A stretch of 63,978 nt of DNA, filler included, from Globobulimina sp. (Eukaryota), in NCBI GenBank assembly GCA_003354225.1. It is 18 parts of 18 records of this genome, joined end to end, with 100 filler letters (N's around TTAATTAATTAA, not from the genome) between each part and the next. Parts side by side here need not be neighbours in the genome. Positions count along the whole stretch, not along the records: positions 56,966 to 60,422 come from PIVH01002746.1; 17 more parts are not named here. One strand, 5' to 3'. Positions 1-63,978 of the stretch are shown piece by piece (positions within the stretch are counted from its first letter, which is position 1; each line of letters begins with the position of its first letter). A model generated the notes under the pieces. The model did not search any database. It was given only the letters and a program-made list of their open reading frames with translations, and had not been told where the DNA came from. A program made the translations under genes and the position numbers.

Positions 1-202
1 AGATTTACGATTGCAGCAAATAAAAAAATAAAAATAAAAAAAAATCAAATTCAAGTACCATTGTTACAGCTAAAAAAATCAACATTTACACAAAAACAAA
101 AAGTTAAATTGACATTTAGAATTATTTCAAAAAAAAATGAAAATAAAGATATTGCAATTGATATCATGGAATATTTGAAAATAAACGTAGTTTGTTTAGA
201 GG

Positions 203-655
203 ATGACGATGATGAAAAACAACATATGGCCATTCATGAAGAAGTCATTGCGTTGGCTGATTGTCAAAGTTATATATTATATGTTGTACAATGATATTAA
301 ATATATTATGCATTTTGTTGACAATTTTGATATATATACAGGTAAAGGATCGAATTATGAAGTTTTTATAAATCATAAATTTAATCCCGGGATAACTGTG
401 ATATTTAAAATCCAGGCAATATTTGAGCCAGCAGACGACACAAAATATAAAAGTTTATCTGGTGAATGGTCAAAAGAAAAAATGCTTGAAATTCCTGAAA
501 ATGATAATTTTAAAGAGGTAGTGTTCAATGTTGAGTTGGATAATGCATTAAGAAAATTATGTGTTGCCGAGGATGATGCAGTATTAACAAATTTTGAACA
601 GTTTAAAATTAAATTTTTAAAAGTATTTGGTCGCGAATTGCAGGTTTTGTTATAA
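203..655 (+). CDS. Hypothetical protein
   Basis: 150-aa ORF with protein-like composition and no recognisable motif. Start uncertain. Confidence 0.35.
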   Translation: MTMMKNNIWPFMKKSLRWLIVKVIYYMLYNDIKYIMHFVDNFDIYTGKGSNYEVFINHKFNPGITVIFKIQAIFEPADDTKYKSLSGEWSKEKMLEIPENDNFKEVVFNVELDNALRKLCVAEDDAVLTNFEQFKIKFLKVFGRELQVLL

Positions 656-742
656 TATTTATTACGTTTTCAGGGTCATATGTTTGCCAAAACGTTTCTG
701 CCAAATATATATATATATATGATATTTTAGAATAAAGAGCAT

Positions 743-1123
743 TTGATATTATTTATTGTTGATGGAGATATATTAAATGCAAAACACAATTTAATGAAAT
801 GGAGCAATGCAAAATCAACAATTAGTGGTAAAATTGTGACAATACCAAAGAAATTGGGTGCCGTGGTACATTTCAATGGAGTGAAGAAAAAAATTAATTT
901 AATAAATAAAGCAAAAGAAAATATTTATGAATTTAGAATGGAGTTTGTTAAAACTTATTTAATTGGTCGATATCAAAAACATAAACTTGGAAATTATTTT
1001 GATTTAAAAAGAATAAATGGAAAACATACACAATTAATTGATACAGATCATAAAGAGGATATTCTTAAATATTTAATTGATTATGATGGAGTCATTGAGA
1101 TTATCGAAAAACAGAATCAATAA
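743..1123 (+). CDS. Hypothetical Lys-rich protein
   Basis: 126-aa ORF in tandem with the previous one, no recognisable motif. Confidence 0.3.
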   Translation: MILFIVDGDILNAKHNLMKWSNAKSTISGKIVTIPKKLGAVVHFNGVKKKINLINKAKENIYEFRMEFVKTYLIGRYQKHKLGNYFDLKRINGKHTQLIDTDHKEDILKYLIDYDGVIEIIEKQNQ

Positions 1124-1510
1124 ATTGTTTGTAAGCTGTAAAATATAAATGATATTTCTTTTTAGCCAGAAACGTTTCAAAATCTGTATAGCCAGACACG
1201 TTTCTGATAAAGTTAATAGAGTCAGAAAAAAAACAATTTTGCCAAAAAAACATTATCCGTTTCTGTTGATAATTATCAACGTAAGCAAATCGTTAACTGA
1301 TCCAAACTGTTATTTGTCAACACACTTATTTCATACACACATATTTGTCAGCTGGCACTGTATGAAATTACTAGACACTGTGTGCACCGCTGAAACATAT
1401 GTGTGCCATGAAGTTACCAAATTAAAAAATGCAATAATCCAATTTTTGTCACCAGAATTTGCAACAAAACTTAAATAGCATATAAACAAAATAACAAGAA
1501 AACCCACGAT

Positions 1511-2670
1511 TCAATCAATGATAAGCATGTCATTTGGTTCATCAATTTGTGGTTTATTTGGATTATTATTTAATAGCCAATGTCCAAACCATTCAACAAC
1601 TTCTAATTTAGAACCTATTGTTAGATACATCACAATATATTACATCTGTATTAATAAATAAATATGGAGACTTAACCTGGTTTTTGTTTTGCCAGCTCGC
1701 TTAATCCACGAATTAAAAATTCTTTTAATGATTCATCATTTTCTAATTTTTGTAGCATGTATTCTTCAACAATATTTGCTGATTTTTTTGTTTTTATTTC
1801 ATTTGAAGAGAGTCTGATTTCTGGAAAATAAAATTTAATTTCTCTTTTTGATGATAATACTGAATCAGATCCATGGCATGCATTCTCTGTTTGGTTTGTT
1901 CCATATCGAGCACGTAAAGATTGTGGCGCTTTTTCTTTTGCTGCAAATGTATTAGTTGGCCCTAATAACGTTCTCCAACATGCAATGCCTGCAATGCGTT
2001 CCAATATAAATGCATAGATAGGACCTGATGACATAAATGATGTTAATTCATCAAAAAATGGTTTGCCTTCATGCTCCTTTCAAGCAAATGTTAAAAAAAA
2101 TATATCAATATGTATATTACAATTAACTTTATAAAAATGCTGCGCATGTTCAAGTTCTAAATGTACTCTTTTTTGCGAAAGTATTGTAAATCCATTTTGT
2201 TCAATTTCTTTTCTAATCTCATCAACATATCCTTGTCGAACTGCAGTTGGTTTAATCAATGCCAATGTTTGTTGTGTATCTAATTTCGGAATAAATGATT
2301 CAATTTGCAATTCATCTGAAATTTGAATAAATTTGTAATTATTTTCTTTAAAACGATTATTCCATGAATTTGGTGCATACTTTTCACCCAATTCACTATC
2401 ATTACAACCAATGATTAATTTAATTTTATCATTGCAACCAAATGATTCACATAATATGGCTCTACATTTAATAATATCTGTTTCGTATTTTTCTTCAATG
2501 TTGATATTTCCATTGTTTTTGTTCAATAATTGCAAAATTTTTGCATTATTTTCTGATGATATTTCATTTTCAAATAATATAAAAATTCCTCTCAATTTTA
2601 ATTCTTGAATAATTTCATTTAAATGTTGTTCGGACAATGATGGATCGCAAATAATTAATGTGTGTTCCAA
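1511..2670 (-). CDS. NME5: Axonemal nucleoside diphosphate kinase, NME5-like (degenerate NDK + NDK + Dpy-30 motif); 5' end uncertain
   Basis: Motifs TLALIKP, MSSGP, SLRARYG, NACHGSDS and REIKFYF. C-terminal Dpy-30-like segment LKEFLIRGLSELAKQKPGSKLEVVEWFGHWLLNNNPNKP. A 51-nt GT-AG intron at 2077-2127 and a second at about 1616-1676 join the ORFs in frame. Confidence 0.8.
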
Positions 2671-3146
2671 TGATTTTTCTTATTCAAATAAAAATAAGCA
2701 AACGTCCTCGAATTTGTACACTTTTTTCAACTTAACTTTGCGGAAAAAAGATATTTTTTAATTTGGCGACAAAGAATGTATCACAGGTTTCAAAAATGTC
2801 AGTTTTTGATAATTTATTGCTTTTTTGAATTGCTACAAAATCAATTTCTGTTTCACTTTGTAATAAATAGGATGCAATTGGTCCGCTGTGTAATTACAAA
2901 TTTAATATTTGATTTGCTAATGGGGAACAAACAAATTATTAACTTGAAAAATTGTGATGCATTTTCAATCGGTATTGCTTGTTTTTGCTCTTCAGTCAAA
3001 ACAATTGTCGTTGTATTCAATATTTTAACGCTATATTAATTAAACGAAATAGTGTCAAATTTTGAGCATATTTCATTCTGTTGTATACCTGTCATTATTA
3101 GCAAATACATTTTGAATCGATTCAAATTTATGTGAATTAACACAAG

Positions 3147-3464
3147 ATGTTGATAACAGCACAAACACTGACTTTGATGACATTTAACAATGCGTTTGGA
3201 TATGATTTTAGTGAGACAAAAACTTTAAGCTTAACTCTTGCTGGCATGTCAAGGTACAGCATATTAGTAGCGCTGTCATGTTTTCTTCAATGCATTTGTG
3301 CATATGCAAATCTTTATTCATACACATATAATCGTGTGATATTTGGTAATGAACTCAATACAATCTCTAAATCAATACATGGTGATGAGTTCCATTTTGA
3401 CCAATTTGCACTTAAAGAATCGATATGGAAAAGTAATGCATATCGTAAAAACATTGTTCGTCTT
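3147..3464 (+). CDS. Hypothetical protein, partial
   Basis: ORF runs into the contig end, no motif. Confidence 0.3.
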
Positions 3465-3564
3465 NNNNNNNNNNNNNNNNNNNNNNNNNNNNNNNNNNNN
3501 NNNNNNNNTTAATTAATTAANNNNNNNNNNNNNNNNNNNNNNNNNNNNNNNNNNNNNNNNNNNN
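3465..3564. other. Artificial contig spacer (44 N + TTAATTAATTAA + 44 N), first of 17
   Basis: Identical 100-nt spacers start at 3465, 7028, 10590, 14152, 17713, 21274, 24835, 28395, 31955, 35515, 39075, 42635, 46193, 49751, 53309, 56866 and 60423. Contig lengths fall from 3464 to 3456 nt. The linker puts stops in all six frames. Confidence 0.99.
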
Positions 3565-4452
3565 GGATTTGTTTCTCTCGCATGTCTCAATAATCTGTGT
3601 GCTGATTGCGTTTGCAATGTTGATCCGCATACAATGATGCAATCCGTATTCTTACTCCAATCAATTGATACATCTGTTGTTATTTTATCCAAATTCTCTC
3701 CAAAAAATACAACATTTGGACGCATAGAATCTGCAGCATTGCAATGTTTACATTTTGGTACAACAAATGTATTGTAATCATAGTTTGTATTTTAGTTGAA
3801 TATCACCATCTGGCCTCGTTTCAAATATATTTGTTTCATTCAACATTAATAAATTCCTTTCAGCAAATTCTGCATTGTTTTCCATTAATATGCTTTGAAA
3901 TTCGTTCCTATTTAATATGTTTTTGCACAACAAACATGAAACATATCTCAACGAACCATGCAATTCCAACATATGATAGTATGGGAATGATGATTTTAAA
4001 TGTAATGAGTCAACATTTTGAGTGATTAGTCTCAGTGTATTATTGCCATTTAATTTCCATTTTGAAATGATATGATGCGCAGTGTTTGGTTTCGCAATTT
4101 TTATTTGTGTTTGAAAACCAATGGTTGATCTCGCCCAATATCTGCGTCTGTTATATATAGATTTTATAAAATCTTGATACTTGATTGGTGAGTAAGTATT
4201 GATTCTTTTAGGCGACCGATAATCGGGAATACCACTTTCTGTCGAAATACCCGCTCCAGTAATTATCAGCAAATTGTTACTTTGAGATATAAAGTGTGCA
4301 AATTTCTGCAGTTTGTCGTATTGCATTGATTCTTGCGGAGATGGTGCCAAATTAATCAGATTGTATCTTTTAGATATATGACAGGACTCATATCGATTGC
4401 GGTTTGCTTTAACTTTAAATAAAAAGCAAGCGCATCGCATTACATTAGGCAT
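3565..4452 (-). CDS. SIRT4: NAD-dependent sirtuin, SIRT4/class II; 3' partial, one-base frameshift near 3790
   Basis: Motifs GAGISTESGIPDYRSP, RRRYWARS, LITQNVDSLH, ELHGS, CxxC, RPDGD, then CKHC...RPNVVFFGEN in the +1 frame. Confidence 0.88.
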
Positions 4453-4602
4453 TCTTCAAAAACTTTGCGGTTTGTCAAGGATATTATTGTCATATAATAG
4501 GACTGACATTGTTTGTTAAATAAATATTAGTAAATGTGCTAAAAAAAAGAAAAGAAATGAAATCCCACCCAAAAATAGTCATTGATTGATTGATTGATTG
4601 AT

Positions 4603-7014
4603 TTAAGAGCCGCACATAACACAATCGTCCTTATTGTCCAATGAGCACGACATGGCGACCAAATTCTTTTCTTTTTGTTGCTTTAATAATTTGTCTTGTT
4701 GGTCCTTTTCGAGGGCCTCCTGATCCACAGTGAATTTAATGGCATCCGTCGCCGCTTTGGTGCGCAAATAATACATTCCAGTTTTTAGTCCTTTCTTCCA
4801 TCCATAAAAATGCATCGAAGTCAATTTGCCAAAATTTGGATTTTGAATATGAATGTTAAAACTTTGCGACTGGCAAATAAATTGCCCGCGATCCGCCGCC
4901 ATATTAATCAAATTTTTCTGCGAGATCTCCCACACCGTTTTATAAATCGCGCGCAAATCCGACGGAATCTCATCTAACTGCTGCACGCTGCCATTATTTG
5001 CAATCAATTTGTCTTTCAACAAAGGAGTCCAAACGCCCAATTTGATCAAATCCCGCAATAAATGGTCATTAATGCACACAAACTCGCCCGCCAACGTACG
5101 GCGAACGTACACATTCGAAGTATACGGCTCAAAACACTCATTATTGCCCAATATCTGCGAGGTGGACGCCGTCGGCATCGGAGCAATCAATAAACTGTGC
5201 CGTACGCCATATTTCCCGATATCTGCCCGCAACGCATCCCAATCAAACAACTCCTCATTTAATGGCATCTGACTCTCCTTCTCTTCCTTTCTGAACTCGC
5301 GCCATAAATCGAACTGCAACTTTCCTTCACTGATCGGCGAGCCTTTGTACGTCGAATAGGCGCCGTCCACTTTGGCGATCTCCATCGACGCCGTCAATGC
5401 GCCGAAATAGATGGCTTCAAAGATCTCTTTATTTAATTTGCGGGCCTCTTCGCCATCAAATTCGAACCGTAATAGCATAAAAACGTCGGCCAAGCCTTGT
5501 ACACCGATACCAATGGGCCGATGTCGCATATTACTTACTTTCGCTTCCGGCACCGGATAAAAATTCACATCAATCACCTTATTCAAATTGCGAGTGATCA
5601 CTCCCGTGATTTCCACCAAGCGCTCAAAATCGAAGCTCTTCTCCGCCACATTGACGAATTTCGGCAAAGCGATCGACGCCAAATTGCAAACCGCCACTTC
5701 GTCCACGGAGGTATACTCAATAATTTCCGTGCACAAATTGGAGGATTTGATGGTGCCCAAGTTCTTCTGGTTCGACTTCTGATTACAAGCGTCCTTATAC
5801 ACCATATACGGAGTACCGGTCTCGATTTGTGACTGCAAAATGGCGGTCCATAACTCCCGCGCTTTAATCACTTTTTTATACCGCTTCTCCTCCTCATATT
5901 TCATAAACAACGCTTCAAATTTCTCGCCGTATAACTCATGTAATCCCTTGGCTTCATTCGGGCAAAATAGCGGCCAATTTGCGTCCGTCTCCACCCGCTT
6001 CATAAATAAATCCGGAATCCAGAGCCCGAAGAACAAATCCCGTGCACGGTCCTCTTCCTTGCCGGTGTTTTTGCGCAAGTCTAAGAAGCTGAAAATATCC
6101 GCATGCCACGGCTCCAAATACATAGCAAATGAGCCCTTCCTTTTCCCTCCGCCCTGGTCCACGTAACGCGCGGTGTTGTTGAAGACGCGCAACATCGGCA
6201 CGATGCCGTTGGACGTCCCGTTGGTGCCCTTGATGTACGAACCCATGCCGCGGACACAATGGATGGCCACGCCGATGCCGCCCGCATTTTTGCTGATTTG
6301 CGCACACTGTTTGAGCGTGTCATAGATGCCCTCGATGGAGTCGTCCTTCATCGTCAACAGAAAACAGGAGGAGAGCTGAGGGCGTTGCGTGCCGCCGTTG
6401 AACAGCGTAGGCGAAGCATGGGTGAACCACTTCAAACTCATCAAGTTATAGGTCTCGATGGCCGCGTCCAAGTCCTCGTGATGGATGCCCAACGATACCC
6501 TCATTAACATATGTTGCGGCCTCTCGGCGATCACGCCATTCAATTTCAGTAAGTACGATTTGGTCAACGTTTTGATGCCGAAATAATCGTAGCCGTAATC
6601 CCGGCCATACACGATGGCGCCGTTCAACTTCTCTTTGTTTTGCTGTACGATTTTGTAAACGCGATCGGATATTAAGGGGCCGGCTTCATTGCTGCGCGGA
6701 TTGATATAATTGTAGAGGTCGGAGATGACTTCGCTGAATACTTTTTTCGTGTTTTTTTGCAGATTGGAGACTTCGATGCGGGCCGCTAATAAGCCGTAAT
6801 CCGGATGCACGGTCACCATATGGGCAGAGGTTTGCGCCGCCAACTCATCCAATTCGGAGGTCGACACTCCAGAATATACGCCGACGCAGACTTTCCTGGC
6901 AACTGCGATTGGATCCACGTCGTGCGATAAACCCCAGGCTAATTTTTTAATTCGAGACGTGATTTTATCGAAATGGACGGGTTCTTTACGGCCATCGCGC
7001 TTTAACACATACAT
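4603..7014 (-). CDS. RRM1: Ribonucleoside-diphosphate reductase large subunit (class Ia, eukaryotic), intronless
   Basis: ATP-cone start [19 protein letters not shown]. Motifs [54 protein letters not shown] and C-terminal CxxC (CVMCGS). Confidence 0.98.
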
Positions 7015-7127
7015 TGTTTGTGGTGGANNNNNNNNNNNNNNNNNNNNNNNNNNNNNNNNNNNNNNNNNNNNTTAATTAATTAANNNNNNNNNNNNNNNNN
7101 NNNNNNNNNNNNNNNNNNNNNNNNNNN

Positions 7128-8023
7128 TGGATTATACGCAGGTGGAGCAGATGGAGGCGCTTCGTCATTATGATAACTTATATCTGAATGTGTTGATAAT
7201 GGTATTTGTTGAGGAGGCAATGCATGCGGATACTGCACAACATGTTGTATAGGTTGTGGGTGAGGTGGATGTTCAACCACTAATACTTCCCTACCATTAA
7301 TAATTGCTTTTTGTCCTTGCACAACCATTCGTTGTCCATTTGCACTCTGTATCAATACAGGTGTGGCTGTTGGTTGATGCATATTATGTGCATGACTTAA
7401 AGCAACTAATTCTGACTGGACCACTGGTTGTTGGATATATTGTGCATATAAAGGAGCGTTGTCCACAACTATACATTATATATAATATATACATTTATTG
7501 CATGCATACATATATATATAAACTGTACTTAACTCTGTGGAGCACCTTTTGTGACGCGAATAATTCCTCTGATCATTCTTGTTCTGCCTTTGCGGCCCAT
7601 GGTTATTAGCGGATAAATAATGGTGATGGAGAGTCGCGGATATTGAGCTTGCCACTCTTGTGTTTTTTGGCTTATTCTTTGTATCACGTTATTTCTCCAA
7701 TTTACTGCTGCTTTGTTGACTCCTTTACTCGAACAGCAGTAGCAATAACATTGCAAGCACACTAAGATTGCGCATCCGCCAATTCCTAAGTAACTCCATG
7801 ATCGATACTCTTCAAAATAGTTTAATACAACGATGAATATGGTTCCATAAATGATAGCAAGTGGTAGAAACATCCAACACGGCAATGAAAATATCATACA
7901 ACAACATAAAGACCAATAATATCTGCTGTATAATGAGGCATTGTATTTGTCGCCATTTCGAATTACATTTTCTATGGTTAAATAAATTTCATCTGCGATA
8001 TCTCGATGCATCTCATTTGACAT
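7128..8023 (-). CDS. Membrane protein with Cys-rich TM hairpin and Pro/Gln-rich PY tail; probably extends upstream to about 8258
   Basis: Two hydrophobic Cys-flanked segments. A GT-AG intron at about 7469-7532 joins ...APQ to IVDNAPLY.... Tail ends APPSAPPAYNP at the contig end. Confidence 0.55.
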
Positions 8024-8375
8024 TGGACCTTATACCATACCATATTGTAAACACATACAGACTGTTCCATAGAAAATAAGAAGTGAAACGTTTCTGGTTT
8101 GCCTGGTAGCACTTATTATTTTCGTTGAATGTCATATAATATTTTATACCTCGTTTTGTAGTTACTCTCGGAGTGTCGTTTGGTTTGAACATTTGAAATT
8201 CAAAATCCATGATCAGATTTGGTTGTTGAAAGTCTTGCTTTGAATACCCTGTACCCATGATTTCAGTTTTGGTTATGTTAAAGGCACTGTTTTTTTGATG
8301 AAAACCTGAACTCATAGCATTATGCCACTCATTGATGATTAAGATATAAGGCTATCAGCGAGAGTATTATGGATA

Positions 8376-9577
8376 ATGCTAGCCACTTTGAACTGTGCCA
8401 CATTAATTCTAACAATGATCAATTTGTATTCATTGCATCAAGGATTCAAAAACATGAAAGTCTATGATGTAGAACGTCGTCGTGTAATATGGTTTTATTA
8501 TGAAATAACATTGGTGCCATTGTTAGTGGCAGGGTGTGGTCATTACGGTGCTCAATATCCGAGACAGGCAATATGGATATTTCCGTCATTGCAAATATTT
8601 TTAGCATTCAATTTTGTTTGGTTTTTAGGAATGATGTATCAGTCCGCCGGCGGCTATGAAAATGTTAAATTTCATTTGTACCGTACACCGGACCGTTGTG
8701 GCTTTCCTCGCTTTGAAAAACTAATTTGTTGCCGCTGTTGCTTGAAAAAAAACCAATGGTTTGGAATGAAATCGAGATTATTCTATTTATACTTGATATA
8801 CGTGAAGCCACTGTGGGCCTTCTCATTGTCTGTAATGTCGACACTTAAATATGACTTCTCAGATTACAGTGATTATACGATGAGGTCACTAGTATTGATA
8901 TGTACAATAATTCCATTGAATGCTATCAAATGTTTTGTTGTTGCGATAGAACCAATATCGCGATTAACGAGAATACGACCAAAATTACAATTAATTCGAA
9001 TCATGGTTCCTTTGTTGCAGATACAACAACTAACAATCAGTTAAGATTAATAATATAATATGATATTAATATCCTTGCACTGTCACTCTGTTTGTTTGGT
9101 AATTGCTTAGCGTTCCTGGTCAATAATGAATATATTCCCGATTTGCAGGATGTGTCAAAGGAATATAGAGGCAGTCGATGGGAAGGGACCTTATTATCAT
9201 TTGAAATGTTAATCATTGCAATGGCATCGCATTTTGTTTACAGAGTGGAAGATTTTAAACATTGGGAACATCGACAACAATATCAATGGGACAGGCAGCC
9301 ACCGAGAAGGATTACAAATGATACGGATGACAATGATGTATTGCAGGAGTATCCATTCAGTGACTTATCGTCCGGCATATCTGCGTTATCTATGGGTGCG
9401 CTCTCCAGCGTAGTGGGGGGATATAAGAATAGGGATAATAAATCGGCATTGCTTCCAATGCCGGAAGACCATTCTTTGGAAGATCTTAGGCAAACACTGA
9501 TGGATCAAAACTCCGATAACGATGTAGCAAATGGCTCAACAAATTATAAATCTTTAGAGGAACTAACACGTAATTAA
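8376..9577 (+). CDS. Organic solute transporter OST-alpha/TMEM184-like membrane protein, spliced
   Basis: Multiple TM helices. C-terminal EGTLLSFEMLIIAMASHFVY resembles the family's last helix. Intron at about 9040-9110. Confidence 0.6.
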
Positions 9578-9750
9578 TAAATAAAGACATTTGTACATAG
9601 TGCGTATAGACCACGCTAGCTCCAATATTCAATTGTTATTTAAATTGTGTTTTCTGATCATCAATTATTATTCATTTGAGTCCGTTCAAAATAGGTGTTT
9701 TTTAGTATTAGAGTGTACATTCTGAGTTTTTCATCATAAGCAATTGCAAC

Positions 9751-10589
9751 ATGTCTTTTGATATTCAGTCAGATCAATTGCAGTTAGGAGTGTTACATGA
9801 TGTTGAATTAAAACAATCAGATACAGGTAAAATGTATGGATATTCTGCAAAATTAGAATTAACAAACAACGCATCGGTGACTGAATCAATAAACTCGCAC
9901 ATATTATTAAGTATTATGCAAACGATTAAAGATGCGACGTGTTTAGCCGATTTAAGGCAGATTATCATTGCACTCAATCCATTAAAACAACTGAAACAGT
10001 TATTATTGAATGAAGTGAATAAAATACGCAAAAACTATAAAAAAAAGAAGAGCAAAAATAATAAACTTTCATTATCCAGTTCCAGATTATCGTCCAACAC
10101 AACAACCAGACTCTCCTTAAACGAGTTATATTTTAAAATAACTGCAATGGACGAAATATTTGCAGACGACACCCTATGTTCGATAATATCATATGTGTCA
10201 GGTTCCAATATGTACAATAAAATACCGATAATAAATAAACATTTTAATTTTATAATGAAAAACTATCCATTATTGTTCCAGGATTACACCATGAAATTGC
10301 CATTGTACACAAGCAATGCATTAAATGTTTGTGTTTCTCACAAATTGCAATTAATTCACTTATCCGCCGATACTATGCATATTAAAAAAATTATTAAAAA
10401 CGACAAACATTGCTTACAATTTACAATAAAAAACATTCAAGAAATGCACAAATATTGTCCATTTATGTGGGATCAAATAAAGAAATGGCATTTCATAATA
10501 AAGCAACAGCAGTTACAGCACCAACAATTTCACCAACAATATGATAATAAATGGAAGCTATTAATACATCAAATAATTACACAGTCCTC
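9751..10589 (+). CDS. Hypothetical protein with F-box-like segment, partial
   Basis: MDEIFADDTLCSIISYV...IPIINKHFNFIM resembles a divergent F-box. Confidence 0.4.
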
Positions 10590-10689
10590 NNNNNNNNNNN
10601 NNNNNNNNNNNNNNNNNNNNNNNNNNNNNNNNNTTAATTAATTAANNNNNNNNNNNNNNNNNNNNNNNNNNNNNNNNNNNNNNNNNNNN

Positions 10690-11360
10690 ATATTCACGGA
10701 TATAATTTTAAAAACATTTTGATGGGTTTTATGTTTGCCAATATACCATCAATAAATAGTTTACATTCCATATTCATGACAATGGAAAGATGCTTAGTCT
10801 ATTCCGCATTAAATAAATTCAACAATTTACCATTAATTCCAATGTCATACCACCCAAATTTTAGTGCAAGAACAGAATATTTATTACAAAAGAAAATAAA
10901 ATATCCAAAAGTAATTAAAGTTGGGTCATGTCATAGTGGTTTCGGTAAATGTAGAGCTCGGACAAAAGATGAAATGGATGATATTAAATCAATTTTAATT
11001 TTAAATAAGGATTATTATTCAGAGGAACCACTCATTGCAATTGAATACGAATATAGAATACAAAAAATTGGCGACATAATACGTGTTTTTAAAAGAATAC
11101 CATCTGATAATTGGAAAACACATATTTCATCTTTTGTGGAAATGAAATTAACAAAGCAATACAGTGGATGGATTAATACTGCTTCCTCAATTTTTAAGGG
11201 TTTAGATATTTGTGCTTTGGATGTTGTAAAAGATAAAAACAATAATGATATTATATTAGAATTAAATGATACAGCAATTGGATTAATGGGCTCTTATGAA
11301 GTCGAGGATGAAAGTAATATTCGTGATCTAGTTGTAAATAAAATGAGCGTTGTGTTGTAA
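10690..11360 (+). CDS. Synapsin-like ATP-grasp protein, 5' partial
   Basis: Motifs ANIPSINSL, YPKVIKVGSCHSGFGK, YRIQKIG, NWKT, GLDICALD and IILELNDTAIGL match the synapsin C domain. Confidence 0.85.
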
Positions 11361-11450
11361 CTTACGACATTTTTTCATTCTCTCCTTATTACTAAATACA
11401 ATCATATTAAATTCGACTAGTCTACCACGTGGTGCAACGTGCGAGGATAA

Positions 11451-11583
11451 GGGAATGTTCTAGTATTACGTAATTAGAATTGATACCTAAGACATAGGTG
11501 TCGTTAATTGTAATAAATTGTAATAACTTGTTTTTGCAAAGCTGGTCACTCCTAGGCCTAGGTATATAATACTAGAACATTCC
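11451..11583. mobile_element. Putative Tourist/PIF-Harbinger-like MITE (133 bp)
   Basis: Perfect 17-bp TIR GGAATGTTCTAGTATTA (11452-11468) / TAATACTAGAACATTCC (11567-11583). Flanked by TAA at 11448-11450 and 11584-11586. No coding capacity. Confidence 0.7.
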
Positions 11584-11644
11584 TAATCTAAAAGAAGCTT
11601 TTATCAGTAACTAAGACACACTTTTGATTTACTTTTTGAGTGTC

Positions 11645-14151
11645 ATGAGCAAAGCCAACAAAGCGAACAAAGAGTCTCAGCAATCAAAAGTTGTTCAACT
11701 CCGACATGTATTTGGATTTCGATCAGATATTGCAACACCATTCCATTTTTTAGATGAGAATACTGCCGTTTTTATTGCAGGACACAACATTGTGATTCAT
11801 AATATTGAAGATAAGAGACAAACATTTATTTCAGCACAAAATAATTCATGCGATATAACCGCCATTGATGTGCATCCGGCAAAGAAATTAATAGCAATTG
11901 CAGAAAAAACTGAAAAATGTGCAACCATCCAAATATTTGAATTATTATCAGATAAAAAGAAACGATATCGGAGAAGAAGAATAATAAATTGTACAGATAT
12001 TGAAAGTTCTGAAATAATATCATTAAAATTTTCAAGTGATTCCAAATATTTATTAGCAATGGGCGGTGCACCAGATTGGTCAATAATAAATTATCAAAGA
12101 GAGAAAGGGAGAATCATTCACATTTTACGTAATCAAACAATATCAACAATGCCTTTTTATAGTGGCAGTCATTGCATCTCCGACCCAAATTTAATAGTTT
12201 GCACCGGACATAAAATTATCAAATTTTATAAATCGGAACAATCGGAATTAAAAACGGTAACAATAAATGTAGGCAAAAGAGAGTTAAATGATTATACAGC
12301 GCATTGTTGGGATTATGTTGTTGATAATCGATTATTAATTTGTACTGAAAATGGAGAAATATTAATATTTGATGGAGCAGAGTTCCGCGGTGTAATTGAT
12401 ACAGGCATTGGACTGGCAATTTTTAGTATAGTTATATATTCAAAAGGTTTTATTATTGGTTGTGAGAATGGCAAAATATTAGCATATGAGCGTAATAATA
12501 ATACAAACGATATTCGTGAAATGTATAGAAAAATAAATGAAATTAATATTGGTGATAACGAGAACGACAACGACAACGAGAATGGTAATGAATGTATCGG
12601 AATTACACATATTTGTATCCCCGCATCAGAAGAAGAATTAGCGTGTGTTATGTCAAATAATCAGATATATTCAATGAGTTTATCGCAAGTTGAACATAAT
12701 GTGAATGATAATGATAATAATAATTTTAACTTGTTATTAAACAGTTTATTCCATAGCAAAGGCATCAATGGTTTAGATATTTGCGTTTGTAAATCGTATT
12801 TAGTGACATGTGGCTATGATCGTAGTGTCAAAATATGGAACTACAATGATAAAAAAATGATTATTTCCCGTCGTTTCGCAGAATATCCTTTATGTGTCGC
12901 GATACATCCATCGGGATTACAACTTATTGTTGCTTTCTCAGACAAATTGCGTTTAATGAATATTTTAATGGATGATATTTCAACGTATAATTCCTTTTCA
13001 ATCAAAGGATGTACGCAAGTAAAATATTCGAATGGTGGACAATATTTCGCAGCAATTAATGCATCCACAGTACAAATATACGCAACGTATACATTCGATC
13101 AAATTGCAACATTACGTGGACATACATCGAAAGTAACATCCATTTGGTGGTACAAAGATGATTCTGTGTTGGTAACCACATCCAGTGATAATTCTGTATT
13201 AGTTTGGAATATCAGTAATAATTTTGATCGAACGCAAGAACATCAACACAAAGGATGTTCCTATAATTGCGCTGTTTTACATAACAAAAACAAAAACATA
13301 TTATATTGTACCGGCTCAGATAATACAATAAAAATAATATGCGATGGTAAAATACAAGCAATTTATGAGCATATTGGCAAAGATGTAAATGAAATAAATG
13401 TAAATGGCAAATATTTATTTGCCTGTACAAATTCAGGCAATTTGAAATTGTTTGAATTGTTAAATAATGGAAATGAAATAAATGTGAAAACCAAGCAAAT
13501 CAAATATAAAATACATAACCAATCAATAACACAGTTTAAAACATCGGTTGATAATAAAATTTTAATTACAGTGTCGAATGATGGCTGTATTTGTTTATTT
13601 GAGATTAATAATAATAATGATAACAATAATAACAACGACCATGAATTTGATTCATTTCAAACCAAAGAAATATTGGTTAATAAATCCGATTTAGAATTAA
13701 AGTTATTAGAAATTGAAACATTGTCAAGAAAAGTAAATGATTTACGATTACACAATGAATATGAGATAAAAATAAAAGAAATAAATTATAACGAAAAATT
13801 AAAAAAAGTGAATGATAAATTTTCAAAAGAGTTAAATTGTGATATAAGTAAATATAACGCATTACGAATAGAAAGAGATGAAATGCAACAAACCTATGAA
13901 GAAACATTATTATCATTATCCCAAAAACACACTGAGTCGTTACAAGAAATTGAAAATTATCATAAATTGAAAATTCGCTCAGAAAAAGAAAGATATAATA
14001 GTTTATTATTAAAATTAAATAATTTGGAGAAACAATGGAATATTTCCGAAATAAATAATGAAAAAAAAGAAAACTATGAATTAAATATTTTAAATCAACA
14101 ATATGGTGAAGAAATAAATGATATAAATGAGGAAATTATTGAAATAAATGA
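11645..14151 (+). CDS. CFAP57: Cilia- and flagella-associated protein 57 (WD40 + coiled coil), 3' partial
   Basis: N-terminus LRHVFGFRSDI...FLDENTAVFIAGHNIVIHNIEDKRQTFI. Also LLAMGGAPDW, HPSGLQLIVAFSDKLRLMNIL, FSIKGC and a C-terminal coiled coil. Confidence 0.9.
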
Positions 14152-14688
14152 NNNNNNNNNNNNNNNNNNNNNNNNNNNNNNNNNNNNNNNNNNNNTTAAT
14201 TAATTAANNNNNNNNNNNNNNNNNNNNNNNNNNNNNNNNNNNNNNNNNNNNTTATTACTTTTCATTTATTAATATAGGGGACCCATTACTATCCAAGACT
14301 AGAATATAGGTCGAAAATGATTCTGGAATAATAATTATGGGATCATATTTCTTCAGAATCATTCCAGGTAATTGAACCCGGAAAGATTTCTTTGTAAAAA
14401 GTTTCTGATTTTCTAAAAATACATTCTCTTCTGATTCAAAACCTGTAAAATTATAATATACAGATGAATCAAGAAAAAAGAAAAAATCTGGAAATTTAAT
14501 AACCTTTAAGCTAGGATAAGCAACATCGCCCTCTACAGATAAAAAGCTGATATCTCCGTTTGATCTCTGAACCTCAAAAGACAAGGAATCAGAACTTATC
14601 TTCAGAACCTTTATTGTAATGATTTCTTCATAATCAAAACTCTTAAAATCAATAAGAACTGATCGATAAAGAAAATATAGCACAATCA

Positions 14689-17600
14689 ATGCAAAAACTA
14701 GATACTGATAAAGTAAATGTAATTGTATCTGCATCTGATACTAAAACAAGCGTTGAGGATAAGAATAATAATCAAAAAAATCAACAAAAGCAAAAACAAA
14801 ATACCAAAGATAAAATAAATAGACGCAATACATACGAATCAAGAGTGTCAAGACCACAGTTTAAGGAAATAACGAGCGCTCGTTCAAAATTTGATATTAT
14901 GAAATTTGGATTTGGCAAAATTATAAAATCAGGGAAAAAAATGGTAGCAAAGAATTTTCGAGCCAAAAAACGTAGCGTATGGGAGAATGCAATTTATGAA
15001 GCGACCACAGTGTTTCATGAAAAGATATTTAAATCGGCCTCTTGCAATTTAAATCCAATAAAAAAACAATCAGAAAAAGCAAAATCGCAATGTCAACAAT
15101 CAGTTGTCGAGCTACATCATGCGAGGGCACAAATTGACAAAGCAAACAAAAAAATACAATCATTTTGTGATACTGGCTCTGATAAATATAAATTGGGATG
15201 GACGTTTGAGTTGTAATTCAAAGAAATGTTATAATTTGTCTCAGCCAAAACTTTCCATCTTTTTTAGTGAACTAGTCATCACTCACTTCAACAATCAACA
15301 TGGCATTTCAACAGGTTTTACACAAATACGTCATATTAATAACAATATTTACACAATTGTTTAATACGTATACAGAAAGTGCTGAAAGAATGTACCAAAA
15401 TATTACTGGAAATAGAGAATGAAAACAACGGAGACAGAAAGCTAGAACACGACGAGTTTGAGGACATACTACAACAAAGATACCTTCTCTATAAACAACG
15501 CAAACAGTATAACAACATGGAGGTATTAGCAATGCACGATTTTGTGGCATTATGCTGCATCACCGCCGAAAGAGAATCAAACAAACCATTCCTGTTCGAA
15601 AAAACAAAGCTATCCTTCACCATAATGTGCAGTGATTGCGATGCCAACCACCAACCAATTGTGAACCTACAACAATTTGAAAAATGGGCCACCAAATTAT
15701 ACCCATTAGCTACCAAACAAAACTACAAACGGATATTCCTGGCCTTAGCCAGTGACTCCAACAGCGACGATAAAGAAGAGCTATTTTTTGACGACGGAAC
15801 TGCTGCAGTACGGAAAGGCTCATTTGGTCGGTTACGGCAACGGGTGGCAGAGTATAAGCAAAATAATAAGAAAACCACATCAAGCTCGAGTTTAAAAGAA
15901 GCAAATACCTCCAAACATGACTTGATTGTGTACGGTGGAATTACAATGAATAGATTTTGTGGTTATGTGACCGAATTATTTAACAATTTTAATATTGAAC
16001 AGAATGAATGTCAAACAGTGAAGTTGTCATTGGAGCAAAATATATCTAAACATGAAAGGATATTATATCATATTCGCGGAGTGTCGGATATGACGGGTTT
16101 GCCACCGTATTATGGATTTGTTATATTGACTGATGCACATTTAATATTTCAAGGCACTGCGTTGACCACAAGGACCACTGCGATTAAATTGAATGACAGC
16201 AAATTAGCCATTGAACGAGCAAAAATTGGTGGCTTTTTAAAGCGGGATACTGCGTTGAGAGTATGTTGCGATTCTGGCACATTTACGTGGAATGTTGTCA
16301 ATATTAAGGTATGTTATGGCTGTATAATTATGATGGGATTTATTATTTATATGTATTTATTTAAAGAGTGTACGCCGAGATCAGTTATATTGGAGCATAT
16401 GGACTATGATCAGAGCGCATGAATTGGCTGAAAATGTAAGTGTAATTTTAGCAGAAAATAATCAAAGAAACCTTGAAAGTCAAAGTGGTATCACCAATGC
16501 AACCGTTTCGGATGAATTAATTATGAAAATTAAACGCAAAATAATCGTAGAAGCGGCAGATGATGTTCTACGACAAAATTCGTTGCAAAATTTATTAGAT
16601 CAACAAAATAAAAAAAATAAATTTGATGCAGTGCCGTTTGTGCGTTATTCAACGTTTTCGTTGAAGAAAGAATATGTTTTAAATATCTGCAGCGAATTAA
16701 GCGCTATTGAATATCAAGAAAATGGCTCCAAATCGGTAATATCGTCGATATTTACCACAATGTTTACTGAAGAGAAGGAAAATAAATATATTGACCCCGA
16801 CAATGAGATCAAATTACAAAATTACAAACAATTAAAAAATGATTTTGAACGGGAAAACAAAGCAAAAAAATTGGATGGAAAGAGAGAAGAATTTGAATTA
16901 GAAGAATTCTTTAAATATTTAAAAATATTACGCATAGAGCTGGAACCGTTAATATTTGTATATAGAATGTATAAATGCATTGTGGGCTGGAAAAGTAAAG
17001 GATTGTCGTTGTTAATCATGATTTGTTTACAGTTGATTGCTTATTTTGATTTTGTACATTATTTGCCAGCAATTATATTGATTTTGAATGGCGTTTTGTT
17101 GGTTTGTATGAAGAATGACATGGAATATACGCTACATTGCCTTGATTCGGCACTGATTTATTCCGGATTTGATCCACAGGAATTCGATCAGGAAAAGTTA
17201 GCAGCGGAGAACTATGCAAATCAGAAATATTCTATTAAAGATATTGAAAAAGTAAAGAAAAACAAATGGTCCATTATGCACAAATTAAAAGTGGCGCGAT
17301 ATAAATTTTATTATAATAGGTTTTCAATGGGATTTCATCAGAAAAAAATCAAAGTTTTAAGTATATTTTTAGGCAGATTTCGAACGATTTATAAATGGCA
17401 AAAAGTGGAGAAATCGCAATTGTTTTGTTTAATTTCGATATTTATTGGCGTTTTTTTAATGGTTACACCATTGAGATATGTATTTGCCATCGTTGTATTT
17501 GCATTGTTTTTTAAGCATTCACCATTTAAAAGACAGAGTAATGATTATGAAAAGAAAGGAATTATTGATACATATTTTGAGTCCATACCACCGGACATAC

Positions 17601-17689
17601 CACAGGTTGACAGTGAGAGTGATAATGAGGACAGTGATGATAGTGATTATTCTGCACAAAAAAGTTCTGATACTGAGGGCAACGAGTAA
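14689..17689 (+). CDS. Multi-exon protein with EF-hand-like, GRAM/PH-like and C-terminal PRT_C/Pex24-like membrane hairpin regions
   Basis: Three collinear ORFs. An intron at 16309-16366 joins VVNIK to SVRRDQLYWSIWTMIR. YGFVILTDAHLIFQG is GRAM-like. Two TM blocks include FRTIYKWQ...LMVTPLRYVF. Confidence 0.55.
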
Positions 17690-17812
17690 TATATTTATTT
17701 TTCGTAACATTGNNNNNNNNNNNNNNNNNNNNNNNNNNNNNNNNNNNNNNNNNNNNTTAATTAATTAANNNNNNNNNNNNNNNNNNNNNNNNNNNNNNNN
17801 NNNNNNNNNNNN

Positions 17813-19381
17813 ATTCACAAAGACCGGACCGTGGCTATCCGCTTTGCCCAATGCAATGACTACACCTCGGCTCGAAGCAAAATTATATGCAATGGTCGGT
17901 ATGGTTGTAGTCGACGTTGGACACAAAAAAAATGCTTGAAACTGTGTGAATTTTAATTGACAATTAATACCATGATAAAACAAAGCAGCATTATCTGTTA
18001 ACCGCTCACTGAAAAACGTTAAACATTGATCCAACAACGAAGCCCAGTTTGCAATCTCGCGGTGTCGCAGTGTTACCTCTCTTCGATGCTCAGTGGCGTA
18101 TATTTTACGATATGTTTTCTTAAAATTCCTTTGCAAACTATCCCAATTGGTATAGCTCATTAATACTACGACGTGTTGACAGCGCGCGGGTGAATCAGCT
18201 GCAATGTTATACTTTTCATTCCAAGTGCCCATACTCTTCGCAATCATACTTTTCTTTGCATTCCACGACCATATAAACTGCGTAGCTTTGTTGACCAATG
18301 ATTCATAGTCAAATAAAGCTAATGGACAGATGCTGTTATTTAATAATTCCTCTTTTAAATCTGCGTATTTCGCGGCACAAAAATAACTCGATTTGGCCGA
18401 TTTCTCCGTGTATTTAAAGGCAATTCCAAAGCCATATTCACCGGCATGTTTCCCTACACTTTTTTCGTCATTTTCTTCATTTAAAATTGCCGATTTCTCC
18501 TCAAAATGAGTGACAAATTTATCAGACAATGACATTTCAGTAAAATCATAATGTATCAATGAAGAATGGATGGTATCTAATAGATTTTGGACATTTATTT
18601 CTTGGATTTCTGCTGGATCTGCTTCCGTACGACGGTCACGGATAAAATATAGATTTCTTCTATAGGTCGAATCTCTGCATTTTTGTCTATCTCTGGTGTT
18701 TCTGGAAAATGACCGACAATTTCTATCATGGCATTTATTTGCTTTTGATACTTGTTTCTTAAAATACGCATAAATATCATCGGTGTTTATATCACGTTGT
18801 TTGATATTTATATGGAAATTCTTTAAATGATGGAAATCGTTTAATAATTGTTTGTATGAATAGCCTTTTAATGAGGATAATAAATCTGTAATGGATACAA
18901 ATTCTGGTTTGTCGTCAGTTTGCTGGCATTGTTGTGTCTCAATCCATATTTTATAAATATTTAATATAAAACAAAGTCTTTGTGTTTGTGGACATTCTTT
19001 GAGAAACCACGCATCGCATTCTTGTGACGATTCTATTTCCATTGTCATGGCTGGATCGATATTGGCATCATTAAAATCAATGTTATTTGCATTTGAAATT
19101 AGCTCTTCCCACAGCCTTACCACTAATGATCTATTTATATTCAATATATTGCCATCACTAAACAATGATGTTGGGATATCTGTGTTGGAGGCATTATCAT
19201 TATGTGATTTCATGCAATTTGATAAATAGATTTCATCGATTTCTATAATTTTTGGCGCCTGATTTGATCCTGATGTTGGTTCAAGCTTTATGGTAAATGT
19301 GTTGTTTTTGCGATCCACTGCCAAGATCTCTGCAGTTAATGTAATTTTATCACTTTTGGTGAAGTTATTTGAATTTGCCAT
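17813..19381 (-). CDS. ADP-ribosyltransferase-fold family protein, paralogue 1 (3' partial)
   Basis: YGFGIAFKY...KYADLKEELLNN...LMSYTN...RHREIANWASLL...FYHG...PTSTT...GVVIAL, blocks shared with 32055-33990 and 42977-45927. Confidence 0.6.
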
Positions 19382-19422
19382 TCACCCCAATTTTATAAAG
19401 ATTTTCAAGTCAAATAAGATAT

Positions 19423-21273
19423 TCACAACACTTGAACAAGAGGAACATTACAAATGGAACAAATAAATGGTTTACAATGATTGAAAGATTGGATCATAAT
19501 ATCCTGCGTATTGGTCATTAGTTTTTGTGTAATTTGTTGCGTAATACCACCATCACAACAAGCACAATACAATTGATTATAATCGGAAATAATTTTAAAT
19601 GACACACAACATCGTGCGACCAAATGTCGATCACTGTCACCGTCACTGCCACATGGCCCATTATGCATGATCACCGATGTTAATTTATTGCATATTGGAC
19701 AATGTTCAATCTTTTCAAAATTCATTGTAAATGAATCATGTTCATCATCGTCATCATCTTCCTCGTCATCATCTGTTCCATACAGACACTTACGAACTTG
19801 ATGACATTTTTCATAACAATTGATATCATTTATTATTTTAAACACTTTCTCCAATTTAATCAGCAATTCATTTGATAAATAACTAAATATCACAGTCAAA
19901 TGTTGCTTATTTTTATTGCTTAGATAGGTAAATAATGTCCACACAAACATTAAATATATTGACAAATACTTCTCTTCTGCCGTTTCTTCAACATCCTCAT
20001 CAATATCATCGTCATTGTCATTGTTATTATGTTTCATATCAATATCATCATTATTGTCATTTGAAATGTTTATAAATTGCCTCAATGTCTTGTAACAGTG
20101 CAATTGTATCAGCACCTCCATAATGCTGCAAATACGAGCATAGTACCATTTTGATTGTGCCTCATTTTGCATTCCATCAAAAGGCTGCATCCTTGATACA
20201 AAATATCGGATCATCATTAAGCAATATCTCAATGAATCCTGACATTTTAATATTGTATCAATATCCAATTGCAATACATCGTCATCCTCATCAGCCTCTT
20301 CATCATCACTCTGAGTCTGAAACCAATGCGCAAACGTTTTTTCATAATATTTAATAAATTGATCCACAATCTGATGATGAAAGGGCTGGAAATAATCCAT
20401 AACAATAGCAATTGAGGTCGGATACAAATATTTCGCATATTTATTATGTGTTTGTCCATTATCAAATATAACCTCATAAACGGTTTTATAATCTACAGAT
20501 ATCGGATAAACATGCAATGTTTGCCTACCTTGTGCTGATTTTGTGTTTGTGGGATGCAATAAAGCCAACAACAAACCATTTGGATCTTGCGCAATACCAA
20601 AACTTGGAACTTGTTTGCGACAAATATCAATTATTAACTTATCATAAATATCATCATTATCATTAAATATTGGACTGCAAACAGGTACATTCCACGCATG
20701 GATGCTGCCATCATATGACGCTGAAATGATTACTAATTTATTTGCAAGATTTACAAACTGCATGCCAACAATTCCCATTTTCGGGTAGTATGATAATGTT
20801 TTGTCATCCATCCACTTTGAGGATGAATATTGTTTAAAGCTTGGGCGTTTATGAGGTATTCGAATGTCTATAATGTGTATTAATCGCTGTTTACATATCG
20901 CCAGAAAGAAATTAGTTTTATTATTGAATGATTTGTACCAATCTAAGCATGCAATGCTTCCATTCGGTTCAAACTCGATTTGTTTGATACATTCAAATAC
21001 GGCAAAATTATCATCATTGTCAACGTTTTTCCATATTTGACATAATCCATTTTCTAATGCAATGGCCAGGAAAATATTGTCTTTAAATTCGATACTTTCC
21101 ATTTGAGTGATTACTGTTTTCTTTCTTTTGTTTCTGTGCTGTTTGTGCCGATTTACTCCATCAAAACAATGGAATGCATTTAAAATATCAATATCAAACC
21201 CACCGCGCCTGTTATTTTTATTATTTTTATTTTTGTTATTTGTGTTTGTTTTTGTATCATGTAAACTTGGATG
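19423..21273 (-). CDS. Probable TFIIIC subunit 4 (GTF3C4/Tfc8)-like: WD40 repeats + C-terminal Zn finger, 5' partial
   Basis: WD-like blocks (SASYDGSIHAW). C-terminal EHCPIC...C...H..ARCCVSF...YCACC...CSICNVPL resembles zf-TFIIIC. The ORF is open to the contig end. Confidence 0.55.
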   Translation of the reverse strand, partial: HPSLHDTKTNTNNKNKNNKNNRRGGFDIDILNAFHCFDGVNRHKQHRNKRKKTVITQMESIEFKDNIFLAIALENGLCQIWKNVDNDDNFAVFECIKQIEFEPNGSIACLDWYKSFNNKTNFFLAICKQRLIHIIDIRIPHKRPSFKQYSSSKWMDDKTLSYYPKMGIVGMQFVNLANKLVIISASYDGSIHAWNVPVCSPIFNDNDDIYDKLIIDICRKQVPSFGIAQDPNGLLLALLHPTNTKSAQGRQTLHVYPISVDYKTVYEVIFDNGQTHNKYAKYLYPTSIAIVMDYFQPFHHQIVDQFIKYYEKTFAHWFQTQSDDEEADEDDDVLQLDIDTILKCQDSLRYCLMMIRYFVSRMQPFDGMQNEAQSKWYYARICSIMEVLIQLHCYKTLRQFINISNDNNDDIDMKHNNNDNDDDIDEDVEETAEEKYLSIYLMFVWTLFTYLSNKNKQHLTVIFSYLSNELLIKLEKVFKIINDINCYEKCHQVRKCLYGTDDDEEDDDDDEHDSFTMNFEKIEHCPICNKLTSVIMHNGPCGSDGDSDRHLVARCCVSFKIISDYNQLYCACCDGGITQQITQKLMTNTQDIMIQSFNHCKPFICSICNVPLVQVL

Positions 21274-22814
21274 NNNNNNNNNNNNNNNNNNNNNNNNNNN
21301 NNNNNNNNNNNNNNNNNTTAATTAATTAANNNNNNNNNNNNNNNNNNNNNNNNNNNNNNNNNNNNNNNNNNNNTGCAATTTGTTCATTTTAGATTCACTT
21401 TTGGTGAAAAATTGTAATTGTTTAAGTGGTTCTTTATCTGGATCATTATTTTTAAAAACTAGTGGTCTGAATCTTAATTTTATATTTTTGTCAAATTTAT
21501 TTTTTATGTAATTTTTGACTTGCGGGTATCTATGGGCTGGTAAATCAAAACTAATCCATTGCAAAGATGCATGTATGGAAATCTTGACTGGTTTGTAGTA
21601 AGCCCTGATTTGATGTTGTTTTTTCGTTATAAATGTGATTAATTTATTTGTGTCTCTGGTATATTTTGTGGAAACCATAAAATTACAAGAACTGTTAGAA
21701 GTGAACACGGCGACCAATATTATTAAATGCATGGAATTTCAAAAAACTTTGGGTTATGGTGATTTTCAGTGTTTGACTAACTTTGTTTTTTTTATTGTTA
21801 TTTTTGGTGCAAGGATATTTTTGGTGCAAGGAATTATATGAGTTTAAATCAAAGCAATCTGAAACAGTGCAAGGATTCAAAACAACATAAATTTCTAAAA
21901 CAACATAAATTTTATTTTTTATTATATTTCCTAATTCAAGATTCTCAGTTTGTGTCATTGTGCTTTGTGAGGAGTGAGGTTTTGGGGTATTTAGTATTTT
22001 CAAGTTTGTACAGTTACTAACTTTAGAGTACTGAAATAAAAACAATTTGTTTCTGACTTTTTTATGTAGTTTTATTTGAGTGCAAGGAGAACTAATTTGA
22101 GTGCAAGGAATATTAATAAAATTACGAGGTGTATTATTTGTTTGTGTAAAATTCAAGTTTTTGTATTTATTTTTGTTTTCTAATTCAAGATTAGCGGTAT
22201 TTTTCAACCGAACCATTTTTGGGTATTTTTCTCGGTGTGGCGCACCTTTTTGGGTTTTTGACGGATTCCATCCGGAACACTTTACGTGAATCAATCGGCA
22301 CATTTTTTGTAAGAGTGGCGCTCTTAGACATAAACCTAACAACTTTCATATATGCAATAAACGTTACAATTGCATTATTTTGAATCCATTCCAATGAAAC
22401 GAATCCAATAAACAATAATATAACATTTATTATTACGTATTTTGATTCAAACAATGTATTTTTGTCCGAATCAGTTAAATGTTGTGAATTCCATATCCAA
22501 TTCACAGATGAATCAGTTATCCATTTACTGCACATTGTGTTGAAAAACACATTCCAATGGAAACCAATAAATCCAATTGGTATGAATTCATTTACTGAAA
22601 AATATTCCATGACGCGAATAACATTTATTTTGATAAAATCCATCTTTTAATGACTGTAGTTTAGTAGTAATGACTACTGTGTGCAATAATATTTTTGCAG
22701 CACTTCAGCCATTGTTAATTATGTAAAAACGAAAGAAGTAAAAGTTTTTTTTATAAATGCTACTGTGCAGTTTTGAACTAAAAACTTGTAAAAGTCAGAC
22801 TACTCGCAATTGTC

Positions 22815-23581
22815 ATGTCCAACTTTGCAGATACAGTGCAATTGTATTCCTTTTTTGCATCGTCGTGTTCCTTCCGCGTGCGAATTGCATTGAATTTAAA
22901 AGATATCAAATATGAATACATTGCAGTGAATTTGCAAAAAAATGAGCAGTTTGCAAATAAATACAGTGAGTTTCTGAATTCAATGAATCAAGTTCCAACA
23001 TTGATTATTGATAATATCATATTGACGCAATCGATACCGATTATTGAATACTTAGAAGAACGGGATAAAGCCCACGGTGTAAGGTATCGCTTTATTGGAC
23101 GGATTTGAATGTATAGAAAATAGCATTTGTAAAAAGGTTGCTGCCAAATGGAATAAATCAACGTTTAAAAGTTCGCCAGATTTGCGAGGTGATTAATTCA
23201 GGAATTCAGCCATTGCAAAACTTAAAAGTTCGAAAAAGAATAATTGCACTAAGACAGGAATATGAAGGGGCGAAATTGGAAGAAAATGGAGAATTACAAT
23301 CCAAATATGTTGAGAAATGGTGTCGGAAAGTCATCGAACTCGGTTTCGAAGGCTTAGAGAAAATATTTGTTGAATGTTCAGGAATATTTTGTGTTGGGAA
23401 TGCTGTGTCGATGGCAGACTGCTGTTTAATACCTCAGGTATTCAATGCATTGCGATTTAATGTAAATATTAAAAACTATGAAAATATCAATCGAATATAT
23501 ATAAATTGTATGCACACCAAAGCATTTATCGATGCACAGCCAAACATGCAACCGGATGCTCCAAACACCAGCAAATTGTAA
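22815..23581 (+). CDS. GSTZ1: Glutathione S-transferase zeta / maleylacetoacetate isomerase
   Basis: Motifs [51 protein letters not shown] and QPDAP. 53-nt intron at 23084-23136. Confidence 0.93.
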
Positions 23582-23610
23582 CTTTGTTTTTTTTTACATG
23601 ATTTAAGTAA

Positions 23611-23756
23611 ATCTTTTCGTCCAAATCTAATGAATAAATCCGACACAAGCGATAACACCGTAGTGACCCTGCTAAATACGGGAATATGTTCACAGGAACA
23701 CACCTGAACAGATTCCCGTATTTAAGTTGGATTTAGATTCATTTAATCGAGGAGAT
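23611..23756 (+). repeat. Long imperfect nested inverted repeat (rod-like hairpin) between convergent genes
   Basis: Helices 23611-23619/23748-23756, 23635-23644/23726-23735 and 23673-23692/23705-23724 (19 of 20 paired). Confidence 0.75.
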
Positions 23757-23814
23757 GTTTATAAAGTTATATTATATTAACAATTGATACATATATTATA
23801 TATATAAACCTCAA

Positions 23815-24834
23815 TCAATCCTCAAACTTATCGTTATGTGTATGCAATTTACTGCGTATTCGTTTTATATTTTGAATGTAATCGTGATATAATGCATGCT
23901 GCTTCTTTTGCGTTTGAATATTAACATTGTTTGAAACATTGGGTATAAAATAATGAATGAGCATACAAATAAACGCAATGATATGTTCCAAACCAAACAT
24001 AATCAGTACGACATATCTGCCATGCCCAGTTTTTATGTCTTCCGATTGCGGCATATCGTCAATATCCATATTAAATAAATTGGGAAACCATTCTTCCATT
24101 TGTTCCGAACTGAATGCAAATATATAACAATTTGTTAAGATGCTGAACCAAGCCATAAACTGCAATATTTGAATCCAGGTTGAATGGATATTATAAGCTC
24201 TCTCCACAATGGGTCTCTGCGACAAAAAGCATAATTTGAATGAATCACTCCACACTTCGAAAATATTGCTGATTAACGACAAAAAAGCTGCCAACGGATA
24301 ACAAGAAGCAAACAAAGTGATATATCCAAATTGCGTTATCATTTCTAAATAGTCGTCAAATAACATATATTTATCCAATGAGGACTCGATTAAAACAGTA
24401 TGTCCTTCCGTGCATTGCGCATTTTTGTTAGAATTAATTTGCTTCAATTCCCATAAATGTATTATTAGCGGCAACAACGACTCGGTGCAGATTCTTCGTA
24501 TTTCATCGCACAAAAATAAACTGAACAATTCTTGCGTCAATATTTCCATTCTCATCTCATAAAAACAAATATAAAATAAAGGTAAGAAAGCATCTAGAAA
24601 TTCAAACAGAAAACGTTTTAATATTAAAGAATTTTCAAAGTCACTCTCAAATTTCCAATTTTCCCATTCAGTCAATTTCTGAGCCACTTTGGAATATTGC
24701 ACGTTTAAGAAAAAAACGAAGCAGCAATGGATTAAAGTGGGCACAATCCACATAACTGTCGAGTTGGCATCAAATAACGCATTGGGTTTACTTAAAGAGT
24801 CGAAATATTCAATATAAATAATTGAGCTTTTACT
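23815..24834 (-). CDS. Anoctamin/TMEM16 (ANO8/10-like), 5' partial
   Basis: Motifs KLTEWENWKFESDFENSLILKRFLFEF, FDDYLEMITQFGYITLFASCYPLAA, EVWSDSFKL...QRP and EHII. Confidence 0.92.
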   Translation of the reverse strand, partial: SKSSIIYIEYFDSLSKPNALFDANSTVMWIVPTLIHCCFVFFLNVQYSKVAQKLTEWENWKFESDFENSLILKRFLFEFLDAFLPLFYICFYEMRMEILTQELFSLFLCDEIRRICTESLLPLIIHLWELKQINSNKNAQCTEGHTVLIESSLDKYMLFDDYLEMITQFGYITLFASCYPLAAFLSLISNIFEVWSDSFKLCFLSQRPIVERAYNIHSTWIQILQFMAWFSILTNCYIFAFSSEQMEEWFPNLFNMDIDDMPQSEDIKTGHGRYVVLIMFGLEHIIAFICMLIHYFIPNVSNNVNIQTQKKQHALYHDYIQNIKRIRSKLHTHNDKFED

Positions 24835-24934
24835 NNNNNNNNNNNNNNNNNNNNNNNNNNNNNNNNNNNNNNNNNNNNTTAATTAATTAANNNNNNNNNN
24901 NNNNNNNNNNNNNNNNNNNNNNNNNNNNNNNNNN

Positions 24935-26770
24935 ATCAGAACTCGTTGTTGCAAAGATCTCTGGAAATCGTATGTCAGACCATTGCAAAACGCTATGTAA
25001 CACTGGATTACAATTGATTGGTTGCGATTTGCTTGGCCATAAACTGCGCCCATACACAGTTGCATTTGGGACTTCCTGTGAGGTTGGTAAAATGCGAAAA
25101 ATGTTCATGAAAGCTTTATGATGTGACTTATTGCCAATTTTAATTGATTGTTGATATAGTGAAAGGAAACCTGTTGAGATTTTGGAATTCGAAGCCGAAC
25201 CTGGTGAACCGAAATCTGTTAAATCTGTAGTGGAATGATTGCTCGATTGTCCAAGCGCTGTGTGATTCTGGGTTGGTGCAGCAATAGCATCTCCATAGCT
25301 TAACATCAAAGCTAGCATTGTCAAGGCTGTACAGAGAACGGTAGTATCGATTTTTGGTACCAATGGTGTTGATTGAGTGGATTGATTTCGATTTATTTTC
25401 GATGTATGCCGTTTGTCTCTTGGCAGCCTTGGTGAAATATCAGCTTGAGTTTCTACAGGAGTTCCTATTTGCTGTTGAACCTGATCATCCACAATGGGAG
25501 CTGCTGTGAGTTGCAGTGAGTTGATTCTCAATGTTCCTATTGTAGGTTGTGGTGACAGACATTGTTGTAAGTTGGTATTTTCCTCTCGCAAGTATTTTAC
25601 TTCATCTGTCAAACTTTGAATTTCTGTCTTCAGTGCTGTCACAAGTTCGTTTTCTTCTGGTAAGTTGTTGTCTGGCTTCATAATGATTGTGTTTATGTGT
25701 GGTGATTGCTCTTGGTTTTCATCATCCTCAGAACATTCATTGTCAGATGGATCTTCATATTGTGAGTTGCGGATTCTAAGTCTGCATTCATTTTTCCAGT
25801 GACCCTGTTTGCCACAATAATGACAAGTAGTTCGTCTTTGTTCATCAATTCCCATATCTTTAAAGGATCTGTGTCCTTGATCATCTCCATAATAATTGTT
25901 GTAAGGTGCTGAATTCATTTGATCATTTGACATGAGCATTTCTTCCAACATTGATTCGATGCGAGCCAGTTTATTGTCAGTATCCTCATCTGTACTTGAA
26001 CCTTGGCCATGTTTGGAAGGTGTGTGTGCACGTTGAACTGCTGCTATCTTAGGTTGTGGATAGTCATTTGCATCGATCATTCTGTTTGCTTCCAGGCAGT
26101 TTGCTTTCGATAATGCTTCATCGAATGTTTGACATTCAAATGCTTGAACCCATTGTCGCAAACTTGGATGTAATTTGCTGGTGAAGTAAGTTAACAACAT
26201 GCCATTACGTTGTTCCTGTGAGAGTTCTGGGTGGGCCAATGTGACTAGTTTTTGAAGCTTTAATGCGAATGTTTGAACTGATTCGCTGTCACTTTGAAGG
26301 ATTACGGCAAGCTTTCCTTGAGCCCATCGCTTTTGTTCTGCAGGCTTTAGTGCATCTCTTAGTGCATTCTTCATTTGGCCATAGTCTGCTTTGACTTCTG
26401 CTGTTAGTTCTTTGTATTTTTGAAGAGCGGATTCTCGTAGATATGCAGGTAGCAATTTAGCTTTTCGTGCATTATCAAAATTGTATGCATTTGCAGTTAA
26501 TTCGAAAATTTCAACCCATGAATTGAAATCATCTGCTTTACGCCCATAAAACTTTGATACTAGGTCATCACCAGAGCCCATTGGACTTTGTGATGCTGCT
26601 TGAAACATGTTTATTTCTGCGTGTGTTTTATTTGATTGAACTCTATTTTGTAAGTCCACAATTGCTTGATTTACGTTTTCAGTACGTTTTTTATTAATTT
26701 GCTTAAGTTTTCCCACGTCTTCTACTAATGTAAGCAAGGTGTCTGCATCAATCTTGGTTTCTAGAGGCAT
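24935..26770 (-). CDS. gag: Gag (capsid + CCHC knuckle) fused to a coiled coil and a signal-peptide-led, possibly Env-like region; no protease or RT seen
   Basis: Motifs FNSWVEIFELTANAYNF...LPAYLRESALQKY, QSDSESVQTFALKLQKL and CHYCGKQGHWKNEC. Later hydrophobic segment LCTALTMLALMLSYGDAIAA. Confidence 0.8.
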
Positions 26771-26949
26771 TAACAGTGACAATTTATGTTGGTATAATAA
26801 CAAGATGTATAACTTAGAAGTTTATAGGTATGACCCTTTGTGTAACCAATTTCTTTTCCAATTATTAAAGTCAACCAAAGGACTATGGATTGGGGTGGAT
26901 CGTTACAGTATTTAAGAATCGGTTTATTTGGGACCTATCTTAAATGAAA

Positions 26950-26961
26950 TCGCTGCTACCA
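26950..26961 (-). promoter_or_regulatory. Primer-binding site complementary to the tRNA-iMet 3' end
   Basis: Minus strand reads ...AATACA|TGGTAGCAGCGA, complementary to ...UCGCUGCUACCA-3'. Confidence 0.85.
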
Positions 26962-27851
26962 TGTATTTATTGTATTGTATTGTAAGACTATAGACCGAGG
27001 GTAAGTCTAGTTTGTCTTGAGTCCGAGTAGGCACTCCATATACATACTACTATAATAAGAGTTCCTTTACTATACTACTAAACACAATACTTCCGTACAC
27101 TTCTAAATGCTTGAGGGGTTTGGGTTTGTAACGGTTTCCCGTAGTCTGTGCAAGATGTAGTAGTCTGTGGTTAGGAGGTGGTTAGGATGTGGTTAGGATG
27201 ACGTCGTATGAAGTCGGATGTGGTCGGATGCGGTCGACTGTAATAGGCTGGGCAGTACCTAATAATCTGAGTGGCCTGCTGTAGGCACTAGACATATATA
27301 GTAGTTACTGAATAGATGACCCTATGACAATATCAGTTATGAGGACTTACCATCTTGGCAAGGTGAACCAGTGAAACCAGAGGAGAACCAGGGAGTTAGG
27401 CTGAACCAGTGACAAACCAATAAACCTGAAGACTGAACCTGGGCTGAACCGAACGGAGAACCAGACCAATACTAAACTAAACTGAGGAGCTGGCTCATGC
27501 CTCTCCTTTTATCTACTGTCTAATCATTAAGGGTAAGGCACGATATGTTTTCATAGTGTCGCACGCAACAAGTCCAAACAAAGTGTTCTAAAGCCTAATT
27601 GAGAGTTGAGACAACCGAGCGTGACTGCATGGGTGAAGCTTCTATTCAATGCATCCTTCCATCTCATAATTTAGAACATGCAATAAATAACCCTAAATCA
27701 CAGGACTAAATACAGTAACCTATATAACATGATATAACTTTAAGCAAACAAGAAGACATTATAGTTAGTATTACATTAGATACAGGTGCTCAAAAGGTGT
27801 ACCATTTTATTACATTACATGCCGACCATCACAAGTATGTCGTCCGCGACA
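26962..27851 (-). repeat. Putative 5' LTR (about 890 bp)
   Basis: Minus strand begins TGTCGCGG (27851) and ends AATAAATACA (26962). Internal short tandem repeats (GTGGTTAGGA x3 near 27167-27198). The outer boundary is inferred because the second LTR is absent. Confidence 0.6.
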
Positions 27852-28039
27852 TACCAAACCAATAAGTAAATGCAATTAAATAAAAATGTAATAAAATGTA
27901 ATGGTGTACGTTTTTGTATTGATTTTTTTTTTTTTTGAAATATGTAATAAAATGTTTTTATTTTTTTTTAAAACTATTTTTGATTTCGAAATTTAGGTTA
28001 TGTTTAGATATGTAGTTATAGAAATAAATTAATAAAACA

Positions 28040-28180
28040 ATTAAACATACATGTAAGATCATCGGCTAAGCAGGATGTATAGCTTTTAGAAGCTCGGTTA
28101 GATGGACAGACAAACAGATATCAAACAATTTAACATACATGTAAGATATTTGGCAAAGCAGGATGTATAGCTTTAAGAAG
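28040..28180 (+). repeat. Imperfect direct repeat of about 54 bp
   Basis: AACATACATGTAAGAT...AAGCAGGATGTATAGCTTT occurs at about 28045-28087 and 28132-28175. Confidence 0.7.
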
Positions 28181-28494
28181 GAATACAGCCACAGTTGTGT
28201 ATGTATGTGCTTTCCTTTATACTTGCATGTAGCATGTGTATCGGGAATGCAGAAATGTTCCTGATGTACTGTGCTGAGATTGTATTCCTTTCCATAGCAG
28301 TAGACTTGCGGTATACGACAGTACAATGAAATGGCTTATGAACTATTTCACATTTATCTGCATCATTTATGTTATGTGCAGATATAAATGATTTNNNNNN
28401 NNNNNNNNNNNNNNNNNNNNNNNNNNNNNNNNNNNNNNTTAATTAATTAANNNNNNNNNNNNNNNNNNNNNNNNNNNNNNNNNNNNNNNNNNNN

Positions 28495-29117
28495 GTAAAG
28501 GTAGTATGAATATATCTCTGAATGCCTTGGCTGCTAATGTAACATCTATCTGTGACCGATATTCTATCGATCTGCGTGTAGCTTGGGTGCCACGCACATG
28601 TAATGCTGCTGCTGATTACTGTAGTCGCTGGCTTGATAGTAATGATTGGCATATTAATCCCAGCTTGTTTGCCTTACTTGATGCTAATTGGGGCCCACAT
28701 GAGGTTGACCGTTTTGCAAATACTTTTAACACTCAGTTGCCACGCTACAATTCGCGCTTTGCTTGCCCTGGCGCAGAAGCGGTCGATGCTTTCAATCAAG
28801 ATTGGTCTTTGACCCATAATTGGCTCGTGCCACCTCCTTTATTAATACCACGGACTGTCCGCAAATTAGTCACATCTCATTCTCGTGGCACTCTTGTTGT
28901 GCCCAAGTGGCCTAGTGCCATTTTCTGGCCATTACTTTTTCCTGATGGTCATCCTGCCTGGTTCATACGCGAAACATTGTCCTTTTCGCCAGGCTGGCGG
29001 TATGTAATACCCGGTAAAACTCAACATAATAGTCATTTTGGCTCCAAACAATTTATGCATGATTTACTTGCCCTGTCTATCGATGCTCGCTCTGCTAACT
29101 CCAAAAGTTTCACATAA
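28495..29117 (+). CDS. C-terminal part of DIRS pol: end of RNase H + Dam-like methyltransferase domain
   Basis: Motifs WVPRTCNAAADYCSR, WGPHEVDRFA, RYNSRF, AVDAFNQDW, NWLVPPP and GTLVVPKWPSAIFWPLL. Confidence 0.88.
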
Positions 29118-29452
29118 TCATAATATAATCAATAAAATATGTTTTCTTATATTTTACTTGTGTTCTTGCTAATAGCGTAATAGAGTGACTAAACGGTTTA
29201 TGCCGTAATGCAATGAAGGTATAATGACCGTTTTGTCACGGCATGTAGCGGTCAGCGTTGATTGGTTATAGCTCCGCGGTAGGCGGAGCTTGCTTGTTAC
29301 TGAACGGCCTGCTCTTTGTAGCTTCATTCACGAGTCGTTCCCTTCTAGCTCGGCCGTCGAGCAATCATCTTTTCCTGCTATTTCTCAATCGTGTTCCCTA
29401 TATATTGCTTAGTTGCTATTTGGAGACTGTTTTCTTGTTTCTATCTATCAAA

Positions 29453-30250
29453 ATGACTGAAGAACAACCAGTAACCGTCACTGCTCAATCCAATAAAGTT
29501 GCTATTGACAACATGTCACTTTCGTTGTCCCGTATTGAAGCTTTACTCTCTCAACAACAACAACGTCCTGTCGTCGCTCAGCCAGTTGAAGTTGTTGAAG
29601 AATCGGACGAACCGCCTAGCAAGAAAGCTAAATTAGTATTTGATGATATTTTGGCGGAGACTTGGTCCACTAAACCATCCGATGCTGCTCTAAAATTATT
29701 GGGCAATCAAAAGAGATATGGTGTTATGTGGTCTTTTCGCAATTTGGTTACCGATTTAGAAGACACTTGCAGTGGTGATCCAGCTTCTATTGACATTTCT
29801 GTCGTTCAAGGTCTTTTGGTTACTCTCAAAACTGAAATGGCCGACCACATGCGTCTTATCCGTATAGCTGATCGCTCTAAAGGTGGCTGGTTGACTGTAG
29901 ATAATTATCAAAATGATGTTTTGGCCCGTGGTAGAGAAGATGAACGCCGTTTGTCTCAAGCTGAACGTACTGCTGTACGTACCATTTCCGATAAGAAACC
30001 TAAACGACCATTTGTTTCTAATTCGTCGTCTGTTGCTCGACCCTTATTTGGTGGTCCCACTGTGCCCTTTCACGGTAGCGCCGGTCAGCGTGCCGCTGGC
30101 CCATCCCACTATGGTGGTTCCCGACGTTCCTTTTCCGGTCCGAGTGTCGACCGACCTTGTCACAGTTGTGGAGCCCCTGACCACTGGTATGGTGTCACAT
30201 GTCCCAATTACTCCAGCGGTGGACGATATTATGGTGCCAAAAAGCAATAA
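29453..30250 (+). CDS. DIRS/PAT-type Gag-like ORF1 with Zn knuckle
   Basis: RLIRIADRSKGGWLTVDNY...EDERRL..AE block typical of PAT-like ORF1, plus CHSCGAPDHWYGVTC. Confidence 0.8.
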   Translation: MTEEQPVTVTAQSNKVAIDNMSLSLSRIEALLSQQQQRPVVAQPVEVVEESDEPPSKKAKLVFDDILAETWSTKPSDAALKLLGNQKRYGVMWSFRNLVTDLEDTCSGDPASIDISVVQGLLVTLKTEMADHMRLIRIADRSKGGWLTVDNYQNDVLARGREDERRLSQAERTAVRTISDKKPKRPFVSNSSSVARPLFGGPTVPFHGSAGQRAAGPSHYGGSRRSFSGPSVDRPCHSCGAPDHWYGVTCPNYSSGGRYYGAKKQ

Positions 30251-31954
30251 TTTGAACTTGAATTCTAATTCTGTTGTTGATAGTGTACTTAAAAGTGAGT
30301 CATCTGTTTCTCGACCAGTATTTAATCCATTATTTTTGTCACAACCAACTTTTGCTGCATGGCTTTTTGATAATTGGCCTTCACTAGAGTTTTACGGTAT
30401 TAAGGGTTCTCTTAAGGAGCATTTAAATGCCTGGATTCGTATCAGGGCCCCACCTTTTGTCTTAGATGTTATTTCTAATGGATACCGTATCCCTTTTCAT
30501 ACTTTTCCGACTTCTTTTTGTCGGCCTAATAATCGATCTTTTCATGATAATTGGGAGTTTGGTATGATGGCGATTGGGCGTTTATTTAAGAACGGTTTTG
30601 CCTGTCTTGTGTCTGAACGTCCCTTAATTGTCAGTCCTTTGCAAGTGGCAATACAACCTAATGGTAAAAAGCGATTAATACTAGATCTTTCCTATGTAAA
30701 TCGTTTCATTTTTAAGCAACATTTCAAAATGGAAGACTTGCGTGTAGCTATGCCTTTTTTTGCTCAGGGTGGTTTTGGTTTTACATTTGATATGACGCAA
30801 GGTTATAATCATGTTAATGTACACCCAGAATTTCAAAAGTATCTGGGTTTCTCCTTCGATTGGGGATCTATCACTTATTATGGTGTCTATACGACTGTAC
30901 CGTTCGGTCTTTCACCTGCTCCATGGCTTTTTACAAAATTATTAAAACCTTGGGTTCGATTTTGGCGTGAGGCCGGTAGTATTGTTTTTGTTTACATCGA
31001 TGATGGTGTGGGTTTTCACTCTACTCGTGCAGGGTGTCAATCTCTCTCGGACCGTGTCTGTTCTGACTTAACCAGTGCTGGCTGGGTTATTAATGAAGCC
31101 AAATCGTTTTGGCGGCCTTCATTTGTTGTCTCATGGCTTGGGTTCACTTTGGATTTTAACCACTTTACAATTAATATACCTGCTGACAAAGTGTCAGCCT
31201 TAATTACTTTAATTCGGACTGAATTGCATTCCAGACATATAACTGCTCGTCAATTATTACGTATTGCTGGCAAATTGGGTTCTTTATCCCTTGTTTATGG
31301 ACCTAAGGCTTTAATCCATGCTAAACCTTTTTATGCACTGGCTGATGCCATTACTTCTGCTGGGAATAGTTATGACTATTTTGCTCCAATCTCATCCCAG
31401 GTTAAAGAATGTTTACGTTTTTGGGCTAAATTTTTACCCCTTGCGAAACACTGTCGTTCCATGACTCATGAGGAACCAGATGTTATCGTTTCATCTGATG
31501 CTAGCGCCTCTGGTGGCGCCACGATTGTGCATTTTTTGCAGTCTGGTGCTATATCACGCCTTTCTGATCATGTAGCCCTTTGTGCTCGGGACCGTGTTTC
31601 CCGTCAAAATCGGCGTTTTTTCGATCCAGGACATACCGATATTGTTCTGTCTCAGCCTGATAAGCCGGGGGTCGGTAACTTGCAAGCCTCTGAGGCTCTT
31701 TCTTGCTCTAGTGAGCTGCCTACGCTTGTGGCGACTGAGGGACCATCTCAAGTGCATTCCAGTGGCTTTTGCCCCGCCAACGTGGCTGTTATTAATTGGC
31801 TTCCTCATGAAGCAACAGACAGCTCTACATGGCGCGAGTTGCGCACTGTCGATTTTGGTCTAATGACCTTCCCTGAAATGTTAAGTAATCATACAGTACT
31901 TTGGCTTTGTGATAATCAAGCTGTTTGTAGCATACTTCGTAAAGGTAGTATGAA
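29913..31954 (+). CDS. DIRS pol: reverse transcriptase + RNase H, overlapping gag in the +1 frame and continuing at 28511
   Basis: Motifs KKRLILDLSYVN, FDMTQGYNHV, PFGLSPAPWLFTK, VYIDDG and WLGF. RNase H motifs SDAS, SSTWREL and CDNQ. Confidence 0.93.
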
Positions 31955-32054
31955 NNNNNNNNNNNNNNNNNNNNNNNNNNNNNNNNNNNNNNNNNNNNTT
32001 AATTAATTAANNNNNNNNNNNNNNNNNNNNNNNNNNNNNNNNNNNNNNNNNNNN

Positions 32055-33990
32055 TTGCAATAGTTGTAAAAAATAAAGGAGTTGACACCATATTTCCAGC
32101 TCCGTTTGGATTTAGAGGATGAACAATATTCACATATTCGCAATTCACTGCAAACACACTTTGAATTATCCGATGATGTTTCGATATTAATTTGTCATAT
32201 TTTGCAGAAGGACATATTTAATGGGAATAATGATAAAAGAGCCAGAGAGCGAGAAAGGGAAACAAGCAAATCGACGTTCAGTACGTCGACCAGTTATGAC
32301 TTCGGACATAAGTTTTATTATTGGGACGAGTTTAAGGAAAATAATCAACACGATTATGGACCAAATATTTGCTACAAAAAAAAAGATTGGTACATTGAAA
32401 GGAAATATGTCAATATCAAACAGGAACTTATAAATAATAAAATATTTAAATTGCGGATAGAGAAATATAATAATCTTATTAAGAAATGCGAAATGAATTT
32501 AAATACTGTAATGTGCAGAAATAACAAATCGTCAGATTCATTAAGTTGTGAATACTATAAAATTCGTACTGGCACAGGATTAACGGTGGAAAACTTAATA
32601 AGTTTGATACTTTATACTGATTTTATAGGTTTGGCCTTTGAATTTCGACGTACTTTTCGTCCTATTTCTGATGAAGAGACCAATGAACAGTTAAAAAATA
32701 GACATCGAGAATATTGGAATTGGAGCAAAATATTATCGGAAACAGTTGAGTTATATGGTGAGTCGATGAGTGATCAAAACATAGGCATTTTTTATTATGG
32801 CGTGAGTTTTTTATTAAGTTTTCCAAACTTTATATCACATTTTTGTGGACCAACCTCAACCACATCGTATTTCGAAGTAAGTTGCATTTTCAGTGATGAT
32901 AATGGTATAATTTTGGAGTTGATTGCAGAAAATGAATATAGTAATTTAAAAGTATTTAATTGCTCATATTTGTCATATTATGGACATGAAAATGAGGTAT
33001 TCTTCATCCACTCATCCATTTCATATCGGATTTAATCAATTTGAGATGAATTATTTTGTTATTTTAAATTGCTCAAATCGATGCAATCTGAGATGAAATG
33101 TTTTGTAGCATCTATTCTTTGGTGGTTACAGACCATTAAAATTTAAAAGTATTTTATTGCTAAATATGCACATGGAACCACCACAAAATTATTCATTATT
33201 TATTAAAGCATTAACATTGTTCAATTATGTCGTAAAAGCAAAACGATTGTCATTCGATATAATAGCAAATATCACAAAAATTGATTATAAAATAATTAAA
33301 TCGTTGATGCGCCATTACATGACAAGACTTACAAAGTATAAAAATAAGTCGCCAAACTATGTAAATAATTTATTTAAATCATTTTGTGATTCAAAGAAAT
33401 ATATTCATATAAATATTGCATGGATAAATAAATTTTATCCTGGATTTAAAAAGTATTTGCTTTGTAATGATATCGATATTGATGATAATAAAAACATGTT
33501 ATCGTTGGAGATAATCGCTGCATTATTTCCACACTGTAATGAGGTGATTGTTTTTCATGATGTCAAGACTGGAAAACTCAACAAATGTTATCTGAATAAA
33601 TTAATTCAACAATTAAAAATATTAAATATTCAACATCGTAATATGTTAAGAGTGATAAAATTATGCAATGTGCGATATGAGAATAAATTATTAAGTCGAG
33701 AGTTTGAGAAAGAATTTGCGATTAAATTTGAGAAAGAAGCATTTTGCAGAATTAATGTTGATATTAAAGTGAGATTACAACATGAAAATAAACACAATAA
33801 CAAATTATTTAAAGAAATACCGGAATACTCACATTTAGTTATAACCAGACAATATATAAAATATAAGGCATCATTGAAGACCAGAGATTTAAAATTGACA
33901 ACGAAAAATAATTATAGACATAAAGCAAAGAGAAAAAAACATAAACAACGATCCCGTTCGTATCATCGCAAGAAATTAACTGCTATTTGA
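32055..33990 (+). CDS. ADP-ribosyltransferase-fold family protein, paralogue 2 (5' partial)
   Basis: Motifs YDFGHKFYYW, KYVNIKQELINN, SLILYTD, RHREYWNWSKIL, FYYG, PTSTTS and GIILEL. Splicing the intron at 32997-33108 gives SYYGHENEHLFFGG. Confidence 0.65.
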
Positions 33991-34235
33991 ATTTGAAATT
34001 ACTTTACTTTTATTTTTTCTGTTTTTACTTTTTCTTTCTACTGGTTTTATTATTGTAAATGTGTATGATTTATACTAGTTTAATTTTTTTAAAAATCTCA
34101 ATTCTTTACGCTTGTCAGCAAGTTTTCGCTTTAAACTGAGCAAAAATGAACAATTAATGAGTAAAACAATGAGAACTGATTCAACAGAAAAATTAAATCC
34201 GCAATGATGAAAGTCATGAGCGAGTATCTTAAAAT

Positions 34236-34760
34236 TTAACCCCATTTTGGTCGGGCTTTTTTTGTTTTTTTGGTGATGCTGATCGATGATAAAATAATTG
34301 GTTTTGACGGATTTGATGTTTGTGGAATTATATTACTGAATTCGTTATTATTCACATGCGATAATTTCTGGATTTTTGTGGGATGCTTTGGATTCAAATT
34401 AAAATTAAAACTGTCTCTAGACTCATTATTTGCATTCAATTCGCTGAAACTTCTTTTTTGACCGATAGTCCTTTGCAATTTGGCATTATTACTATTATTT
34501 GTATTTATCTTTAGATCAATATCCTCATTTTCTCTCTCTTCAAGATGTTGAATATTATTAATAATATCCTTTCGCTTAATCCTGTCTTTATTATTCCTAT
34601 TTTTATTATTATCAACGACAACGAGTTTATTTACCATTTGTTTGTTTGAATATTTTGGTGGTAATTTTACGCTATGATCAACATCCTCTTTCCGAGGCGC
34701 TGGCCATTCATCAATAATATCATGAACACCCTTTGGATATACACAGCCGAAGAACCATTT
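34236..34760 (-). CDS. Hypothetical protein, last exon
   Basis: Asn/Lys-rich ORF open upstream to an AG acceptor near 34767, no motif. Confidence 0.35.
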   Translation of the reverse strand, partial: KWFFGCVYPKGVHDIIDEWPAPRKEDVDHSVKLPPKYSNKQMVNKLVVVDNNKNRNNKDRIKRKDIINNIQHLEERENEDIDLKINTNNSNNAKLQRTIGQKRSFSELNANNESRDSFNFNLNPKHPTKIQKLSHVNNNEFSNIIPQTSNPSKPIILSSISITKKTKKARPKWG

Positions 34761-35186
34761 ATTTGCTATGTGTTAACAGCACAAATATTTAATTGATTTA
34801 AATGAGTTTGTTATTAAACTATAATATCATATCTATCATACCCCAACACTGTGATAAAGCATCTGCAGTTTTGAATGTATTATTATGGCTCCTTAAAATC
34901 TGCACCCGTAGGTTTTCTTGCCAATACGGTAACATGGTACTGTACTATTTGTAGAGTGCTGGTATACTTACTTCAGTTACTTGAAGAAAGAGGGGTTATC
35001 TTTTTGTTATATACTAGTACTTTGGACTCGAATAGCTATTTAAGGTTAAATCTTGGTGTTGAAATGTTGGAGCAAGATAACTGACTGACACAACAATATT
35101 TGAATTTGAATTCGAATCCAAAGTACCAAATTTCCAGAAAATTCCAACACCAATAATTGAATACCAGCAATAAGTTATACATCAAA

Positions 35187-35514
35187 TCAAATCTCATCCA
35201 AAATATGTTTATCTAAATATCCGTTTCGAAAATGTTCAACAAATATCTGTGCTGCAGAATGAATGTCAATTTCTTTACTTTCAAATGAAATTCCTGTCTC
35301 ATGATCATGTCTTTGATAAAAGAGTTGCTTTTTTTGCCCCAATTTATACATTAATTTTTCAATATTTTCATATTTCTCAGTTACATTACAAAACTCCATA
35401 TATTTGTTAGTAGCATTTGCATCCTTTGTTTTATTATTTAATCGCCACAACAAATAATCGGCAATCTCCAGAATGCCAACAATATTATCTTTTAAACACC
35501 CGCAGAGAGCCAAT
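35187..35514 (-). CDS. MTG1: Mitochondrial ribosome-associated GTPase 1 (RbgA/YlqF family), C-terminal fragment
   Basis: ALCGCLKDNIVG..IADYLLWRLN and AAQIFVEHFRNGYL match the MTG1 C-terminal domain. Confidence 0.75.
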
Positions 35515-36294
35515 NNNNNNNNNNNNNNNNNNNNNNNNNNNNNNNNNNNNNNNNNNNNTTAATTAATTAANNNNNNNNNNNNNNNNNNNNNNNNNNNNNN
35601 NNNNNNNNNNNNNNGATAATTATTGCGTGCGATCATTATGGTGCTATCATTATGGTGCTATATCTACGAACCATGTACCATATAATGATTTGGTAGTACC
35701 ATGATTTCATAGATTTCATGAGATTTCATGAGGATATAATTAGTGGAAACAGAGACATTTGAGGAATATGGAAACAGAGACATTTGAGGAAGATATTAAT
35801 AATAATATAACACAACCACGTATTGGATTAAGTGGAGTAAAAGTAGGTAGGATAATGCCAGATTCTGTTCGGAAATTGATTAATAAAAAAAAGTAATAGC
35901 ATTCGCAGATAAACACTTTTTTGTTTGGGCTTTTATTTTGTTATTTAAATCTTGCCAAAAAACTTTAAATTAGACAACAATGGCACAAAATACCCAGACA
36001 AAAAATTTTTTTTAGGGTATAATGTTGCTAGCAAATTCATAATGTTGCTAAAATAATTCTCGATGTTGCTGCAACATTGACATAAAAATGGTTTCCAAAG
36101 CTCTGGTCAGGAGGTAATAAGGCAAAATAATGACAAAAAAAAAGAATCAAAAATTCAATTGAAAAAAGCACGAAAATATTCATGTATTTACATCACAATT
36201 AAATATTTTTTATCTTAGTCAGTCACATCATTTGGCATTATTTTGAGACAAAATACTCCAATCAATATCACTATATTCCATATCATCCCCATTA

Positions 36295-37259
36295 TCATTG
36301 CCCATTATCCTCCAATTTTGCATACATTTCATTTCCACCCTTCTTTTTTCTCTTTTCTTTCTTTTTAAACATCTTTTTTTCAACTTTATTTCGCTTTGCT
36401 GTCCTCTTTGCAACAGCTTTGGCTATTTTGTTCACTGCAAAATCAACTTTGGGTCCATTATATTTGCGCGGCACCTCCAAACCAGAGGGCATACCACCTC
36501 TAAACTGTCGAATTGCGTCTCTTAACGACATACCAATCGCTGAACTAACCCTTCCTCGCGGTAAACGATGGCGCCTTCGACCACCAACAGCAATATTCTT
36601 TGCATACCATTTGGCAAAGTAAGTTTTATACCATCTCTTATATGCGGAGTTAAAGCGCATAAATTTTCTATATCTTTTACCTAAACGCATATATTTGCGA
36701 CGTCTTCTTCTTCTTCGAAGTCTTCTCATTCTTCTGCCTCTTTTACCCCTTCCCCTCCTCCTTCTCCTTCTAAATCTTGTCCCTCTTCTACCTCTACGCC
36801 CTCTTCGCCTCCGTCTTTTTCTTAGTCTCCCTCTCCTTCCTCTTTTCCTTCCCCTTCTCCTACGTCGATGTCTGCGTTTACGTAATTTTAAATATCCGGC
36901 GATTAATCGATTTCTTATCCGATCATCCATCTCATTCTCATTCTCATCCAAAGCATTGTTGTATTCATTCTCATCGTAGTTGTTATATGCATATTTCTCG
37001 TGTATATCTTGTAATTGTTGCTCATTATAAGTGTTTAGTGCATTGTATAAATCCTTGTATGTCGATGTATCGTCTGTTACTGTCAATTCTTCATCTTTAA
37101 TTGTAGTGATTATATGTATGTTTCCAATGTAGAATTATAATGTGTTGTATGTAGACTAGTATGTATACCTTGTAGTTGTATATCATCATAGATGTTTCCT
37201 GCAACCAATGGCAATAAAATAAAAAAACAATAGAGGTGCGCTCCTGAAGTAGGAGTCAT
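36295..37259 (-). CDS. Predicted secreted protein: signal peptide + acidic pro-region + poly-Arg tract + basic tail
   Basis: Exon 1 (37259-37169) encodes MTPTSGAHLYCFFILLPLVAGNIYDDIQLQ. A 74-nt GT-AG intron at 37095-37168 joins it in frame to DEELTVTDD.... An Arg/Gly tract follows at about 36690-36885. Confidence 0.7.
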
Positions 37260-37317
37260 TATGATTAACCAGTGCTTTCTCTGTATAATCTTACACGACT
37301 AGCTTGATCATAACGTA

Positions 37318-38450
37318 ATGGCAGCTGTTAAAGAGGAGAAAAAAAATGATGAGGTTGAAGAATCAATAAATAAATTCCCAACAAGAAAGGTTGGGACGTT
37401 GGAGATTGTGCCGTTAATTAATGGTTTATGGCAAGTTGGAAATGGATCGCTTCATAAGAATGTATCCAATGACCAGTTATCCACGGAAATGCTTCAATAT
37501 TCCTCTGCTGGATTAACAACTTGGGACGGAGCAGATCATTACGGTCCGGCAGAAACAATAATGGGTTTACATCGGCAGAAAATCTCCAAAACAAACGATA
37601 AAGAAAATGTATATTTTACAAAATGGTGCCCATCCACGCGTAAAAAAGACGAAGTAAAATTTGAAATAACCGAAGCTGCCATAGACAACGCACTCAAATT
37701 AATGAAGAGAGACAGTTTGGATTTAATTCAATTCCATTGGTGGGTGTATGCGGATAAACGTTATCTTACAATTTGTCAACATTTAGTAGAGCTGCAGAAA
37801 AAAGGCAAAATTAAAAATATTGCTCTATGCAACTTTAACACTGAAAATATGAAAAATGTTGTAGAAAATGTAAAAGATATTGTTATTGCATCAAATCAGG
37901 TACGTTTGGCCCGACATGTTATTGTTTTGTTGAAATGAATTTATTTTAATTACGGTAGGTTCCATATTCAATTATTGACAGAAGAGCAGAAAATAAGATG
38001 GTTGCATATTGCTTGGAGAATGATATCAAATTAATAACTTATGGTACATTGTTAGGTGGATATTTAAGCAATAAATGGTTAGGAAAGAAAGAACCAAAAA
38101 AACAAGATTTAGATACAGCATCGTTGCAGAAATATAAAAAATGGATAGATTGTTGGTCCAATAATAATTGGCATTTATTTCAAGAATTGTTGCAAACAAT
38201 GGATGAAATTGGAAAGAAATATAATTCGACGATTGCACAAATTGCATTGAGATATGTCATGGATAAACCAGCTGTGTGTGGTGTTATAATTGGCTGTCGA
38301 TTGACTGTCTCTAATCATATTGAGGAAACTGTAAAAATATTCAATATTAATTTAACTGATAATGATAAGAGAGCAATTGATGTGGTTGTAGCAAAGGGCA
38401 GGCCATTGAATGGTGAGCCTGGTGATGAATACAGAGGATATAAATTATAA
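37318..38450 (+). CDS. Aldo/keto reductase
   Basis: Motifs INGLWQ, TWDGADHYGPAE, FTKWCP, LDLIQFHWW, SNQVPYSIIDRR (59-nt intron at 37900-37958), YGTLLGG and EPGDEYR. Confidence 0.92.
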
Positions 38451-38555
38451 CTTTGTTTATATACATAATTAACTTATTTCTTATTACAAGTCACAAGTCC
38501 GAGCAATTAACGAATTAAAAAACTAAAATTTCAAGAAAGATTTTATAACAATTTA

Positions 38556-39074
38556 TCAATCATACGCAGCACCACCACCTTTGTGAGAGTTATAATCATC
38601 ATCCATATCGATTTCTGGATCATTGTCCGATATCGTTTGCTCTTCAATATCTTCATTTTCTGATGGAAACGATTTGGAAACAGAATCCCCAACAACCGAA
38701 TCTTTCTGACGATATCTTCTTTTCTTCCTTGCTTGTTTATCAAAGTTATAACGTTCCGAATCAGATCTTGCTTTGTAAATCATCCATAACATCGACGCTA
38801 AGTTTAATATACAAATTGTATCAATCTGTTTGAATGATACAGACAGAAAAACAGATGAAACATACCACAAAAGATAGTGAAAAAATCCATAACGGGAATG
38901 TCTATAAATTCGCCGACAACGCATGTGCAACTTTGTTGGCCTCCACATAATTGCGGGCTCTCATGACAAAAAGTTCGACTTTGTTGGATTTGATGGCAAT
39001 CCACGGAGAATGAGCTATGTACATTAAAAAAATGAATAATAAAATCCACGCTCATAACAGGAATATCAAAAACA
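38556..39074 (-). CDS. Hypothetical membrane protein, C-terminal fragment
   Basis: A GTATG...TTAG intron at about 38798-38864 joins ...DFFTIFC to ASMLWMIYKARS..., giving a TM helix and an acidic tail. Confidence 0.4.
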
Positions 39075-39174
39075 NNNNNNNNNNNNNNNNNNNNNNNNNN
39101 NNNNNNNNNNNNNNNNNNTTAATTAATTAANNNNNNNNNNNNNNNNNNNNNNNNNNNNNNNNNNNNNNNNNNNN

Positions 39175-42100
39175 AGAAATAAATTATTACAATTTCTACC
39201 AAGGGCACGACATAAATTAATTCGATTTTTAGTTTTAATTCGTTATTTGAAGCACAACCATTCACGAATCAAAGCCTTGGAAAAGATCCACGAAACAATA
39301 AACAAATCAGAACATCAATATAGAACTGCATGTAATAATTTTGATGAATTATACACCGAAATGGTGACCACAATGGAACCAATATGGGACATTGAAACCG
39401 CGCTTCATATTTTGACATTAGGTTCCTACAGAAACTTGCCACAAATTATCGATAATTCAATTCAAATAAACAAAAACAACAATAACTTATCACCGACATT
39501 CGTCTCTTCCACCATTCACAAATTAAATAATGCATTGCGAGTACGCTTATTAAGCGATAGCATTCCGCCACAACTCAAGTTATTAAATATCGAGCAAGGA
39601 ATGGTATTTATGATCGCAAAAAACGAATTTGAAATTGCAATCTCGTTACGAATGCGTCCCAAATCCGCCCTAAACCATGCAAACCACGAAGAGGATGAAA
39701 ACCACCGTATTCATTGGTCCTTATTCAAACTAAAACTGTTATTAAAAGCCTCCATCAACACAGAAAATGGCGATAAGAGTAAATACATCGTGACTGACCA
39801 TGAAAGGGACATATTATTATTGAGCGTAAATGAAAAAATGAAGTTATCCCACTCTCCGTTGCAAATTATGTACAAAGAGTTAAGTACATTTTGTGATAGA
39901 TTGCAGTTTGCGGTGTTAATAAAACAAATCAATCATATCCTATATCGATACGGTGAGTATAACATTCGCATTGAACGGAAACAACACAAATCGATAACTA
40001 TTCGAATGTGGAAGTTTGCGGCAAAACTGCCCAATGATACGCATACTATTTTGGATGATAACATATTAAATGATAATGACCGGAATGCAGATGATATGCA
40101 AGAAAACCAGAAACAAAAACAAACACAGAAACAGAAAGAGGAACAATCCATTATTGCCTCTTCATTTTTTAACACGAATATTAGTTTTAATATGGAGGCA
40201 TTGGATGAGTCAGAACGCAAAGAGAATGCAATAAAATCACAATTTCGGATTAGTTTATCTGTATTGTATGAGGAACAGGGTTTAAATATTACATATTATC
40301 CTAAATTACATTCCTTTTCATTGATGGATTTATTATGTGTCCATCCAAATAACTTAAATCTGCCCAAATTAATCCACAATTTCACTGTCTTACATTGTAA
40401 TTATCGTTTCTTGTATTTATTAAATAAGTTAATTGAACTTGACAAGGAATATAGAATCACGCCAACGGTTAAAACAAATGCAAAAGAAATATTATTTGCG
40501 CATGGAAATGAATGCAATTTGACGCAAAAGGATAAGATTAAAATTATGCGAAATTTGCAAGCAAAACATATTGAGATTTGTTTGAGTGATGGCAAATATG
40601 TGGAGATTTATATAAATGGCAATAATGGACAGATTATGTTGGAAAAAACCTACAATGAGTTTCTCAGTAATAAAGCATTGATATTTGAGAAACATTTGAA
40701 GATTTATAATGATAAAATTAATAAAGACTTATCGTGGATTTGTTCCATTATAAAAGGTTTAAAAATAGATTGTTTGCTAGAAAATATCATTGATATTGTT
40801 CAAAATGAATTGCATTTAAATGTTGTATCGTATTCAATCTGTAATAAACCAAATAAATATTTTGTGTATCCCTCATTGTTAATCCATAATCAATTAAAAC
40901 ATAAAAAGAAAAAAAAGCATAAAAAAGGAGTGACCATAAAAGAAGAAAATAATAATGATAAAAAGATGGAGAATGATAAATTTAATTATTTTCATATTAT
41001 TGAGACCTACACAGAAATACTCAATTCGTGGAATGAAAATAATTCCATTTTTATCCGCATTCCAGGCTTTGGGAATTATTGCTATTTGGTAATATTTGTA
41101 CGATCACAAAGCAATGCAGAGACATATTGCATTGTTAATGATGGTTTTGGCAATTTACTATATATTCATAATATTATTATTAACAATGCAATAATATGTA
41201 AAATAAATGAGATATCGGCAGAATTAATCAATAAATATATCCAATATTGTTGCGATATATTACCAAAGCATTTAATCAGAATAATGATATCATGGCATAC
41301 ACAAATACCAATAAATGAGTTGCAATTACAATGTAATACCAATTATATTAAGTTTCATATTGTCTTTCCTCGACCAGCCACCACAGCGCATCGAATGCAT
41401 TTAATACCCAAAAAATTTGAATTTGAGATATTTTTAAATAAAACAAAATCAATCAAATCATTTTCATGGAAATGTATTGTAAAACAGGATACGATATTTT
41501 GTGACAAACATAAAGATTTGTTATTGTTTAAAGTGAATGAAATATTTAAGTTTGACGCTGGAATTAATGGATTAATATTTGAATACAAAAATAATTTAAT
41601 TATTGGGCAATTTACAAATATTTGTAATTATTGTTATAAATTATTGGTTGTATATAATATTTTAAAAGGATTCATTGATTACAAACAAGTCATAAAACAA
41701 CATTCTGCATTTTATCGAAAGGATTTTTATAAATTACAAAAAATAGATTTAATATCACCAAATACAGCCATTCAAATTGAATTTAATTTGTTTGAAAATC
41801 GCACCTTTGTTTTGAAAATAGAAATTATTTGGAATCATATTGAAAATGTTGAAGATTTTAATAAAAAAAACTTTAATCCATATATTAATAATAATGACTA
41901 TAAAATTAAAATATCCTTCAATGAAAATAATATTTTCAATTTAATTCCGAATCTAAAATTATTAATATTTCACTATTTTAATTATCGACAAAAATATCAT
42001 AAAAAATTAAACATTTTATTACGACAACAATATGAGAGCAATGATGATAGTGATAAAGCATTTGATTGTTATGAGGCAATGATAAGATTTAAGGATTTAA

Positions 42101-42634
42101 TCGGTATTCATGTAAAAAAAAATAATAAAAAACAACAAAGTTTTATATTTCTCCAATACGAATCTTTATCGTTAATGATGTTTTTACAGAGATTGTATTG
42201 GAGCATTAAAACAATAAATTATTTGAATCCATTTATTGAATCTATTAATTATTTAAATAAATGGTTTTATCCCAAATCATTGCCATTGATTCAACTCCAC
42301 GTTAAAAAGTATGATACATTGAAAATAATGACACAACATCATAATAATAATAATATTTTAGGCATTCACATATTAAATGAAAATAAAATAGGTTTACATA
42401 TTATAGATTGTGATAAAGGATGGCAATTAACATTAAATGAAATCGATTTTATAAAATTAGCAAATTCGTTGTTAAAACATATTGAAAACTATTTATTATT
42501 GCCACAAAAACAACAATCATTATCTGCAATATTTAATAGTAAAAATACTAAAAATAACAGTAATTTGAATATAAATTTTTGCTGTTTAAATAATTCAAAT
42601 GACAATATATTAATCCATTATATTTTATCATTAT
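39175..42634 (+). CDS. MED14: Mediator subunit 14, partial at both ends
   Basis: WDIETALHILTLGSYRNLP...KLNNALRVRLL..IPPQL..L.IEQGMV....NEFEIAISL...W.LFKLKLL matches the MED14 N-terminal domain. One ORF fills the contig. Confidence 0.82.
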
Positions 42635-42976
42635 NNNNNNNNNNNNNNNNNNNNNNNNNNNNNNNNNNNNNNNNNNNNTTAATTAATTAANNNNNNNNNN
42701 NNNNNNNNNNNNNNNNNNNNNNNNNNNNNNNNNNTTTCAAAAAATGTCGTTTCTTGAAAAAAGTAAATCGGGACGAGTCGATTTTAGATTGTCCTAAATA
42801 TGATTTTTGATTCGTCGTAGATACTTTTATACGAAAATCATTAATGAGATTCATATTTAGGATCGCCAATCTAAAAGACAAGTGTAGACATTGGAGACAT
42901 GAAATGTAACGGTCTCGAAAATCACTTAGTTGGGCATAGTCAATTGGTGCGTTCTGCAATTAGTTACATATTGACC

Positions 42977-45927
42977 ATGGGTGCGTGTCCATGCTGTCAA
43001 CATGAATCAGAAAATCAACCCTTTATGAGGATTGAAATTGACCGAGTTGACAGTAACAATGATGATAGTATCTTTATACCGAATGATCTCTGGGAAAGAC
43101 AGAAGTGTATCATGGCGGTGATGTATCCGCAAATATTACTCAAAGAACCAGAGATTGCCACAATTGCAACAACCATCACAAGGCAGCCTACGATGATGTA
43201 TATTGATATGATGGCAGAAGGCGAAACCTGTGCTGATCTTACAAATCGATTAATTGCAGAGAAGCAGAAACATTTGGATATGGAATTTATAGATAAGAAT
43301 AAGCAGCTCCTGATGGAAAATAAACATCACAAATTTGTACAAAAATATAATATGGAGAAACATGGACAGTCAGATATCGATCAAACAAAATCAGAAACAA
43401 AACGCTTGAACATACCACTTGATCTAAACAGTGATTCAACTCATTTATTACTACCAGAGCAGGCTTCGTCTGATAACTGCAAATTAGGTGGCAGTGGATG
43501 CACATTTACGACCCGTGTCATTGCAGCATTGCAATTCTATCAATCTTTAGATGTTATCAACAATGAAAATGATAAAACCAAATTGGTGCAATTTTGTCAT
43601 GAACATAGGTCGTTGCTGGATGATTACATTCATATATTAATGCATCATAACAATGAAGACGATCTGGAGCAAATATTTTCTTTATTGATGGACGAAAATG
43701 ATTTAAATGAATGCAATGTTATGCACTGTGCAGTGACATTACGACATTACCGAGACAGACGTGTTGCTGTCATTAACGATGAATTAAAAGCAGGAGATGA
43801 AGATGTTGAGTGCTCATTTTATCAGGATATTATGGATGAGATTCATTGCTATTTATACCATTTATTCGATACCGCATTGAGGGTAAAACGAAGTGAAATT
43901 AAGCAACAATCAAATGACATTGACACAGAATATATTGATGAGGCATTTGTGAATATGTATAATATAATCAAAGAAAAAAAAAAGGCTCTGATGGAGGGAA
44001 CCGGAATTGACTCGAACAGACTCACAAACAACAAATACAACGTCATTGTCACCGAGGATACAAATACCAAAGGTACGCTCATGGATAATGTAATTGCATT
44101 GATGAGCAAACGTGGACCTATGGACCATACTGAAATGAAGTCATTATGGCAGAAAATCCAAGAAGAGGAATACGACTCAGATGCGATTGAAATTGATATC
44201 AATTTGGAGAGAACTTCAAACATTGAGATATTTAATAAGAATGCACATCGCATATTTAAAGAGTGCTTACATTATCATAAACGTATGTGACTATATGTGT
44301 ATTGTACGTGTCTTTTAATTATACAATTAATTAATAAGTGAGTCAATATACATTTAACATTGGATATCGATTTTATTATTGGAACTATTATCTAAAACAA
44401 CACAAAGCAAATGAGTTTCAATGGTATGATAACATAAATGAGCACGGCGGTTATGATATTGCCGTATTATGTGTACAACAGAAATATAAGAATTTGAAAG
44501 AGGAGATTCTGAACAATAAACTATTGACATTAAATATGATTGAATTTGAGCTTTCTGTGCATAAAACAAACAAATATGCACAAGCCAAATACGCAAAAAC
44601 CATGACAGCAACACCAGATTACGGAGATCAATTGTTTCAACACGACAGAAACGACGATCTCCACTTTGGAATTGCAGCGGGAACACCGATATCTTTCCAT
44701 CATTTATTGTCAGTCATATTATATTGTGACTGGTCCGATCTATGCACCAAATTTAGTGCCAGTTTCAGAAACAAACAATCCTATGATGCCATAGCAGATA
44801 TTAAAAATAACAACAGAGAATATGCGAATTGGTCGCGACTGTTGCGGGAAGTCGTAGAAATATTTGGATTTAACCACGCCGGGCAATATAAGCCAAAGTC
44901 CGATGGAAATCGAGTGATAAATAGATTAAAAGGCCCGTTTTTTTGCGGCATGTCTTTTGTTATGGTAATACCTGAATTTAGCATCAGATTATGTGGTCCC
45001 ACCAGCACTTCCAAACAAATTGAAGTATCAATGAGATTTGGTGGGCGTCGGCAATTAAATAATACTGATCTCAATCTTTTTTCTGACAATGTTTGTGCAT
45101 TTCCTTGTTTTTGGTTGAGTACTTATTCCGGCGAAGATGAATACTTATTTTGTGGCGGAAGGCATAAAATCCGAATTGAAACCATTACGATAATTGATAC
45201 AAAGCAAAACTTTGAAAAACATTTTTCTGCTTTGTTTCATTTTGAATGTCTGTTGAATGGCACAGAAATTAATGATGATGCAAGTAAGAGACAGTTAGAA
45301 TATGAATGCATGAATCATTTAATTAAACATAAACTTAAACTCGATGGGTTTCAAAATACGTATCCAAAATATATCAATGATACATTTGAAGCTTTTTTGA
45401 ATCACAAAACACAAATTGTAATAAATTTGTCAATAATCAATGCCTATCGAATGAGGGTTAACAGGTATTTAACGAAACAGGTATTAAAAAAAGGTAATGA
45501 GAAATTATCAGATTTTATCATTGGTCAATTTTACTCAACATATGCGACTCCAACGCATGATGTTCAAATTAGTCAAAATTTGCGTTTTAATGATTTGCAT
45601 TCCAAAGAAACAGAAAAAACAAATTCGGACTTATTCAAGCCATTACTCTTTCGATTGTTGAATAACATTAATCAGATTATTATTTATTCGACGTCCATTT
45701 GGGGCAATGAGGAGTATGCAATGAATTTATCGTCTTTAGCCTCGTCAATATTTAACATGGCCAAAAAGGATATAAAAATTGAGGTAAAAGCAGTGAATAG
45801 ATATGGCATCGATAAATGGAGAGATAAAGAAACTAGCAATAGCTGGTTATGTAAAGCAATTATTGATAATCGGTCAGCATTTGATTTTAAACTATCGACT
45901 GCGTGGAAATTGTTAAAAAGCAATTGA
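42977..45927 (+). CDS. ADP-ribosyltransferase-fold family protein, paralogue 3, with N-terminal lipidation motif (MGACPCC)
   Basis: 56-nt intron at 44283-44338. Motifs FNIGYRFYYW, KYKNLKEEILNN, SVILYCD, NREYANWSRLL, FFCG, PTSTS and STYSGEDEYLFCGG. Confidence 0.65.
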
Positions 45928-46396
45928 GATGATTACTATTTGTACATTAAATTAAAAATTAAATTTATATTTATTTAGCTATTTTAATTTGAATATTGTT
46001 GTATCTGAATAATTGACAAATGTTTTTTGTTTCTGTGCGTAAAGGTGTGGATCTGTATGGATTTTTGTTTTGTTGTTTTTATGTTTTTTATAAAGTATTA
46101 TGTTCTCAGTATATGCTTTTTTTCTCATCGTTTAAATCACTACAATCCAGACACATGTGCACATGGTGCTCTTCTTTCTTTTTGATTACTCANNNNNNNN
46201 NNNNNNNNNNNNNNNNNNNNNNNNNNNNNNNNNNNNTTAATTAATTAANNNNNNNNNNNNNNNNNNNNNNNNNNNNNNNNNNNNNNNNNNNNCCATGCCT
46301 CTATATCAAAATGCAATCCCTGGTATGAGATTTTATATCTATATCAAGCAAATGTGTATGTATATATTTGTAATGATTTGAACAGATAGCTCAGGG

Positions 46397-48641
46397 ATGG
46401 AACGCGTGCAGACGCAATCTCAAATGGACGCAGATGAAGATCCACCAACGCCAGTCAGCGATGACCATGATATGTTGATGGAAGCGGAGATGCAGAAGTA
46501 TCGTAAACATGAAAATGCGAACAGTGGATCCGCAAAGGCATTGCCATTCGCAAGCAAACGAAATAATAATGATCCAGCCTTGTCATTGTTATCTGATCAA
46601 GCAATGATATCTGAGGCGCCGCCACAAAAAAGAAAAATAAATATAGATGTAAACAATCAAGAAAATGAGGAACAAAATTACAACAATCATTTATTTGATG
46701 CACTGTCATCGCCATCAGCAAAAATGTTATTTGCTGAGCCTGAGCCTGAAAATGAGCAAAATATTGATGCTGCAAAAGACCCATTCTCTTCTATCGAAGC
46801 TGAATTCAATGCGCTAGCAAACGAAATGGAGGATTTACAGGTATCCATGCATTAAAATGTACACATTTGAAACTATTATTTTGCACTGTCAGGAGCCGGC
46901 TGAACCGCCCAAAGAGAAACACAAAGTAGAACAGAGTGGCAATGACATGATATTAGACATGCTTGACAGTGAAGTGAGTGAGCCACCAAAAGTCGTAGAT
47001 ATGGGCAATGCAGCAGTCTTAGATATATTTAGTGCAGAACCAGAACCACCACAACCACAGCCACCGTCAAAAGCAGATACGCCGCCACCACCTCTACCAC
47101 CATCATCTGAGCCAGAACCACAGCACCGAGGCAAACAAGTTGAAGATGATCCATTTGCGTCATTGGATATGAGTCCCACGGATTTATTTTCAGTCAATGT
47201 GGCCGATGTGCAACAAGAAGCGCCTCCGGCTGAGCCAGAGAGGAAAGAAATAGACTCCAACGCCATGGGAATTCTTGGTGGATTAATGTCAGCCAACCCG
47301 GAATTTGGAGATAATGACAACATATTTGGTGGTGGCGCGGGTACTCAGTCCGTCGACGCCATTTTGAATGCAACCGGCCCCACCTCAAATATTATTGATT
47401 TTGCGAAATATACAAATGTAGCGGCGCCGGTAGCCATTGATTATGATGCATTGACTAAGATATCTGACACAGATCAATATAAAGTGGTGAGTGTGCAGGA
47501 AACAGTGGTGGTGGATGACGGCGATGGCCATGTACAAGAATCTATTAATCCCATTCAGCAGAATAATGGATTGGAACTGAGGGAATTGGAGGATATATTA
47601 CAGGAAAATATGGTGGATGCATCCGGCGATAATGTACAAATAATCGCGCAGAATTTAGATAAAATGGAAGCTGAATTGAATATGTCATCGCCGTTGGATA
47701 TGTTAATGGGTGTAGATGATAACAATAATGATATTTCGGTGGATAACGAAACAGATCCATTTGGTCCATTGGATAATGCATACGACCCATTTGCTGCACT
47801 GAATGCCTCTTCGCCGTTGGATAATATTATGAATGCACCTGTGGATAATGAGGGGGACGCATTTGGCAAAAAAGAAGCAGCGATGCAACATGAATATGAC
47901 CCGTTTGCTGCGCTGAATGTGAGCTCCCCATTGGACGATATTATGAACGACTCGACAAATAAGGAGAATATGGAGCAAACACAAGAGGAAAATGATCCAT
48001 TTGCAGCACTTACGTCATCGCCATTGGATGCAATCATGAATCAATCCAATGACAATGAAGAAAATGAAGAAAATGACCCGTTTGCGGCACTTAATGTGTC
48101 CTCGCCATTGGATGATATTATGGGTCGGTCGACAGATAATAATAATGATAATGATGCAGGGTTTAATCAGCTCTCCTCACCGTTGGATCATATAATGAAT
48201 GAATCGACAGAGCGGACAGATGTCGTAGGATTTAATCAGTTATCCTCTCCATTGGATAGTATGATGTCTGCGAGTTCAGTGAGCTCTGATCAGTCCACTC
48301 CAGTGACCTCACCTGATAATATTGGACGACTAATGAAACCCAATCCAATGGGACACCAAACCATCGATCTTGATTCTTTTATGCAAGCCAGCGCTAATAT
48401 GGATAGTCAGCAACCTGTAATGTATAATGAAGAGATTAAAGAAGATGAGGAGGAGGATGAGGATGATGAAGAAGAAGCGTCAATGGGGTCAGAGATCATT
48501 CATGATTCGCCAAGACATTCTGAAATTGTTCATGAAGCATTGGATCCAGAGATATTTGGTAAGGAACATGGCGATGACAGTAGCTCTGAAAGTGGATATA
48601 CAGATGGTACGGACCCAATGAATATTGATAAATATCAATAA
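46397..48641 (+). CDS. Acidic disordered protein with repeated DPF motifs (endocytic adaptor-binding type); 5' partial
   Basis: About 7 DPF motifs and repeated DPFAALN(V/A)SSPLD(D/N)IM units. Intron at about 46841-46891. Confidence 0.6.
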
Positions 48642-49155
48642 ATATTAACATGTTGTTGTATATAATTGATTGTAATATAAGTCATGAATAAATAAAATGA
48701 TTATTCAATTTTGTTTCTCTATTTTGTTTTTATTCTGTTTGGTTATGTTAAAACGGGTTACTACGTTTTTGTTGATGTTTTTGTTTTCCTTTTCCTTTTT
48801 GATGGATTGTTTGTGCTTTTTTTTTTTATTTGAGACAGTTTAATATTGTCTTATATTTATTTATGTTTGTTTCTTTTTATGTTTTATCCATTGTTTGTGG
48901 TGATATATCAAGATTAGTAAGTACATTGATACATCACTCACCGTAATGATTATATTCCAACTTAGTTAGTGTTGGCTCATGTTAGCATGAGTTTGTATTC
49001 AATTTAAAATATCGGTTGTTAAGCAATGCGTAATTGTACCAGCAAGAAATTTGCTACATGCAACGCAACAGTCGCAACTTGGACTTTTAAGTCAAATCGC
49101 TTAGATTTTTTTGTGTCAGCAAATCATTCTCAAATTGAAGCAATCCTCCAACAAA

Positions 49156-49750
49156 ATGAACCATCCTGTCAGGAAAAGACGGTCACACTTATTAGTAAGT
49201 GGATACGTTAGAAAATATAGGAGTCAATACGTCCATACAGATATTATTAGTATCATTCATGCGTTCCATTATTATATTTTATTGCTATTATATTCTATTG
49301 GTAGAAACTCAGAGGGACAACAAGGTAATGGAGGAAATGAAGATATTACAAAAATAACAAAAATAAAAACATTTGAAAAAGAAATAAAAAATATTGTTAG
49401 TTGTGGTGGTTATGGTAGTGTAGCAGCATATATTTTATTTGATGATGAAACATATGAATGTTGCGGGTATAATGGAATGGGTGTATTAGGTGTTGGCCAT
49501 TATAATAACATTAATATATGGCATCAAACAAAAGATATGAAAATAAAAAATATATTTACAGCACCAAACGGATCAGAACATTCATTTTGTATTTCAAATG
49601 AGAATAAATTATATGCTGTAGGACGGAATGATTATAATCAGTTTCGTATAGAAACAAATGAAGGAAGAAATAATAAATGGACAGCAATTAATACAACATT
49701 ATCGATTCAAAAAGTAGCCACAGCTCAGTGTTATACAACATTTTTAAGTA
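49156..49750 (+). CDS. RCC1/BLIP-II repeat protein with N-terminal LLVSGYVR...DIISII module, 3' partial
   Basis: Repeats YSIGRNSEGQQGNG, CCGYNGMGVLGVG and LYAVGRNDYNQF. Confidence 0.75.
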
Positions 49751-49973
49751 NNNNNNNNNNNNNNNNNNNNNNNNNNNNNNNNNNNNNNNNNNNNTTAATT
49801 AATTAANNNNNNNNNNNNNNNNNNNNNNNNNNNNNNNNNNNNNNNNNNNNATCGCAAGAAAATGATGAATCACACGTTTACTTGCTATTCCAAAATCTAT
49901 TACCCACAGAATACTGATCATCTTTTCAGTTTGAATACAAAAAGCTGAAGTTTATTATACACACTAGACTGAA

Positions 49974-51312
49974 ATGAAGACCAATAAAAGACAAACACAA
50001 TATTTAACAGTGCCAAATACAATGTTAAACGACCAAGACATTACAATGAAATGTGATGCATCCTCTGGCTCGTTAACTTCGTCAATATCATATCAAATAT
50101 CATCACAACATACAAACGAATCCTCACAATCTCCGCAGGTGTGTTCTGTGCAACAATTATTGCATAACTCGCCATTTACACAATTACACCACACAGAACC
50201 CTCAACATTCAATGATGGAATGTGACGATGAGAAGAATCAACAATTATACGACCAGAGCGCCACTATGCTGGACAATGGTTTCACGCCAATCCATGAAGT
50301 GGCCAAAACCTTACAAGGTTGCATTTGGAGAGTATATTATAAAGAACTTGAATGCTATGCAATCATTAAAGTCACAAATAAAATATTATCGCAGCAACAT
50401 ATTGGTATCGATCATCGTCAGGGCCGTTATTTTGAATGTAATGAAAACATCAAACAGGAAATCAATATGTTATATTCATTAAATTCTGTAAATGAAAACG
50501 AATCCATTCATCCCGCCATGATTGGTTTATATAAAGTATTTGAAGATAGATTTAATATATTCATTGCAATGGAGGATGGTGGCAGTGACTTATTATCACT
50601 TATCAATAAATGTCATCAACAGCTCAAAAATCATAAAATGTTACTATCAGATTGGAAAATTACTGCCAAGCAAATGATGAAACAAATGACTGAGTTTCTC
50701 CGTTGGTTACACGATGATAAACATGCTTGTCATTTAGATATAAGTTTGGAAAATTTGTCAATTCAAAATGTTGAATGGGAATACAATGTGAAATCTAAAA
50801 CATTTAAGTTGTTGCCCAATTTTCAAATTAAGTTTATTGACTTTGGCGTCGCTGAAAGATTCAACGAAAAAATTCAACCCAAGCCAGTTGATGATGAATC
50901 TGACGATGATGGAAGTTATGTTATGGAGGATGAAGAGGAGGAGATAGAATATTATGAAAATGAGGATGAAATTTCGTTTGAATGTACTAAGTTTGTGGGC
51001 AAATTAAAATATTTTGCTCCCAATATATTGAATCACCTAACATTTGATGCTCGAGCTGCAGATATCTGGTCTCTTGGAATTGTTTTGTTTATGGTCTGTA
51101 CCGGTTATTGTCCGTGGAATAAACCGAGTGATGATGATATTTATTACAATTTAATTGTTATTCAACAACGGTTAACAGATGTGTTGAAACATTGGAATCG
51201 GGAATGTTATATTGATGACGATGTGCATCAATTATTTTATCGAATATTTTCGGATCAAATGTATAGAGCCGATGCAAACGAAATTTTACAACATTCGTGG
51301 TTAAAAATGTAA
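49974..51312 (+). CDS. Ser/Thr protein kinase, CAMK-like, non-RD (HLD)
   Basis: Motifs AKTLQG, IIK, HLDISLEN, DFG, VGKLKYFAPN and DIWSLG. A 58-nt intron at 50139-50196 joins the upstream ORF in frame. Confidence 0.9.
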
Positions 51313-53563
51313 TGATGTGATACTATTATATACAAAAAAAAAGGCAATCAAATTATAAAATAGATATTGGTTTTATATTTTAATTTGGATTCTATTTCTC
51401 TGAGAATAAAAGAATTTTTGTTATATATAATATAGATGTCCAGATTGAATATATGTAGAATTAATTAATATTTGCTTGTCTTTCTGTTATAAAAGTATTT
51501 ATTGTTATTACATTTTGTTTATATATTTATTGTGTTTGTGCACAAATGCAAGCATTCAAAATAAAATGAGAGTTGTATTTGTGCTTTTCTTTATATTGCG
51601 TTTTATTGCTATGTTATTGTTATTTTTGTAACGATAACAACGATTTATGTTTCTTTTTTATTATTTTTTTGGTCCAATCTTTTTGTTTTGTATTTTCGAG
51701 GCCTCCTATAAAAGCTGTATTACTTTTAATTATATTATCAATACACGCGGTGTGCATGATATCTGTTCCGACAACAGAAACACTCCGAAAAGCTAATAAT
51801 GTCAAAATTGTTCCCACTCTTTATCGTGCTATCTGTTTTTGTTTATATAGGATGCAGTGATTCCAAACACAAAATGGAGGACTAGAGGAGATGGATATAA
51901 TCCACGATCTCAATTTAAACTTCAAAAAAAAACCTCAAAACCAACAACCTCACTATCGACCATCCTCTTTTGACTTCGCCAAATTCGTCACCCATTTTAT
52001 CACACATTGTCGTCGCATTAGAACCGCCACCCATTTTATTCATTTGTCATCGCATTAGAATCACCACCAACATCAGTCACTAAACCAAAGCGACATTTAT
52101 TGGATGTATAAAAAAGTCAACAAAATGATAGATATTATTCCTATTATTTATACGCGTTGACTCACTAGCTAGCCCACCTAGGAAAATAGATATTTATTAT
52201 TATTTCGATTATTAGTATAGGATAGTATTAGTATAGGTACGAGACAGTGAATTTGAGGGATCCCTTCAGCAATTGAGAACATGGATTTCTATTATGTCTA
52301 AGTTTTTAGAGAATTAACATCAAGGATTTTTATTTCAACGCTACATATGTCCAAAAGACATTCAGATGATCCCAGTGATCAACCATCAAAAAAAAAACAA
52401 TGATGAATTTTTTGTGAAAGGAACATCACCTACATTATCATTTAGAGAGAGTGAGCAAAATTACAAAGTAGAACATTTAGAGAGATTTAAATACATCAGT
52501 TGCGCCATTGTTTAATATGGTACCAATTGGACCTCATCCATGTGGTTCATATGAAGTATGGACCCCATCGCAGTATTTTCATGAGGTTATAAGTTGGTTT
52601 ATGATGGTTTATGATCCATTATAGAGAATTACAAGTGTGATATAATTATAATGCACAATCTCAATATGCTCAAAACATAACTAGTACTGTCAATAATTGC
52701 ATTTGTAAAGCTTTTCATAAAAAATTAATCCATTAAAACAATATGATATACAGTTTCTTGAGATAAAATAAGATTGGGTTTCATCAATAATTTCGGGACT
52801 AGCACCAATACTTCCTTTTGTTTTTCGTTGTTGAATATTTAAAAAAACGGACAAGGGATTAACTGAAAAGGCCGATAGATTTGGCAGGTAAAAGTGATTG
52901 GATTTTGTTGTGGATGATTGGTTCTACAGCATCACATTGTTATAGCGCGTTTGAGCAAAAGGGCTCATTGTGACATGCTGTAGCTTAGAAATCAACAAAC
53001 ATCAAACATAACGAGTAAATGGCTGCGTTTGAAAAGAAAAGAAAGATATGTTTATTTTTATGTTTGTATTCATTTTCACATTTAACAAGAATAAATAAGA
53101 TGTGTTGAAAGGTTGATTATTTGGGATGGGATAATATGTGAAGAATTAAATGAAATTATGGGGATTTGGATTAAATTAACAACATAGATTCGTTTGACAC
53201 AATGGAAAAGGGAGAATATAGATTGGTGCGTGAGATTGCCACAGATTGGTTTATGAGAAAATAGATTGGGAGGCCAATTTGTGAGAACTTGTTTGCAAGG
53301 CTTCTTATNNNNNNNNNNNNNNNNNNNNNNNNNNNNNNNNNNNNNNNNNNNNTTAATTAATTAANNNNNNNNNNNNNNNNNNNNNNNNNNNNNNNNNNNN
53401 NNNNNNNNCCAATCAGCTGCCATGTTACGATGCTATTACAAATTAAAAATACCTCACTGTAAAACATTTTTTTGCTATCAAGGGAAATGAACGTTGGTTG
53501 AAAAAATTTGAAGAATTAAGGTACATATATTTTAAACTGTTATCAGATGTTGATATTATTGCA

Positions 53564-53638
53564 ACAAATGGGATTAGAATGGAATCCAGACACTATATGT
53601 TACAATTAACATATTTGTATCCTTCATTTTCCCATTGT
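53564..53638 (-). promoter_or_regulatory. Putative SECIS element in the 3' UTR
   Basis: Minus strand AATGGGA-AA-ATGA-A-GGATAC-AA-ATATGTTA-ATTG-TAACATAT-A-GTGTCT-G-GA-T-TCCATTCTAA-TCCCATT. This gives helix I, an asymmetric internal loop, a UGAN/NGAN core and a long upper stem. Placement of the apical adenosines is non-standard. Confidence 0.65.
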
Positions 53639-53729
53639 ATGCAATCAATCATGACCAATAGACATAAAAATGCTGGCAGTCAAGTCAGATGAACAAATGC
53701 AGAAAATGGGTATTTCGGTGATATGCAAG

Positions 53730-54638
53730 TCACAGTTTAGATAATTGTTGATGTGGTAAATCGATTAAATTTCCTAAATCCAATTTGTTGAATAAATAAT
53801 CCAAATGTTGCAATTTATTAAAATCACATTTTACCATTCCATCAATTCCCATTTTAGTCTGTAAATATTTTTTTAATTTGTTATTCTTATTACATGCATT
53901 AACAAAGATATTTTGCAATTGATTTATTTTAAAATTATGTGATTTTAGGAATTGTTTTGTGACCACAATAAGTGGCGCATGATATGGACCTAAAATCTCG
54001 TCCTTTAACACTCGGAAATTGAATTGTTGTGATTTTAAAGTTGATAATAATACATTAACATCAATGGCAGCAATATCAGCTAAACCATTTGCAACTAATT
54101 TCATTGAATTTGTGTGACTTTGAGACATAATTATTTTTTTAAAAGGACATTTATTTTGATCCAATAAATTATTTTGTGATAACCATATTTTAATAGAATT
54201 ATAACCAGATAATGATAAAATATCATTGCAGGCTAATACTAATTTCTTATTTCCACTATTTTTAATATCAAAAACGTTCCTAATCCAATTTGAAGATGTT
54301 ATCCATACGGAATAGTAAATTGGTTCATTTATAACATTTATTGCTTTGTTAACTTGCCATTGACTGTGAAATGGATCATCAATCATTGATGATGAAACTA
54401 ATGGAATCAAGTTCGATTTGCATCGGATATATGTTGGAGATCAAATACGCATAAAATCAATTTTTTTATTATTTTTTATAAATGTTTCGTTTTGCGCACG
54501 GGTTGGACCAGATTGTGTTGGAAATACACTTGGAATCACTTTTATATCTATATTCATCATATTTGACACTTCATAAATAAGTGGTTGCAACGCATCATAC
54601 TCTTCAACGACAGTTATAAAGTCCATAAATGAAGACAT
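53730..54638 (-). CDS. PhnD/phosphonate-binding-type periplasmic-binding-fold protein with in-frame UGA (candidate selenocysteine) at 54441-54443
   Basis: ORFs 54441-54638 and 53730-54410 are in the same frame, separated only by TGA (IDFMRI-UGA-SPTYI). Motifs PIYYS, LACNDILSLSGY, SHTNSMKLVANGLADIAAID and LGPYHAPLIV. Confidence 0.75.
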
Positions 54639-54736
54639 TACGATTCAAATTGTCAGACTAGAAAACAAAAAATTAAAATTAAGCGCGATATTGAAAATCA
54701 CGGTATTTATTGACATACTGCAGCGAGTTGAATTTA

Positions 54737-55936
54737 TTACAATACTTTCAATTTAACATCATCAGAATATCCAAATCTCCATTTATTTCGTTCAAATAAT
54801 GCAATAACTTCCTGCATATACCACTTATGGCATTTATCAATCTGTTCTTGAGTTGGATCCTGATCCTGATTATCAATTTTGTTTTGAACACAGTCAGAAT
54901 ACATATTCGCACTAAAAATAGTATGTAAACCAATATCACTCCGCGGTAAAAATGGACTGTACCAATATGGACCAATCGGAAACACAGTCGGTACCTTTTT
55001 CTGATTTAACCATTGTTTCAATTTCCCAATCCATGAATTGGTGCTTGTGGCAAATATATTTTTATAACTCTCACATTCCCCAAATACATAACTGGGCCAT
55101 AATTCATACCCATATTTTAAACAATATTTAATAAATCCTTTCCTTTGTTTGATATAAATTACATTCTCACCATAGCTAAATAAGGTTGCTTCATTAATTC
55201 CGCCCGGCAAAAGTCCAAAAGATACTCCTTTGCTCATCAGCGATTTCATAGAGTTATTATCTGCCGGCAGTACGCAGCCAGTTAACTTTGTAAAAAAGAA
55301 ATTAAAAATGGGTGCTTTACATAAATAAGCAACAGCAAAGCCTGGCTTTGGTATCTTATATTTCATGCTTTCATATGCAGTGATATCTTGTCAGCAAATT
55401 CAAAATGAGTATTTTTATCAGTCACATCCTCCAATGCACGGAATCTCATACCGCAACACAACAAAAAGCCTAAACAAAATATGCCGTGCGGATGGACAGC
55501 GGCTAATATCGGTTGGTGCAAATTACGTTTTTTTGGCTCAGCTTCTACGATTTGCGTACAGCCGCCATCAAAATAAGCAGAGCCAAATCTGATGTATAAC
55601 CTACAAATCCATGGCTGGGGGCGGATGGGAATGAAGTATGGTAATAATATTATAGAGGACAAGATGAGCGCGGTTGTGCTATAATTGGTATAAAATAAGA
55701 ATATAATAAAAAACGGCATGACAAATCCTCCGATCCTTTAATTTGTTTTTTTATTTCAAACATTTGAACAATACAAAGTAATTATAAATGGAATAAAAGT
55801 ACCATGAATAAAGCAATAGCAAAAAAAAGATGCTTCCGCCCATTTTGTTGCACCAATTTTTACCGTGACCCATCCTTGCGACAGACCATAAACCAGAAAA
55901 ATCTGGATTTAGCAAAGAGAGTTTGTCGGTTGACAT
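54737..55936 (-). CDS. DGAT2/MOGAT-family acyltransferase, spliced, one-base frameshift near 55388
   Basis: Motifs HPHG, GLLPGGINEA, RKGFIKYCLKYG, PSYVFGE and HKWYMQEVIALFERNK. N-terminal TM region and an intron at about 55738-55802. Confidence 0.85.
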
Positions 55937-56245
55937 TGAATAACAATTCCAGTGTTTTTCTGCTCGGAGTTTAAGCGATTTTTATGAGAAAATGTCGTCT
56001 GAATCCTTCAATATTCTTCACCCTCCAAATTCTGAATCCTTAATTCAATATTATTACTGACTTGTGATAACCTCCAAATAGCATCGTGTTTTTAGAAATA
56101 CTATTTTGATGAAAAAATCGTTCTGATGAGTCCTATCAAACAACGCATTGATAGAAACAAATTATTTTGACAAAAGCATATATTATAAATTCCGTCAAAA
56201 ACAAAAATTTATGGAGCAAACAGTCACAATCTGATACTCTATGTA

Positions 56246-56865
56246 TCATGCATTGTTTCCATAAAATCTCCAGCATCCAATTGAAATATTAATATGGCTT
56301 TGGCTCCAACGACCACCCACGATTCGCATTGCGCAAGTTTCAATATTTACATCAAGCGTTCTAATTTCATTTTGTTTTAAATCGGTAAATATTTTCCAAT
56401 TTAACCAATTTCCGTCATCTCCTTTATATTGAATCTGACGATTATTAATATACGGTACATCTGGAATAATTTCTGAAACATTCTGTTTCGTATCATCACT
56501 GTGCATCACATCTAATCCAGCAATATCCATTCGAAAAATATTTACTTTATTATTAAATTCAACCGCAACATATTCAAATCCCATTTTGTTATTACGTAGG
56601 TTCGATGTGGCAACTCCCTCATTTACGTTGTTATTTGTTAATGCCTCATAACTATTCAATGTTCCATCATATTTACTGCTCATTTTTAAAATATATTGAA
56701 GGCATTGAGCATTCTTATATGTTACGGCATTCTTATATGCTTCAAGCTGGTCTCGTAATTCTTGATTTTCTCGTTGTAATAATGTATATCGTTTATTATG
56801 CGCATAATCCACTTTTACTCTTTGTTCTGTACTGAATGCAAAACGAACCTCCGAAGTAGGATTCA
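56246..56865 (-). CDS. Hypothetical protein: coiled coil + discoidin/galactose-binding-like beta domain, 5' partial
   Basis: Pattern GVAT...YVAVEF...IQY...W..W...AMRI...IGCWRFYG. Confidence 0.4.
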
Positions 56866-56965
56866 NNNNNNNNNNNNNNNNNNNNNNNNNNNNNNNNNNN
56901 NNNNNNNNNTTAATTAATTAANNNNNNNNNNNNNNNNNNNNNNNNNNNNNNNNNNNNNNNNNNNN

Positions 56966-57575
56966 ATATTTGCATTTATTTAAACATTTAAAAGGTGAAT
57001 TCTCGATATTCAATGCTGAAACAAAAGAATTTGACAAAATACCTGTCGAGAAATTTATGGTAAATTACAAATTTGCCGTCAATTGTAATACAGGAGCGAT
57101 TGTAATGTTATCTGTTATTATTGCAGCTGTTGTTGTCATCTATAATGTATTGATTGGATCTGAATTGTTTGGTGCTTCTACCGTTTTAATTTGTGTTTGG
57201 GTTTTGATTTTATTGATGATAATATGGCAATTATTGATGATATCATTGAAGTTTTCATCATTGCAATCCAGGCATTTGCGATTCTTACATACACAGCAAT
57301 TATGGGCTCAACAATCAATCTTTGATTTAATATATAAATTGAAAGAAAATGATTATGTGGATGAATTGCACAAAGTTCAAATTGAAAAAAAGATGAATTA
57401 TTTGCAGAAATCAAAAGAATTAATCAATGCAATAACCACACAAATTGAGATTATTGGTTTATCTCCAAAAATTGCAGGAATTCCAATGTCTGGAGTGTTC
57501 GTAAAATTTACATGGTCGTTAGCAATCAGTGCAATCACTGCTGGAATTGGATTTTATTTGAGAAATTTGTCATAA
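56966..57575 (+). CDS. Multi-pass membrane protein, C-terminal part
   Basis: Two TM helices, a long helical loop and a terminal KIAGIPMS...TM helix. Confidence 0.5.
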
Positions 57576-57682
57576 AACTTTGTCTCATCTAGCTATATTT
57601 GTGAGTGTTTTTCAACGTAATTTTAATAATGAAATCACAAGGACGGTTTAATGATGGTTTAAATTAGTAAGGGCGAATTAAA

Positions 57683-59641
57683 TCAGTCATTTTTTCTTTG
57701 TGTTCTTTGCTTTTTTTGAATCAAGGATTTTAATGCATAATTTGACACTAAATTCTTATGTGATAATTTTAAGCCAGTATTTGGTGAAATATCATTACTT
57801 TTAAGCCAATCTTGAATAGCACACCGTTCATAGGTCGCACCATCTGCAATAATTACCGGATCGACCATTATTTCCATTGTTATCGGACAATAAAATTCAG
57901 CATTATCCAAATCACCATTACATTTATCATCCAATCTCTGTTTCTTTGTTGGCGGTTCCAATTTTCTATCATCATCATCACTTAATTTACGTTTTCGTGA
58001 GTTGTTATTATTTGCATTATTTGAATTATTATTATTATTATCATATTTGCTCTCATCTGCTTCATCCAACGCAATATTAAATTGTATTCCATCTTGCTGT
58101 GCTACAAATTTTAATGTTTTTAATTCATTTATTAATGTCGGATCATAACAATTTGTCATTTCCAACACAAATTTATCAATAAATTCATCAAACCGATAAC
58201 TGCCATAACTCTCAAACAATTCCATCTGTTCTTTATTTGGGTTCATTGTTTTTCTTAATTTAACATAATCATTCACAAAATCTGTATATTTTATCAATAA
58301 AACAGCCTTTCGAATTCCTACATTCTCAAATATCTCATTCTTAGCCAATGTACCCATATCTTTTTCGAAATAATTCCTCTGTGTAATACCATTCATGTCA
58401 TCCCATTCAACTTTAATTTTAAGCAAATTATCTTTAAATCCGCTTTTTAATTTAAATAACAATAAACCAGATCGAATATCATTTTTATCATTACAATGTG
58501 ATGCAAAACATGTTATTTGTTTCGCACTTTTCGCATTCTCCAAATTATTGATTTCTGGACTCCCAAATCCTTTATCAATATAATGATCGCTGACAATGGT
58601 TAATGTTGCATTAAATGCAACCGATGTAACCATAAAATCGAATTCCTGATTGACAATCTCTGCAAAATCATCAGCATTCATAATATTACAATAATTACAT
58701 CCCATGGAACTTGATACATTTTCAATTACTTCGCCGCCTAAATCCAAGCCAATGCCAGCAACACTCGTAAATACATTATCGTGTAAGCTATGGTCATGCA
58801 CCAATTTACTAAATTCTTTGCCATCCGAATCAGTCACAAGCATATCTGTTAAAAACCATATTCTTTTATTTGTCGCATTCTCCTTTAAACCGGATAACAG
58901 TTCAAAAGCTTTGTTATATGCCGGCGTTATAGCAGTGCCACCATTTCCTTTCAATTTATTTATTGCGCCAATTAATTCTTCTTTTTTGCTTTTGGTATCG
59001 GCCCATTTTTGAATATCATGGAGTACAGAGACGGTGTCATTAAATACAATAAAACCAAAATAATCATTGTCATGAATTTGTTCTAAGAATAGAGATAACA
59101 CTTTCTTTGCTACAGTTATTCGAGAATCTAAATTTTTTTTCATATTATAATTAAAATTGGTATCATCAACATCGAAGCCAAAACTCATACTGCCGGAAAT
59201 ATCCAATACAAAAACAAATTGCAAATTAGGTCGTTTGTGTTTATCCATTCCTTTAAGTCCATCATATTTAGAGGCACCATGCCATCCAAACCAATATTCA
59301 TCTGATTTTTGTTCATAATCAAATGTTTTTGCAATGGTTATATTTGATTCATACATTTTATCAATTTCAGGTTGCTTGTTTTCATCTTTTGCTTGGCTGA
59401 AACTAAAATAATGCGCATATAGACTTGATTCATATGTTATGTTGTAATTGTAATTCATTACAGTAACATCATTATTTTCTTCTGGTTCATCATCTAAACA
59501 CACAGTACCCGGTTTATAATGATGGGGTTTTTTGACCCCACCCATTGATGGTGCAGATTTTCTCGCTGCTTTGGTTGCTAATTGTTTCCTCGGAGCTGCG
59601 CCTCCTGAACTTTTTCTAGCTGTTTGCCGTGTTCGTGCCAT
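57683..59641 (-). CDS. Histone H3 N-tail (residues 1-48) fused to a vWA domain and a C-terminal U-box
   Basis: N-terminus [49 protein letters not shown]. vWA MIDAS motifs [12 protein letters not shown] and FLTD. U-box [31 protein letters not shown]...SPNT...[11 protein letters not shown]. One uninterrupted ORF. Confidence 0.9.
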
Positions 59642-59769
59642 TCGTTTCAAATTGGTTGACGGACTTGACTTGACTGTTGACACTGAAGAATGAGGAGATG
59701 TAGGAAGTGGAAGAAAGTTTTTAAAAGTGTATTTTATATATTTATTTTATTGTGAATTAATAATTAATT

Positions 59770-60250
59770 TTAGTACACAGGAATAACAACACAGCCATAT
59801 ATACAGACAAGAATACACACATGTGCTTTTGTTAACCTTTTACAATAATAAACAAAAGGAAACATGATATTATAATTTAAAACACATTTACAAAATTGTA
59901 TGGTTACACAATAAAACGCGAATTCAACCAGCGTTGCAATGGACAAATAAGAGATGACTAAGTTGGATGATGCTTTATCATCCAATTGACCCGAATACAT
60001 TTTGAAACATAGTTTATAATCCAACGCAAAAAACAATCCGCTAAAGACAGCACACCATAATTTAACCACTAAATCCATTGATAACCGATCTCTCCAAATA
60101 CCCAAAGTAGAATCATAGCCATCATGTAAAACATGTAAATATGTATAATATCTTATAATTATCTCATTTGACCGCCAATAATATATTTCATGATATCGCA
60201 CAATGACAGCGAAAAATTCCCATAACAAATGAGCTGACAATGTCAACGAA
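59770..60250 (-). CDS. Hypothetical membrane protein fragment; its upstream part appears chimeric
   Basis: AT-rich hydrophobic ORF. The GC-rich upstream part resembles unrelated bacterial fragments. Confidence 0.3.
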
Positions 60251-60522
60251 AATTGTGTGACTGTCGGCGCATGAAAAACAGATATAACCGGAAGGTTCTT
60301 ACCCATAACTTTGTTAATCTCAGATATTAACGGCACAGCCAGCAGTGAGGAACCGCGCGAGTAAAGTACGTGACCCGAGTTGACATACACGGCGCGGCTT
60401 CCGCCTTCGACGATGACGCGATNNNNNNNNNNNNNNNNNNNNNNNNNNNNNNNNNNNNNNNNNNNNTTAATTAATTAANNNNNNNNNNNNNNNNNNNNNN
60501 NNNNNNNNNNNNNNNNNNNNNN

Positions 60523-61070
60523 GTGCATTACCACCACAATCACTATAATCTGTGGAATAAACACTTCCATTTTCTGATAAAATGATGGAATAAGCATCAG
60601 CACATTGTATTTGTTTAATATTTCCATATTTCCATTGAATTCGACATATTTTATATTGATTTCCTTCACTGCCAATTCCAAGTTGGAATGTCTCATTTCG
60701 TCCAAATGCATAAATATTTTCTCATTTGTTACTATGAAGGTATGATATGATATGAAAACAAAACAGGATTACAGAATATTTTCGATATTTTAAACTGATT
60801 CAATCCATTCATAACTGATAATTTCTCCAATTTCTCTCCTTTACTTTTTTCCTGTAAACAACTGCCATATTTATTATTTCCAGCTGCATAAAACGTATCT
60901 TTATCATCTCTGTAAATTGTAAATTCATCACCATTAAATATTTGAGTTACATTGATCCGATGACTCCATGTTAATGCACTTAATTCTTCTATTTGACGAG
61001 AATTACCATCACCGAATTCACCTTCGTTATTATCACCAACAGCATATACAATATTAGCTTTGGCAGCCAT
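60523..61070 (-). pseudogene. RCC1-repeat gene with two frameshifts
   Basis: VYAVGDNNEGEFGDG and FYAAGNNKYGSC are followed by a 5-nt ATCAT duplication (about 60742-60751) and a 1-nt shift (about 60722) before IYAFGRNETFQLGIG resumes in another frame. Confidence 0.65.
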
Positions 61071-61560
61071 TGTGTTTGATGGACGATTGGAAGAGAAAGA
61101 GCAGACAATTAACGATTGTATGCTAAGAAAAGAGGTTTTTGAGTGTGAGTAAAGTGAACACGTTGATGTTTTATAATTATGACTAAAGAGAGTATATTAT
61201 TTTATTTTATTTGCTTTATTAAAACTAAAACTGTCACACACAAAAAAAAATATTGGATTCACAAATATTGGATTCACAAATAATTATAACAAATTAATAT
61301 AAATAACTATTATAATACTAAAAAAAGAAAAATAAAACAGGTTTAAAATAAAAAACAATACACACAAAAGATGCTTGCTTGGGACATATTGAATTATCAT
61401 TATTATAAAACAAAAGATTCCCTTACAATGGCAACGCAGCATCGAGACAGCGCATTGACTACCTTTATATGCATACATTTATAATTAAAAACTCTTTCGT
61501 TTCTGTGATTAATTCTTTTTATATGTTTACACAACATTTACTATCTTATGCTTAGTACCC

Positions 61561-63978
61561 TCACCATGGCGGATCTTCGTATCGCATCCCATCATTAATA
61601 TATCCATAACACTCTAACAACTCATTCATAGATCCATTTTGTACTTCTAATGCTTGGATCAACCGCTGCTTTAACACATTGCCATCATTCACCGCCATAA
61701 TATCCGACGCCAATGCATCTAAATGCAACTCCATAGCCATGTCATTCTCTTCTTTCATATCAACATTATTTTCAACATTAACTCCGCCCAAATCATGCCA
61801 CAATGCATTGGCGACGCTCAACACAAAACCATTCTGTTCCAATTGTTGAAGAAAATGTTTTCGATTCTTTCCATCTGCAAAATAATCGTTGTCCATATTA
61901 TTTGCCTTAAATATATCCAAAATTGCGGATATCGATGGATTTATATCCAACGCATTCACTGTTTGTTTTACTTTAATGTCAAATCCTTGTCTTAGCAAAA
62001 CCGTTTTATATTCATTATAAACTGTATCTTTTTTAAATTGTAGCTGATGCTTTACATTATTTGTGACATGAATATCAATATAATCCTCTTGGAACAAACG
62101 AGGAATGCTTTCCACCAAATCTTTTTCAAATATGCGGCAACCAAATGCTTTGTTGTCCGCATTGGTAATATAGGCATAAACCATTATGCAATGATTGTAG
62201 ACAATGTACAGAAATGTTAGGGTATTTATCATATTATGATAAGAGTTGACAGAGTTTAATATCATATTTAATGATTGGTTGCATTCTATTGCGGCATTTG
62301 GGACATTTGCATTTGTGTTAGATATTGCAACCTCGTTTTCATTTAATACTATTTGGATTTGTTTATAACTGAATGGTTTCTTCAGGTTTAAAGGGGCAAT
62401 TTTATTAAAATAATCTTGCATAATTCGGCCAATTTTGTGGTTATAATCGGACAAATTGAAGGTGGCTGTCTTTGAATTATAATTTGCCGGATTTGGTTTA
62501 TAATGATTGTGTTTCTGTGGTTTAGAAGAAGCAGTAAACGCTTTTAGCTTTTTATTATATTCCATTGTGTCTGGATCAGCGTCGTCGTCATTGTCATCAT
62601 TTGGGTCAACTGCAGGAATGCTGTATATTTATATTTATATTTTATCCTTGCACAAAATGCATGATTTTATAATGGAAACATACATTTTTGGGGCAATTGG
62701 AGTCAATGGGATCCTGACATCAATTTGTAAACACGTATTTGACTCAATTTGTAAACGTTTGTATAGAATATTATATATTTGATATTGTTGCTCAATTATT
62801 TTGTTTGCGTTTCCTTTGAATTTATTACGTTTTGGGGATGAGAAATATGTTGAAAATGAGTTAAATGCAACACATTGAAATAAATATAAATAATTAAAAA
62901 ATACATCAAAAGTTTGGAAATTTGTATCACGTAAAATACTCAATTTAGAGCCATTTACAAATTCTTGCCATGTTTTGCCAGATCGATAAAATATATCTAC
63001 CATATTTTGGGTCGGTGATGATGTTAATTTACGATCAATTTCACATGATTGAATATTGAATATTTTTATGCTGGTATTTGGAGAATGACGCGATATTTCT
63101 TGTATAGTCGGACTAAATCGTGGTGGGTGGTAAATCTCTGTACGTCGCATAAAAATATGATATGTATGTTTGTACAATATTCGATAAAACAAAATTAAAC
63201 CTGAGATTGTTGATGGATGAGCATCAAAAACATTTGGAGTGTATATTGCCATTTGTATAGGATCCTATATACACAGCAGAAAATATAGATTATTGACAGT
63301 AAAGAAGTGTTCGTATTGACAGAGTAGATAAAATAGTAAAATTGCGTTACTGCACAGTTTTTAAAATGTTCGTTGGATTATTGCAATGGCAATAAATTGA
63401 TGTCTGAGTCGTCATAATGAGCAAGATTGTTATTCAAAATGTCCAACGTATCTAATATCTCACTGTTAAACATGGTTCTGATCAACTTGTAAATCCTTTT
63501 ATTTCGTGTTAACACAGATTTACAAATCGTATCCGCTTCCCAAGCATTCCAAGCACACATTTTTTTGATTTTTGATAAAAGTTTTTAAGCAAAAAGCATG
63601 TCTTCATCTGCTTTTCTAATATACGTTTACCTTTTCAATCTAGTATCCATTGCATATGCATTACCTACCAATACAAAATCATATGGTATACACATTTATT
63701 GTTTTTTTTATGTTGAAATCCTTCAATTAACAACACCATTAATTATATGATAAATTAAAAATAGTTGATCTGCCAACATCATGTATTGGTTTACCAGATG
63801 GCAGATATCTGATGAAATTAATCGATGACATAACTTACCCAATACTATGGGTGCAATGTTCCAATGAATATATAATCATAGATCCCTCATTAGACAGCGA
63901 CTGGTCCTCATACTTTACGTCGTGGATCAAATATCATTATGCAGTTTATGGAGCGGACAGAAATGATTTTGTGAATTG
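61561..63978 (-). CDS. Large multi-exon hypothetical protein, 5' partial
   Basis: Collinear minus-strand ORFs separated by AT-rich GT-AG segments, no recognised domain. Confidence 0.5.

Follow-up and report, generated by a model that had tools for sequence, protein, structure and literature searches.

The window analysed here (63,978 nt, filler included, joined from 18 parts of the draft genome of the foraminifer Globobulimina sp., GenBank assembly GCA_003354225.1) carries on its minus strand a gene whose reading frame is interrupted once. Starting from the ATG at 54638-54636, 65 codons are open up to a TGA at 54443-54441 (UGA-66; context ...KKIDFMRI*SPTYIRCKSNLIPLV...), after which another 236 open codons follow that end in ...LSKL and a second TGA at 53732-53730. 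As the initial annotation had it, the TGA at 54441-54443 is the sole interruption of the minus-strand frame between 54638 and 53730, and reading through it would yield a 302-residue protein of the PhnD superfamily with the C-terminus -SKL. The gene has a GC content of 27% and shows no second defect across 301 codons. A DGAT-like gene adjoins it. The features of the gene and its direct surroundings are:

53730-54638, minus strand: PhnD/AioX-like coding sequence, 302 codons with UGA-66 counted, followed by the terminal TGA, and no intron required (reading frame, Pfam, homology, structure model)
54441-54443, minus strand: in-frame TGA, codon 66, candidate selenocysteine (Sec) codon in the column of an invariant pocket Cys (AioX Cys106)
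54398-54448, minus strand: 51-nt GT..AG segment, not an intron, encoding R-I-U-S-P-T-Y-I-R-C-K-S-N-L-I-P-L, the most conserved stretch of the N-lobe
53733-53741, minus strand: codons for the Ser-Lys-Leu C-terminus, kept as SKL/AKL in relatives
53730-53732, minus strand: true terminator, also a TGA, about 103 nt upstream of the AUGA of the hairpin described below
53342-53409, no strand: contig joint N...TTAATTAATTAA...N, which limits the known 3' flank of the gene to 320 nt

We take the C-terminal -SKL to be a PTS1-type peroxisomal targeting tripeptide. Four of the five relatives with a complete C-terminus end likewise (SKL in P0003 and P0004, AKL in P0007 and P0008), the exception being P0005 with a hydrophobic tail. 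Judged by this ending, the protein is probably imported into peroxisomes.

Homology continues on both sides of UGA-66 in one frame. P0003 aligns with residues 39-302 of the read-through protein (128 of 270 residues identical, E 2e-80) in an alignment that crosses the UGA and sets FMRICSPTY opposite FMRI-U-SPTY, while the fragment P0009 matches the N-terminal residues 3-53 with 67% identity. All 27 homologues with a residue at the UGA column (28 aligned) have a Cys there, and the same holds for 80 out of 80 bacterial loci, so that the Cys expected by the initial annotation is indeed found. The motif D-x-x-F-x-C-x-x-x-Y of the initial annotation proved genuine as well: the bacterial relatives have it as their consensus, and its Cys falls on the UGA column. 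Both orthologue ORFs of Bolivina argentea (P0002 and P0006, 70% identity; EukProt EP01084 P007586 and P007587) begin at the equivalent of Met85, the first Met past the UGA; this is what would be expected from an ORF caller if a stop stands upstream, and may be read as an indirect hint. A search for shorter homologues that stop at the UGA returned P0006 alone, and a metagenome scan with a six-sequence profile gave 550 pattern matches and 0 relatives.

The membership of the PhnD/Phosphonate-bd group is borne out by Pfam (PF12974, 34.8 bits against a cut-off of 27). A structure model of the read-through protein forms one complete domain (pLDDT 90.5, pTM 0.89), in which strand 1 of the fold begins at residue 2; a signal peptide is absent, in agreement with the earlier description. 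PDB fold matches of the model are AioX, ArrX, PhnD and PtxB (type-II binding-protein fold). Among solved structures, AioX and ArrX come nearest, with 6esk as top match (E 8.6e-17, TM 0.69/0.78). Profile comparison gave the same order: the best matches of profile A1 are ArrX (E 1.2e-57) and AioX (about 1e-52), and both keep the lead when profile A2, built from six sequences of foraminifer type, is used (AioX 1.5e-5). In the profile alignment the UGA column equals the Cys of 'DLAFICTYSF' in ArrX and of 'AAWICGYPF' in AioX. Badilla et al. 2018 (PMC5908839) describe a bond between arsenite and the Cys106 sulphur of AioX, in a pocket made up of Y88, C106, Y131, S161, S163, H192 and D210. C106, Y131, S161, S163, H192 and D210 correspond by profile alignment to U66, Y108, S142, S144, H175 and D193 in the protein studied here.

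The likeness to AioX, ArrX and ArxX (PDB 6esk, 6esv, 6eu7, 6x6b) thus covers the Cys, Tyr, Ser-x-Ser, His and Asp, with Sec in the Cys106 column. Nonetheless, these proteins are periplasmic arsenite- or arsenate-binding sensors, whereas our protein lacks a signal peptide, ends in the PTS1, carries the motif C/U-x-P-x-Y instead of C-T-Y-S-F (ArrX) or C-G-Y-P-F (AioX) and falls outside the sensor clade in the tree; the XSR two-component partner is absent here because the gene is eukaryotic. A role in ligand binding is putative only. With the phosphonate-, phosphite- and hypophosphite-binding proteins of ABC transporters (PhnD, PtxB and HtxB; PF12974) it has the superfamily, the fold, the oxyanion loop S-x-S-G and the His in common, but not the transporter genes or the export signal, and PhnD carries Gly65 where the family described here carries Cys or Sec. 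Scores for the corresponding models are far below the cut-offs (NCBIfam PhnD model 25.8 against 261; TIGR01098 31.9 against 112). The redox- or metalloid-sensitive oxyanion role that was guessed at initially gains strength from the nearest structures being AioX and ArrX and from the UGA column being that of Cys106.

In the 3' UTR, 94-163 nt past the true stop and about 815 nt from UGA-66, lies a hairpin with the shape described earlier (helix I, AUGA and GA 37 nt apart, an upper stem of 6+8 bp):

53558-53645, minus strand: SECIS-like kink-turn hairpin in the 3' UTR (fold, pattern scan)
53645-53630 / 53573-53558, minus strand: extended helix I (fold)
53636-53630 / 53573-53567, minus strand: core pairing of helix I, AAUGGGA/UCCCAUU (fold)
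53627-53623 + 53587-53584, minus strand: core AUGAA + GGAU (AUGA at 53627-53624), which fits UGAN/KGAW
53622-53617 / 53593-53588, minus strand: helix II of 6 bp, GGAUAC/GUGUCU (fold)
53616-53615, minus strand: AA bulge (fold)
53614-53595, minus strand: mini-stem of 8 bp, AUAUGUUA/UAACAUAU, with loop AUUG at 53606-53603 (fold)

Helix I measures 7-15 bp, and its AAUGGGA (53636-53630) has an alternative partner in UUCCAUU at 53584-53578. Its fold over 106 nt has a minimum free energy of -26.5 kcal/mol (z = -2.29), a stability matched by 3 of 200 shuffles. Scanning the whole window on both strands for a SECIS pattern (ATGAN, a helix II of at least 6 bp abutting the core, KGAW and a helix I of at least 6 bp, with thresholds that were picked after the candidate hairpin had been seen) yielded 2 sites against a mean of 0.7 in 30 dinucleotide shuffles (about 125 kb). 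The other site, at 3990-4026 on the plus strand, lies antisense within a sirtuin-like frame and is regarded as a chance match. A scan for the canonical pattern with ungapped pairing was too crude and its 27 matches were set aside; a canonical-pattern match downstream of the gene (52718-52670) was rejected, with a z of +0.89 against shuffles and a location beyond the contig joint.

The hairpin resembles the eukaryotic type II SECIS (RF00031; NTGA_AA_GA) in its 3' UTR site, helix I, internal loop, AUGAA/GGAU quartet, helix II, AA(A) bulge and mini-stem with a 4-nt loop, and its core follows the consensus UGAN/KGAW (PMC3753652). It differs in that helix II, with 6 Watson-Crick/GU pairs plus the quartet, is about 3-5 bp short of the canonical spacing: from NTGA to the unpaired AA we count 7 nt (bulge) or 16 nt (loop), outside the 10-13 nt of NTGA-(10-13 nt)-AA (PMC2375036). 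In human SECIS elements helix 2 spans 14-15 bp (PMC2761289); elements with long mini-stems have been reported for Ostreococcus, Chlamydomonas and Dictyostelium. The SECIS families of Rfam do not match the hairpin region (391 nt and 131 nt) at E <= 10, and no Rfam family reaches its gathering score on the whole window. The hairpin region only has weak C/D-snoRNA-like matches (snoR120, 19.2 bits against a cut-off of 55), which we attribute to the kink-turn that both have in common; given this score and the absence of RUGAUGA and CUGA boxes, the hairpin was rejected as a C/D snoRNA. Summarizing, the SECIS-like element of the initial annotation holds for its core, but neither for the canonical spacing nor for a match to the Rfam SECIS model.

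Because the UGA stands at an invariant pocket Cys and is followed by a SECIS-like hairpin, a new selenoprotein family is probable, though not yet proven; on the basis of sequence we hold, with moderate confidence, that UGA-66 encodes Sec and the gene a selenoprotein. Its strongest competitors are a recently arisen nonsense allele and an error in the base. Read contigs of run X1 cover 54225-54633 without a difference (depth 8.4) and those of run X2 cover 54311-54481 (depth 2.6). Both keep the TGA, with the proviso that X1 and X2 come from one sample, have a low depth and may be the source of the assembly itself. Run X3 (another study) covers 53530-54221, which includes the hairpin and leaves the TGA outside, and run X6 (guessed to be an RNA run) only gave short repeat-like pieces that continue into unlike sequence. 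Four sites in the coding sequence vary between runs, one of them supported by a depth of 2.6; all are third codon positions, three being synonymous and one giving K167N, where N is the Bolivina residue.

It might be argued that the gene is a fresh loss-of-function allele or young pseudogene, in which a change from TGY to TGA ends the protein at residue 65 and the hairpin is there by coincidence. The fragmentary, low-depth assembly, with its protist contigs joined by linkers, and a hairpin that is off-specification as a SECIS would be in line with this. However, the lesion would then strike the one invariant pocket Cys, which is 1 of the 163 possible single-base nonsense routes in the gene (the other 162 are spread over 116 other codons). 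The lack of a second defect in 301 codons of a gene with 27% GC and the restriction of all four variant sites to third codon positions speak against decay, as does a K-turn hairpin with an exact SECIS core within the 320-nt 3' flank, a motif for which shuffles give about 0.7 occurrences per 125 kb. We regard this explanation as unlikely, although it survives best among the alternatives.

A base-calling or assembly error (the true codon being TGT or TGC, hence an ordinary Cys form) seems more doubtful still. Every other family member seen is a Cys form, and the depths at the codon (8.4 and 2.6) stem from that single sample. Nonetheless, the TGA is present in two separately assembled runs with no alternative letter listed, and an error would need to hit exactly the third base of codon 66 and yield an A; it would also leave the hairpin and the Met85-starting Bolivina ORFs unexplained.

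Decoding of UGA-66 by other means, either near-cognate read-through (Cys, Trp or Arg) or a lineage-specific code, has the attraction that insertion of Cys would give back the family residue. It is highly improbable: of the 34 frames of at least 200 codons in the window, 13 are closed by TGA (21 by TAA, none by TAG), and this gene is among them, directly after its conserved SKL. The genetic code is therefore not reassigned, and a sense TGA would carry the product beyond the PTS1 into non-homologous sequence. Least plausible of all is the splicing-out of the 51-nt segment at 54398-54448 proposed as a caveat in the initial annotation: the segment exists, is in frame (a multiple of three), has GT..AG ends and is close in size to a verified intron of the same genome (37900-37958, 59 nt, GTACGT..TAG), but it is not an intron because it encodes the conserved core, and its removal would delete 17 residues aligned to the best-conserved N-lobe block of all close relatives (R-[IVM]-C-S-P-x-Y ... 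[IL]-[IV]-P-L), which in the model make up helix 69-73 together with the last part of the strand before it and the first part of the one after. The donor of the segment, GTATTT, differs from GTACGT.

In a tree of 29 rows the foraminifer-type proteins (94/92), the bacterial CxPxY relatives (94/93) and a group with signal peptides (97/98) form separate branches, with no firm deep order. The bacterial CxPxY relatives are likewise without leaders, and bacterial relatives often adjoin EgtB/SenA genes, some being located beside SenA-SenB-SelD. Two samples of 401 genomes each (85 and 91 genomes with matches) showed no Sec form of the bacterial relatives; one bacterial tally took in one unpublished genome, G031, on which none of our claims depends. 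Three matches that contain a TGA (G005, G381 and G639) were rejected: their alignments overrun the normal stop and the TGA is an ordinary terminator. A PhnD-superfamily relative, TIGR04553 ('putative selenate ABC transporter substrate-binding protein'), is placed near sen (selenoneine) clusters in two sources (10.1101/2022.04.13.486033; PMC13674229 Table 1), and the bacterial members of our family likewise adjoin SenA-SenB-SelD or EgtB. Unlike TIGR04553, the family lacks a signal peptide and adjacent transporter genes, and its scores for that model (16.4 bits for the protein studied here, 17-31 for relatives) stay far from the cut-off of 250.

Sec decoding within the Rhizaria is reported for Bigelowiella natans, with 23 selenoprotein genes (PMC7539508); for Foraminifera, our literature search found no paper on selenoproteins. 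tRNA genes were looked for in the window and none were found. The initial annotation knew of no selenoprotein with this fold. For substrate-binding folds in general this claim needs narrowing, as SaoB and SaoX are bacterial selenoproteins of ABC substrate-binding fold (Haft et al. 10.1101/2022.07.06.499078; PMC13188914). It does hold, within the literature searched, for selenoproteins of the PhnD/AioX type and for eukaryotic ones with a binding fold. SaoB and SaoX resemble our protein in that their substrate-binding fold has a Sec or Cys at the ligand cleft, for which metal or metalloid ligation is proposed. They belong, however, to other substrate-binding families (related in the preprint to PDB 4NMY/2X26 and 3VVE/4ZV2) and are bacterial, exported or lipoproteins, with an in-ORF SECIS; the read-through protein has no NCBIfam match to either (NF040727, NF040735) at E <= 1.

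Under the selenocysteine reading, the SECIS-dependent machinery of eukaryotes would insert Sec at UGA-66, and translation would end at the following in-frame UGA, behind -SKL. The 3'-UTR kink-turn hairpin is the likeliest, putative SECIS, type-II-like but short in helix II and long in the mini-stem. The predicted product is a soluble, two-lobed 'Venus flytrap' of the PhnD superfamily without a signal peptide, from a clade that lacks curation and lies close to AioX and ArrX, the sensors of arsenic oxyanions. Its cleft keeps the oxyanion-binding residues of AioX (Tyr108, Ser142, Ser144, His175 and Asp193), and the selenol of Sec66 would take the place of the thiol that bonds arsenite in AioX. 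From this position the selenol would reach the central atom of a bound soft oxyanion, or of a bound small molecule containing S, Se or As, and either ligate or attack it, and we infer a role as tight binder or redox catalyst.

We give about even weight to a joint reading of these elements, which would make the gene the first selenoprotein of PhnD/AioX fold and, for Foraminifera, the first indication that Sec is decoded, with a variant SECIS in which helix II falls short of the rule by about a third of a turn and a peroxisome-targeted product that has a selenol at the arsenite-bonding site of AioX. Its bacterial relatives would be operon partners of EgtB and neighbours of SenA-SenB-SelD. Taking the selenol site and these neighbourhoods together, bacteria and protists would have in this family a common, so far overlooked handler of S, Se or As compounds that is based on a (seleno)thiol.

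If true, the finding adds a new family to the eukaryotic selenoproteins and extends the use of Sec to Foraminifera. It would also mean that a working SECIS is possible with a helix II below the limits of search tools, and consequently, if confirmed, that current selenoproteome surveys would miss such genes. For the widespread, uncurated clade of leaderless PhnD-like proteins it would provide a functional handle: an invariant Cys is upgraded to Sec here, which usually marks redox or very tight chalcogen or metalloid chemistry, and the EgtB/SenA neighbourhoods in bacteria put that chemistry within direct testing reach.

The initial annotation had described a single reading frame with an in-frame TGA at 54441-54443, and this frame can indeed be read from 54638 to 53730; the interrupted frame and a hairpin behind it are confirmed as observations. 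The features concerned are:

54638-53730, minus strand: PhnD/AioX-like reading frame; ATG 54638-54636, 65 codons, TGA 54443-54441 (UGA-66), 236 more codons up to ...LSKL, stop TGA 53732-53730
53342-53409: contig joint (N...TTAATTAATTAA...N linker) that limits the 3' flank of the PhnD-like gene to 320 nt
37900-37958: verified intron for comparison, in an aldo-keto-reductase-like gene; 59 nt, GTACGT..TAG ends

With TGA-66 read through, the product (P0001) comprises 302 residues. Its earlier description as a PhnD-like binding protein is supported by Pfam (Phosphonate-bd, PF12974: 34.8 bits, cut-off 27, residues 105-271), and it stays far below every NCBIfam cut-off (TIGR01098 31.9 vs 112, PhnD 25.8 vs 261, TIGR04553 16.4 vs 250). 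The window consists of contigs strung together through runs of N that flank TTAATTAATTAA, a linker with stops in all six frames (e.g. 53342-53409, ~56870-56960 and ~10600-10690), and segments side by side are not necessarily genomic neighbours. Directly upstream on the same strand lies a DGAT2-type diacylglycerol acyltransferase (54737-55737, minus strand; PF03982, E 4e-23), which ends only ~95 nt from the ATG. Further along, an odd fusion (57683-59746, minus strand) opens with a histone-H3-like N-terminal tail followed by vWA and U-box domains (Pfam VWA_2, U-box). A GC-richer block at 24887-32006 (~0.38-0.42 vs ~0.30), both strands of which carry frames resembling gag, zinc knuckles and reverse transcriptase/RNase H, probably represents retrotransposon remains.

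HMMER, run exhaustively against 1.84 billion representatives, returned 44 proteins at E <= 1e-3, of which 28 were aligned with P0001. At the UGA column 27 carry Cys and one, an N-terminally short sequence, has a gap; the column ranks alongside S142, G145, H175 and S178, which are invariant, and Y108, S144, D188 and D193, which reach at least 90%. A prokaryote scan with one genome per species added 80 loci (Rubrobacteraceae, Planctomycetota, Acidobacteriota, other Actinomycetota, Chloroflexota and Myxococcota), all 80 with Cys at this position, so that the homologue Cys anticipated by the initial annotation is found in every examined sequence with a residue there. Two samples, each of 401 genomes (matches in 85 and 91), showed no Sec form among the bacterial relatives, and the three TGA-containing bacterial matches that were read all concern ordinary terminators.

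A profile of 29 sequences places the family closest to the arsenate and arsenite sensors ArrX (6x6b, E 1.2e-57) and AioX (6esk, 6esv and 8ed5, ~1e-52), with PhnD (2e-28) and PtxB well behind; a profile of the six foraminifer-type sequences repeats this ranking with weaker E-values (AioX 1.5e-5, ArrX 1.2e-4, a PhnD1 2.7e-4). AioX and ArrX also rank at the top in a Foldseek search with the P0001 model (6esk, E 8.6e-17). In the profile alignment the UGA column coincides with the Cys of ArrX 'DLAFICTYSF' and AioX 'AAWICGYPF'. Badilla et al. 2018 (PMC5908839) describe arsenite as bonded to the Cys106 sulphur in AioX, where PhnD has Gly65, and list Y88, C106, Y131, S161, S163, H192 and D210 as the pocket. 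The last five correspond in the profile alignment to P0001 Y108, S142, S144, H175 and D193. Nonetheless P0001 cannot be called an AioX, since a leader is absent (in agreement with the earlier statement that a signal peptide is missing) and the motif is C/U-x-P-x-Y. The foraminifer-type, bacterial leaderless CxPxY and signal-peptide groups form three separate branches of unsettled order in a tree of 29 rows.

Folding of the 3' flank (minus strand) gives the following hairpin:

helix I: AAUGGGA paired to UCCCAUU (alternative partner: UUCCAUU); can be lengthened to 15 bp
remainder, in order: internal loop; AUGAA/GGAU core; 6-bp helix II; AA(A) bulge; 8-bp mini-stem with loop AUUG

The SECIS-like shape reported past the real stop stands for core, helix I and mini-stem, but not for canonical spacing or a database match. 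The core fits the consensus UGAN/KGAW given in section 4 of PMC3753652, and PMC2375036 reports long mini-stems from Ostreococcus, Chlamydomonas and Dictyostelium. Counted to the bulge AA the spacing is 7 nt, and counted to a loop AA it is 16 nt, against the NTGA-(10-13 nt)-AA rule stated in PMC2375036, and helix II has 6 bp instead of the 14-15 bp of helix 2 in human SECIS elements (PMC2761289). Rfam SECIS models give no match. Scanning the whole window on both strands for SECIS-like motifs yields 2 sites, where 30 shuffles average 0.7; the chance of such a motif in the 320-nt flank on the correct strand is therefore well under 1-2%, with thresholds that were set afterwards. The sole other site (3990-4026, plus strand; MFE z = -2.2) runs antisense in a sirtuin-like frame (3778-4455, minus strand) and is taken as chance. 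The true SECIS could also sit past the contig end.

A Sec-encoding UGA is the best explanation, and we rate it as rather probable but no higher because of the off-specification hairpin and the low-depth, single-sample DNA support. Its main rivals are a nonsense allele and a base error. A fresh nonsense allele at codon 66 appears unlikely; a random nonsense change in this gene has 162 other single-base routes, at 116 other codons. A base error at this codon is more doubtful still: TGA-66 is kept in contigs from two public sequencing runs, X1 (54225-54633, depth 8.4, zero differences) and X2 (54311-54481, depth 2.6), which represent one sample and may be the source of the assembly itself. Runs and window differ at four CDS sites (one supported by depth 2.6 alone), all at third codon positions: three are synonymous and one is K167N, N being the residue of the Bolivina orthologue. 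An intron, a code change or an assembler slip very probably does not account for the break. Size alone would not rule out splicing of the GT..AG segment of 51 nt at 54398-54448, given the verified 59-nt intron in this genome. It encodes R-I-U-S-P-T-Y-I-R-C-K-S-N-L-I-P-L, however, and is homologous throughout: P0003, the closest full-length relative (47% identity, E 2e-80), aligns unbroken across it (FMRICSPTY...IPLV), as do the remaining relatives, so that splicing is excluded and the earlier caution that it would delete coding sequence was justified. In the AlphaFold model of P0001 (pLDDT 90.5, pTM 0.89) the segment takes in the last part of strand 60-65, helix 69-73 and the first part of strand 77-85. 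Reassignment of TGA is rejected since it closes 13 of the 34 frames that reach 200 codons or more (TAA 21, TAG 0), including the PhnD-like gene directly after the conserved SKL, and is therefore an ordinary stop here.

The nearest named relatives are two proteins of the foraminifer Bolivina argentea (EukProt, 70% identity), both starting at the equivalent of Met85, the first Met after UGA-66. This agrees with an ORF caller meeting an upstream stop, and is suggestive, though no proof, of a conserved UGA. For the rhizarian alga Bigelowiella natans, PMC7539508 lists 23 selenoprotein genes. Our literature search found no report of selenoproteins in Foraminifera or Reticulomyxa.

P0001 ends in SKL, and four of the five relatives with a complete C-terminus end in SKL (P0003, P0004) or AKL (P0007, P0008), the PTS1 type of peroxisomal import signal. 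The foraminifer-type relative P0005 has in their place a hydrophobic tail (...SKKLIVLCIFCIIFSIIVSYVIL) that looks like a tail anchor rather than PTS1. The cleft keeps the oxyanion-binding Ser-x-Ser, His, Tyr and Asp, and a selenol would stand where AioX bonds As(III). Together these features probably point to a protein of the peroxisome whose ligand, a soft oxyanion or an S/Se/As-containing small molecule, would be ligated or reduced via Sec66.

The bacterial neighbourhood offers a lead to function. Among the 44 of 80 loci with full flanks, nine have an EgtB/SenA-type sulfoxide or selenoxide synthase within 4.5 kb (L036, L042, L050, L054, L060 and L069 at ~5920-8200; L002 and L031 at 6000-10400; L039), three annotated by NCBIfam and the others assigned through BLAST clustering. 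In six of these loci, most of them from Planctomycetota, it lies directly 3' on the same strand, so leaderless PhnD-like Cys proteins (C-x-P-x-Y/F) stand directly upstream of EgtB; the two frames abut or overlap in L036, L042, L060 and L069, the four with ORF coordinates listed. The synthases of L069 and L036 score as EgtB (536 and 565 bits vs 360), whereas L002 (Rubrobacteraceae) has a full selenoneine cluster of SenA (520 vs 420), SenB (417 vs 300) and SelD (323 vs 125) as neighbours, as does L031 (Rubrobacter) by sequence clustering. Published surveys report a 'putative selenate transporter' (ABC_peri_selen) near such clusters, but by score the PhnD-like Cys family stays far below this model, and no transporter genes adjoin it. 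The bacterial leaderless family reaches no NCBIfam cut-off.

In the usual signature of eukaryotic selenoproteins, Sec takes the place of a functional Cys and a SECIS stands in the 3' UTR; the mechanism would therefore be ordinary. The initial annotation knew of no such fold among selenoproteins; this needs qualifying, as the bacterial binding-fold selenoproteins SaoB and SaoX exist, yet they belong to other SBP families. A PhnD/AioX-type selenoprotein is absent, by term search, from the 2026 review table of prokaryotic selenoproteins and from the algal survey, for which reason the family would be new. If the Sec reading is true, the novelty would lie in the family, the lineage and possibly the SECIS geometry.

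Follow-up and report, generated by a model that had tools for sequence, protein, structure and literature searches.

A vWA/U-box protein of Globobulimina sp. with an N-terminal histone H3 tail, member of an apparently undescribed eukaryotic family

The stretch of DNA analysed here (63,978 nucleotides from Globobulimina sp., hereafter the window) contained on its minus strand one uninterrupted open reading frame of 652 codons plus stop, located in a single exon at positions 57683 to 59641. The ATG at 59641 serves as its natural start, with the stop codon located at positions 57683-57685; upstream of the ATG, the frame stays open as far as a GTG at 59683. The deduced protein of 652 amino acids aligned over its full length (63 % identity, 99 % coverage) with its closest relative P0002, a full-length protein of the same architecture found in a foraminiferal transcriptome. 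From N- to C-terminus it displayed a histone H3 tail, a vWA domain with a complete MIDAS, a beta-sandwich, a helical domain, a linker with a bipartite NLS-like motif and a U-box. The initial annotation had recognised the tail, the MIDAS-bearing vWA domain, the NLS-like linker and the U-box, and this arrangement was borne out by Pfam, by matches to PDB structures and by alignments. The genes adjoining this putative ligase (RCC1-like, DAGAT, a kinase and unknowns) provided no functional clue. An RNR large subunit, also encoded in the window, displayed 80-91 % identity to its nearest relatives and 69-73 % to the nearest named ones, which are chlorarachniophytes; together with the foraminiferal relative of the ligase, this suggests that the DNA is probably of rhizarian origin.

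The H3 tail is encoded by positions 59495-59641 (minus strand) and comprises protein residues 1-49, which correspond to the initial methionine followed by A1 to L48 of H3 and are predicted to be disordered. Residues 1-51 of the ligase aligned with residues 1-51 of solved H3 chains (phmmer against PDB; best match 9gmk_A, E = 1.1e-20), and 155 distinct PDB sequences reached E <= 0.01. When full-length H3 (P0032) was compared with the whole window by tblastn, the sole match was found at 59641-59495, corresponding to residues 1-49 of H3 (85.7 % identity, E = 2.7e-25). The PDB chains aligned to residues 1-51 only, in agreement with the earlier observation that the H3-like part ends before the histone fold. 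No histone fold was found within the whole window with full H3 by tblastn (no fold match at E < 1), and the protein displayed no Pfam match to PF00125. Of histone H3, the N-terminal tail (ARTKQTARKS...PGTVAL) is present and the alpha1-L1-alpha2-L2-alpha3 fold absent. Both the substitutions first listed (K4R, T11S, K14A, A31S, T32M, R40H, R42K and A47C) and the retained residues (K9, S10, K18, K23, K27, S28 and K36) were exact against the alignments. Since position 4 is an arginine and position 14 an alanine while these other residues are kept, the tail of the window protein could imitate the K9, K27 and K36 sites, and neither K4 methylation nor K14 acetylation. Read as a loss of two active marks, K4R and K14A were only in part a feature of the window's clade: of its 23 rows with a tail, 11 also displayed K4R, but K14A was absent even from the closest relative P0002.

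The tail is followed by an acidic spacer (DDEPEENND) and an N-terminal strand region (59222-59494, minus strand, as are all following features), which includes the family motif Y-E-S-S-x-Y-A-H-Y-F at residues 69-79; its F79 is nearly invariant across the family. The vWA domain (residues 141-337, positions 58631-59221) was detected by Pfam as VWA_2 (4.5e-11 at 143-266) and VWA (9.4e-08 at 143-330), both exceeding the curated cut-offs, and was supported by invariant columns and by a VIA-align Z of ~21 against solved vWA domains. Its MIDAS set is complete and invariant in an alignment of 32 family sequences: D147, S149 and S151 form the DxSxS motif (59189-59203), followed by T236 (58934-58936) and D266 (58844-58846). 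The beta-sandwich (residues 340-428, positions 58358-58624) is covered by no Pfam family; it was delineated from an AF2 model and from multi-domain matches to ArnB, 4fx5, ITIH1 and Sec24. The helical domain (residues 441-516, positions 58094-58321) was likewise drawn from the model, and alignments with 4fx5, 8s05 and Sec24 extended to residues 511-520. The disordered linker (residues 517-577, positions 57911-58093) includes an N-rich run (535-547) and the bipartite NLS-like motif RKRKL(549-553)...KKQR(565-568), encoded by 57938-57997 and kept in P0002, P0003, P0006 and P0009. The C-terminal U-box (residues 578-652, positions 57686-57910) matched PF04564 at residues 582-643 with 61.7 bits, compared to a cut-off of 21.4 (E = 7.4e-17), and was modelled with a pLDDT of 92-97 across residues 581-640. 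From its sequence, E2-dependent transfer of ubiquitin is predicted. The AF2 model left the H3 tail unplaced (pLDDT < 50 for residues 4-54) and therefore supports the functional reading proposed below neither positively nor negatively.

The core of the protein shares its vWA, beta-sandwich and helical arrangement with ArnB, the Sec23-Sec24 trunk, ITIH1 and 4fx5 over ~345-351 aligned residues, with a sequence identity of 9-16 %. Structural matches reached Z values of 19.4 for 8s05_B, 20.1 for 4fx5, 20.8 for 6fpy_A and 17 for Sec24, with Foldseek E-values from 4e-17 to 1e-11. Although the trunk, barrel and helical parts of Sec23/Sec24 could be aligned with the model (Z 17), this was treated as fold likeness only; no zinc finger, gelsolin or VIT domain was matched by Pfam in the window protein, and its MIDAS is complete whereas Sec23/24 are not known to possess one. 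The vWA domains of TFIIH p44 and RPN10 matched the model at Z 20-21. A vWA domain is likewise combined with a RING-type module in plant RGLG (vWA/copine and C-terminal RING), in WAV3 (RING and vWA) and in TFIIH p44/Ssl1 (vWA and RING-like finger); streptophyte RING-vWA clusters scored 0.83 in Atlas. However, none of these three carries a histone tail, and they differ in domain order (WAV3) or in vWA subtype. A ligase of the RGLG/copine vWA-RING type was ruled out, as the window protein displayed no Pfam match to Copine (PF07002) at E <= 0.1 and its C-terminal domain is a U-box.

The junction between tail and vWA part (59480-59520) was spanned by contigs from three studies (X1, 59106-59719; X3, 57971-59655; X6, 58683-59661). 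X3, which ends in an Illumina adapter, and X6 stopped at 59655-59661, 14-20 nt upstream of the ATG, and resumed at 59808/59822, while X1 continued to 59719. Positions 59655-59661 (minus strand) are a possible 5' end of a transcript, and these contig ends give a weak hint that the window copy is expressed. A loose end of X1 and X3 at 58000 was considered as an isoform and rejected, because its extension in the reading frame of the gene runs into stop codons; it was taken as probably another locus sharing a 30-mer. X6 and the window differed by 20 synonymous and 12 non-synonymous codons, counts that leave out eleven further differences. Within tail residues 1-32 only two changes were encountered, both synonymous (R18 and A22); the non-synonymous changes of the tail were M33K/A and H41R, the latter bringing back the canonical R40. 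The tail had a third-position GC of 0.265, compared to 0.232 for the remainder of the gene.

Relatives were gathered by phmmer with residues 55-575, hence with neither tail nor U-box, against 1.84 billion representatives, which yielded 1029 matches at E <= 1e-3. Among the best 150 of these 1029 matches, 28 carried AR[TS][KR]Q[TS]AR, starting at residue 2 in 26 of them and at residues 3 and 25 in one member each; further members displayed degenerate tails. The eukaryotic family recovered by this tail-less query was distributed over Amoebozoa, a mucoromycote fungus, a choanoflagellate, a sponge, rotifers and Rhizaria. Its named members belong to Nonionella, Rhizamoeba, Cavostelium, Protostelium, an acanthoecid choanoflagellate, Rotaria, Sycon and Jimgerdemannia. 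Full-length fusion proteins of the same architecture were found in relatives, several of them named as TRINITY transcripts. A tree of 110 rows was built from the core without the tail; tails were present in 32 out of 36 and 23 out of 33 rows of two clades (55 out of 69 together) and in none of the 41 rows of a bacterial-like clade, the split between the tail-bearing clades and the latter having a support of 99. The 14 tail-less rows of the two clades comprised four without initial methionine, three starting at an internal MTSQQ, three whose start appeared to lie downstream of the tail, being short or 5'-partial calls, and four with degenerate or N-terminally shortened tails. The window protein nested in the starred clade of this tree with P0002, P0003 and P0138, and it combines all the features proposed for the family, namely a tail of ARTKQTAR type at the very N-terminus, a core of MIDAS vWA, beta-sandwich and helical domains, and an E3 domain at the C-terminus.

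Pfam detected a U-box in 25 and a zf-C3HC4_3 RING in 10 of 57 tail-bearing members; by phmmer, the 69 clade rows were divided into 29 with a U-box, 11 with a RING and 29 without either. The predicted E3 function is conserved across the family while the type of domain swaps between U-box and RING. Some of the rows without E3 domain looked full length, so that the role of the tail would not strictly depend on a ligase. This fusion characterises a family found in several supergroups of eukaryotes, and the results strongly support the initial view that it is old and no artefact. They show a real gene, one member of an old family of eukaryotes in which purifying selection preserves the tail. No description of an H3 tail on a vWA/U-box or vWA/RING protein was found in the literature searched, where a mention in a supplementary domain table is possible; this widespread family of H3-tail vWA E3 proteins is apparently undescribed so far.

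The conservation profile of the tail was established from 55 tail-bearing rows. The most conserved positions were A1 (50), R2 (54), T3 (53), Q5 (55), T6, A7 and R8 (54 each), followed by G12 (50), G13 (52), A15 (49), P16 (45) and R17 (47). K4 was kept in 42 and K14 in 41 relatives, position 18 was K or R in 47, and K23 was found in 21. Conservation dropped beyond approximately residue 21, K27 being kept in only 13 rows, and it reached about residue 26-28 in most members. In 52 out of 55 the tail begins at residue 2, which fits a requirement for a free N-terminus. K9 was replaced by M, L, V, I, F or C in 10 out of 55 members, with M, L or V for example in P0128, P0129 and P0130; nine of the ten fall in the window's clade, which has 23 rows with a tail, and seven of these nine have no E3 domain. 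Segments of the H4 tail followed the H3 tail in P0137 and P0279 (H4 4-27), P0136, and P0126 with two cluster mates. Their alignment scores were 69-98, compared to a maximum of 36 among 192 shuffles, and residues 56-74 of P0137 matched an H4K20me1 peptide chain (E = 1.2e-4). Additional C-terminal copies of KQTAR[KR] were encountered in P0017 and P0142.

The retention of the tail throughout the family points to a built-in histone decoy. The reading preferred here, to which a probability of about 0.5 is given, is that the tail acts as pseudo-substrate or bait for readers, writers and erasers of the H3 tail, coupled to an E3 ligase. Removal of the methionine would expose A1-R2-T3, and this free end with the next ~20 residues could be recognised by proteins that bind H3 tails; candidate partners are readers of the PHD, WD40 and chromodomain types, methyltransferases with a SET domain, demethylases and acetyltransferases. 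In this way the tail would work as a soluble pseudo-substrate or bait, its disorder allowing a partner to be tethered beside the U-box, which would recruit a charged E2 so that the bound partner or its neighbours may be ubiquitylated. Alternatively, the same contacts could recruit the ligase to chromatin in which such readers are abundant. The MIDAS vWA/beta-sandwich/helical core may offer a second, metal-dependent surface for protein binding. A bait or modification-controlled switch for partners of K9, K27 and K36 had been proposed initially; the conservation pattern fits a bait or switch, but what it singles out are residues 1-21 together with the free N-terminus, and not K27 and K36. One observation runs against the bait reading: through K4R and K14A, the window protein has lost two sites that are among the best known.

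Short H3-like motifs are known in PAF15, in the SNAG domain of Snail/GFI1, in the automethylation motif of G9a and in the ARSK of influenza NS1, where they engage UHRF1, LSD1, HP1 or PAF1/CHD1. These motifs are short and arose by convergence, and none is known to comprise a full tail or to be fused to a ligase domain of its own. EZHIP imitates K27M by a short motif inside the protein and is not known to carry an E3 domain. The H3 N-terminal mimicry proteins (H3TMs) of human cells are non-histone proteins with N-termini that imitate A1-R2-T3-K4 of H3 after methionine removal, bind PHD/Tudor readers and NuRD and can be methylated at K4 (Chen et al. 2021, PMC8166343). H3TMs share only about four residues with H3 by convergence, in contrast to the 26-48 residues homologous to H3 in the family, which are fused to an E3 ligase and conserved across supergroups. 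H3TMs are defined by a removable methionine, an arginine at position 2 and a lysine at position 4; the window protein starts with M-A-R-T but displays an arginine at position 4, and falls outside this class.

K-to-M histones and EZHIP, with a hydrophobic residue in place of the target lysine, are reported to block or sequester SET-domain methyltransferases (10.1101/585729, PMC8167812). The K9 replacements of the family resemble K-to-M oncohistones and EZHIP in having a hydrophobic residue at the target lysine, and the window protein differs by keeping K9. A wider proposal, which seems unlikely, is that H3 tails, with or without H4 tails, on a vWA scaffold with or without E3 domain constitute a display system present across supergroups, which would trap tail-acting enzymes, endogenous or pathogen-encoded, and so titrate or destroy them. 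The K9-to-M/L/V/I variants would then be evolved inhibitors of H3K9 methyltransferases, independent of oncohistones, and the U-box form of the window a degradative version.

Tails of H3 and H4 are karyopherin-dependent import signals, and karyopherin binding of the H3 tail depends on basic residues around K14-K23. The family tail, with the H4 tail in some members, might accordingly be an import or chaperone signal by which the ligase rides with, monitors or regulates the supply of H3-H4 (through importins or HAT1/RbAp-type factors), the vWA core picking substrates. Conservation to about residue 26-28, near the size of the NLS of the H3 tail, is in line with this, as is the co-display of H4 segments in some relatives, H3 and H4 being imported together. 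However, the bipartite NLS-like motif of the linker is already present and conserved in the window's clade, so that import need not rely on the tail. The near-invariance of residues 1-8 and their strict position at the extreme N-terminus are not known to be needed for karyopherin binding, K14 and K23 are among the less conserved positions despite lying in the region that such binding uses, and the hydrophobic replacements of K9 have no obvious meaning for import. We consider this explanation improbable, and the next two more so.

PAF15 acts as a ubiquitylated H3 mimic for UHRF1/DNMT1, and H3K14ub likewise for Clr4. The ligase might similarly ubiquitylate itself on tail lysines such as K18 and K23 and produce a soluble copy of ubiquitylated H3, which would activate, recruit or titrate its readers. 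The H3 tail with its lysines does share one chain with an E3 domain, disordered segments lying between them, and position 18 is K or R in 47 out of 55. The title of one paper, moreover, ties H3K9M, H3K14 ubiquitylation and Clr4 sequestration together (PMC8167812). Against such self-modification, the window protein has an alanine in place of K14, conservation of K14 and K23 in the family is no more than moderate, and the tail is retained by members devoid of any E3 domain; the chances of this explanation are low.

Similarly low chances are given to a decoy directed at pathogens, in which the tail would imitate host H3 so that effectors by which pathogens or viruses act on histone tails (proteases, acetyltransferases or methyltransferases with a SET domain) would bind to the ligase and be tagged. 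The named members are phagotrophs and filter feeders exposed to intracellular bacteria and giant viruses; the invariant residues 1-8 fit a decoy that tracks an invariant target, and the hydrophobic K9 variants would be good traps. H3-like tails also occurred on non-histone ORFs of IMG/VR contigs, L034 (with ankyrin repeats) and L040, which shows that tails are displayed in this setting as well. These came from a scan of viral contigs with the H3 tail itself as pattern, in which ~39 of the 44 loci read as ordinary H3 histones, the rest being short reads-through or cut ORFs besides the two non-histone loci. No relative of the vWA core was detected by tblastn among these 44 loci, a set that is uninformative on viral family members owing to that pattern. 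The decoy is further disfavoured by the ordinary purifying selection between strains and by the lack of any sign of induction, rapid evolution or immune-gene linkage, the neighbours being ordinary genes. Finally, an assembly or amplification chimera, a pseudogene or a mis-joined H3 gene, which a histone tail joined to an unrelated enzyme resembles a priori and which runs of N elsewhere in the window might recall, is refuted as far as these data allow by the contigs of three studies across the junction, by the same architecture in dozens of independent assemblies and transcriptomes, by the intact frame of 652 codons with mostly synonymous differences between strains and by the absence of a histone fold from the window.

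To our knowledge, the histone mimicry encountered so far is limited to short motifs that arose by convergence in a small number of animal and viral proteins. In the family considered here, an enzyme found in Amoebozoa, fungi, animals, choanoflagellates and Rhizaria keeps at its N-terminus a tail of 26-48 residues homologous to H3. The pattern of conservation along this tail amounts to a natural mutational scan of which H3 tail residues matter off the nucleosome. It becomes testable whether writers, erasers and readers of histones are regulated via decoy tails, whether ubiquitylation is coupled in trans to tail recognition and whether inhibition of the K-to-M type has evolved naturally. The tails of the family may also provide ready-made natural pseudo-substrate reagents for the enzymology of chromatin in little-studied eukaryotes.

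The gene at 57683-59641 on the minus strand combined, in a single chain, a genuine histone H3 tail, which is disordered, with a vWA core bearing a metal site and with a ligase domain. Its frame was open over 57683-59683, with an ATG at 59641 and a stop at 57683-57685 (652 codons). In a search of all solved chains, residues 1-51 aligned with residues 1-51 of H3 (E 1.1e-20); 155 distinct sequences were retrieved at E <= 0.01, and 60 out of the 60 matches listed were H3 chains. A complete H3, taken from one of the homology-search matches, was compared with the whole window by tblastn and gave a sole match at 59641-59495 (H3 1-49, 85.7 % identity, E 2.7e-25), the histone fold being absent anywhere in the window with this query. 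The protein therefore carries a tail without a histone, and both searches agreed with the initial annotation, which had described an H3 tail of residues 1-48 ending before the fold. Its tally of substitutions (K4R, T11S, K14A, A31S, T32M, R40H, R42K and A47C) and of retained residues (K9, S10, K18, K23, K27, S28 and K36) was also correct. Third-position GC was similar in the tail (0.265) and in the remaining gene (0.232).

Pfam located the vWA domain at residues 143-330 and the U-box at 582-643 (61.7 bits, the cut-off being 21.4). The MIDAS was complete (D147, S149, S151, T236 and D266) and the linker comprised an Asn-rich run followed by RKRKL...KKQR, so that the MIDAS-bearing vWA, basic linker and U-box first read from the sequence were all recovered. 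This bipartite basic motif was repeated in relatives P0002, P0003, P0006 and P0009. The AlphaFold2 model (110-sequence alignment, mean pLDDT 82.8, pTM 0.73) displayed pLDDT < 50 for the tail (4-54) and linker (540-564), and ordered regions corresponding to strands (98-123), vWA (141-337), a beta-sandwich (340-428), helices (441-516) and the U-box (578-651). Many solved vWA domains matched that of the window protein (Z ~21), nuclear examples being RPN10, TFIIH p44, Ku and INTS13/14. The whole core aligned over ~345-351 residues with vWA, sandwich and helical proteins such as ITIH1 (Z 20.8), 4fx5 (Z 20.1), archaeal ArnB (Z 19.4) and Sec24 (Z 17), and Foldseek matched ArnAB (E 4e-17). Since sequence identities were 9-16 %, this likeness to ITIH1, 4fx5, ArnB and Sec24 concerns the fold and is not a claim of membership.

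The stretch was present in public sequencing runs (eight rows, four studies), and contigs of four runs were aligned to 57500-59900. Single contigs from three studies, X1 (59106-59719), X3 (57971-59655, ending in an Illumina adapter) and X6 (58683-59661, 32 differences from the window), bridged the junction between tail and vWA, whose reality the initial annotation had singled out for checking. From ~59662 to 59807 cover was absent in X3 and X6, but X1 ran on; the break, which lies 14-20 nt ahead of the ATG, hints weakly at the 5' end of a transcript, none of the runs being recorded as RNA. Among the differences listed, which leave out 11 further ones, 20 codon changes of X6 were synonymous and 12 non-synonymous. 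Both changes within tail residues 1-32 (R18 and A22) were synonymous; non-synonymous tail changes were M33K (X6) or M33A (X3), plus H41R, which regains the canonical R40. A contig path of X1 and X3 departed at window position 58000, in the Asn-rich linker, into unrelated sequence with in-frame stops, probably another locus with a common 30-mer.

The window itself is eukaryotic, and also encoded WD40 proteins, Med14, a reverse transcriptase, a kinase, a DAGAT, an RCC1-like protein and an intact class I ribonucleotide reductase large subunit. The latter (4603-7014, minus strand) lay in a GC-richer stretch (0.41-0.43) and had relatives on contigs with up to 91 % identity, the nearest named ones being from chlorarachniophytes (69-73 %), and the window is accordingly taken to come from a rhizarian. 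ORFs encoding a CCHC zinc knuckle and a reverse transcriptase domain, at 24887-26803 (minus) and 29913-32006 (plus), displayed a GC content of 0.35-0.42 against ~0.30 and probably represent a retroelement. The RCC1-like ORF (60732-61070) and the DAGAT ORF (54737-55366) covered their Pfam models only partially, so genes here can contain introns, though the ligase gene is intronless. An assembly gap (N run) at ~60475-60520 fell inside an ORF immediately upstream of the neighbouring gene.

The architecture of the ligase, which had been proposed as a search target, was encountered in a full-length relative from the EukProt Nonionella stella set (P0002; 63 % identity, 99 % coverage in the first homology search), which joins a 42-residue H3 tail to a U-box through a core and linker motif like those of the window protein. 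Remoter relatives (25-36 % identity) also started with MART[KR]QTARKSTGGKAPRK, as did 29 sequences of a 32-member alignment. As this first query included the tail, the search was repeated with residues 55-575 against 1.84 billion representatives. It yielded 1029 matches at E <= 1e-3, of which 54 reached E <= 1e-30; 28 of the 150 best of these 1029 contained AR[TS][KR]Q[TS]AR, starting at residue 2 in 26 cases and at residues 3 and 25 in one case each, and other relatives displayed degenerate tails (e.g. MGRTRQTARIQ, MGHTQQTACKS). An unrooted FastTree tree, built from the core without the tail (110 rows over 468 columns; support values local only), could be divided into three groups. The tail was present in 32 of the 36 rows of group I, in 23 of the 33 rows of group II, to which the window protein belongs, and in none of the 41 rows of a bacterial-like group III (N-termini mostly signal-peptide or membrane-like), the branch dividing III from I and II having a support of 99. 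The 14 rows in groups I and II that lacked a tail were non-Met fragments (four), started at an internal MTSQQ (three) or apparently downstream of the tail (three short or 5'-partial calls), or had degenerate or N-terminally shortened tails (four). Were the tree rooted in the bacterial-like group, a single ancient fusion that was then retained would account for these data. Group I U-box relatives (e.g. P0010, P0012, P0018 and P0162) shared a non-histone motif, approximately [SQ]F[RK]x[FY]MTSQQxxG, at residues ~27-40, straight after H3 residue 26; several truncated gene calls begin at its Met.

According to source names, members originated from Amoebozoa (Rhizamoeba, Cavostelium, Protostelium), a fungus (Jimgerdemannia), a choanoflagellate (Acanthoecidae sp.), a sponge (Sycon), a rotifer (Rotaria) and Rhizaria-derived data (Nonionella); the closest ESM Atlas cluster (score 0.95, VWA_2 and U-box) was labelled mostly Haptophyta. 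Several members were TRINITY transcripts, so the fusion occurs in the mRNA of those species. Pfam assigned a U-box to 25 and a zf-C3HC4_3 RING to 10 of 57 tail-bearing members, while phmmer found 29 U-boxes, 11 RINGs and neither in 29 (some of them fragments) across groups I and II together (69 rows). Judged from these assignments, the C-terminal module has kept its predicted E3 function while its domain type was exchanged.

The tail is held at the extreme N-terminus by purifying selection in very distant eukaryotes. Among 55 members with readable register, it started at residue 2 in 52, and positions 1-8 were near-invariant (A 50, R 54, T 53, K 42 plus R 12, Q 55, T 54, A 54, R 54). These were followed by S10 (48), G12 (50), G13 (52), A15 (49), P16 (45), R17 (47) and K18 (38, plus R 9), and conservation faded further on (T22 26, K23 21, R26 26, K27 13). 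The H3 match was longest in the window protein (1-48), followed by P0002 (1-42), and mostly ended at 26-28. Of the 23 group II rows with a tail, 11 had K4R, the window protein and P0002 among them, as against one of 32 in group I. Position 9 was K in 37 of the 55 members, R in four and hydrophobic (M, L, V, I, F or C) in ten (P0123, P0126, P0128, P0129, P0130, P0135, P0136, P0137, P0169 and P0200). These hydrophobic residues occurred in nine of 23 tail-bearing rows of group II and one of 32 of group I, and seven of the nine lacked a U-box or RING detectable by phmmer; such tails look like natural K-to-M style tails.

Some group II members displayed two histone tails in tandem, an H4 segment following the H3 tail. 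P0137 and P0279 matched H4 4-27, with 17 H4 residues (LGKGGAKRHRKVLRDNI) unaltered, and the segment was also present in P0136 and P0126 (with cluster mates P0275 and P0276) and, more weakly, in P0011. Alignment scores were 69-98 against a maximum of 36 over 192 shuffled N-termini, and P0137 residues 56-74 matched an H4K20me1 peptide chain (E 1.2e-4). The H3 alphaN stretch PHRYRPGSVALREIR was retained in some of these members. Extra C-terminal copies of the K9-region motif KQTAR[KR] were found in P0142 (residues 693-707, RKQTARKQTARKQTARK) and P0017 (633-641, TRTKQTARR). The core of the tail-less bacterial-like P0036, P0186 and P0237 (~85-113) began with GGAKD(I/V)N(T/S)FR(D/E)NIK, resembling H4 14-27 (GGAKRHRKVLRDNI) with scores of 45-49, above the shuffle maximum of 36; this resemblance may be due to chance or convergence, or may mark the origin of the H4-like segment. 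Two non-histone ORFs on IMG/VR contigs also started with H3-like tails, extending tail display beyond the vWA family: L034:3001-3507 (plus strand, 130-kb contig) continued from MARTKKTARPSVGGKAPRTHLATK into ankyrin repeats (Ank_2, 9.8e-30), and L040:3001-3435 (plus strand) from H3 1-21 into an unrelated 120-residue region.

At a probability of roughly 0.5, the tail would serve as bait coupled to an E3: proteins recognising H3 tails would bind it and, the bait being joined to a U-box or RING, either be ubiquitylated or bring the ligase to reader-rich chromatin. That the tail would be recognised by pockets of readers or enzymes, and not through bulk charge, is suggested because A1-R8 are nearly invariant and a free N-terminus appears to be needed, because K9 is replaced in some members by the kind of residue that blocks methyltransferases, and because some relatives co-display H4 tails. 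PHD fingers require that Met be removed, a groove for R2 and a cage for K4 (cf. PMC8166343), and an H3 peptide with a hydrophobic residue at the target lysine blocks the methyltransferase (cf. 10.1101/585729 and PMC8167812). Retention of the tail as a histone import or chaperone signal is the main rival, although an unlikely one: the added H4 tails would suit import too, but the linker already has a conserved NLS-like motif, and K14 and K23 are kept less well than residues 1-8. A self-ubiquitylated H3 mimic and an integrated decoy against pathogen effectors both appear improbable, and an artefact is scarcely credible.

Members were named 'unnamed protein product', 'uncharacterized protein' or 'hypothetical protein' at NCBI, and neither the architecture of H3 tail and vWA/E3 nor its concept was found in a full-text literature search whose coverage excluded most subscription journals and supplements. 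The nearest concept was the human H3TM set, which has four residues in common by convergence (PMC8166343). Histone mimicry is already known; what would be new here is a homologous, full tail fused to a predicted E3 ligase and conserved as a family trait.
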